Assembly (NCBI RefSeq): GCF_053078305.1
Contig: NZ_CP166879.1
Strand: one strand, 5' to 3'
DNA: 64,000 nucleotides
A program made the translations under genes and the position numbers. The notes beneath the pieces are model-generated. The model had not been told where the DNA came from. It did no database searches and saw only the letters and a program-made list of their open reading frames with translations. The first letter of the stretch is position 1; every line of letters begins with the position of its first letter. This document shows positions 1-64,000 of the stretch, one piece after another.

Positions 1-1
1 G

Positions 2-175
2 TTATGTGTGCTGATTGGACGCCGATGGTTCAGGGCTGGGCTGATTCGCTGCTGGCTGTTTTTAACCGTCTCGTTGCTATCGCACAGCATGCTGGATTCG
101 GTAACCACTGGCGGTAAGGGTGTTGGCTGGCTGTGGCCGTGGTCAGATGAACGCTTTTTCGCTCCCTGCAGGTGA
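2..175 (+). CDS. 3' end of an upstream membrane protein (ybcI-like by synteny), partial at window start
   Basis: Open frame from position 2 to TGA at 173-175 with hydrophobic, Trp-rich tail (..GVGWLWPWSDERFFAPCR); converges on cysS. Identity is inferred from K-12 gene order only. Confidence 0.35.
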   Translation, partial: LCVLIGRRWFRAGLIRCWLFLTVSLLSHSMLDSVTTGGKGVGWLWPWSDERFFAPCR

Positions 176-306
176 TTAAAGTCGCGCCGTTTGCATTGTC
201 TCGTTACACCACAGCGTACGGGCATCAGGTGATTATTTCTGAATTGATGTGGGTGTGGTTGCCGGGGATGCTACTGATGGGAATGTTGTGGTGGCGCAGA
301 CGATAA

Positions 307-330
307 CCGGATGCGAAAACTCGCATCCGG
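307..330. terminator. Inverted-repeat hairpin between convergent genes (REP-like or terminator)
   Basis: Perfect stem ccggatgcga/tcgcatccgg with aaac loop just downstream of the cysS stop; no clear U-run on either side. Confidence 0.3.
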
Positions 331-341
331 CAATAGCGCAA

Positions 342-1727
342 TTACTTACGACGCCAGGTGGTCCCTTGCGGGCCATCTTCCAGCACGATCCCCATCTCAT
401 TAAGACGGTCACGCGCCGCATCTGCCGCCGCCCAGTCTTTCGCTTTACGGGCATCCAGACGCTGTTGAATTAACGCTTCAATCTCAGCCACTTCGCTGTC
501 GTCTGCCTGCGCGCCGCTTTGCAGGAACGCTTCCGGTTCTTGCTCCAGCAGGCCCAATACGGCGGAAAGTTTACGCAGGTGAGATGCCATTGCATTCGCC
601 GCTGCCATATCTTCTGCTTTCAGACGGTTTACTTCACGCGCCATATCAAACAGCACGGAATAGGCTTCCGGGGTGTTGAAATCGTCGTCCATCGCTTCAA
701 TAAAGCGCGCTTCAAACGCTTCGCCACCGGCAGGAGCAACGGTTTTGTCTGTGCCGCGCAGGGCAGTGTAGAGACGCTCCAGCGCCGCACGCGCCTGCTT
801 CAGGTTCTCTTCGCTGTAGTTCAGCTGGCTGCGATAGTGTCCCGACATCAGGAAGTAACGCACGGTTTCGGCGTCGTAGTATTTCAGCACATCGCGCACG
901 GTAAAGAAGTTACCCAGCGATTTGGACATTTTCTCGCGGTCAACCATCACCATTCCGGAGTGCATCCAGTAGTTCACATACTGACCATCATGGGCACAGG
1001 TGGACTGCGCGATTTCGTTCTCGTGGTGCGGGAACATCAGGTCTGAACCGCCGCCGTGGATATCAAAGTGGTTACCCAGCTGCTTGCAGTTCATTGCCGA
1101 ACATTCAATGTGCCAGCCTGGACGGCCCGCGCCCCACGGAGACGGCCAGCTCGGTTCGCCCTCTTTCGACATCTTCCACAGAACGAAGTCCATCGGGTTG
1201 CGTTTGTCGTCGACCACGTCAACGCGCGCGCCTGCCTGCAGCTGGTCGAGATCCTGACGCGACAGCACGCCATAAGTCGGATCGGTCGGGACGTCGAACA
1301 TCACGTCGCCGTTGTCCGCCACATAAGCGTGACCTTTAGCGATCAGTTGTTCAGTGAGTTCAATAATTTCTGCGATATGGTGCGTCGCGCGCGGCTCCAT
1401 ATCCGGGCGCAGAATGTTCAACGCATCAAAATCTTTGTGCATTTCGGCGATCATGCGATCCACCAGCGCCACAAAGCTTTCGCCATTTTCATTGGCGCGT
1501 TTGATGATTTTGTCGTCGATATCGGTAATGTTGCGCACATACTTCAGCTTATAGCCGAGGAAACGCAGATAGCGCGCAACCACGTCAAAAGCAACAAAGG
1601 TACGCCCGTGACCGATATGACAGAGATCGTAAACGGTGATTCCACACACGTACATGCCGACTTCCCCGGCGTGAATAGGCTTAAATTCCTCTTTTTGGCG
1701 TGTCAGAGTATTGAAGATTTTTAGCAT
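342..1727 (-). CDS. cysS: Cysteine--tRNA ligase
   Basis: 461 aa ORF with class I aaRS HIGH motif (CHIGHGRT) and KMSKS motif; matches E. coli CysS over its full length as recalled. Confidence 0.97.
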
Positions 1728-1900
1728 CGAAGATTCCGTTTAGACATGTGTGGGTAATTGAGTTGCGTATAATACCCATATTTCCCGCGCGAATCAGCAT
1801 ACATTGCGTGATGATCCGATCGTGCGGTTATGCTATAACACCACCCTATATATGACCCGAACTGGGTTGAAGCACCAATCAAACGGAACAGGATGCAAAA

Positions 1901-2395
1901 ATGGTTACTTTCCACACCAATCACGGCGATATTGTCATCAAAACTTTTGACGATAAAGCACCTGAAACAGTTAAAAACTTCCTGGACTACTGCCGCGAAG
2001 GTTTTTACAACAACACCATTTTCCACCGTGTTATCAACGGCTTTATGATTCAGGGCGGTGGTTTTGAACCGGGCATGAAACAAAAAGCCACCAAAGAACC
2101 GATCAAAAACGAAGCCAACAACGGCCTGAAAAATACCCGTGGTACGCTGGCAATGGCCCGTACTCAGGCTCCGCACTCTGCAACTGCACAGTTCTTCATC
2201 AACGTGGTTGATAACGACTTCCTGAACTTCTCTGGCGAAAGCCTGCAAGGTTGGGGCTACTGCGTATTTGCTGAAGTGGTTGAAGGCATGGACGTGGTAG
2301 ACAAAATCAAAGGTGTTGCAACCGGTCGTAGCGGTATGCACCAGGACGTGCCAAAAGAAGACGTTATCATTGAAAGCGTGACCGTTAGCGAGTAA
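1901..2395 (+). CDS. ppiB: Peptidyl-prolyl cis-trans isomerase B (cyclophilin)
   Basis: 164 aa cyclophilin-type sequence ([27 protein letters not shown]...); divergent from cysS as in E. coli. Confidence 0.96.
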
Positions 2396-2397
2396 TC

Positions 2398-3120
2398 GTG
2401 GCGACACTCTTTATTGCAGATCTTCATCTCTGCGTGGAAGAACCGGCGATCACCGCCGGTTTTCTGCGTTTTTTAGCGGGGGAAGCTCGCAAGGCCGACG
2501 CGCTGTATATTCTTGGCGATCTGTTTGAAGCATGGATTGGCGACGACGATCCCAATCCACTCCATCGCCAGATGGCGGCAGCGATCAAAGCGGTGTCCGA
2601 TTCCGGCGTTCCCTGTTATTTCATTCATGGCAACCGTGATTTTCTGCTCGGCAAACGCTTTGCCCGTGAAAGTGGCATGACGTTATTGCCGGAAGAAAAG
2701 GTGCTCGAACTTTATGGTCGTCGGGTGTTGATTATGCATGGCGACACGCTGTGCACCGATGACGCGGGTTATCAGGCTTTTCGCGCCAAAGTCCACAAAC
2801 CCTGGCTGCAAACGCTATTCCTCGCCCTGCCGTTGTTTGTGCGCAAACGCATTGCCGCGCGAATGCGCGCGAACAGTAAAGAAGCCAACAGCAGTAAATC
2901 GCTGGCGATCATGGACGTTAACCAAAACGCGGTGGTCAGTGCGATGGAAAAACATCAGGTGCAATGGCTGATCCACGGGCATACCCATCGCCCGGCGGTA
3001 CATGAACTTATCGCCAATCAGCAGCCTGCTTTTCGCGTGGTACTGGGTGCCTGGCATACGGAAGGTTCGATGGTGAAAGTCACGGCGGATGACGTTGAGC
3101 TAATTCATTTTCCGTTTTAA
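2398..3120 (+). CDS. lpxH: UDP-2,3-diacylglucosamine hydrolase
   Basis: 240 aa calcineurin-like metallophosphoesterase (GDLFEAW, GNRD, HGHTH motifs); GTG start 3 nt after the ppiB stop. Confidence 0.94.
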
Positions 3121-3150
3121 AAAACCCGCAACTTTGCTGATTTCACAGCC

Positions 3151-3166
3151 ACGCAACCGTTTTCCT
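3151..3166 (+). promoter_or_regulatory. Candidate PurR operator (PUR box) upstream of purEK
   Basis: acgcaaccgttttcct resembles the PUR box consensus ACGCAAACGTTTTCNT, about 70 bp upstream of the purE ATG. Confidence 0.5.
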
Positions 3167-3237
3167 TGCTCTCTTTCCGTGCTATTCTCTGTGCCCTCTA
3201 AAGCCGAGAGTTGTGCACCACAGGAGTTTTAAGACGC

Positions 3238-3747
3238 ATGTCTTCCCGCAATAATCCGGCGCGTGTCGCCATCGTGATGGGGTCCAAAAGCGACTGGGCT
3301 ACCATGCAGTTCGCCGCCGAAATCTTCGAAATCCTGAATGTCCCGCACCACGTTGAAGTGGTTTCTGCTCACCGTACCCCCGATAAACTATTCAGCTTCG
3401 CCGAAAGTGCCGAAGAGAACGGTTATCAGGTGATTATTGCGGGCGCAGGCGGCGCAGCGCACCTGCCAGGCATGATTGCCGCCAAAACGCTGGTGCCAGT
3501 GCTGGGCGTGCCAGTACAGAGCGCCGCACTGAGCGGTGTCGATAGCCTCTACTCCATCGTACAAATGCCGCGCGGCATTCCGGTGGGTACGCTGGCGATT
3601 GGTAAAGCTGGCGCGGCAAACGCGGCGTTACTGGCAGCACAAATTCTTGCGACTCATGATAAAGAACTGCACCAGCGTCTGAATGACTGGCGCAAAGCCC
3701 AGACCGACGAAGTGCTGGAAAACCCGGACCCGCGAGGTGCGGCATGA
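3238..3747 (+). CDS. purE: N5-carboxyaminoimidazole ribonucleotide mutase
   Basis: 169 aa from ATG at 3238 ([20 protein letters not shown]...); the track ORF begins at an upstream TTG that I reject. Confidence 0.95.
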
Positions 3748-4811
3748 AACAGGTTTGCGTCCTCGGGAACGGGCAGTTAGGCCGTATGCTGCGTCAGGCA
3801 GGCGAACCGTTAGGCATTGCTGTCTGGCCAGTCGGGCTGGACGCTGAACCGGCGGCGGTGCCTTTTCAACAAAGCGTGATTACCGCTGAGATCGAACGCT
3901 GGCCGGAAACCGCATTAACCCGCGAGCTGGCGCGCCATCCGGCCTTTGTGAACCGCGATGTGTTCCCGATTATTGCTGACCGTCTGACTCAGAAGCAGCT
4001 TTTCGATAAGCTCCACCTGCCGACCGCACCGTGGCAGTTACTTGCCGATCGCAGCGAGTGGCCTGCGGTGTTTGATCGTTTAGGTGAGCTGGCGATTGTT
4101 AAGCGTCGCACTGGTGGCTATGACGGACGCGGTCAATGGCGTTTACGCGCCGATGAAACCGAGCAGTTACCGGCTGAATGCTACGGCGAATGTATTGTCG
4201 AGCAGGGCATAAACTTCTCTGGTGAAGTGTCGCTGGTTGGCGCGCGCGGCTTTGATGGCAGCACCGTGTTTTATCCGCTGACGCATAACCTGCATCAGGA
4301 CGGTATTTTGCGCACCAGCGTCGCTTTCCCGCAGGCCAATGCGCAGCAGCAAGCGCAAGCCGAAGAGATGCTTTCGGCGATTATGCAGGAGCTGGGCTAT
4401 GTAGGCGTGATGGCAATGGAGTGTTTTGTCACCCCGCAAGGTCTGTTGATCAACGAACTGGCACCGCGTGTGCATAACAGCGGTCACTGGACACAAAACG
4501 GTGCCAGCATCAGCCAGTTTGAGCTGCATCTGCGGGCGATTACCGATCTGCCGTTACCGCAACCGATAGTGAATAGTCCGTCGGTGATGATCAATCTGAT
4601 TGGTAGCGATGTGAATTATGACTGGCTGAAACTGCCGCTGGTGCATCTGCACTGGTACGACAAAGAAGTCCGTCCGGGCCGTAAAGTGGGGCATCTGAAT
4701 TTGACCGACAGCGACACATCGCGTCTGTCCGCGACGCTGGAAGCCTTAATCCCGCTGCTGCCGCCGGAGTATGCCAGCGGCGTGATGTGGGCACAGAGTA
4801 AGTTCAGTTAA
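3744..4811 (+). CDS. purK: N5-carboxyaminoimidazole ribonucleotide synthase
   Basis: 355 aa ATP-grasp protein; ATGA start/stop overlap with purE. Confidence 0.96.
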
Positions 4812-4825
4812 CCTGGTGCTCATTT

Positions 4826-4925
4826 GATTGCCGGATGCGGCGTGAACGCCTTATCCGGCCTACACCGATCCGGTACCCATTGTAGGCCTGATAAGACGCG
4901 TCAAGCGTCGCATCAGGCATGGTGC
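4826..4925. repeat. REP/BIME-type palindromic repeats
   Basis: gccggatgcggcgtgaacgccttatccggcctaca and gtaggcctgataagacgcg...cgtcgcatcaggc palindromic units between convergent purK and ybcF. Confidence 0.6.
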
Positions 4926-4949
4926 ACCGATTGCTGGATGCTCTCATCA

Positions 4950-5843
4950 CTACAGCGAAATACAGGTCCCCGCTTCGCCCGCCAGCGTCTCTTCAATTCG
5001 CGATAACGCCCCAATCCACGCGGGTTTACCACGGCTTCTGACATAACCACTCACCGCCGTTACCTTCGGCCCCATCGAACCATCGGCTTTGGCAAATGGC
5101 GCTAACTCATCCGGTGTGGCATGGCGAATGGCACGTTGCTGCGGCGTTCCCCAGTTTTCATATACCGCATCAGCATCGGTGAGGATCACCAGTCCATCTG
5201 CATTAATCTGCTCGGCGAGCAACGCAGCGGCGAGATCTTTATCAATCACCGCTTCACTCCCTGCTCCGTCATCCGTCACAGGCACACCGCCGCCGCCGCT
5301 GCAAATCACCACATGCCCCTCTTTGAGCAACAACTCAATGGCTTCGCTGTCGAGAATTTTACGCGGTTGCGGAGACGCCACCACCCGGCGCAAATATTTA
5401 CCATCACGTTTCATCTGCCAGCCGTAAGCCGCTTCCAGTGCCTCTTGTTCTTCTGGCTGATAAACCGGACCAATAAATTTCTCTGGCTGCAAAAACGCCG
5501 GATCATCAGGCGAAACTTCAATGCGCGTCAGCACCGTCGTGACAGGCGGCATCTGCGGCTGTGCGCTCAAACTCTGCGCCAGCATATAGCCAATCATCCC
5601 CTGACTTTCTGCCACCAGCACATCCAGCGGATACGGTTCTACCTCTTTCCACGCCAGATTCTGCAATGCCAGCAGCCCCACCTGCGGCCCGTTGCCGTGA
5701 ACAATCGCCAGCCGATAAGAACGGGCCAGGCGCGCCAGCGCGGGTACAGCACTGGCGATATTGCGATATTGATTTTCTGCCGTCAGCGCCTCACCGCGCT
5801 GGAGTAAGGCGTTGCCCCCAAGAGCCACAACCAGTGTTTTCAT
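4950..5843 (-). CDS. ybcF: Carbamate kinase-like protein
   Basis: 297 aa amino-acid-kinase fold ([13 protein letters not shown]...); last gene of the fdrA-ylbE-ylbF-ybcF cluster. Confidence 0.92.
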
Positions 5844-6655
5844 GGTTTTCCTTGTAATAATTGTTGGCCAAGCCAGAACCCCAGCAGCGTATCTGCCCCT
5901 GACGTATGCCCCAGCGCCAGCAGCGAATCAATCGCAACAGCGGTACGTTTCGGGCAACTCAGAGCATGAACAAAGTGCAGGAGTGGCGAGGCGAAATATC
6001 CTTGCGCGGCATAACGTAAATAACTGACGCTCACCGCTGTGGTAACGAGTTGAAGATTGTCGGAACAGGCAAAAAACGGGCGACCGGCGCGCGCATCTAA
6101 AGCACCATAATACCAGGCCGCCAGCAGCATTCCGCTCAACGTGTCATCATGACTTGGCGTTAATCCGGGGCCTTTACCCAGCCAGTGCCGCCAGTCGGTC
6201 TTAACGCCATTGAGCGCGGCCTGAAAACAGTGACGAAACTGGCGTAATTCAGCGGGCAGCGGATCGCTTGCCGCCATCGCCAGTGGCCCGAAAAGTCCGG
6301 TTTCCTCCGCGCGTTGCATCCATGCAGCTGCAAGCGGTTGAGGATGCGAAGGCGGCGTAATACGCAGCAAACAATAACGCTGTGGCTGTGTAACCGTGAA
6401 ACGCCCGAGGCGAATCCCTTGAGCCACAACCTGTGGTCGTTCATTGCCGCATAATCCACCGCATAACGCATCGAATTGCGCACGGCGAAGCACCCATCCT
6501 CCGGGGCCGAAACCACTACCCTGACGATGCAGCGTTAACAGTTCGCCGCTTTCCGTCATCAGGTTAATCGCCCGCCGCCACACTCCCGCTAACCGCCAGG
6601 ACTGGCGATAATTCGGTGCGCTACTACTGGCAAGCAGAGGATGGATGATCGTCAT
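5840..6655 (-). CDS. ylbF: DUF2877-type protein YlbF
   Basis: 271 aa from ATG at 6655 ([11 protein letters not shown]...); the track ORF extends to an upstream alternative start that would overlap ylbE. Confidence 0.85.
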
Positions 6656-6665
6656 TGCGCGTTCC

Positions 6666-7925
6666 TCAACCAATCCCCATGCTTTCAGCCAGTGCTTCCA
6701 GCGCCTGTTCAAAACACGCCAGCGGTGCCCGCACGGTGCCTGCGCCAATCTGCCCGATCCCCGCCTCTTTATGGGCAATACCGGTATTGATGAGTGGCGT
6801 AATGCCGGTTTCTACCACGCGACGAATGTCCAGCCCCAGGCACGCGCCCTGAAAATCCCAGCTTGGGATCTGCAACTGCATATTGCGTTCAAGGTAAATT
6901 TCCGCCATCTCTTCAGATACCGCCCTGGCCGCTTCCATGCCACCCGCACCGACAAAGCGCGTTACGCCAGGCGCTGCGATCATTGCCGCACCTCCGATAC
7001 CAAAGGTTTCGGTAATCGCGCTATCGCCCATATCCGGGTTCGCCTGCTCCTGCGAGAAGCCGGTGAAAAACAGACCTTGCGGAGTGTTTACAGGCGCAGT
7101 AAACCAGCGTTCGCCCAGCCCGCTTACCCGAATCCCGAACATATTACCGTTGCGGGTCATTGCCGTGACGATGCTGCCTGCACGGATCATCGCGCCAGCA
7201 TCCATCGCCGCCTTGCAGTAAGCCATCGCGAGGTTGAGGAAGAACTGATCGGTCACGCTGAGGAAATCCATCACTTCCGCGATGTGCTGTTTATCATGAT
7301 CGAGGCGAGCAATTTGTGGGGCCAGCGCACGCATTAACAGTGCTGAGGAAGCAATATTGCGTTGATGGAACTCATCGCCCATCGTAATGCCCTGCGCCAT
7401 CATCGCGGTAAGATCGATACCGCGCTCCATGCGCCCCAGCGCCGCGCTTAATACTGGCATTAACACATCGCGCATCCAGCGATGGCGAGTCAGGACATCT
7501 TCGCCGTAAGCGCCAAAACGCATCACTTTGCCGATACCTTCGTTGAGGTTGCAGTACGCCCGGTTGCCGTCGGTCACGTTCTCGACCACCAGCATCGGCA
7601 TACTGGCAGAAGTAATACCGCCCATTGGCCCGACGGCATTCACATGGTGACAAGGAATGAAGTTCACTTCCCCCTGCTCCAGTATTGCCAGCGCCTGCGC
7701 TTCATCTTTCGCCCAACCTTCGAACAGACATGCGCCCACGCACGCCCCTTTCATGGGTCCGGTCATCTCCTGCCAGCGCATTGGCGGCCCGGCGTGAAGC
7801 AGTGTTTTGCCCGGGTGTAGTTCGCTGATAAGTGAAGAAGCCGGTTGCACATCCAGCCAGTGTGGACGAGCGCGACGAATTTGTTCGATAACCGCAGCAT
7901 TGGCTTGCGCCACTGATGTAAACAT
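6666..7925 (-). CDS. ylbE: DUF1116-family protein YlbE (intact)
   Basis: Uninterrupted 419 aa ORF between fdrA and ylbF. Confidence 0.85.
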
Positions 7926-7934
7926 GGGAACCCC

Positions 7935-9602
7935 TTATTGCAAACGTTCTAATAAACGAGCCAGTTTTTTATTGCCGCCGGCGACTGGCGACCATTGGTA
8001 ATGCACAACCGGTTTGCTGGCGCTTTGTAGCTCCAGCGCAAAACTGCGTAATCCGATGTTAATCACGGCGACGTTTTCCAGTAATGACGGTGTGTGTTGC
8101 TGTGCGGCAGGCGAGAGCGGATGAATTAACGCTGCCGCCAGCAAGGTGGCTTCCGGTAGCGAACTCACGACCGCAATCCCCGCATCTTCCAGCGTGGCGA
8201 TTTGCTGCGAGCGGCATTGCGGGTCACGTTCGGTACCTGTCACCGTGGCAATGGCGTACAGCGGTTGGCTGTCTGAACGCGCGGCACAGGCTTTTTGCCA
8301 GGCGCTCACCAGCGAGGCGGCAGGATCGGCGGTCGCGCCGAAGCCAATCACGACATCAAGTAGCAATACGCGCACTGACAGTTTAGCGCCGAGATCGGCA
8401 ATTAACTGGTTGCGTAAGGTTGGGTCGATCATCGGATGGGGACGCCCGACGGTGTAGAAATCATCGCCAAGGTCAATAATCTGGTGACCATCGGCGTCGA
8501 GCATCATGCCGTGATGATGGGCATCATCGGCTTCCACGCCAAGGTGTCCGGCAAGTAATCCCGCCGCTTCGGCAGCCAGCGTACCGCCGGTATACAAACC
8601 GCAAATAAATCCGCTGCTGACAGGTGCTATTGCGTTACGTCGCGCCGTGACGCGTGAAAGCAGGCAAGCCAGGCGTGCGGCCTCATCCAGCGAGGAGGCA
8701 AACCAGACATTCTCGTCGCGGGCCACCGCCGGGGTATAACCTAAAAACAGCGCCACCGTCGGTTTGCCGGTTGCTTTCATGGCATTAACAATTTTCAGAC
8801 GCACCGCTTCGGCAGGTGGTTTTGAAACAAATGCCAGCACTTCGCTTTTCTCGTCTGCACTGAGCATTTCCAGCGCCGTCAGCGCACTGATGCCGCCCAC
8901 TTCACGGCTGAGGTCGCGGCCGCCAAGGCCAATCGCGTGAGTAATTCCCTCCCCTGCCAGCGCAATCTGCGAGCACAGCTCCTGAATCCCGGTACCGGAA
9001 GCGCCAATGACGCCAATATTGCCTTCCGGCATCACGTTAGCAAAAGCCAGCGGCGTGGCGGCAATCATCGACGTACCGCAGTCCGGCCCCATCACCAGCA
9101 AGCCTTTTTCTCGCGCGCGGGTTTTAAGTTGGATTTCATCTTCCAGCGTGACGTTATCGGAGAACATCATCACGTTGAGGTTGCGATCCAGCGCCTGATT
9201 CGCCAGCTCCGCCGCATACTCGCCAGCCACTGAAATCAGCGCCAGATTGGCATCGGGTAATTTCTGACAGGCACTGTCCCAGCGACGCACCTGCGTCAAG
9301 GACTGGCTGCTGCCTGCCCCCTGCGCCAGTTGTTTTAGCGCCTCTTCAAGCTGCTGCATAATCGCCTGCGCGATCCCCGCATCCGCCGCTTCGCTACGAA
9401 TTGCCACGCAAATATCGTTCGGCGTGGCGTTATTAAAATCGTCATGCCAGAAACCTGTGGTATCTAATAACGCTTTATTGGCGGGCGTACCCATCATTAC
9501 GGAAACATCATCAACATTTTCTGATTCGCTGAGTTTTCGTGAAATAATCATTAAACTGACCGAATCCTGAAAACACCCTTTTTTAATAAAGGCGTGGATC
9601 AT
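7935..9602 (-). CDS. fdrA: FdrA protein (succinyl-CoA synthetase alpha-like / CoA-binding)
   Basis: 555 aa ORF (MIHAFIKKGCFQDSVSLMIISRKL...) at the expected position. Confidence 0.9.
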   Translation of the reverse strand: MIHAFIKKGCFQDSVSLMIISRKLSESENVDDVSVMMGTPANKALLDTTGFWHDDFNNATPNDICVAIRSEAADAGIAQAIMQQLEEALKQLAQGAGSSQSLTQVRRWDSACQKLPDANLALISVAGEYAAELANQALDRNLNVMMFSDNVTLEDEIQLKTRAREKGLLVMGPDCGTSMIAATPLAFANVMPEGNIGVIGASGTGIQELCSQIALAGEGITHAIGLGGRDLSREVGGISALTALEMLSADEKSEVLAFVSKPPAEAVRLKIVNAMKATGKPTVALFLGYTPAVARDENVWFASSLDEAARLACLLSRVTARRNAIAPVSSGFICGLYTGGTLAAEAAGLLAGHLGVEADDAHHHGMMLDADGHQIIDLGDDFYTVGRPHPMIDPTLRNQLIADLGAKLSVRVLLLDVVIGFGATADPAASLVSAWQKACAARSDSQPLYAIATVTGTERDPQCRSQQIATLEDAGIAVVSSLPEATLLAAALIHPLSPAAQQHTPSLLENVAVINIGLRSFALELQSASKPVVHYQWSPVAGGNKKLARLLERLQ

Positions 9603-9840
9603 AACAACTCCTTAAAAATTGCACCCATGGCAATTGCACGAGCAGTGTTAATGTGGCGATTACGGTATCGATGACAACGGGTAAATAAGGTGATGAATAT
9701 CACACAGGGATTATTAACAAAAGAATTCAAATAACCGCCATGCTATTACGTGTTATTTTTTAATAAGCGTGGTTGTTTTAAAAACCAGGTTAAAAGCGAG
9801 CGGATTATCAAATAAATTCTAACTATATTTTTTTGCCTGT

Positions 9841-9858
9841 CTGGATCACATAATCCAG
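9841..9858. promoter_or_regulatory. Palindrome in fdrA-allD divergent promoter region (candidate regulator site)
   Basis: ctggat-cacata-atccag perfect 6-6-6 inverted repeat about 60 bp upstream of allD. Confidence 0.3.
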
Positions 9859-9918
9859 ATATTTTCCCTGTATGTTAATTGCAGTCATGCTTCACACCGT
9901 CGTTAAAAAGGAAGACAG

Positions 9919-10968
9919 ATGAAAATCAGTCGGGAAACACTCCACCAGCTAATTGAGAATAAACTCTGCCAGGCTGGGTTAAAACGTGAGCACGCTGCAA
10001 CCGTGGCTGAAGTATTGGTTTACGCCGATGCCAGAGGGATCCACTCTCATGGCGCGGTGCGCGTGGAATACTACGCGGAACGCATTTCAAAAGGCGGCAC
10101 CAACCGCGAACCGGAGTTTCGTCTTGAGGAAACCGGGCCGTGCTCGGCAATTTTACATGCCGACAATGCCGCCGGACAGGTCGCGGCGAAAATGGGTATG
10201 GAACATGCCATCAAAACCGCCCAGCAAAATGGCGTTGCGGTGGTCGGTATCAGCCGGATGGGTCACAGCGGCGCAATCTCTTATTTTGTGCAGCAGGCAG
10301 CCCGCGCCGGATTAATTGGCATTTCGATGTGTCAGTCCGATCCAATGGTGGTGCCGTTTGGCGGCGCGGAAATTTACTACGGTACTAACCCACTGGCCTT
10401 TGCCGCGCCGGGAGAAGGCGACGAGATCCTTACCTTTGATATGGCGACTACCGTACAGGCATGGGGAAAAGTGCTCGACGCCCGCTCGCGTAATATGTCT
10501 ATCCCGGATACCTGGGCGGTCGATAAAAACGGTGCACCAACAACCGATCCGTTCGCGGTACATGCTCTGCTCCCCGCAGCCGGGCCGAAAGGGTATGGCC
10601 TGATGATGATGATTGACGTCCTCTCAGGCGTCTTACTCGGCTTACCGTTCGGGCGACAGGTTAGTTCGATGTATGACGATTTACACGCCGGGCGTAATTT
10701 GGGGCAATTACATGTAGTTATTAACCCGAACTTTTTCTCCTCCAGCGAATTATTCCGTCAACATCTTAGCCAGACCATGCGCGAATTAAATGCCATTACC
10801 CCCGCGCCCGGTTTTAATCAGGTTTATTATCCCGGACAGGATCAGGATATTAAACAACGCCAAGCCGCCGTCGAAGGCATCGAAATTGTTGATGATATTT
10901 ACCAGTATTTAATTTCCGACGCGCTTTATAACACGTCATACGAAACGAAAAATCCCTTTGCGCAATAA
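9919..10968 (+). CDS. allD: Ureidoglycolate dehydrogenase
   Basis: 349 aa Ldh_2-family oxidoreductase; first gene of allDCE. Confidence 0.95.
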   Translation: MKISRETLHQLIENKLCQAGLKREHAATVAEVLVYADARGIHSHGAVRVEYYAERISKGGTNREPEFRLEETGPCSAILHADNAAGQVAAKMGMEHAIKTAQQNGVAVVGISRMGHSGAISYFVQQAARAGLIGISMCQSDPMVVPFGGAEIYYGTNPLAFAAPGEGDEILTFDMATTVQAWGKVLDARSRNMSIPDTWAVDKNGAPTTDPFAVHALLPAAGPKGYGLMMMIDVLSGVLLGLPFGRQVSSMYDDLHAGRNLGQLHVVINPNFFSSSELFRQHLSQTMRELNAITPAPGFNQVYYPGQDQDIKQRQAAVEGIEIVDDIYQYLISDALYNTSYETKNPFAQ

Positions 10969-10989
10969 TTATTGAGACAGGACTTTCTT

Positions 10990-12225
10990 ATGATTACACA
11001 TTTTCGTCAAGCCATAGAAGAAGCGCTGCCCTGGCTTTCCTCTTTTGGCGCTGACCCAGCGGGTGGGATGACCCGTTTACTTTATTCGCCGGAATGGCTG
11101 GAAACCCAGCAGCAATTTAAAAAAAGAATGGCCGCAAGTGGGCTGGAAACACGTTTCGATGAAGTGGGGAATTTATACGGTCGCCTGAGTGGCACCGAAT
11201 ATCCACAGGAAGTGATTCTGAGCGGTTCGCATATCGATACCGTGGTTAACGGCGGTAACCTCGACGGGCAATTCGGCGCGCTGGCGGCGTGGCTGGCAAT
11301 TGACTGGCTGAAAACTCAATACGGCGCACCGCTGCGTACGGTTGAAGTGGTGGCGATGGCGGAAGAAGAAGGCAGCCGCTTCCCGTATGTTTTCTGGGGC
11401 AGTAAAAATATCTTTGGGCTGGCGAATCCTGACGACGTGCGGAATATCTGTGATGCCAAAGGAAATAGTTTTGTCGATGCGATGAAGGCTTGCGGATTTA
11501 CTCTGCCGGACGCCCCGCTAACTCCGCGTCAGGATATTAAAGCCTTTGTCGAACTGCATATCGAACAGGGCTGTGTTCTGGAAAGTAATGGGCAATCAAT
11601 TGGCGTGGTGAATGCAATTGTCGGGCAACGTCGCTATACGGTGACGCTGAACGGCGAATCAAACCATGCAGGCACCACGCCGATGGGTTATCGTCGTGAT
11701 ACGGTTTACGCTTTCAGTCGCATTTGCCATCAGTCGATCGAAAAAGCGAAAAAGATGGGTGATCCGCTGGTTCTGACCTTTGGGAAAGTAGAGCCGCGCC
11801 CGAATACGGTGAATGTGGTGCCGGGTAAAACCACGTTCACCATTGATTGTCGTCATACCGACGCCGCCGTGCTGCGTGATTTCACCCAACAGTTAGAAAA
11901 CGACATGCGGGCGATTTGCGATGAAATGGACATTGGTATTGATATCGATTTATGGATGGACGAAGAACCCGTGCCGATGAATAAGGACCTGGTCGCCACC
12001 CTGACAGAATTGTGTGAAAGTGAAAAACTGAATTACCGGGTGATGCACAGTGGTGCCGGGCACGACGCGCAAATTTTCGCGCCTCGCGTACCAACCTGCA
12101 TGATTTTTATCCCCAGCATCAACGGGATCAGCCATAACCCGGCGGAACGCACCAATATTACCGACCTTGCCGAAGGGGTCAAAACGTTGGCACTCATGCT
12201 TTATCAACTTGCCTGGCAGAAATAA
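10990..12225 (+). CDS. allC: Allantoate amidohydrolase
   Basis: 411 aa M20-peptidase-family hydrolase from ATG at 10990 (MITHFRQAIEEALP...). Confidence 0.93.
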   Translation: MITHFRQAIEEALPWLSSFGADPAGGMTRLLYSPEWLETQQQFKKRMAASGLETRFDEVGNLYGRLSGTEYPQEVILSGSHIDTVVNGGNLDGQFGALAAWLAIDWLKTQYGAPLRTVEVVAMAEEEGSRFPYVFWGSKNIFGLANPDDVRNICDAKGNSFVDAMKACGFTLPDAPLTPRQDIKAFVELHIEQGCVLESNGQSIGVVNAIVGQRRYTVTLNGESNHAGTTPMGYRRDTVYAFSRICHQSIEKAKKMGDPLVLTFGKVEPRPNTVNVVPGKTTFTIDCRHTDAAVLRDFTQQLENDMRAICDEMDIGIDIDLWMDEEPVPMNKDLVATLTELCESEKLNYRVMHSGAGHDAQIFAPRVPTCMIFIPSINGISHNPAERTNITDLAEGVKTLALMLYQLAWQK

Positions 12226-12235
12226 GGAGTCATAA

Positions 12236-13021
12236 ATGGGATATTTAAATAACGTCACCGGTTACCGCGATGATTTACTGGCTAACCGTGCGATTGTGAA
12301 ACACGGTAATTTCGCACTGTTAACACCAGACGGTCTGGTAAAAAATATTATTCCGGGCTTTGAAAATTGTGACGCGACAATCCTCTCCACGCCAAAGCTG
12401 GGTGCCTCTTTTGTTGATTATCTGGTCACACTGCATCAAAACGGTGGCAACCAACAGGGCTTCGGTGGCGAAGGCATTGAAACGTTCCTGTATGTGATCT
12501 CTGGAAATATCACTGCCAAAGCCGAAGGCAAAACATTTGCCTTAAGCGAAGGTGGCTATCTTTATTGCCCGCCAGGCTCCTTAATGACGTTTGTTAACGC
12601 CCAGGCCAAAGACAGCCAAATCTTTTTATATAAGCGCCGCTATGTTCCGGTAGAAGGCCATGCACCGTGGCTGGTTTTTGGCAATGCCAGCGAACTGGAA
12701 CGCATTCATTATGAAGGCATGGACGATGTTATTCTGCTGGATTTTCTGCCCAAAGAGTTAGGTTTTGATATGAACATGCATATCCTCTCTTTTGCACCAG
12801 GTGCCAGCCACGGTTATATCGAAACACATGTTCAGGAACACGGTGCCTATATTCTTTCCGGTCAGGGGGTTTATAACCTCGACAATAACTGGATCCCGGT
12901 GAAAAAAGGCGATTACATCTTTATGGGCGCTTATTCTTTACAGGCTGGTTATGGCGTAGGGCGTGGTGAAGCGTTCAGCTATATTTACTCGAAAGATTGC
13001 AACCGCGACGTAGAGATTTAA
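12236..13021 (+). CDS. allE: (S)-ureidoglycine aminohydrolase (cupin)
   Basis: 261 aa bicupin protein directly after allC. Confidence 0.92.
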   Translation: MGYLNNVTGYRDDLLANRAIVKHGNFALLTPDGLVKNIIPGFENCDATILSTPKLGASFVDYLVTLHQNGGNQQGFGGEGIETFLYVISGNITAKAEGKTFALSEGGYLYCPPGSLMTFVNAQAKDSQIFLYKRRYVPVEGHAPWLVFGNASELERIHYEGMDDVILLDFLPKELGFDMNMHILSFAPGASHGYIETHVQEHGAYILSGQGVYNLDNNWIPVKKGDYIFMGAYSLQAGYGVGRGEAFSYIYSKDCNRDVEI

Positions 13022-13063
13022 GTCATACCACTCGCCTGATTATTTTTAGCTATGTTGGATTTT

Positions 13064-13090
13064 GCCACGGTTTATACCGTGGCTTTTTTT
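13064..13090 (+). terminator. Rho-independent terminator after allDCE
   Basis: GC stem gccacgg-tttata-ccgtggc followed by a 7-T run. Confidence 0.6.
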
Positions 13091-13248
13091 GTAACATTGC
13101 CTGATGCGCTTCGCTTATCAGGCCTACATGATCTCTGCAATATATAGAATTTGCGCGATTTTCAGGAAGGATATAGTGCTCATGCAGCATCCGGCATGAG
13201 CACTGCGCTCTTATACGAAATAAATAGCATCCGCTTTAAAGGCAAGAG

Positions 13249-14394
13249 TCAGTTTTTAATTCCCTGACCTATTTTAATGGCGCAGGCAATATTTCGCGCG
13301 CTGTTGAAGAGATTGGTTTCACCGCTGGCGAGCACTTCGGCTAAAGGTGCCAGACGTGGCAAAATGCTGAATACCGCATCAATGCCGTACTGGTGCACCA
13401 CTTCCACGCCATCACCCAATACGCCAGCAATCCCAATCACCGGCACATTAAACTGCTTCGCCACCGACGCAACGCCCAGCGGCGCTTTACCGCCTGCCGT
13501 TTGCGAGTCAATGCGCCCTTCCCCGGTGATCACCAGTGCTGCCCCCTGCACCGCCTGCTCCAGGTTGACCGCCCGCAGTACAATCTCAATACCCGGTTTA
13601 ATATCCGCATTGAGGAATACCGCCGCCGCAATACCCATACCGCCCGCAGCGCCGCCGCCCGCCATCTGACAGACATTAATTTCAGTTTGCTGTTGTAAAA
13701 CACGGGCGTAATTTTGCAGCCCCTGTTCCAGCTCTTCGACCATTTCCGGCGTTGCCCCTTTTTGCGGGCCAAACACCGCCGCCGCGCCGCGTGCCCCTAC
13801 CAGCGGGTTATCAACGTCACATGCTACTTCAATATGGCAATTCGCCAGACGCGGATCGCATTCATCCATCTCAATGCTTGCCACGCGCGCTAAATTACCA
13901 CCGTTTGCCGCCAGCGCCTGACCGTCGGCATCAAGGAAACGCACACCGAGCGCCTGCGCCATGCCCATACCGCCGTCGACCGTCGCACTGCCGCCAATGC
14001 CGAGAATAATATGGCGAATGCCGTTATCCAGCGCATGACGAATTAACTCCCCCGTACCAAAACTGGAGGCCAGCAACGGATTACGCTTTTCAGGCGCGAC
14101 CAGCATCAGGCCACTTGCTGCCGCCATCTCAATCACCGCCGTTTTCCCGTCGCCGGTAATGCCATAAAAAGCATTCACTTTTTCGCCCATCGGCCCGCAG
14201 ACTTCAAGCGTCACGATGTTGCCGCCCGTCGCGGCGACCATCGCATCCACCGTCCCTTCGCCGCCATCCGCTATCGGCAAACAGATATAGTTCGCATCGG
14301 GAAAGAGGGTCGAAAACCCGGCTTTAATTGCCTGACAACATTTTTCTGCACTTAAGCTCTCTTTAAAAGAGTCTGGCGCAATGACAATCTTCAT
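13249..14394 (-). CDS. glxK: Glycerate kinase II
   Basis: 381 aa glycerate kinase from ATG at 14394 ([14 protein letters not shown]...); the track ORF starts at TTG two codons upstream. Confidence 0.93.
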
Positions 14395-14415
14395 TATCAA
14401 TCCTTTTTCAACAAA

Positions 14416-15717
14416 TTATTCGATGCGTTCCCACGGAATAAGGTTATCCATAAGAACAGCCAGTAAAATCCCGACCAATAAGCCGTTACTGAGCAGAGGA
14501 CGAAGCGTTAATGGAAGGTCTTGCAGATACACAGGCGGTAATGCCATTAAAAATATGCCGACAAATAACGGCAATGCGAGTCGATAAATATTGCGAGCGG
14601 TAAACGTTATTTGCTGGCTAAACACCAGCGCGGAAAAGAGTAAAGGTAGATAAGAAACCAGCATGACCGCACTACTCACGGGTAAAGGGATACTGCAAAA
14701 CAGTCGCGTGAGTGCAGGAACCAGCGCCACCAGCAGGCAAATAACGCTGCCATAAATAAACGAACGCCGCGTGTAATCGCCAGTCTGGGTTAATAAACCA
14801 ATGGATGAAACAAACGGTGAAAATGGAATTACCGCCAGCGGTACGGTTATCAGCGTCATAAATCCGGTCGCCACAAAGCTACGACGATAACGCGTATTCC
14901 CCGCGCCCTGCTGCGGATAAAAAACATCCGTGCCCCGAATCGCACCGTAGGTATTGCTGATATTCACCAGACCTGTAATCACCGCCGTCAGAATAATCCC
15001 CGGAGACAAAGCACCGCCACTGCCGAGCGGGAACCACTGCCAGTGCAACTCACCGGAGAGCGAATGCGAAGAAGGAAAGCAAAAGTACCACAACAACCAG
15101 CCGGTTATCGTACCGACCAGCAGACCATAACGAGCAAAACGTTGCGGCAGGAAAATAATCATCGCCAGTACCAGGCACATCACCGCCACCGAGAGCGCGA
15201 ACGGCGGTAACTGAATTTTAAAATTCGGGTCGGCTATGCCAAACGGCAGCCCGAGCATACCTTTGAAAAAGATAGTGGTCAGCTGCGCGCCCAGCATCAA
15301 CATAAACAAGACCATCACCGACGGCGTAAATAACCGCGCCAGGCGATGACCTAATCCGCTAAAACCAATCAACATCGTCAGCACGCCGGAGAGTGCAATC
15401 CCCACCGCCAGGCTGGTGGCGATATCGTTGATCGGTGTCCCGCGCGATGCTTCGCCAAGGGTGATAGTTAGGATGGTTCCCCACCACAGGCCCCCCGGCC
15501 CTTCCATAATAGCGCGACGATGGCCACAGAACGCCTGAGCGAAGCAGGCCAGTGCGGTAGCAAGAAAAGCATATTGCGTGAGCGTAAGCAGGCTACTTTG
15601 CGGCAACTGAAAAGCAGAAAGTAGCGTAGGAGGAACCACAACCGTGTTGCAAAAAATAAAGAAAAACCACTGAAATCCTGATAACAGGCTTTCGCGGCTG
15701 ACTGCAAAATTGAACAT
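14416..15717 (-). CDS. ybbY: Putative purine/nucleobase permease
   Basis: Polytopic membrane protein of about 433 aa; exact start among adjacent Met codons is uncertain. Confidence 0.85.
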   Translation of the reverse strand: MFNFAVSRESLLSGFQWFFFIFCNTVVVPPTLLSAFQLPQSSLLTLTQYAFLATALACFAQAFCGHRRAIMEGPGGLWWGTILTITLGEASRGTPINDIATSLAVGIALSGVLTMLIGFSGLGHRLARLFTPSVMVLFMLMLGAQLTTIFFKGMLGLPFGIADPNFKIQLPPFALSVAVMCLVLAMIIFLPQRFARYGLLVGTITGWLLWYFCFPSSHSLSGELHWQWFPLGSGGALSPGIILTAVITGLVNISNTYGAIRGTDVFYPQQGAGNTRYRRSFVATGFMTLITVPLAVIPFSPFVSSIGLLTQTGDYTRRSFIYGSVICLLVALVPALTRLFCSIPLPVSSAVMLVSYLPLLFSALVFSQQITFTARNIYRLALPLFVGIFLMALPPVYLQDLPLTLRPLLSNGLLVGILLAVLMDNLIPWERIE

Positions 15718-15773
15718 AAACACACCTTAACCGGAGAATGCCCGCCGCAAGGACGGGCATTGCAGGGGCCAGA

Positions 15774-17135
15774 TTACTGCTGATATTTAAGGATAAATTG
15801 ACCTTTCGGCGCAACAGGGAAGCCCTGTTCAATGTCGTAAATCACATCACCACGTAAGATGGTTTTCGTGATACGCGCGCCAATGGTACGGCCAACATAC
15901 GGGCTGACTTTGTGGCGATATTCCAGATCGTCATTGGTAAGAACATAGCTGCTATTCGGCTGAATGAAGACGAAGTCGGCATCTTTTCCTGGGGCGATAC
16001 GGCCTTTTTGCTGCAGACCGAAAATATCTGCTGCGTTAGTCGCCATTAATTTGCCGAACATTGGCAGAGACATTCCGCGTTTCTGTACCGCTTCATCGAA
16101 CATCACGTCCATACAGTTTTGCAGACCGGCAATACCGCCCCATGCTTCCATGATGTTGCCGGCTTTCATTTCCGGAGGGCATGGTGAGTGGTCGGAAACC
16201 AGGCAGTCGATTTCACCGTTAAACAGTTTTTCCCACATGCCTTTCTGGTTTTCCAGATCGCGGATCGGCGGTGAACACTTCGCCAGAGTACCGATTTCTT
16301 CGAACTGATCGGTATCCAGTACAAAGTAATGCGGGCAGGATTCACAAGTAACGTCCTGACCTTCCTGACGTGCACGAGTCACTTCTTCAACGCCTTCCGG
16401 GCTGCTGATATGGCAAACGTGCAGACGGCAACCGGCAACTTTCGCCAGATACAGCACGCGGCGAATCGCTTCCACTTCGGTAAATACCGGACGCGAAGCC
16501 ACATAGTCATGTGCAGTTACGCGACCTTCACGTTTCGCTTCTTCGCCCAGTGCGTCACAGATCAGCGCGTTTTCGCAGTGCACCAGCACCGGCTGCCCCA
16601 GTTCGCCCAGCTTCTGCGCACCTTTGAAGAACTGCCAGTCGTTTACATCACGGAAGTCGTTGTCGATACCGCGATCGCCACAGGTCGCAACGAAGCATTT
16701 GAAGCCGACAACGCCCACTTCATCCAGCTCATGCAGACGGTCGATGTTGTAAGACACCAGGCCACCGAGTTGTGCCGCATCGATAGTCAGCTTGCCTTTA
16801 GCGGCATCGAACTTCAGTTCAATTGAAGCGCGGTCAACCGTTGCAGGCAGCTGGTTGAGCGGCATTTCGATCATGGTGGTGATACCACCTTTTGCCGCTG
16901 CGCGAGTACCGGTTTCATAACCTTCCCAGTGGCTACGACCCGGTTCAGAAATATGGGTGTGCGCATCAACCATGCCCGGCGAAACCACCAGACCAGACGC
17001 ATCCATAACTTCTTTTGCATCGCCCAGATCCTGACCGATAGCAGCAATTTTGCCGCCTTTAACGGCGATATCTATAACGCGAGCTTCGTTTTCTAAAATA
17101 ACGGTGCCGTTTTTAATGATTAAATCAAAAGACAT
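15774..17135 (-). CDS. allB: Allantoinase
   Basis: 453 aa cyclic amidohydrolase with metal-binding His motif (VDAHTHI). Confidence 0.96.
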
Positions 17136-17194
17136 AACAAACTCCTTGTAAAATACAGATTGGTTTTTAACTCAATGTTCAATATCGGGATTAA

Positions 17195-18649
17195 TTAACC
17201 TATTGTTTTTTGCTCTCCTGTTTTTTCTGCTGTTGTACGTTTCTTTAATAAGGCGTAGGCCGCAAAGGCGACGATGACGCCGACAAACCATGAAACACGC
17301 GATAACGGTTCCATTAAGGGAATAAACTTACCGCCAAGAGATAAAATAACGGCGACTAGAGTTACTGAAAACGCGGTGAGGTTAAAACCGTTATCGTAAT
17401 ATTTATAATCACCTGGTGCGGTGTACAGTTCATCAAGATTAATTTGCCCACGCATCACCACAAAATAATGCGCCATCATGACACCAATTACCGGACCAAG
17501 CATTCCGCCGATAATATCGAGGAACAGATAAATACTGTCCTGATTTTCCATTAATTTCCACGGGCAGATCAGCAGGCTGATAATACTGGCAATCAGTACG
17601 CCGTTTTTATAGGTCAGTTTTGTCGGTGCAATGGCAGCAATCTGATAACCGGCCGGAATAATATTACCGGTGGCGTTAGTGGAGATAGTCGTCATCAGAA
17701 TAACCAGTACCGCAAAGAACGAGGCGAACAAGCTGTCCCAACGCTGAACAATATCCAGCACGTTCCAGGTGTCAGCGCCGTAATGAATACTGGCTCCGGC
17801 AATAATACATACCCCCGCGACCGCAAACAGAATATAGGCCACAACTAAACCCAGCGTTTGCCCCAGCGCTTGCTCACGAAACGAGTGGGCGTTTTGCGTA
17901 AAGTCGGATGCGCTCACCGCCGGTGCCGCCCAGACCGCAACTACCGCGTTAATCACCACCAGGAACAAGAATCCACTGTTTTCTGCTTTCTGAATACCGC
18001 TCGGAATGTAGTCAAAGATTGGACCGAGCCCGACCAGTGAAATCGCCCAAATCGCCATACCGCCGAAAACGATATAGATGCACGGGTTAAGAATGGCAGT
18101 GAATTTATTTAAAACTTTGCCACCGCCAAAACCTATACCAACGTTGACCAGCCAGAAGAGTAAGAAAGTAATTAAGCCCGGTAGAGAAAGGCCTAACAGA
18201 GTGAAATCACCACCGAGAGTCAAAAATCCCGGCCAGATTTTGCCAATCAGAATCAAGCAGGCCAGTGACCCCGCGTAACATTGCAGGCCAAACCACATAA
18301 TGGCAGCAATACCGCCTCTTAATAATCCGGGAAACAGTGCGCCACGTACGCCGTAAGAAGCACGCAGGATCATGGCAAACGGTACGCCGTATTTACTGCC
18401 CGCAGCACCGTTTAATACCATTACCGCGGCAATGAAAAAGGCGCTGAGGATAATTGCCAACATAATACTAAAGGTAGACAAGCCGAGAATAAAAAAGCCG
18501 CCGACCATCACATAATTGGGAACGTTATGAACCGAACCCATCCATAAGGTAAAATAGTTAAATGTTTTCCAGGTCCGCTGGCTTTGCGTTTTCGGCAATA
18601 GATCTTCGCTATAGCCGCGTTGCTGGAATAGTTTTCTCTGATGTTCCAT
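17195..18649 (-). CDS. ybbW: Allantoin permease (NCS1 family)
   Basis: 484 aa polytopic transporter. Confidence 0.93.
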   Translation of the reverse strand: MEHQRKLFQQRGYSEDLLPKTQSQRTWKTFNYFTLWMGSVHNVPNYVMVGGFFILGLSTFSIMLAIILSAFFIAAVMVLNGAAGSKYGVPFAMILRASYGVRGALFPGLLRGGIAAIMWFGLQCYAGSLACLILIGKIWPGFLTLGGDFTLLGLSLPGLITFLLFWLVNVGIGFGGGKVLNKFTAILNPCIYIVFGGMAIWAISLVGLGPIFDYIPSGIQKAENSGFLFLVVINAVVAVWAAPAVSASDFTQNAHSFREQALGQTLGLVVAYILFAVAGVCIIAGASIHYGADTWNVLDIVQRWDSLFASFFAVLVILMTTISTNATGNIIPAGYQIAAIAPTKLTYKNGVLIASIISLLICPWKLMENQDSIYLFLDIIGGMLGPVIGVMMAHYFVVMRGQINLDELYTAPGDYKYYDNGFNLTAFSVTLVAVILSLGGKFIPLMEPLSRVSWFVGVIVAFAAYALLKKRTTAEKTGEQKTIG

Positions 18650-18786
18650 AAATCCCTCTTAATTTCACGTATCGAATAACGTTGTTTTAATCTAGCTATG
18701 AGGAACAAATAAAATAAAAATATTATTTTTAATACTGAAGCAACATCTTTGGCTGCTTTCTTTTTTAATATTGCTGGCCGATTCAT
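18508..18786 (-). CDS. ybbV: Small hypothetical ORF overlapping the ybbW 5' end (ybbV-like)
   Basis: 92 aa ORF in the position of K-12 ybbV; overlaps the ybbW start; coding status doubtful. Confidence 0.3.
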   Translation of the reverse strand: MNRPAILKKKAAKDVASVLKIIFLFYLFLIARLKQRYSIREIKRDLWNIRENYSSNAAIAKIYCRKRKASGPGKHLTILPYGWVRFITFPIM

Positions 18787-18817
18787 ATTCTGATATCGGC
18801 CATTTTTATTGCGGGTA

Positions 18818-19696
18818 TCAGGCCAGTTTATGATTCGCCATTAATTCCAGCGCCTGCACTAACGCAGAGTGATCCAACTGGCTGCCACCGTTTGCCGCAC
18901 AGGTATTAAATAACTCCTGGCAGGTCGCGGTGTTTGGCAGATTCAGCGCCAGTGTCTTCGCACTTTGCAGTGCCAGGTTGAGATCTTTCTGGTGCAGCGC
19001 AATTTTGAAACCTGGATTAAAGGTGCGTTTAATCATGCGCTCACCGTGAACTTCCAGAATACGTGAGGAAGCAAAGCCGCCCATCAGCGCCTGGCGCACA
19101 CGTACCGGGTCTGCACCGGCTTTTGAAGCAAACAGCAGAGCTTCAGAGACCGCTTCAATATTGAGCGCTACGATAATCTGATTTGCCACTTTGCAGGTTT
19201 GACCGTCGCCGTTACCGCCCACAAGGGTGATATTTTTACCGAGCAGTTCAAACAGCGGTTTAACACGTTCAAATACCGCTTCGTCACCGCCAACCATAAT
19301 TGACAACGTCCCTTCACGCGCGCCGATTTCGCCGCCGGAGACTGGCGCATCGAGATAACCACCGCCCAGTTCATTCACCTGACGAGCGAAACGTTTAGTT
19401 TCAATCGGGGAAATGGAGCTCATATCAACAATGGTTTTGCCCTTCAGCGAGGCTTTGGTACAACCATTTTCACCGAACAGAACTTCTTCAACCTGTGGTG
19501 TATCCGGCACCATAATAAAAATGATGTCCGATGCTTCCGTTACCTGGTGCGCAGTTTCAACACTGACGGCACCCAGTGACAGTAATTCATCAGCAACCGG
19601 ACCAATGGTTGTGACATGCAGTTGATGACCGGCACGCGCCAGATTAATGGCCATCGGTGTACCCATAATGCCTAAGCCAATAAATCCCAGTTTCAT
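18818..19696 (-). CDS. glxR: Tartronate semialdehyde reductase
   Basis: 292 aa with N-terminal NAD-binding GxGxxG (GLGIMG). Confidence 0.95.
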   Translation of the reverse strand: MKLGFIGLGIMGTPMAINLARAGHQLHVTTIGPVADELLSLGAVSVETAHQVTEASDIIFIMVPDTPQVEEVLFGENGCTKASLKGKTIVDMSSISPIETKRFARQVNELGGGYLDAPVSGGEIGAREGTLSIMVGGDEAVFERVKPLFELLGKNITLVGGNGDGQTCKVANQIIVALNIEAVSEALLFASKAGADPVRVRQALMGGFASSRILEVHGERMIKRTFNPGFKIALHQKDLNLALQSAKTLALNLPNTATCQELFNTCAANGGSQLDHSALVQALELMANHKLA

Positions 19697-19795
19697 AATT
19701 AACCTCTTTTAAATTTTGCTTTTCCTGGATTCAGACAACACGATCCCCTGCCAACTTAGCGGCCTAAAAAAGCATTGCCTGAACAGCGTTACGTT

Positions 19796-20572
19796 TTAAC
19801 GGTACGGATCCATCCAGCGTAAACCGGCTTCCGTGGTGGTTTGGGGTTTATATTCACAACCAACCCAACCGTTGTAGTCAGAATTTTCGATTACCTTAAA
19901 GAGATAATCATAATTAATTTCTCCGGTCCCCGGTTCGCCGCGATGCGGATTATCGGCAATTTGCAGGTGACCAATTTTATCAGCCCATTGCGTCATAGTG
20001 TTGGTTAATTCACCTTCCATCCGCTGCATGTGATAAATGTCATACTGAATTTTCAAATTGCAGCAACCAACATCATCAATCAATTTCAGCGCCTGCCGAG
20101 TTCCGGTGAGATGGAAACCAGGAATATCAAAATGGTTAATAGGTTCAATCAGTAATAAAATATCTTCTTTCATCAGCATATTCGCGGCATAACGCAGGTT
20201 TTCTACAAGCGTTGCGTGAATCTGTTCACTGCTGAAACCAGTCGGCGTTTTACCGACCAGACAGTTAATTTTTTTATTACCCAGCGCACGAGCATAACGA
20301 ATCGCTGCTGCTACGCCATCCCGAAACTCTTCTTCACGGCCAGGAATACAGGCAATACCCCGCTCGCCCGCCGCCCAGTCACCTGCCGGTAAATTGTGCA
20401 GCGTATGTTCGAGTTTATTATTCGCCAGCACCCGTTTTAATTCTTCAATGTCGTAGTCATAAGGAAACATAAATTCAACGCCGCGAAAACCACACTGCGC
20501 AGCTTTCTCAAAACGGGCGAGAAAATCATATTCACCAAATAACATCGATAAATTAGCAGAGAAACGTAACAT
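19796..20572 (-). CDS. hyi: Hydroxypyruvate isomerase
   Basis: 258 aa TIM-barrel xylose-isomerase-like protein. Confidence 0.95.
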   Translation of the reverse strand: MLRFSANLSMLFGEYDFLARFEKAAQCGFRGVEFMFPYDYDIEELKRVLANNKLEHTLHNLPAGDWAAGERGIACIPGREEEFRDGVAAAIRYARALGNKKINCLVGKTPTGFSSEQIHATLVENLRYAANMLMKEDILLLIEPINHFDIPGFHLTGTRQALKLIDDVGCCNLKIQYDIYHMQRMEGELTNTMTQWADKIGHLQIADNPHRGEPGTGEINYDYLFKVIENSDYNGWVGCEYKPQTTTEAGLRWMDPYR

Positions 20573-20584
20573 TATTTATCTCCC

Positions 20585-22366
20585 TTATTCATAGTGCATG
20601 AAGCAGGTTTCAGTCGGTGCATCCGCTGCGTTATCGGCGATATCTTCAAATTCCATGACGTTATCCAGTTCGCTGCCCATCGAAATATTGGTCACACGCT
20701 CGAGAATAACTTCCACGACTACCGGTACCCGATATTGCGCCATTAAGGCTTTCGCCTGTTCAAAGGCCGGTGCAATATCTTCCGGTTTGAAGACGCGAAT
20801 CGCTTTACAACCTAAACCTTCCGCTACTTTTACGTGGTCGACGCCGTAACCGTTCACTTCGCTGGAGTTGATATTCTCGAAAGCGAGTTGCACGCAGTAG
20901 TCCATGTCAAAGGCGCGTTGTGACTGACGAATCAGGCCGAGATAGGCGTTATTCACCAGCACATGGATGTACGGAATGTTGAACTGCGCGCCAACAGCTA
21001 ACTCTTCAATCAGGAACTGGAAGTCGAAGTCACCGGAAATCGCCACCACATTGCGTTTCGGATCAGCGGCACAAACCCCCAGCGCCGCCGGAATCGTCCA
21101 GCCTAACGGACCAGCCTGACCACAGTTGATCCAGTGGCGGTCTTTAAAGACATGCAGCATTTGTGCCGCAGCGATTTGTGACAGGCCAATGGTGGTGACA
21201 TAACAAACATCGCGACCAAAGGCTTTGTTCATCTCTTCATACACGCGCTGCGGTTTCACCGGCACGTTGTCGAAGTGGGTTTTGCGCAGCAAAGTGCGTT
21301 TGCGCTGCTGGCAGTCGGCGACCCATTCTTTACGACACGGCAGACGACCCGCTTTTTGCATCTCCTGCGCCACTTCAACCAGCAGTGTCAGCGCCGCTTT
21401 AGCATCAGAGACAATGCCGAGATCCGGACACAGCACGCGACCAATTTGCGTCGGCTCAATATCGATATGAACGATTTTGCGCCCTTCGGTGTATTTCTCT
21501 ACCGAACCGGTATGACGGTTAGCAAAACGGTTACCGATACCAAACACCATGTCGGACGCCAGCAACGTTGCGTTACCGTAACGATGCGCGGTTTGCAGAC
21601 CGACCATCCCGGCCATCAGTTCATGATCGTCCGGGATACAGCCCCAGCCCATCAGCGTTGGGATCACCGGAACGCTGGTCAGTTCAGCAAACTGTTGTAA
21701 CAGTGCAGCTGCGTCAGCATTGATTACCCCGCCCCCGGCAACAATCACCGGACGTTCGGCCTGGATTAACATTTCTACAGCTTTTTCGATCTGCATACGG
21801 CTGGCAGCAGGTTTGTAGACCGGCAGCGGTTCGTACATGTCAGGATCAAACTCGATTTCCGTAACCTGAACGTCGAACGGTAAATCCACCAGTACCGGAC
21901 CCGGACGACCAGAACGCATCAGGTGAAATGCCTGTTGCAGCACGCGAGGCACCAGCGCCGCTTCACGTACTGTAACCGCCATTTTGCTGACCGGTTTAGC
22001 AATTGCTTCAATATCTACGGCCTGAAAATCTTCTTTATGCAGACGGGCGCGCGGAGCCTGGCCGGTAATGCACAGAATAGGAATGGAATCAGCAGAAGCA
22101 GAATAGAGCGCGGTGATCATGTCCGTGCCCGCAGGACCGGAAGTCCCCAGACATACGCCGATATTCCCTGCCGTTGCGCGGGTATAACCTTCCGCCATGT
22201 GCGAAGCACCTTCCACATGACGCGCCAGAATGTGACGAATACCGCCGTGCTTACGCATCGCTGAGTAGAACGGATTGATTGCAGCTCCCGGAACACCGAA
22301 GGCGGTGGTGATACCTTCTTTCTCCAGCACATACATTGCCGCGTCAACGGCTCTCATTTTTGCCAT
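20585..22366 (-). CDS. gcl: Glyoxylate carboligase
   Basis: 593 aa ThDP enzyme from ATG at 22366 ([18 protein letters not shown]...); the 30-codon upstream extension in the track is rejected because it spans the promoter and operator. Confidence 0.95.
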
Positions 22367-22387
22367 TTTATTCCTACCTCTATTTAT

Positions 22388-22404
22388 TGGAAAAATTTTC
22401 CAAC
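22388..22404. promoter_or_regulatory. Candidate AllR operator in the gcl promoter
   Basis: Perfect palindrome ttggaaaa-a-ttttccaa between the allR terminator and the gcl start. Confidence 0.55.
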
Positions 22405-22418
22405 TTTCAAATTTTGTC

Positions 22419-22443
22419 AAAAAAACCCGCTCCGCAGAGCGGG
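22419..22443 (-). terminator. Rho-independent terminator downstream of allR
   Basis: On the minus strand, stem cccgctctgcggagcggg followed by a 7-U run. Confidence 0.5.
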
Positions 22444-22455
22444 ATGCGACAGACA

Positions 22456-23271
22456 TTATGGATGTGCTTTCAGTCCCAACGCCGTGCTGATATCGCGGGC
22501 GGTGTCTCTGACCAGCTCACCCTGACTGACAAAACGGTCTTCTGTCAGTCTTGATGAAGGCCCGGAGATGGAGATAGCGGCAACAACACTACCCACATCA
22601 TCGTAAATTGCTGAAGCTATGCAATTCAGACCTACAACATGCTCTTCTTTATCTACGGTATAGCCCAGTTCACGCGCTTGTTCCAGGTCCTTCAGCAGGG
22701 TGGGCATATCCACAAGCGTAGTTGGCGTAAACTGCTGCAAACCGGTTTGCAGAATGATGCTCATCAACTCCTCTTCCGCCAGCGGATAAAGCAGCGCTTT
22801 GCCCGCACCGGAAGCATGCAGTGGCAGACGACTGCCCAGTGGCGCACACATCCTGACCATCGATTTACACTCTAACTGACCAATTAATACCGCTTCATTG
22901 CCGTTACGGATCGCGACATTGACCGTTTCGCCGGAAAGTAACATCAGGCGGCGCATAAACGGCCCGGCGACGGAGAGGACATCGCGGTTATGGATGTACG
23001 CTGCACCGACGTTAAAGACACCTAATCCTATATGCCACCAGCCTAACTGACTGTCCTGATAGACAAAATCCGCTGCCTGTAAAACCTTCAGCAAGCGAAA
23101 GGTCGTGGAGAGCGGCAAATCCAGATTGAGAGAAATATCGCTAACCGACGAACTTCCCCCACTTTTTTCCAGATATTGCAGAATCGCAATTCCCCGCTCT
23201 AATGCCTGTGCGCCCTTCTGTGCCACAGGCTCCGCCTGTCCTGGCCTGCCGCGCCGTCTAACTTCCGTCAT
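22456..23271 (-). CDS. allR: Allantoin/glyoxylate regulon repressor (IclR family)
   Basis: 271 aa IclR-type regulator. Confidence 0.95.
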
Positions 23272-23348
23272 ACCTACGTTAACTCCGACCTACAAGTGAG
23301 CATAAACAATGAACAATTAGTTTATCTTATGCAAGTCGGTTGCAGGCG

Positions 23349-23831
23349 TCACGCAAAACAGAGTTCCTGTTCAGGAATACTTTCAACATCACAGTTGTCA
23401 CTGCCGCCGCGATCGATGGTCAGAAAATCGGTGACGCGCTGCCAGGCGAAAAGTGGGTGATGCCAGACGTTACGATGGTAATTCACTCCCTGTTCGCCGT
23501 TGGTAATAAACGCCCGCAGGGTTGACAGGTCTGGTTTGTCGTCACCTAACGCCACGACCACCACAAACACCTCACCTTTCATCGGGATAAAGGCCTGAGT
23601 ACCCAGCGGATGACGTTCGAGTTCGTGAATGGTCAGCGGCAGATTCGCCGGTTGCGCGCGGTTAATGCTGATAAGCGTACGGTCTTGCTCAAGAATCTCA
23701 ACCAGCGCCAAATCGTGGTAACGCTCCACCAGGCCATTGTTAATATGGAAAAAATCCCGTTGCTGCGTTTCGATTACGTCGCCATAAGCACTAAAGGCTT
23801 CCTGACTTAACGGTAATACCTGAAGTTTCAT
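23349..23831 (-). CDS. allA: Ureidoglycolate lyase
   Basis: 160 aa cupin protein divergent from allS. Confidence 0.95.
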
Positions 23832-23936
23832 CTTTTTGTCCTTGTAACATAATTCCGTTCAACCAGCGCCGACCGGTCAGCTTGGTTTCAATAACAGGCA
23901 ATCTAAAACCTTAAGAGAACAACATCAACACAAAAG

Positions 23937-23953
23937 TTGGAATATTTTTCCAA
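23937..23953. promoter_or_regulatory. Candidate AllR operator in the allS-allA intergenic region
   Basis: ttggaatatttttccaa, same TTGGAA-N5-TTCCAA architecture as the gcl site. Confidence 0.5.
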
Positions 23954-24060
23954 AACTAGATTTAGTCCACAAATTGAACAGGGTTATCATGTAAAAATAC
24001 TGATAAATCAGAGGATAAGAAAATCACGCAACTTGCGGATTTAAAAGGGGATACCTGAAG

Positions 24061-24987
24061 ATGTTCGATCCAGAAACCTTGCGGACTTTCATTGCGGTTG
24101 CTGAAACAGGAAGTTTTTCAAAAGCGGCAGAACGATTATGTAAAACCACGGCGACGATCAGTTATCGCATTAAACTTCTGGAAGAGAATACCGGAGTAGC
24201 GCTGTTTTTCCGCACGACTCGCAGCGTGACGTTGACAGCAGCTGGCGAGCATCTACTTTCCCAGGCCAGAGACTGGCTGAGCTGGCTGGAAAGTATGCCC
24301 AGCGAGCTGCAACAGGTGAATGATGGCGTGGAACGCCAGGTGAATATTGTCATCAACAACCTGCTCTACAACCCCCAGGCCGTCGCCCAGTTGCTGGCGT
24401 GGCTGAATGAACGTTACCCCTTTACCCAGTTTCACATCTCCCGACAAATCTATATGGGCGTCTGGGACTCGCTATTGTACGAAGGTTTTTCGCTGGCTAT
24501 CGGCGTCACGGGAACCGAGGCGCTGGCAAATACCTTTAGTCTTGATCCCTTAGGATCGGTGCAATGGCGATTTGTCATGGCGGCGGATCATCCGCTGGCG
24601 AACGTTGAAGAGCCGCTAACAGAAGCGCAGTTGCGGCGCTTTCCGGCGGTCAATATTGAAGACAGCGCCCGCACCTTAACCAAACGCGTCGCCTGGCGAT
24701 TGCCAGGGCAAAAAGAGATTATTGTTCCTGATATGGAAACGAAAATTGCCGCCCATCTGGCGGGCGTTGGCATTGGTTTTTTGCCAAAATCGCTTTGCCA
24801 GTCAATGATCGATAATCAACAACTGGTCAGCCGGGTAATCCCAACGATGCGCCCTCCTTCGCCATTGAGTCTGGCATGGCGCAAATTTGGCAGCGGCAAA
24901 GCGGTAGAAGATATTGTGACCTTGTTTACCCAGCGCAGGCCGGAAATCAGCGGATTTTTAGAAATTTTCGGCAACCCACGCAGTTAA
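24061..24987 (+). CDS. allS: LysR-type activator of allDCE
   Basis: 308 aa LTTR with N-terminal HTH. Confidence 0.93.
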
Positions 24988-25040
24988 AAATCAAGTTTCC
25001 TTGCGCGTTGGCGCGTAAAATAGCGCGCAAGCTGATTTGA

Positions 25041-26150
<1,110 letters not shown>

Positions 26151-26265
26151 TGAGGGACGTATTTGTATTAGTCGCGACTTGATCTGACACATGGCCTTGA
26201 AAGGTTGAGAGTTACCGGTTTTGATATGAGTGTCGAATCCTTATCCAAAACAAGAGGTAACTCTC

Positions 26266-26637
26266 ATGCTTCATACTGCCAATCCCGTCATCAAACACAA
26301 AGCCGGTTTGCTCAATCTGGCTGAAGAACTCAGCAACGTATCAAAAGCCTGTAAAATCATGGGCGTTTCGCGTGATACGTTTTATCGTTACCGCGAACTG
26401 GTCGCTGAAGGCGGTGTGGATGCGCAGATTAATCGTAGTCGCCGCGCTCCTAACCTTAAGAACCGTACCGATGAGGCAACTGAACAGGCTGTTGTTGATT
26501 ACGCCGTCGCTTTCCCGACACATGGTCAGCACCGGGCCAGCAACGAACTGCGTAAACAGGGGGTTTTTATCTCCGACAGTGGTGTCCGTTCTGTCTGGTT
26601 ACTCCATAACCTTGAGAATCTCAAAAGACGATACTGA
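26266..26637 (+). mobile_element. Truncated transposase (N-terminal HTH fragment, integrase-core IS type), likely pseudogene
   Basis: 124 aa from ATG at 26266 with SD aagagg; HTH-like segment (MGVSRDTFYRYRELV) but no catalytic DDE domain. Confidence 0.5.
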
Positions 26638-26669
26638 ACAAATTTTATCAGGTGACGTTCCGTAAAAAG

Positions 26670-26786
26670 TTGTATGGAGTTCTCGATGCAGTCGGCGCGA
26701 CTATCAGTACCCCCGCTGAACCCTGGACTATCGGGCCGCCGTACTGGGGCATGTCACCCTGGCGTGCCGCTGGTTTTCCGCTAATG
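26670..26786 (-). pseudogene. Vestigial rhs 5' (PAAR N-terminal) remnant with mutated start codon
   Basis: About 120 bp with clear nucleotide similarity to the 5' end of the main rhs gene (31740-31838); encodes [25 protein letters not shown], with the start ATG changed to ATT, then stops after about 45 codons. Confidence 0.55.
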
Positions 26787-27151
26787 GTTTATTTCCTCTT
26801 TCTTTCCCGGCAAGAATTTATTTTAATCCGGAAGGATTATTTATTTTCAGATAGGGACTCACATTAAACACGTAACATTTTAATTAATGCATGGCTGAAT
26901 ATGTATTACACAATGTCAGATATCGTAAAAGACCAGTGCAATTCTATGTAAACTCTCTGACTGTTCATTTTATTTGTTGTTTCAGGGTCGGAACTCACCC
27001 TCAATAAACAACTGAATACGAGTAGATATTCATCGTCTGAGCTATATGGCTTTACACAATAGTCGACATGTCTTTTCTCAGTCAGGAATTTTACTTTTCC
27101 TCACTACGAAGTTGACGACTTCGATATGGGATAGACTCTTAATTCAAGCAA

Positions 27152-27643
27152 TTACTCTGCACAAGCATCAGGCAATCCAGCTCCAATATTTGTTATAAAA
27201 TAATGCGTAACATTAATTTCACCAACAAAAAAAAGATTTACGCTATCCCCTTGCCCTGGTATTTTACCATATTTACACCACACTTTTTTTGTATCTGGAT
27301 CATTCTTTGATACGATTTTCGCCACTTGTTCCCTGGCCCTCACCGTCAATGTTTTCTTAAACCTCCCCCCATCATCGATTGTTAGGGAAAAATAAGAAAA
27401 AAAATAATCATCTTCTACATTTGTGGATATTGATATATCCACCGCTACGTGCGGAAAAAAATCTGGGAGCCATGTAAAAACTCCATCATTTTCTGGTATT
27501 GCCATATAGTTTATGTAATGCTTACTTACAAGAGATTCATCTTTGTGTAAATAAAGATAAGTAGTCACGCATAAAAAAACAACGATTATAATAGCAAAAA
27601 TAAATATTACCATCTTTGAGATGTTACTTGAGATAGCCAGCAT
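27152..27643 (-). CDS. Putative Rhs immunity protein (membrane-anchored)
   Basis: 163 aa ORF whose ATG overlaps the last codons of rhs; N-terminal TM helix ([22 protein letters not shown]); alternative start at 27613. Confidence 0.6.
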
Positions 27644-30600
27644 CTTGTAAAGCCTTTATCGTTTTTTTATGCTCTGGATTAATATAATCAATACATCTAT
27701 TTGAGCAATCTTGTGTTAATGGACATGTCAACCCATGTTCATTTACAGCCAAGTCTTTTTTATTATCTTCAATCATCTCAGAATGGGATAACTTTACTTT
27801 TCTGCCGTACATACCGAACATATTTAACCCGTAATCTCTAATCTCTTTTTCATAACCCAGCCCTTTCGCCGATCGGCTAACACCAGCGTCATTTAATTTA
27901 GACACTCGACAAAATGCCATACAATGGAAAAATTGATCAGTCCCACCTAAATTTAATCTCTTCATATCATCATAAGTATCAGATAATATATCCCATGCTC
28001 TTTGATGGTTTAGTTGTTCTTTTTTTCGCATTAACGCTACATCTGCAGGACTTAACCCTAATGGATCAATACCATTCACCGGATTCAGCGGATACGCATA
28101 CAGACTCCATCCCCCCGCCAGCCCAATCGGGTCCTGAGTAATATATCGTCCCAGCAACGGATTGTAGTACCGGTTCCGGTTATAATACAGCCCCGACTCC
28201 TCATCATACTGCTGCCCCGGCAGCCGGTACGGCTGGTGCAGGTGATGCGGGTTCTCCTCATTCAGCTGGTTGCCCCATTCATCATACTCCCCGCTCCACG
28301 CCGTATTGCCGTCTTCGCTGATGAGCGCCAGCGGCAGGCCCCGGTGGTCGCAGTGGTAAAGATGAACTTTTCTCGCCGGTGTGTATTCCGGCTCCACCTG
28401 TCTGGCCAGTTGCTCCACCGTCAGCCCGCACTGCGCAAGCCACGCCCGGCTTTCACTGCTCACGCGGTCTGCCCGGATTTCCCCCTCCAGCCTGTCCAGC
28501 AGCCCCACCAGTTCAGCCGGGAACACCACACCGTGGCCGTCTTCGCTCCCTTCCTGCTGCAGCTTCTCCGCCAGGCTGCGGCACTGCGCTTTCTCCCGTT
28601 CACCGTTGTCTGTTTCGATGCGGATGAGCGGCGCGAAGCTCCCCGGCTGGTATACCGTCTGGATACGCGTGGTGTCGGTCTGTACCGTCGTCAGCCGGTC
28701 GCCGTCCCATCCGTACCACGTCACCTCCGGTTTACGCGACAGCGACATCCATCCCGTCAGGTCACGCCCGCGACGCCACACCCGTTTTCCCGTCCGGCGG
28801 CCCAGCGGGTCGTAGAGGTAGCGGCTCTCGACCAGTGGCTCCTCATGCTGTATCCGCGTGTAAAACACCAGCCGGTGCTGGCTGTCGTAGTGGTAGTGGT
28901 GGGTCCGCTCGTCGTCCGTCCGTATCACACCCGTCGGGATGCGGTCCGTCTTCTCCGTCAGCCTGCCGTATTCATCGTAACGGTACAGGTAATGCGCGTC
29001 TTTGGTGATGCGGTTATCCGGCCACGCCGTGAGCGTGCTGTCCGGGTGCAGCTCCGGGTCCGGCAGGCGGTTGCCCGCCGGGTCGGTCGCATACGGGATG
29101 CGGATGTCCAGGTCCGGTGCGAGGGTGCGCACGCTCTCCAGCCTGCCCGTGGCGCTGTAGCCGTATTCCCGCGTCTGCCGGGGGGCGCTGATGCGCACCA
29201 GGTCGCCGTTGTCATTCCACCCGTAGTCACGGTCATATACCAGGCTGTTCAGGTGCTGGCTCTGTAACTGGCCTGCGGGGGTGTATGTGCTGGTCAGTTC
29301 GTATGCGGCATTACTGCCTGCCATGCTGCCGAAGCTGCGCACCGTCTCACGGTGCAGCCTGTCCCGCGTATACTCGACCAGCGGCGTCCCGCCCAGCTTC
29401 ATTCCCGCCAGGTAACCGCTGCCATACGTCAGCCACTCCACCGGCGGCAGGCTGTCCGGCGTGACGCGGTTTGCCAGCCCCTGTTCGTTGTATGCGTGTT
29501 TCGTCTCATGCTGCCACAGCAGTTCCCCCGTCTCCGGGTTCTCCACCGTCTGGCGTTCGCCGGTCAGGCGGCCCTTATCGTCGTAGCCGTAGTGGGCAGC
29601 GACACGGTGGCCTTCACTGAGATGGCTGATGTCTGTCAGCCAGCCGTGGCCGTCATACTGCCACTGCTCTGCCGGTTCACCGTTTACCGTGCGGTGAGTG
29701 ATACGGTCCGATTCATCGTAGTACCAGAGGATGACAAGTCCCTCATCCTCACTCTGTGTGAGTTTTCCGGTCAGGTCATAATGATAACGTTGCGTCCGCC
29801 CGTCAAAGCCGCCCTGCTGTACCAGCCGGTCCAGCGCATCGTAACTGAAGACGCTGTGGCTGCCGTTCTCGTTGGTCAGGCTGATGACACGTCCGGCAGC
29901 ATCGTACTCCATACTGCGCGTCAGCCCGCCCTGCGTGGTGCTGACCGCCTTTCCCCACGCATCGTACTGTGTCTCGCTCCGGTTGCCGTCCGGGGTGATA
30001 ACGGCAGTCAGGTCGCCTGCGGCGTTGTATTCATACCGCGTTTCACGGCCCTGTGCGTCTTTCACCGAGGTTAACCGGCCACGGTTGTCATAGCGGCGGT
30101 AAAGGCTGATGCCTTCCTCGCGGTGGACCGCCGTCATCTGGCCGAAGCGGTCGTATTCATAACGGGTCTGGTAGCCCGAGCAGTCGGTGAACGCCAGCAA
30201 CTGACCGTAGCGGCTCCACGTCATCTGCCGGGTGCTGCCCGTCGCATCTGTTGTTGTGGCCGGTAATTCACTGTGCGCATCATCATAGCGGTAGCGTACT
30301 GTCTCCCCGCTGCGCGATGTCTCCGTTACCAGCCTGTCCAGTTCATCATATGCCCGGCGGCTCTCCAGCCCGTCCGGGGACACCACCGCCGTCAGCTGGT
30401 TCCCGTCGTTATAGTAAAATTTCGTCTCCCGCCCGTCCGGTGTGGTGATGTCCGTGATGTCGCCTGACACCACATTCAGACCGTACTCTGTCCGCCGTCC
30501 CGCCGCGTCCGTCTGCGCCGTGAGCCTTCCTGCCGCGTCATACCCGCTGTGCGTGATGCTGCCGTCCGCCTGTTCCTTCATCACCACCCGTTTCAGCCCG

Positions 30601-31838
30601 GCCTCGCCTTCTGTATGCAGCACCTCACGCCGGTTCAGGCTGTCTGTGACGGTGATGCGGTCCTGCTCATACTGGTAGCAGTAACTCAGGCCTGCCGGGT
30701 TTAGTTGCTCCACCACCCGCCCCGCATCGTCGTAGCGGTAGCGCATCTCCGGCCTTCCCGCGTAACGGTGCGCCACCATCCGCCCGGGGTGCTGCGCGTC
30801 ATATGTGAAAGCGCGCACCTGCGTATTGCTGCGGTCATATACCGCCAGCAGTTCACCGGCCTCCGTATACGTGTACCGCGCCAGTGGCGCACCGGGCAGA
30901 TTCTCCGGGTATGCCGGGTCGTGCATCAGCCACACCGCCGAAAGGCGGATACCCCTGTCGGGGCCGTATTCGGTACCGGGCAGTGTGTCGGGGAACGCTG
31001 AGTCTGAAAGAGGGCGGGGGGTGTCAGGGGAAGATAAGGAAGCGGTGTGCTGTTTACGGGCCTCTTCCGCCCGCTGCGCCTGCGTGGTCAGCACCAGACG
31101 GAACTCCCGCCCGGCACCGTCCGTCACGCCGGTGATGTCCCCGGCCAGGTCGCCTGCGGCCTCACGCCGGTACACCAGCGTCCGCCCGAAGCGGTCCGCC
31201 ATCCCGGTAAGCACCCGGTACGGCGGCAGCGGCGCTGGCAGTACGTCCTCAGCACCCGGCACCCGCTCAGACCACCCCAGTATCCACCACGGCCCCTGTG
31301 CGCTGTTGGTCGCCAGGTAAAGATGCGGGCTTAACCGGATATCCGGCGGCAGCGACGCCCACAGCCGTGCCAGCGTATGGCCGTCCGGCTGTGCTGCCTT
31401 ACCACCGCGCACCAGCCACAGGGACTCGCTGCGGCTGTACACCGCCTCACCCGGCAGCAGCGGCTCAAAGTGAATGCTCCGTCCGCCGTCGTTGTCGTTG
31501 AGTACCAGTGCATCATCGCGTAGCTGTAAGCGGATATCAGAAGGCGCTTTCCAGCCGGGGCCAAAAATCCCCACCGGTGCAGGCGTCTTCGTCCGGTAGC
31601 TGCTGTAGGTGCGGGAGAGAATGAACGGCAGCGGGCCGGGCAGCGCAAGGTCCGTCTCGCCGGGCAGCACCTTCGCCCCCAGCAGCGGATTTACCGGGTT
31701 GCCCGAAGTCATCCCGCCCGGACACACCGAGCACGACACGCCAGTTGGCGCGCCAATTCTTACACCTGCCGAACCCTGGACAATGGGACCGCCATACTGA
31801 GTCATATCTCCCTGACGCGCCGCTGGTTTTCCGCTCAT
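27624..31838 (-). CDS. rhsD: Rhs-family polymorphic toxin (PAAR N-terminus, YD-repeat shell, C-terminal toxin)
   Basis: 1404 aa with PAAR-like N-terminus ([25 protein letters not shown]), many YD/RHS repeats, and DPxGL boundary ([10 protein letters not shown]) before a roughly 150 aa C-terminal tip. Gene symbol is by synteny only; the tip may differ from K-12. Confidence 0.92.
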
Positions 31839-32267
31839 ATAAAGTGCCCTTTTAGTTATTGTTCATATCCCTGTGTTAGCAACAAAAAAAAATAAAATGA
31901 CACACAAGACCAACTAATGTATTTATATATTTTTCACATAAACTTATTTGTTCTCAATCAACAACAACTGTTATTACAGGTCACTTTCAATATTTTATTA
32001 AACTAAAATTTTTAGCACAGATGAATTCATCATCAACAAATTCACTATATGGATAATATCCATTCAACGCATATGATTTATGATTTTATTAGTCTGAGTT
32101 ATTTTTGTAGGGCTATATTTAAATTATTAAACTCCACCGATTCAGATTAATATCAGCAATAGAAAGATAGGAAATCACCAATTCAATAACATCATCAATG
32201 AAACATATTGTAGAATTAATTTAAACAAGGCGTTCCATTCAACCAGAACGCCCCTTATTTACTCTCA

Positions 32268-34682
32268 TCACCCCGCAAACTGCCTGAACAGCGCCTTACC
32301 CTTAACCAGTCTCGCGCCCAGCCAGCCGCCGAAAAGCGACAGCAGCAGCGCACCGCTGCACGGCAGAACAATCCACAATCGCCAGTCTGGCTCCCACGGA
32401 AAATCAAACACTTTCGCCTGCAACACTGCCAGCGCCGTTTCCGCACCAATTGCGGCCACCAGGCCGGAAACAAACCCAAGCATGGCGAACTCACACCACA
32501 ACGTGGTACGCAGCAGTTTTTTCCCCGCACCGAGTGTGCGCCACACCACCAGCTCCTGATGACGCTGACGCATTCCCACCTGCACCTGTGCCAGCAACAG
32601 CAACATACCGCAGGCGGTGACCAGCACCACCATCACCTCCAGCGCCCGACTTACCTGCTCCAGCACCTGACCGACCTGTTTTAAAATCGCGCCAATGTCT
32701 AACAGGCTAATGGTAGGGAACTGGCGGTTGAGTTGCGTCAACATGCCGTTGCCATTCTCACAGCGGAAACTGGTAAGCCAGCTCTGCGGTTGCCCGTCTA
32801 ATGCCCCTTCAGGGAAAATAAAATAGAAATTAGGCCGCAAACTTTCCCAGTCCACTTTGCGCAGGCTGGTCACTTTAGCGCGGAACTCCTGGGTATCGCC
32901 CATAAAAGTCACGGTATCGCCGAGGGTAACGTTTAAGCGTTTCGCCAGCCCCTCTTCCATCGACACTTCATCAGCTTTTGGCGGCCAGTTACCGGCGACA
33001 ATCGGATTATGATCGGGCCGCGTATTTTGCCAGGTAAGATTGAGTTCGCGGTTGAGCGCCTCATCTTCATTGCCTTCTGTCGGCTTGCCGTTAATCGCCG
33101 TCAGCCGCGCTCGCACCACCGGATAAAACGATTCCGAGACTATCTGATGTTCCGCGAGGAACGCTTTTAGCGGCGTAACCTGTTCTGTGGCGATGTTGAT
33201 TAAAAAGTAGTTCGGGCTTTCTGGCGGTAGCTGTTGTTGCCAGCGGTCTAGCAGATCGCCACGCAACACCAGCAGCAGCGCCAGCAGCATAAAGGAGAGC
33301 GAAAAAGCTGAAAGCTGGCTTAACGTTGACCACGGCTGACGTAACAGGCGGCTAACCGCCAGGCGCAGAGGCAGCGATTTCAGCGTCATGCGGCGAAGTA
33401 CATTCAGCAGCATCCAGCCCAGCACACCGCACAGCAAAGCCAGTACTACCGCGCCCGCCAGCACCGCCCAGAGCAGCATACTGCCGCCCATTAATCCGGC
33501 AAGCAGCAGCACAACCACCACACTGACAATCGGCAGATAAAACTTCAGCGGCCAGACGTTCGCTACCACATCATTACGTAATACGCGTAAAGGCTGCGTT
33601 GCCAGCAACAAGCGGTACGGTCGTAGCCCCACCAGCAGCGAGATGACTGTCATGGTGCCAAGCGCCCACAGCCACGGCCAGAGACTGGCAGGCGGTAGTG
33701 CAGCAGGCAGAACGGGCTTGAGCAGCACCATCAACACGTTTTCGAACAACAGGCCTATCGCCCCACCGGTAACGGCTGAAAGCGCCAGCACCATCAACCA
33801 CTGACCGACGATTAGCTTACGCAGTTGCGCTCGCCCTGCCCCCAGCGTTTTGAGGATCGCCACCAGATCGTAGCGACTGCGACAGTAATGATTCATCGCT
33901 ACCGCCACTGCTGCCACTGCCAGCAGCAAGGTCAGAAGCGCCGAAAGCAGCAGGAACTGTTGCGAGCGTTCCATCGATCGCCCCAGCGCGCCTTCGTCCT
34001 GTTCCAGACCGTACCAGCGTTGTTCGGGTTTAAGCTGAGGTAACAACCATTTCTCATAGCTGTCGAGCTGGTTCTCGCTGCCGCCGAATTTATAACGCCA
34101 GGTGACCCGACTCCCCGGCTGCACGGCTCCGGTTTTATCGACATCAGCCAGATTCATCATTAGACGCGGAGCCATCTGGAAGGGGTTAAAACCGGAATCC
34201 GGTTCCTGAATCACTTCTCCGGCAATCCGCAAGGTGGCATCGCCCACGTCAATGGTGTCGCCCGTTTTCAGGTTAAGCAGTGCCATCAGGCGTGGGGCCA
34301 GCAATACGCTGCCCGCCTGCGGTTTCAGGCCAGGGGGATTGGTTTGCAGATCGCCATACATCGGGTAGATATCATCCACCGCTTTGACGTTCGCCAGCTG
34401 CGGTGTGTCGCCTGCAAATGTCATGGTGGCGAAAGTCAGCTGCTTGCCGACTTTCAGGCCGCGCTTTTGCGCTTCCTCCAGCCATGCTTGCGGCACTTCG
34501 CGCGAACTGCGCAACGCCCGATCGCCCGCCATAAACTCCCGGCTTTGTTGGCTTAAGCCCTTCTCCATGCGATCGCTGATATTGCCCAGCGCCAGCACGC
34601 AGGCCACCGCCAGGCTTAGCGCCAGCCAGACAATTAATAGCGACGGCGAACGCCATTCGCGCCAGAACCAGCGTGCAATCAT
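32268..34682 (-). CDS. ybbP: ABC transporter permease (FtsX/MacB-like)
   Basis: 804 aa polytopic permease; start overlaps the ybbA stop. Confidence 0.92.
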   Translation of the reverse strand: MIARWFWREWRSPSLLIVWLALSLAVACVLALGNISDRMEKGLSQQSREFMAGDRALRSSREVPQAWLEEAQKRGLKVGKQLTFATMTFAGDTPQLANVKAVDDIYPMYGDLQTNPPGLKPQAGSVLLAPRLMALLNLKTGDTIDVGDATLRIAGEVIQEPDSGFNPFQMAPRLMMNLADVDKTGAVQPGSRVTWRYKFGGSENQLDSYEKWLLPQLKPEQRWYGLEQDEGALGRSMERSQQFLLLSALLTLLLAVAAVAVAMNHYCRSRYDLVAILKTLGAGRAQLRKLIVGQWLMVLALSAVTGGAIGLLFENVLMVLLKPVLPAALPPASLWPWLWALGTMTVISLLVGLRPYRLLLATQPLRVLRNDVVANVWPLKFYLPIVSVVVVLLLAGLMGGSMLLWAVLAGAVVLALLCGVLGWMLLNVLRRMTLKSLPLRLAVSRLLRQPWSTLSQLSAFSLSFMLLALLLVLRGDLLDRWQQQLPPESPNYFLINIATEQVTPLKAFLAEHQIVSESFYPVVRARLTAINGKPTEGNEDEALNRELNLTWQNTRPDHNPIVAGNWPPKADEVSMEEGLAKRLNVTLGDTVTFMGDTQEFRAKVTSLRKVDWESLRPNFYFIFPEGALDGQPQSWLTSFRCENGNGMLTQLNRQFPTISLLDIGAILKQVGQVLEQVSRALEVMVVLVTACGMLLLLAQVQVGMRQRHQELVVWRTLGAGKKLLRTTLWCEFAMLGFVSGLVAAIGAETALAVLQAKVFDFPWEPDWRLWIVLPCSGALLLSLFGGWLGARLVKGKALFRQFAG

Positions 34683-44507: not shown

Positions 44508-45679
44508 CGTTCGCGCAACGCCTCCTGTGCTTTGTTAAAGGGTTTCAACAGATAATCCAGCACGCTTTTTTTGCCGGTGCGGATATCGACCGTCGCCACC
44601 ATACCGGGGAATATCGGAAACTGCTGTTTGCTTTTGTTTTCCAGATGGTTGCTGAAAGTGCGAATGTACACCCGATAGTAATAAACATCGCGCCGCACTT
44701 CATCCTGCACGGTGTCTGGTGATATCACCGCTACTTCTCCCGGCAGACCGCCGTAGATGGAGTAATCGTAGGCAGTTATTTTCACCAGCGATTTTTGCCC
44801 CGGATGGATAAACGCCACATCGCGCGGGGAGATTTTTGCCTCAATCAGCAGTTGCTCATCCAGCGGCACGATGGTCATCAGTTTACCACCGGGGGCGATG
44901 ACGCCGCCAACCGTGGTGACGTCAATATCCTGAACAATGCCACGAACTGGCGCAGTAAAGTTGAGCCTGGTGAGGGAGTCTTCACGCCCACGGATCACCG
45001 AACGCTGGGTTTCCACTTCCGCATTGGCTTTCGCTAACTCTTCCCGCGCCTGAACGTAGTATTGCGTGCGCACGTCGCTGAGTTTGTTTTCCAGTTCATT
45101 GGCCTGGCGTTGCAGGCGCAGCACTTCGACGCTGCTCGCCGCCCCCTGTTTCACCAGCGGCTGGGTCATCGCCAGTTCACGGTTGACCAGGCTAATCCCC
45201 TGCGTCAGCCCGGTGGTGGCTTTGTTCAACCCGTCGCGGCGAGTGTTGTACAACGCCGTTTCCGACTCGATAAGTTCGGGGAATTTATTCAGTTCGTCAG
45301 GGAAGACCAACGGTTTATTGCTCACTTCCGCCCGCAGCCGCGCCGAGGTTGCCAGCGCAGCGTACAGCCGCGACATCGCTTCCTGGACGTCGGATTCCGT
45401 TTTAGTGCGGTTAAGCTGCGCCAGCGGCTGGCCCTGTTCGACAATATCGCCAACTTTCACGTTCAGATGATACAGAATTCCGCCTTCCAGCGACTGCACC
45501 ACCTGTTCGCGCCCGGAAGGTTCTACCGTGCCGCTGCCGGTGGTGACTTCATCAAGCTGGAAGTACCACGCCCAGCCGAGAAAACAGAGCAGCATCACAG
45601 CGGTAACGCGTACCGCCAGCGCCGAACGCGGCAAGCGGGGTTCAGTCAGGCCACGGTTGTATTGCAGTTGTCCGTTCAT
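44504..45679 (-). CDS. Type I secretion periplasmic adaptor (HlyD family membrane fusion protein)
   Basis: 391 aa: cytoplasmic N-terminus, one TM helix ([14 protein letters not shown]), long coiled-coil and lipoyl/beta-barrel regions; ATGA-coupled to the upstream ABC gene. Confidence 0.88.
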
Positions 45680-47838
45680 GCAGCAGACCCCTTATTCTTC
45701 TCCTGCAACACCACCCGTCGCGCCGTGGGTTCGCTCTGTTCACGCAAAATGGCCTCTTTCGCGCCATCCATCACAATCCGCCCCTGATCCATCACGATTA
45801 TCCTGTCCACCAGCTGCAGCATCGCCGTGCGGTGAGTGGCGATGACCAGCGTGCGATGTCCAATCCACTGTTTCAGATGTTCGATTAAATGCGCTTCTGC
45901 CATTTCGTCCAGCGAGGCGCTGGGTTCGTCGAGCAGCACGATATTGGGTTGAGAGATGAGTAGCCGCGCCAGCAACAGCGTTTGTCGCTGACCGCCAGAG
46001 AGGCCAAATCCTCCTTCCTGAATCATGTAGTTGAGACCGTTTTTCTGCTTCTGCACAAAGGGCAGCGCCCCGCTGAGGGTTAACGCGCGTTCGATATCTT
46101 CATCGCTGGCCTCCGGCATCCCCATGGTGAGGTTTTCCCGCAGCGAACCAAAGAACAGTCGCCCGGTCTGGCTGAGTAGCCCCATGTCTCGCCGCAGATC
46201 TGCCGGATCAAGCTGCCCGATACTGATGTTATCCAGCAACACCTGCCCCTGCTGGGCGATACGCATTCCAGCGAGCATTTGCAGTAGCGTCGATTTACCC
46301 GCGCCGTTGCGCCCGAGAATGGCGATTTTCTCACCAGCCTGAATGTTGAGTTTGCCAATCGCTACATCGGCAATCTTCTCTTCTTCGTCGTAATAAAACA
46401 CCGCGTTGCTGAACTGATAATTACCGTGCAGCACCGCTTTATGCACCAGTTTGCCGTGTTCCGGCTGATCCACCGGGCGCTTCATCAGTTCATCCAGGCC
46501 GTTACGCGCCACCTTTGCCTGCTGCCAGCGCGAGAGCACGCCGGATATCTGCGACAGCGGCGCGATGGTGCGCGAAGCCAGGATCGTCGTCCCGACCAGC
46601 GCGCCGGTGGTCATGTCGCCGTTCATCACCATAAAGCAGCCCACCAACAGCACCACGACGTAGACGATGGATTGCACTTCCTGGGTCCAGGTGAGCAGTA
46701 GCCCGGTGAGAAAACGTTGCTTCATGCTGATGGACGAGGCCACATCGTTGGTGTGATTCCACTGATTCTGGAAACGCTGTTCGGCGCGCAGCAGTTTAAT
46801 ATCTTCAATCGACTGCACGGCTTCGACAAGCGTAGCGTTACGTACCGCCGACTCGCGCATCCCTTCGTTCGCCAGCCGCGCCAGCGGGCGTTGTACCAGC
46901 AGGCCGGGGATCACCAGCAACGGCAGCGCCAGTAAAACCACCAGCACCAGCCAGCCGCCAATCATCCACAAAATAAAGACAAACAGCAGGAAGAACGGCA
47001 GATCCGCCACCGCGCCGATGGTGGTGGACGTAATAAGCTCCCGCACTGATTCCAGTTCGCGGATCTGCGAGATAAACGATCCGGTGGATTTCGATCGCAC
47101 GTTGTTTTTCAGCCGTAGCGCATGACCAAAAACGCGATCCGAAATACGCAGGTCTGCCCGCTTGCCGATCACATCAGATAGATGCGTACGCACCATGCGC
47201 ATACAGAACTCAAACAGGATCGCCATCATCACCCCGGCGAACAGCACCCACAGAGTCGGGTACGATTGCGCCGGAACCACCCGATCGTAAACCTGCATCG
47301 AGAAAATCATCGCCGCCAGCGCCAGCACGTTCGCCACCAGTGACGCCAGCATAATATCGCCGTAGCGCCGCCAGTCTTTTAGCGAAAGACTCCAGAACCA
47401 GTTCGCCTGATACGGGCGAATATAGTCATCTACCCGCGCGTCAGGGATGGCGCTGAGCGGGCGCAGTAGCGCCAGTTCAACGATTTTATCCTCGACATCC
47501 GCGACGTTAAGCGTGGTTTCCAGCCCTTCGTCACCGCTGAACTGAACGCTGATATTGTCATGATTGTCGCGACGGGTGATCACGCCAATCTGCTGATTAT
47601 CAAACACCGCGATCAGCGGCAGACGCCAGGGGTTAAGCGAATCGGCGGAAAACTCCACCAGCCGTAACCCCATTCCCAACTGCCGCGCCATGTCGGTGAG
47701 CAACTCTTCCCGCTTACTGTCGCGCTCCCAGTTGACGGTCGCGCGCACATTCTCCTGAGAAAAATCGAGCCGATAATAGCGCGCCACGGCGATCATCGCC
47801 TCCAGCCAGGCTTCCACGGACTGGGCATTTTTTTTCAT
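45676..47838 (-). CDS. Type I secretion ABC exporter (HlyB type, N-terminal C39-like domain, TMD and NBD)
   Basis: 720 aa: N-terminal roughly 130 aa C39-like domain with no candidate catalytic Cys, six-helix TMD, Walker A (GRNGAGKST), signature (LSGGQRQ), Walker B (LLDEPSASLD); ATG 3 nt after the adhesin stop. Confidence 0.9.
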   Translation of the reverse strand: MKKNAQSVEAWLEAMIAVARYYRLDFSQENVRATVNWERDSKREELLTDMARQLGMGLRLVEFSADSLNPWRLPLIAVFDNQQIGVITRRDNHDNISVQFSGDEGLETTLNVADVEDKIVELALLRPLSAIPDARVDDYIRPYQANWFWSLSLKDWRRYGDIMLASLVANVLALAAMIFSMQVYDRVVPAQSYPTLWVLFAGVMMAILFEFCMRMVRTHLSDVIGKRADLRISDRVFGHALRLKNNVRSKSTGSFISQIRELESVRELITSTTIGAVADLPFFLLFVFILWMIGGWLVLVVLLALPLLVIPGLLVQRPLARLANEGMRESAVRNATLVEAVQSIEDIKLLRAEQRFQNQWNHTNDVASSISMKQRFLTGLLLTWTQEVQSIVYVVVLLVGCFMVMNGDMTTGALVGTTILASRTIAPLSQISGVLSRWQQAKVARNGLDELMKRPVDQPEHGKLVHKAVLHGNYQFSNAVFYYDEEEKIADVAIGKLNIQAGEKIAILGRNGAGKSTLLQMLAGMRIAQQGQVLLDNISIGQLDPADLRRDMGLLSQTGRLFFGSLRENLTMGMPEASDEDIERALTLSGALPFVQKQKNGLNYMIQEGGFGLSGGQRQTLLLARLLISQPNIVLLDEPSASLDEMAEAHLIEHLKQWIGHRTLVIATHRTAMLQLVDRIIVMDQGRIVMDGAKEAILREQSEPTARRVVLQEKNKGSAA

Positions 47839-47841
47839 TAT

Positions 47842-50800
47842 CTACACCACCATCAACTGATGATTCGCCAGCAAAGTGGCGAGGTCGGTGTGCACGCCCG
47901 TCAGCGTGACCACGTTAGTTGTCGCAAAAGTGCCGCCCGTGCCGTCGCGGTCGATCTGCACGATGGTGTCGCTGCCGCTCTGGGTGACTTTGACAAAGTC
48001 ACCGATGTTTCCGGCCTGCGCATCCAGCGTCGCCACGCCGTTGACATAGCTGGCTTTGCCGTTTCCGGTGTAGCCGCTGCCCTGCAACAACTCGCGGATA
48101 TCAATGCGATCGGTGTCGGCAGTGCCTTCCCAGGTGCCTACCGTAAAGCCATTCACCACATCCGAACCGTTGCCGCCAGTGGCGTCGCTGGCGTTGAGCA
48201 GTTTATAGAGCAAGGTGTCGTGGCCGCCGTTGCCGATGTTGAGCGTGTCGTTGCCGCCGCGCCCTTCCAGTTGGTTATCGCCGCTGCTGCCGGTCAGAGT
48301 GTCGTTAAAATTCGAGCCGGAAATACCTTCGATATTGGTAAATGTCGAGGTGTTAAAGCCGGTGGCCTGCGCGGCAGTGCTGCTTAAGTTCGCGGTCACG
48401 CCCACCGTCGAAAGCCGGAAATCAACCACGTCCATCCCGCCGTTCGCCAGCCACGTTCCGGTGCCGGAGCTGTACACCCAGCCGCCGGAACCGTCGTAAG
48501 TGTCGGTGCCTGCGGTGGCAAAGAAGGTGTCGTTATAGCCCGTACCAACGAACTTGCCGTTGTTGCTCGCGGTGCCCGCTTCAGCGCTGAGATCGTAAGC
48601 GTGAGTGGCATCGGTAGCCTGCAAACCACCCCAGCTGGTGTTGACCGTCTGGTCGATATTGCTGGCGGTGGTGCCGGTGGATTTGATCAGCACCGCGTTG
48701 TAGGTTTCTCCGGCATTCAGCCCGTAGAAGTTGACCAGCGCCGAGGTGTCGTTAACCCCCATACCCGACTGCGGGTTGATGATTTGCGTGGCGACCAGCA
48801 CTCCCGCCGAGTTGTACAGCTTCACGGTATTGCCGTAATAGACGTTAATGCCGTTGGGATCGGTGATGCGCAGGTGTAGCGAAGTGCCGTAGCTCACCGT
48901 GTTGGTGTTGCGGATCAGGAACACGCTGCCCGACTGTTTGGTCACCAGTACATCAACCGCGCCGTCCCAGTCGTAATCCATTGCCGCCACGCCGCTGGTG
49001 GTACCGCTCTGGCTGCCGCCGAGGGCCGATTGCGTCCAGTTGCTGGCACCACCAACGTTGGTGTAAAGATACGATTGTCCGGTCTGGGCGATACGGGCGA
49101 TATCCATCAGGCCGTCATGGTTCCAGTCCACCGCCAGGCTAAACTGGCTGGCGTAGGTGGTTGCCGTTGCGCCCACCGCCACCGGGCTACCCAGTACGCC
49201 GTTGGTGTTGAATAACAGCGAGCCGTAGTTAGCTCTTCCCTGGCTGGCGGGCAGGAAGAGATCCATATCGCCGTCACCATCGAAATCGGCCCAGGTCATG
49301 GAAACGCTGCTGCTCATAGCGCCACTGCCCGCCCCGCTCAAGAAGGTATTGGTGGTGTTCTGCCCCCAGACAAACGTCCCATTCCCCTGGTTGATGAGCG
49401 AAGATAGCGTGTAATAGTTGTTCAGGTTGTAGGTGTGCTGAACCAGGTCGATCCTGCCGTCATTGTTCAGATCGACGCCAGAACCTTCGTTGAGCGAAAG
49501 ATACCCCGTCACCGCCCCGCCCACCGTGGCGCTACCGCCGCTGTTCGACGTGGTGGAGTTACCTACCAGCGTACCTGCGTTGTTCCACAGGAAGGTGTTG
49601 GAGTCCGGCCCGCCCGCGTCGCCAATCCAGAAGTCGAGATAGCCGTCGCCCTCTTTATCAAATGCCACAATCGAGCCGTACCACGTCAGGGTGCCGACGG
49701 TGACCTGAATAGCGCTGGAAAAGGTGCCGTCGCCGTTATTGGTAAAGCCGTTGATATAGCCTGTACCGTAGTCATCACGGGTGATAAACAGATCGCCCGT
49801 GCCGTTACGGTCGTAATCGGCGATGGAGCTGGTGGCGTAGTTGTTGCCGCTCTGATACAGCGTCAGCGCGGTCTTCGACCAGGTGAGTGGGTCAGTCGAT
49901 TGCATTACCTGCTGGTTTGCCAGCACCGTCCACATCCCGTGCGAGTCGAGGCCGTAGGTCAGCCCCCAGGCGGTGGTTTTGCTGGCGGTAGTCCAGGTCG
50001 GTGTGTAATCAATCGCCGCGTTAACCGTCACCGTGCCGTTGCTAATATTGGCGTTATTGCCGTTACCCGCCGAACTTTTTACCTGCGCAGTAACGGTATA
50101 GGCGGTCGCGGAAACTGTCAGCGCATCGGTATCCGGCAACTGTACATACCAGGTGTTGTGCGCCGGATCGACCACTACCGCGCCGCCCGGTTCAGAGGTG
50201 TAGGTTTTGCCGTTGATCACCACTTCAACATACTGCCCACTGGCAAGCGCGGCGGTGATCACCCCGCTGATAATCGGCGTAGTATCGCGCGTGGTCTGGC
50301 TGGTGATTTGCGCCAGCGTGGTCGGAATAGAGGTATCGACCGTCAGGACAAAATCACTGGAGGAGGTGATATTCCCCGCCAAATCCACCACTCGCGCGCT
50401 GTAGGTATAGGCACCGCTCACCAGCCCGCTGTCGCTGTAGGTCCAGTTCAGAGCGCCGACCATCGTCACCGCCCCTAACAGCAGCCCGTTACGGTAGAGG
50501 TAAACCACTTCACCGCTGGCAAGCGGCGCGGAAAGTACACCGTTCAGCAGCGGCGTAGTGTCGTCGGTGGCCTGCGAACTGCTTAATGTCCCCTGCCGCT
50601 GCCCGACATCATCGGTATACGACACAATGGTTGGCGTGGCGGTAGGGTTAATCGTATCGACCACCACCGTTTTCGATACCACCGGGCCGGTGTTCCCCGC
50701 CAGATCCAGCACCCGCACCTGATAAACGTAGCTGCCGTCGGTCAGCGTGCGGCTATCGGTGTAAGTCCACTGCGTGCCGTTGGTGGTAAGCGTGATCCAG

Positions 50801-53800
50801 GTCGCGCCGCTATCAAGGCTAATCTGCGCCACTTCGCCGCTGGCAAGCCCCGCTCCCAGCGAACCGGTCAGCGTGAGCGTGGTATCGCTGGTGATAAAGT
50901 CAGTTGCCGAACTCCCCGTGTCGGTGCTAATGCTGGCGATGGTCAACACCTGCGCCGGGTTAACGGTGTCAATCTGCGCCGACTGGCTGCCGGTTGCGCC
51001 AACGTTGCCCGCCAGATCGACCACCCGCACCTGCCAGGTGGTGGTGCCGTTGGTGAGGGTTCGTCCGTCAACGTAACTCCAGTTCAGGCCGTCTGCTGCT
51101 AGCGTCACGTTCACCCAGGTTGCGCCGTTGTCGGTACTGATTTGTGCGAACTCATTAGCGCCGAGCGCCGCGCCCAACACGCCGCGCACGGTAAGCGTGG
51201 TGTCGCTGGTAATAAAATCGCTGCTGCTGGTTCCGGTGTCATCGCTGATGCCGGTAATGGTGATACTTTTCGCCGCTTCCGGGCTGGTGGTATCGACCAC
51301 CACGTTTTGCGTTGCGGTCTGCCCAACGTTCCCCGCCAGATCCACCACCCGCACCGTGTAGTTCCAGGTGCCGTCAGTCAGTGTGCGACCATCGGCATAG
51401 CTCCAGCTGGTGCCGATAACGGTTAACGTAGTCCAGGTGACGCCGCCGTCGAGGCTGATTTGCGCCCGTTCATCGGCGGCAAGCGCCGCGCCGAGCGTGC
51501 CGCGCACGGTCAGCGTGGTGTCGCGTGTAACAAAATCGCTGCTGCTTAACCCGGTGTCATCGCTGATGCTCGCAATGGCGATGGTTTTGCTCGCCAGCGG
51601 CGCGGTGGTATCCACAGTGACTATCTGGCTGGCGGTCGCGCCGATATTTCCGGCGGTGTCGATCACCCGCACCTGGTAGTTGTAGTTGCCATCGGTCAGC
51701 GTACGCCCGTCAAGATAGCTCCAGGTCAAACCGCTTACCGAAAGATTCTGCCAGGTGGTGCCGCCATCAATGCTGATTTGCGCGAACTCACCGGCAGAAA
51801 GCGTCGCCCCCAGCGTGCCGCTCACCGCAAGCGTCGTGTCGCTGGTGACAAAATCGTTAGTGATCAAGCCCGTATCGGTGGTGATCGCGCTGATGGCGAT
51901 GGTTTTCACCGCGGGATCTGGCGCGGTAGTGTCGATCACCACATTCTGGCTGTCGGTCGCGCCAACGTTGCCCGCTGCGTCAATCACCCGCACCTGATAG
52001 AGATAGTTGCCATCGGTCAGCGTGCGGCTGTCGTTATAGCGCCAGGTCGTGCCGGTAACGGTAAGCGTGGTCCAGGTTGTGCCGCCGTCGATACTTATTT
52101 GCGCCGTCTCGTTACTGGCAAGCGCGGCGGTGAGCGAGCCGTTGACCACTACCGGACTGACGCTGGTGATAAAGTCGCTGGCGCTAAGGCCAGTGTCGGC
52201 TTGCAGGGAATCGATATTAATGCCCATCGCCGGAGCGCTGAGATCGACGGTAATGGTGTGATTACTGCTACCGGTGTTGCCAATGGCATTGCTCACCGAG
52301 GCGTTAATCACGTAAGCATTGCCGTCCGCCAGCGCGGTAACATCGGCGCTGCCTAGGGTGTAGCTCCAGCTACCGCCGGTCTGTACCGTGGTGGTGTAGG
52401 TTTTGCCGTTTAAGGTCAGGGTCAGCGTCTGTCCGACCGGCGCGGTGGTGGTGCCGCTGATCACCAGCGACGAGCCGTGTTCTGCTGCATTCACCACATC
52501 ATCGCCCGCAAAGGTGTTGATGGTGACGGTGGGCACGTCGCCGTTCAGCGTCACGCCACGGCTGGCGCTGCCGGGGTTTCCGGCCTGATCGCTAACCGTC
52601 GCGCTAATGGTGTAGCTGCCGTCGCTTAATCCAGCAAACTGCTGCGCCGGAATAAACACCGACCAGCTTCCGCCGCTGCCGACCGTTGTGGTCCAGGTTT
52701 GCCCGTTAAAGGTAACGGTCACCGTCTGGCCCACTTCGGCGGTGGTGGTGCCGCTGATGGTCTGCCCGGCAAGCTGCTCGGCGTTGTTGATAATATCGTC
52801 ACCCGCCACCGTGGCGATGGTGACCGTTGGCGCAACGGTATCGACGGTCAGGGCGTGCGTGGTTTGACCGGGGTTACCGGCACGATCGTTCACGCTGGCG
52901 GTAATGGTCTGCGCACCCTGCCCGAGCGATGCCAGATCCGCCGCAGGCACGTTAAGCGCCCAGGTGCCATTGGCGGCAACCGTGGCGGTATAGGTTTTGC
53001 CGCCAAAGATCACGGTGACCGTCTGCCCTACTTCCGCGCTGGTCGAGCCGTTAAGGGTTAACGGCTGCTGCTGTTCGGCGGCGTTGAGTCGGTCGTCCGT
53101 CGAAACGGTGTTAATACTGATAACCGGCGCGGTGAGATCCACCGTCACGCTGCGTGAGGCCGTGGCGCTGTTTCCGGCACTGTCCTGAGCGGAGGCGCTA
53201 ACCGTGTAGCTGGTGCCATCCGCCAGTGCCGCGACGTCTGCCGCCGGCACATTCACGCTCCAGCTCCCGTTGCTCTGAATGGCAGCGCTGTAGCCTTTGC
53301 CGTTAAGCAACACGGTCACCACTGTACCTGTCGCGAAATTAGTGCCAGTGCCGCTCAGGGTCAGCGCACTGCCCGCTTCGGCGGCGTTAATAATATTATC
53401 GCCGCTGATGGTGCTGACCGAGAGCGACACCGCCGCCGTATTGACCTGCACGTTGTGCGTCTGCGTGCTGCTGTTGCCTGCGCTATCGGTGATGGTGGCG
53501 CTGATGGTCACCGTGCCGTCTGCAAGGCCGGAAATCACGCTGGCAGGCACGCCAACGCTCCAGTTGCCGCTGGCATCGGTGCTGGTGACATACTGCTGCC
53601 CGGCGATGGTCACCACCAGGCGGTCGCCTGCGACCGCGCCCGTGGCGGTGCCGCTGATAATCTGCGCCTGAGTGTGTTCGACGTTGTTAATCACATCATC
53701 GCCCGCCACGGTGTTAAAGCTGATCACCGGCGCGGTGGTATCGACGGTCACACCTTTGCTGGCGCTGCCAGGGTTACCCGCCAGATCGCTGACCGTAGCG

Positions 53801-56800
53801 GTCAGGGTGTAGCCGTTATTGGCCAGTGCGGTTAAGTCGCTGGCGGGCAGCGTTAAGCTCCAACTGCCGTCTGCCTGCACCGTGGTCTGGTAGTTAGTGC
53901 CGTTAAGCGTGACGGTGAGCGTCTGCCCGGTTTGCGCCGTGCTGGTGCCGGACACCGTTACGCCCGCCGCCGCTTCGCTGGCGTTGATGATGTTATCGCT
54001 GGCAATGGTGTTGATGGTGACCGTTGGCGCGGCGCTATCGACGCTGTATTCGTGCGTTGCCGTGGCGCTGTTGCCGTTGACGTTAGTCACCCGCACCTGG
54101 GCGCTGGCATCGCCGTCACGCAGCGCCGCCAAATCCGCAGCCGGAACGGTGGTGCTCCAGCTACCGTTAGCCGCCACCGTGGAGGTGTAGGTTTTGCCGC
54201 CAAAGGTGACGGTGACGGTTTGCCCCGCTTCGACGCCGGACGTGCTGCCGGAGAGCATTAGCGCCGCGCCTTTTTCGGCGGCGTTAATCACATCATCAGG
54301 GGTAATAGCGTTAATGCTGATGGCAACGGTAGTGAGATCAACAGTCAGCGGATGGGTAATGCTGGTTTGCGTTCCGGCACTGTTCGCGCCGCTAACGGTA
54401 ATATTCAGCGTTCCCGCAGGCCAGTTACTGACATCCGCCGCCGGAACGCCGACGCTCCAGCTGCCGTTCGCCAGCACCGTGGCGGCGTAAGTTTGGTTGT
54501 TAATCACCACCGTCAACGCCGTGCCTGCGGCAAAGCCGGAGCTGCTGCCGGTGATCACCTGCGCCTGAGCGTGTTCGATGATATTGACCACATCATCACC
54601 CGCGACGGTATCCACCCGCAGGCCAGGCAGACTGGCATCGATGGTGATATCGCGCGTGCCGCTACCGGTGTTGCCAACGGCGTTGGTCACCGAGGCATTA
54701 ACCGTTAACTCACCGTTACCCAGCGCCTGCCAGTCGGCGGCAGGTACGCTCACATTCCAGCTTAAATCAGCCTGGACGGTGGCGGTGTAAGTTTTACCGC
54801 CCAGTTCAACGGTGACGGTGCTGCCCGCCGCCGCCCCGGTGACCTGGCCGCTGATAGTTTGCGCGCTGCCTGCCTCTGAAGCGTTGATAATATCGTCCGT
54901 CGCCACCGGATTAATGGTGATGCCCGGCAGCGCGGTATTAACCTGCACGTTATGGCTGGCGGTGCTGCTGTTACCCTGAGCATTGGTGACGCTCGCCGTC
55001 ACGCTGTAGGTCGCTTCGCCCAGCGCACTGACTGCCGAGGCGGGCACAGTAACGCTCCAGTTGCCGGAGGCGTCGGTAGTGGCGCTGTAGTTTTGTCCGT
55101 TCAGCGTGACGGTGATCGCCGTACCCGCAGGCTGATCGCTGGTGCCAGAAAGCGCCAGATCAGATCCTTTTTCCGTCGCGTTGATCACATCATCGCCCGC
55201 GATGGTGTTGATGCTAATCACTGGCGCGCTGAGGCTGACGGTCACGGTGCGGCTGGCGTCGTCGCTGTTGCCTGCCCGATCGCTGACGCTGGCGGTGATG
55301 GTCTGTGCGCCGCTACCCAGCGCCGCAACATCCGCCGCCGGTACGCCGACGCTCCAGTTACCGGAGGCATCCAGCGTGGTGGTGTAGGTTTTGCCATTGA
55401 GCACAACGCTCACCACATCGCCCGCTTCCCCGCCCGTGCTGGTACCGGAGATCACCAGCGCCTGGGCGTGTTCGGCGTCGTTGATGATGTCATCGCCCGC
55501 CACGGTGTTAATGGTGAGAACCGGCGCGGTGGTATCTACCGCCAGATTGTGGCTGGCGCTGCCGGGGTTGCCCGCTTTGTCGTTGACCGTGGCGCTGACG
55601 GTGTAATTGCTTGCGGTCAGCGCGCCTAAGGCTGAAGTGGGAACGCTGACGCTCCAGCTACCGTCCGCCTGCACAGTGCCGGTGTAGGTTGCGCCGTTAA
55701 GGGTGACGGTCACCGTCTGCCCGGTTTCGGCGGTGCTGGTGCCGCTGATGGTGAGCGGGCTTCCTGCCTCTGCGGCGTTAAGGATGTCATCGCTGGCGAT
55801 GGTGTTAATGGTGAGCGTCGGCGCGCTGGCGTCAACGCTATACGCATGGGTCGCCGAGGCGCTGTTGCCGCTCGCGCTGCTGACGCTGGCCTGCACGTTC
55901 GCCGCGCCGTCTGGCAGAGCTGCCAGATCCGCCGCCGGAACCGTTACGCTCCAGCTTCCGTTGGCGGCGACGATTGCGGTGTAGGTTTTGCCGCCAAAAG
56001 TGACGGTGACGGTTTGCCCGCTTTCAATCCCGCTGGTGCTGCCGGAGAGGGTCAGGCCAGTGCCTTTTTCGGCAGCGTTAATTACGTCGTCGCTGGCAAC
56101 GGTGTTGATGCTGATTGCCACCGCCGTTAAATCGACGGTGAACGGATGGCTGACGCTGACCGGGTTTCCGGCGCTGCTCTGTCCTGCCACGTCAACGGTT
56201 AACGCCCCCGCAGGCCAGGCGCTGACGTTTGCCGCCGGAATGCCGACGCTCCAGCTCCCGTCCGCCTGTACCGTGGCGGAATACGCCACACTGTTGATGG
56301 TAACCGTCAGCACAGCACCTGCATTCAGGCCGCTACTGCCGCCGGTGATCACCTGCGCCTGTCCGTGTTCAATGCTGTTGACGATATCATCGCCCGCTAC
56401 CGTATCCACCCGCAGCCCCGGCAGGTTGGCATCAATGGTGATATCCCGCGTGCCGCTGCCCGTATTGCCATTAGCGTTGGTGACCGAGGCGGTAATGGTC
56501 AAATCACCATTGCCCAACGCCTGGAGATCGGCTGCCGGAACGCTGATACTCCAGCTTAAATCGGGCTGAACCTCCGCTGTGTAAGTGTTCCCGCCCAGCG
56601 TCACGGTGACCGTATCGCCAGCGGCGGCGCGAGTCACCACCCCGCTGATGGTTTGATCGGCCCCCGCTTCGGCGGCGTTGATAATATCGTCGCCTGCCAC
56701 GGTGTTGATGGTGACGTCCGGCAGGCCGCTGTCGACCAGTAAATTCGCCTGGCTGCTGGCGGTGTTGCCTGCTGCACTGGTGGCGCTGGCGCTGACCGTA

Positions 56801-64000: not shown

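Follow-up and report, generated by a model that had tools for sequence, protein, structure and literature searches.

An old six-domain cycle in the extender rod of SiiEA, a giant RTX adhesin of Escherichia coli

Are the long repeats of a giant adhesin gene in an E. coli chromosome near-identical blocks of recent origin, and is their number to be trusted, or are they the outcome of an older amplification? The window analysed here, a stretch of 64,000 nt derived in its entirety from an E. coli chromosome, ends within such a gene. A minus-strand frame is open from 47842 to 63981 and continues past the end of the window, and the apparent GTG start is simply the first start codon inside the window edge. 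Frame and RefSeq name identify a partial siiEA (47842-64000), encoding a BapA-related giant RTX adhesin, the rtxA28/rtxB28 of O-island 28. The window holds the 3' 16.1 kb of the gene, the remaining 5' part, about 4620 nt (1540 aa), being outside; the match to nt 4621-20778 of the 20778-nt siiEA of NZ_CP096837 is collinear at 99.3% identity. A sequence-only reading of the window had described an adhesin made of near-identical 1.8 kb super-repeats, each of six Ig-like module types in constant order, and had attributed them to recent amplification at the DNA level.

The gene is adjoined on the minus strand by genes for a type I secretion (T1SS) ABC permease/ATPase of the LssB type (hlyB28, 45676-47838; TIGR03375, 838 bits versus a cut-off of 693) and for a HlyD-family periplasmic adaptor (hlyD28, 44504-45679; TIGR01843, 328 bits versus 209). 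In relatives a TolC-family gene (TIGR01844, 416 bits), beyond the end of the window, is found upstream of siiEA. Export of SiiEA via the ABC transporter, the HlyD adaptor and the TolC-family channel is predicted from these matches. The N-terminus of the protein is also outside the window, and N-terminal profiles were scored on the complete relative L002, 99.3% identical at a constant offset: NF047714 (adhesin_SiiEA) gave 511.6 bits (cut-off 425) and NF033677 (BapA prefix-like domain) 69.9 bits (cut-off 35). Two 1000-aa segments of the rod matched the Ca_tandemer profile NF033510 with 518 and 892 bits. Two extender structures also match the rod, with E values of 1.2e-57 for 4P99 (the MpAFP RII tetra-tandemer) and 1.5e-40 for 5IRB, and the DDxxNxxE linker motif lines up in the alignment. 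RefSeq name, profiles and structures all bear out the assignment to an adhesin, and what the region encodes is the extender rod of SiiEA, the RTX/BapA-type adhesin of E. coli O-island 28, which is secreted by the type I route. In five complete genomes the neighbourhood consists of the TolC-family gene, siiEA, and the ABC and HlyD genes, flanked by ybaT and cueR. Neither lapG nor lapD is annotated beside the operon at these five loci, which does not fit a LapA-type adhesin with LapG/LapD-controlled retention. Gene and secretion system were already known, and what follows refines a known protein family without defining a new kind of system.

In full-length SiiEA (~6925 aa), an N-terminal prefix of BapA type precedes 52 canonical Ig-like extender domains of ~100 aa, a distal region, RTX repeats and a C-terminal secretion signal. 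The window protein includes 39 canonical modules (aa 23-3913, window 52243-63915); the array start previously placed at 52250 agrees with the domain boundary at 52243. Domains 7-48 of the full-length protein are organized as seven units, or hexads, of six types of Ca2+-stabilised Ig-like domain in fixed order, with a period of 1794-1797 bp. As delimited by domain boundaries, self-blastn and domain comparison, the minus-strand units in the window are U2 (62419-64000; domains d13-d18 of L002, cut by the window end to five complete domains and the tail of the sixth), U3 (60625-62418, 1794 bp, six Ca_tandemer domains), U4 (58825-60624, 1800 bp, the most diverged, with 66-72% nucleotide identity to the other units), U5 (57031-58824, 1794 bp), U6 (55234-57030, 1797 bp) and U7 (53440-55233, 1794 bp), the last, whose final two domains are degenerate (~65% identical to their own type). 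Four further canonical domains, d49-d52 (52243-53439), fall outside the cycle, as their best matches are at 52-65% and inconsistent in phase.

Beyond these, on the same strand, are located divergent Ig-like domains (49882-52242) with a period of ~318-321 bp (318 by Tandem Repeats Finder, 321 as blastn lag), which match Pfam Big_13 and PDB 2YN3 (E 9e-8). They are followed by FG-GAP/VCBS-like repeats (48943-49818; three Pfam FG-GAP_3 hits), a putative distal ligand-binding module kept in homologues; together with the divergent Ig-like domains it presumably forms the ligand binder. RTX nonapeptide Ca2+-binding repeats (48214-48552; PF00353, i-E 1.8e-4, and matches to the CyaA RTX) and a type I secretion C-terminal target domain (47854-48162; TIGR03661, 38.1 bits versus a cut-off of 17.6) complete the protein.

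The six-type cycle is evident in both DNA and protein. Self-blastn of siiEA produced long diagonals at lags of 1794, 1797, 3591, 5388, 7185 and 8979 bp, spanning gene nt 1-10544 (window 53438-63981), and autocorrelation peaked at the same lags; a 1.8 kb period is present, as the sequence-only reading had held, and not just one of ~300 bp. Tandem Repeats Finder returned just the 318-bp C-terminal array, because its maximum period was 500 bp and the 1.8 kb copies are too diverged. Modules six positions apart, hence of the same type, are 55-90% identical, other pairs mostly 35-55%. Identity at lag 6 averages 0.657, versus 0.44-0.46 at other lags, neighbouring domains being ~44% identical. A three-domain sub-period was considered and rejected, since lag-3 identity exceeds the background by merely ~0.01. 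Antisense frames starting at 54194, 55988, 57803, 59579, 61391 and 63185, on the plus strand, had been said to recur almost verbatim; their start codons are indeed homologous and in register, but the 600 nt that follow are 69-82% identical pairwise, and the frames are alike just over the first ~15 codons.

SiiEA is encoded by DNA of 60-63% GC rich in codons for T, A, G, V, D and N, and a GC-rich, low-complexity coding region might yield such a period by chance or composition. The probability of this is negligible. The nearest neighbour of each domain was in phase in 42 cases out of 42 across the array of full-length siiEA in the closest complete relative; none of 10000 shuffles of domain order, averaging 0.471±0.013, reached the observed lag-6 identity, which substantiates the constant order of six types; and independent genera show the same period. 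It is also very improbable that recent DNA amplification gave rise to near-identical 1.8 kb blocks, in a locus recombinationally unstable and possibly assembled with a wrong copy number. Several data are compatible with such an origin: the 1.8 kb diagonal itself, E. coli alleles shorter by exactly one super-repeat (−1803 nt) or exactly two (about −3588 nt), some copies in Enterobacter, Lelliottia, Rahnella and Erwinia that reach 96-100% identity and contain exact repeats of 83-182 bp, and several draft contigs from other genera which end 4-6.5 kb upstream of the C-terminal region, inside the array. In the window, however, pairwise identity of the units is 66-78% for DNA and 64-80% for protein, with self-blastn diagonals at 73-77%, and the longest exact repeat within siiEA measures 41 bp, so that the super-repeats are not near-identical. 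Synonymous divergence between units (dS 0.82-1.23) is near saturation, at a dN/dS of 0.17-0.27. The block was amplified at the DNA level, as had been supposed, but not recently: with copies ~75% identical, the event is an ancient one, and there is nothing out of the ordinary about the locus.

The length of the window speaks likewise against an unstable locus. The comparison to a complete genome is collinear, at 99.3% identity and one constant offset, and no length difference was found with about ten independent complete genomes. Among the 15 complete genomes listed, a 17001-bp stretch of the window keeps its span to within 5 bp in 14, and to within 1 bp in 13; a span of 21.6 kb is shared within ±14 bp by about half of the carriers in a spread sample. 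Given this collinearity, and with no exact repeat exceeding 41 bp, short-read assembly collapse is unlikely here, and the concern raised by the earlier reading applies rather to relatives from other genera. The copy number, which had been suspected to differ from that shown, is probably correct, and the siiEA locus in the window can be trusted as assembled.

Alleles of siiEA nonetheless vary in length among E. coli isolates. The census of alleles covers a spread sample (60 of 959 genomes). Genes of 20778, 18975, 18978, 20160, 17006 and 21670 nt occur; their offsets, in multiples of ~300 nt, correspond to indels of whole domains (−1, +3, −6, −9 and −12). Two of the variants bear the annotation of frameshifted pseudogene, and their sequences may include assembly errors. 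Allele L007 is intact (6325 aa), and carries a 9-domain deletion which shifts the phase by three. The O157:H7 allele (20160 nt) is missing one domain of the array and one of the divergent C-terminal domains, and is annotated as two ORFs or as a pseudogene because of an internal stop. The −1 and −9 junctions fall at identical points within the domains to either side (86→17, and 13-28), in register, and cover conserved motifs common to all domain types, such as AGCGCGGGCAACAGCG and GGCGATGACATTAT. The −6 junction of alleles L003 and L008 had no exact placement, as these are 11-13% diverged from the reference and the alignments on either side share 7 kb of overlap at 87-89% identity. Length variation had thus been rightly foreseen, in steps of whole domains, but it is independent of near-identity between super-repeats, as two junctions lie in short motifs found in every type.

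Allelic divergence is strongly raised inside the rod. Diversifying selection was rejected as its source, dN/dS being 0.12. Ongoing conversion between E. coli hexads on a pervasive scale was rejected as well: of 345 chunks (120 nt) of allele L001, just 4 fit L002 better at a paralogous than at the orthologous position. A single stretch (nt 4501-4800) contains three of these, and in two of the four the candidates are one identical base apart or the orthologue is better on identity, so that the conversion signal is weak at best.

The six-type cycle is common to homologues from at least eight other Enterobacterales genera, in three families. Peaks of identity at lags 6 and 12 were found in 22 homologous loci from nine genus-level groups, hexads being hosted by Escherichia sp., Pseudocitrobacter, Cedecea, Enterobacter, Lelliottia, Pluralibacter, Rahnella, Rosenbergiella and Erwinia. 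Protein searches with the C-terminal 730 aa returned fragments of at most 1275 aa; architectures were taken from genome loci, and arrays of other genera were viewed over the 10 kb upstream of the C-terminal region. A scan with this region returned no Salmonella locus. Types match in register between genera, with identities of 0.55-0.66 at in-phase and 0.41-0.45 at out-of-phase offsets. Pseudocitrobacter alone is positionally orthologous to E. coli (0.90 at offset 0, versus 0.66-0.67 at ±6). In the other genera all in-phase offsets are equal, same-type identity within a genome (0.59-0.84) equals or exceeds the between-genus value, and copies 90-100% identical are found; the Pluralibacter array is shifted by three relative to that of E. 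coli. Because copies beyond Pseudocitrobacter are not positionally orthologous, the comparison suggests that arrays were re-amplified or homogenised by the six-domain block within individual lineages. Gene conversion, independent amplification or horizontal transfer of alleles could each account for similarities greater within genomes than between genera.

To account for the observed anatomy, divergence, conservation across genera, alleles and junctions, we favour, as fairly likely on the whole, a history in which the hexad of the SiiEA extender rod is an old duplication unit, arrays were grown or homogenised by the 1.8 kb block, and the array is now stable save for rare in-register exchanges. 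The ancestral gene would already have carried all six types, since homologues across many Enterobacterales genera show them in register, and arrays would later have grown, or been homogenised, by the block. Unequal homologous exchange should pair best between domains of the same type, so that the six-type order would perpetuate itself with no need of selection. In the Escherichia/Pseudocitrobacter lineage copies would since have diverged to ~75% DNA identity, each domain under purifying selection. Residual length variation in E. coli may plausibly be due to rare in-register exchanges at the short all-type motifs, in the region of the domain end and Ca2+-linker, adding or removing whole domains and thereby altering the reach of the adhesin. 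For the mechanism of exchange, the direction of events and the effect of length on function, this is the course that we infer.

The order of the types may alternatively be itself under selection, the hexad being a structural unit of the rod, such as one superhelical turn or a face-presenting spacing; or a distance of ~600 aa between same-type domains might avert misfolding of neighbours during T1SS exit and Ca2+-dependent folding. Taken jointly, the two forms of this explanation are unlikely, though not negligibly so. Adjacent domains in multidomain proteins tend to be less than 40% identical, so that co-aggregation is limited, and conserved super-repeats are known from titin. In the titin A-band a fixed order of distinct Ig-like types recurs as a block, same-position domains are closer to each other than neighbours, and the period matches that of a partner filament. 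The plan of a block of types is the same in the SiiEA hexad, by analogy only: protein and kingdom are unrelated, and we know of no partner filament for the hexad. Selection would fit the recurrence of the same types in the same order in three Enterobacterales families despite lineage-specific arrays, the contrast between neighbours (~44% identical) and same-type domains (66%), and the purifying selection acting on every domain (dN/dS about 0.2). Block duplication by itself, however, keeps the order, and the order is disrupted in the intact L007, its phase shifted by the 9-domain deletion, and in Pluralibacter, with its three-domain shift relative to E. coli. The O157:H7 allele still supports adherence, according to PMC12758282, without one array domain. 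The rod of Marinomonas primoryensis MpIBP functions with ~120 identical domains, as given in PMC4083281, which argues against neighbour diversity as a general requirement. Were selection nonetheless at work, the hexad would be a structural module kept through repeated rebuilding of the array, a bacterial counterpart of titin super-repeats.

Self-perpetuation by block exchange remains the preferred reading, and it can be set against known systems. RtxA28/RtxB28 of O157:H7 O-island 28 (z0609/z0615, with tolC28, hlyB28 and hlyD28) is the same gene at the same site (from the cueR side: HlyD, ABC, adhesin, TolC-family gene, ybaT), with the same domain families; alleles align throughout, and differ by the lengths, missing domains and internal stop reported above. 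In 2025 the O-island 28 adhesin was shown to mediate early EHEC adherence, with regulation by RstA and Ca2+ (PMC12758282). Surface display and host-cell adhesion are reported there for the O157:H7 allele, and may hold for the window allele as well. A term search of PMC12758282 gave no description of the six-type cycle, and no prior description of the six-type SiiEA architecture was found in the searchable open-access literature.

Region II of M. primoryensis MpIBP/MpAFP (4P99) and the Marinobacter extender (5IRB) are built of a homologous ~100-aa Ca2+-dependent Ig-like domain with the linker motif kept, and MpIBP shares with SiiEA the RTX-adhesin plan and T1SS export. In contrast to the ~120 identical copies of MpIBP, with a one-domain period (PMC4083281), SiiEA alternates six types, neighbours at ~44% and same-type domains at 55-90% identity. 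Salmonella BapA is related through the N-terminal prefix-like domain, and BapA, SiiE and SiiEA are all giant T1SS adhesins with Ig-like repeats. SiiE BIg domains 50-52 (2YN3) are weakly similar to the C-terminal divergent domains of SiiEA. Despite its name, siiEA is not an orthologue of SPI-4 siiE, as its operon lacks siiA and siiB.

A survey of RTX adhesins (bioRxiv 10.1101/2025.09.30.679566) describes similar interior extenders, serial pairs of dissimilar extenders and "more complex patterns", and reports misassembly from short reads; E. coli SiiEA was not found among the seven species named there. Extenders are grouped in it at 80% identity, most SiiEA same-type pairs are below this value, and an old six-type cycle would accordingly look all dissimilar in that scheme. 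Colouring of domains at 80% identity would thus overlook the SiiEA hexad.

O-island 28/SiiEA is a named, experimentally studied colonisation factor found in ~18% of complete E. coli genomes. With its whole-domain length alleles and the strongly raised allelic divergence of its rod, siiEA might serve as a typing marker; the same features call for caution in gene-presence screens and pseudogene calls. The six-type cycle shared among genera, together with arrays specific to each lineage, offers a clean example of the persistence of a higher-order repeat in bacterial fibrillar adhesins.

The window is E. coli chromosomal DNA. The cueR part of the 44100-48900 stretch is matched in 5424 of 5426 complete E. 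coli genomes, and at least 80% of the stretch in 957, where the annotation reads cueR, HlyD-family adaptor, type I secretion permease/ATPase and 'siiEA: BapA-related adhesin SiiEA'. By ORF scan, siiEA is a single minus-strand ORF (47842..63981) that continues beyond the window end. Downstream, on the same strand, are found an LssB-type ABC exporter (45676-47838; TIGR03375, 838 bits), an HlyD adaptor (44504-45679; TIGR01843, 328 bits) and then cueR. In complete genomes siiEA follows a TolC-family gene and measures 20778 nt (6925 aa). The copy in the window corresponds to nt 4621-20778 of siiEA in PS10-3, the closest complete relative (99.3% identity, one constant offset), hence about 1540 N-terminal residues fall outside the window. 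No lapG or lapD gene was adjacent to the operon in the five annotated neighbourhoods examined. The locus corresponds to O-island 28 of EHEC O157:H7 (z0608, z0609/z0615, z0634, z0635) which, according to a 2025 study, is needed for early epithelial adherence and mouse colonisation, and is activated by RstA and extracellular Ca2+ (PMC12758282). The O157:H7 allele (NCCP 13894, 12544-32703) is a pseudogene with an internal stop in RefSeq; in the 2025 study z0609 and z0615, the two O157:H7 ORFs, are handled as two RTX proteins (PMC12758282). The N-terminal fragment of the split allele is without the C-terminal secretion signal.

The SiiEA array is built of hexads, units of six distinct Ig-like domain types in fixed order. 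Self-blastn of siiEA gives long diagonals at lags of 1794, 1797, 3591, 5388, 7185 and 8979 nt across window 53438-63981 (nt 1-10544 of the ORF in the window), and autocorrelation peaks coincide with them; the 1.8 kb diagonal expected by the sequence-only reading is thus present. The window protein includes 39 canonical modules of about 100 aa, the last ending at window 52243, in agreement with the left boundary previously set at 52250. Same-type modules are 55-90% identical, other pairs mostly 35-55%. A full-length relative has 52 canonical domains, of which domains 7-48 make up seven hexads, and the nearest neighbour is in phase for all 42 array domains. Mean identity is 0.62-0.66 at lags 6, 12, 18 and 24, and 0.43-0.46 at all other lags. 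Lag-6 identity (0.657) falls to 0.471±0.013 when domain order is shuffled, and was reached by none of 10000 shuffles. Self-blastn, identity matrix and shuffles all bear out that six module types recur in the same order. A separate, weaker tandem array (window 51164-52105; period 318-321 bp, 3 copies, 72% matches) lies downstream of the hexads, among divergent Ig-like domains.

Period and type order had been read correctly; the alleged near-identity of the super-repeats does not hold. Whole units reach only 66-78% DNA and 64-80% protein identity, and the longest exact repeat in the whole gene is 41 bp. The six plus-strand coordinates of antisense ORFs are indeed start codons of homologous ORFs, but these do not repeat almost verbatim, as the following 600 nt are 69-82% identical; the ORFs are probably frames kept open by the 60-63% GC of siiEA. 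Among seven units dS is 0.82-1.23 and dN/dS 0.17-0.27 (Nei-Gojobori). A dS near 1 is about the level separating E. coli and Salmonella orthologues. The copies are therefore old, with purifying selection acting on each, and the recent amplification that had been proposed is not supported.

The window assembly of the array looks correct. Of the 15 complete genomes listed, 14 keep the span of the 47000-64000 stretch (17001 nt) to within 5 bp, 13 of them to within 1 bp, at 95.6-99.2% identity. Collapse is not expected, because no exact repeat exceeds 41 bp, and the copy number shown is probably right. Length alleles do occur. In a census of a spread sample (60 of 959 carrier genomes), about half share the same 21.6 kb span. 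The variant genes fetched measure 18975, 18978, 20160, 17006 and 21670 nt; two variant alleles are annotated as frameshifted, and may include sequencing errors. Relative to the 20778-nt form, L003 and L008 lack six domains, and the O157:H7 allele one array and one C-terminal domain; L004, L006 and L007 gain three domains in the N-terminal non-periodic part, L007 also lacking nine domains, and L006 about twelve, with smaller changes. The −1 and −9 junctions have identical within-domain positions on either side, and span motifs common to all types, the domain end SAGNS...H and the linker GDD(I/V)IN. Whole-domain alleles would thus stem from exchange in register at these short conserved motifs, not from near-identity of the super-repeats. 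Block amplification and length alleles, both anticipated by the sequence-only reading, are retained; recency, instability of this copy and doubts on the assembly are not.

Allelic divergence within E. coli is concentrated in the array. Over 17 kb, just 2 of the 959 carriers reach 99% identity with the window. Between PS10-3 and a second allele of equal length (L001), flanks and both gene termini are 98-100% identical, the array 90-95%. The array is mosaic, with blocks at 99.7% next to others at 91.7% (window 53440-64000 region). The array has a dS of 0.18, the termini one of 0.02-0.04, and array dN/dS is 0.12, which points to purifying selection on deep or imported allelic lineages and not to diversifying selection. 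A tract of up to about 300 nt in L001 (gene nt 4501-4800) best matches the next hexad of PS10-3; nt 4621-4800 are 90% identical to it and only 83-86% to the positional counterpart, and may represent an intragenic gene-conversion tract.

Homologues were sought in one genome per species by alignment of the non-repeat C-terminal region. Of the 80 loci returned, 22 had enough upstream sequence and recognisable domains, including loci from Escherichia sp., Pseudocitrobacter, Cedecea, Enterobacter, Lelliottia, Pluralibacter, Rahnella, Rosenbergiella and Erwinia. Lag-6 peaks were found in these, and lag-12 peaks where domains sufficed to measure them, the exceptions being Enterobacteriaceae isolate B14 and two short loci. 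Cross-genus domain identity is 0.55-0.66 at offsets multiple of six and 0.41-0.45 elsewhere, so the six types predate these lineages. In Pluralibacter gergoviae the cycle is displaced by three domains relative to E. coli, counting from the C-terminal end. Only the Pseudocitrobacter copies are positional orthologues (0.90 at offset 0 vs 0.66-0.67 at ±6). In the remaining genera all in-phase offsets are equivalent, and same-type identity within a genome (0.59-0.84) equals or exceeds that between genera. Some same-type copies are 96-100% identical in Enterobacter, Lelliottia, Rahnella and Erwinia (L015, L025, L028, L037 and L045, first 8 kb each), with exact repeats of 83-182 bp, those of 90-182 bp at lags of 1794-1797 or about 3588 bp; in those homologues super-repeat duplication or conversion is recent. 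Several draft contigs (L017, L018, L024, L026, L036) stop inside the array, 4-6.5 kb before the C-terminal region and roughly at the array start. Cycle and lineage-specific copies together make the six-domain block a recurring unit of amplification or homogenisation family-wide, whose last such event in E. coli is old.

Other window features vary among strains. The 6.1 kb between mnmH and ybbP (26153-32261) are missing from PS10-3, and encode a 1404-aa RHS element core protein (27624-31838, minus strand; NF041261, 2734 bits), which accounts for 61-62% GC at 28-32 kb followed by 41% at 26-28 kb. A plus-strand 600-aa ORF (41586-43388), mechanically called from a TTG start, has no NCBIfam match at 1e-10; its only matches, to coiled-coil proteins (Rad50/SMC), are weak. 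Relatives have a 338-349-aa YadA-like autotransporter adhesin annotated at the site; either length is strain-variable, or the TTG start is placed too far upstream. Right before cueR (window 44093-44099; L090 42781-44099), an additional hypothetical gene of 1224 nt is present in PS10-3 and 24A16CRGN010 but not in the window, PapM-32-1 or O157:H7, and AF57 has an IS4 at the site.

SiiEA extenders share homology with two known structures, the Ca2+-dependent Ig-like domain of MpIBP region II (4P99, E 1.2e-57) and the Marinobacter RTX adhesin extender (5IRB), with which their acidic linker motif was aligned. The distal part features Big_13 domains, three FG-GAP_3 repeats, RTX repeats and a TIGR03661 secretion domain. 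By the established RTX adhesin model, the unfolded chain would leave C-terminus first via the ABC/HlyD/TolC-family channel and fold extracellularly upon Ca2+ binding; the extender run would form a stiff rod keeping the predicted distal binding region off the cell, and domain number would set rod length and thereby reach.

Gene, product family and role were already known (RefSeq NF047714; PMC12758282). A recent survey of RTX adhesins reports short-read misassembly and, among extender arrangements, runs of similar domains, repeated pairs and 'more complex patterns' (bioRxiv 10.1101/2025.09.30.679566). Searchable literature yielded no description of the six-type cycle in SiiEA or relatives, which counts as a weak negative. 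The conserved hexad adds detail to a known system and does not make a new one. The interest that remains lies in possible selection on the hexad as a structural module, a role that we regard as unlikely.
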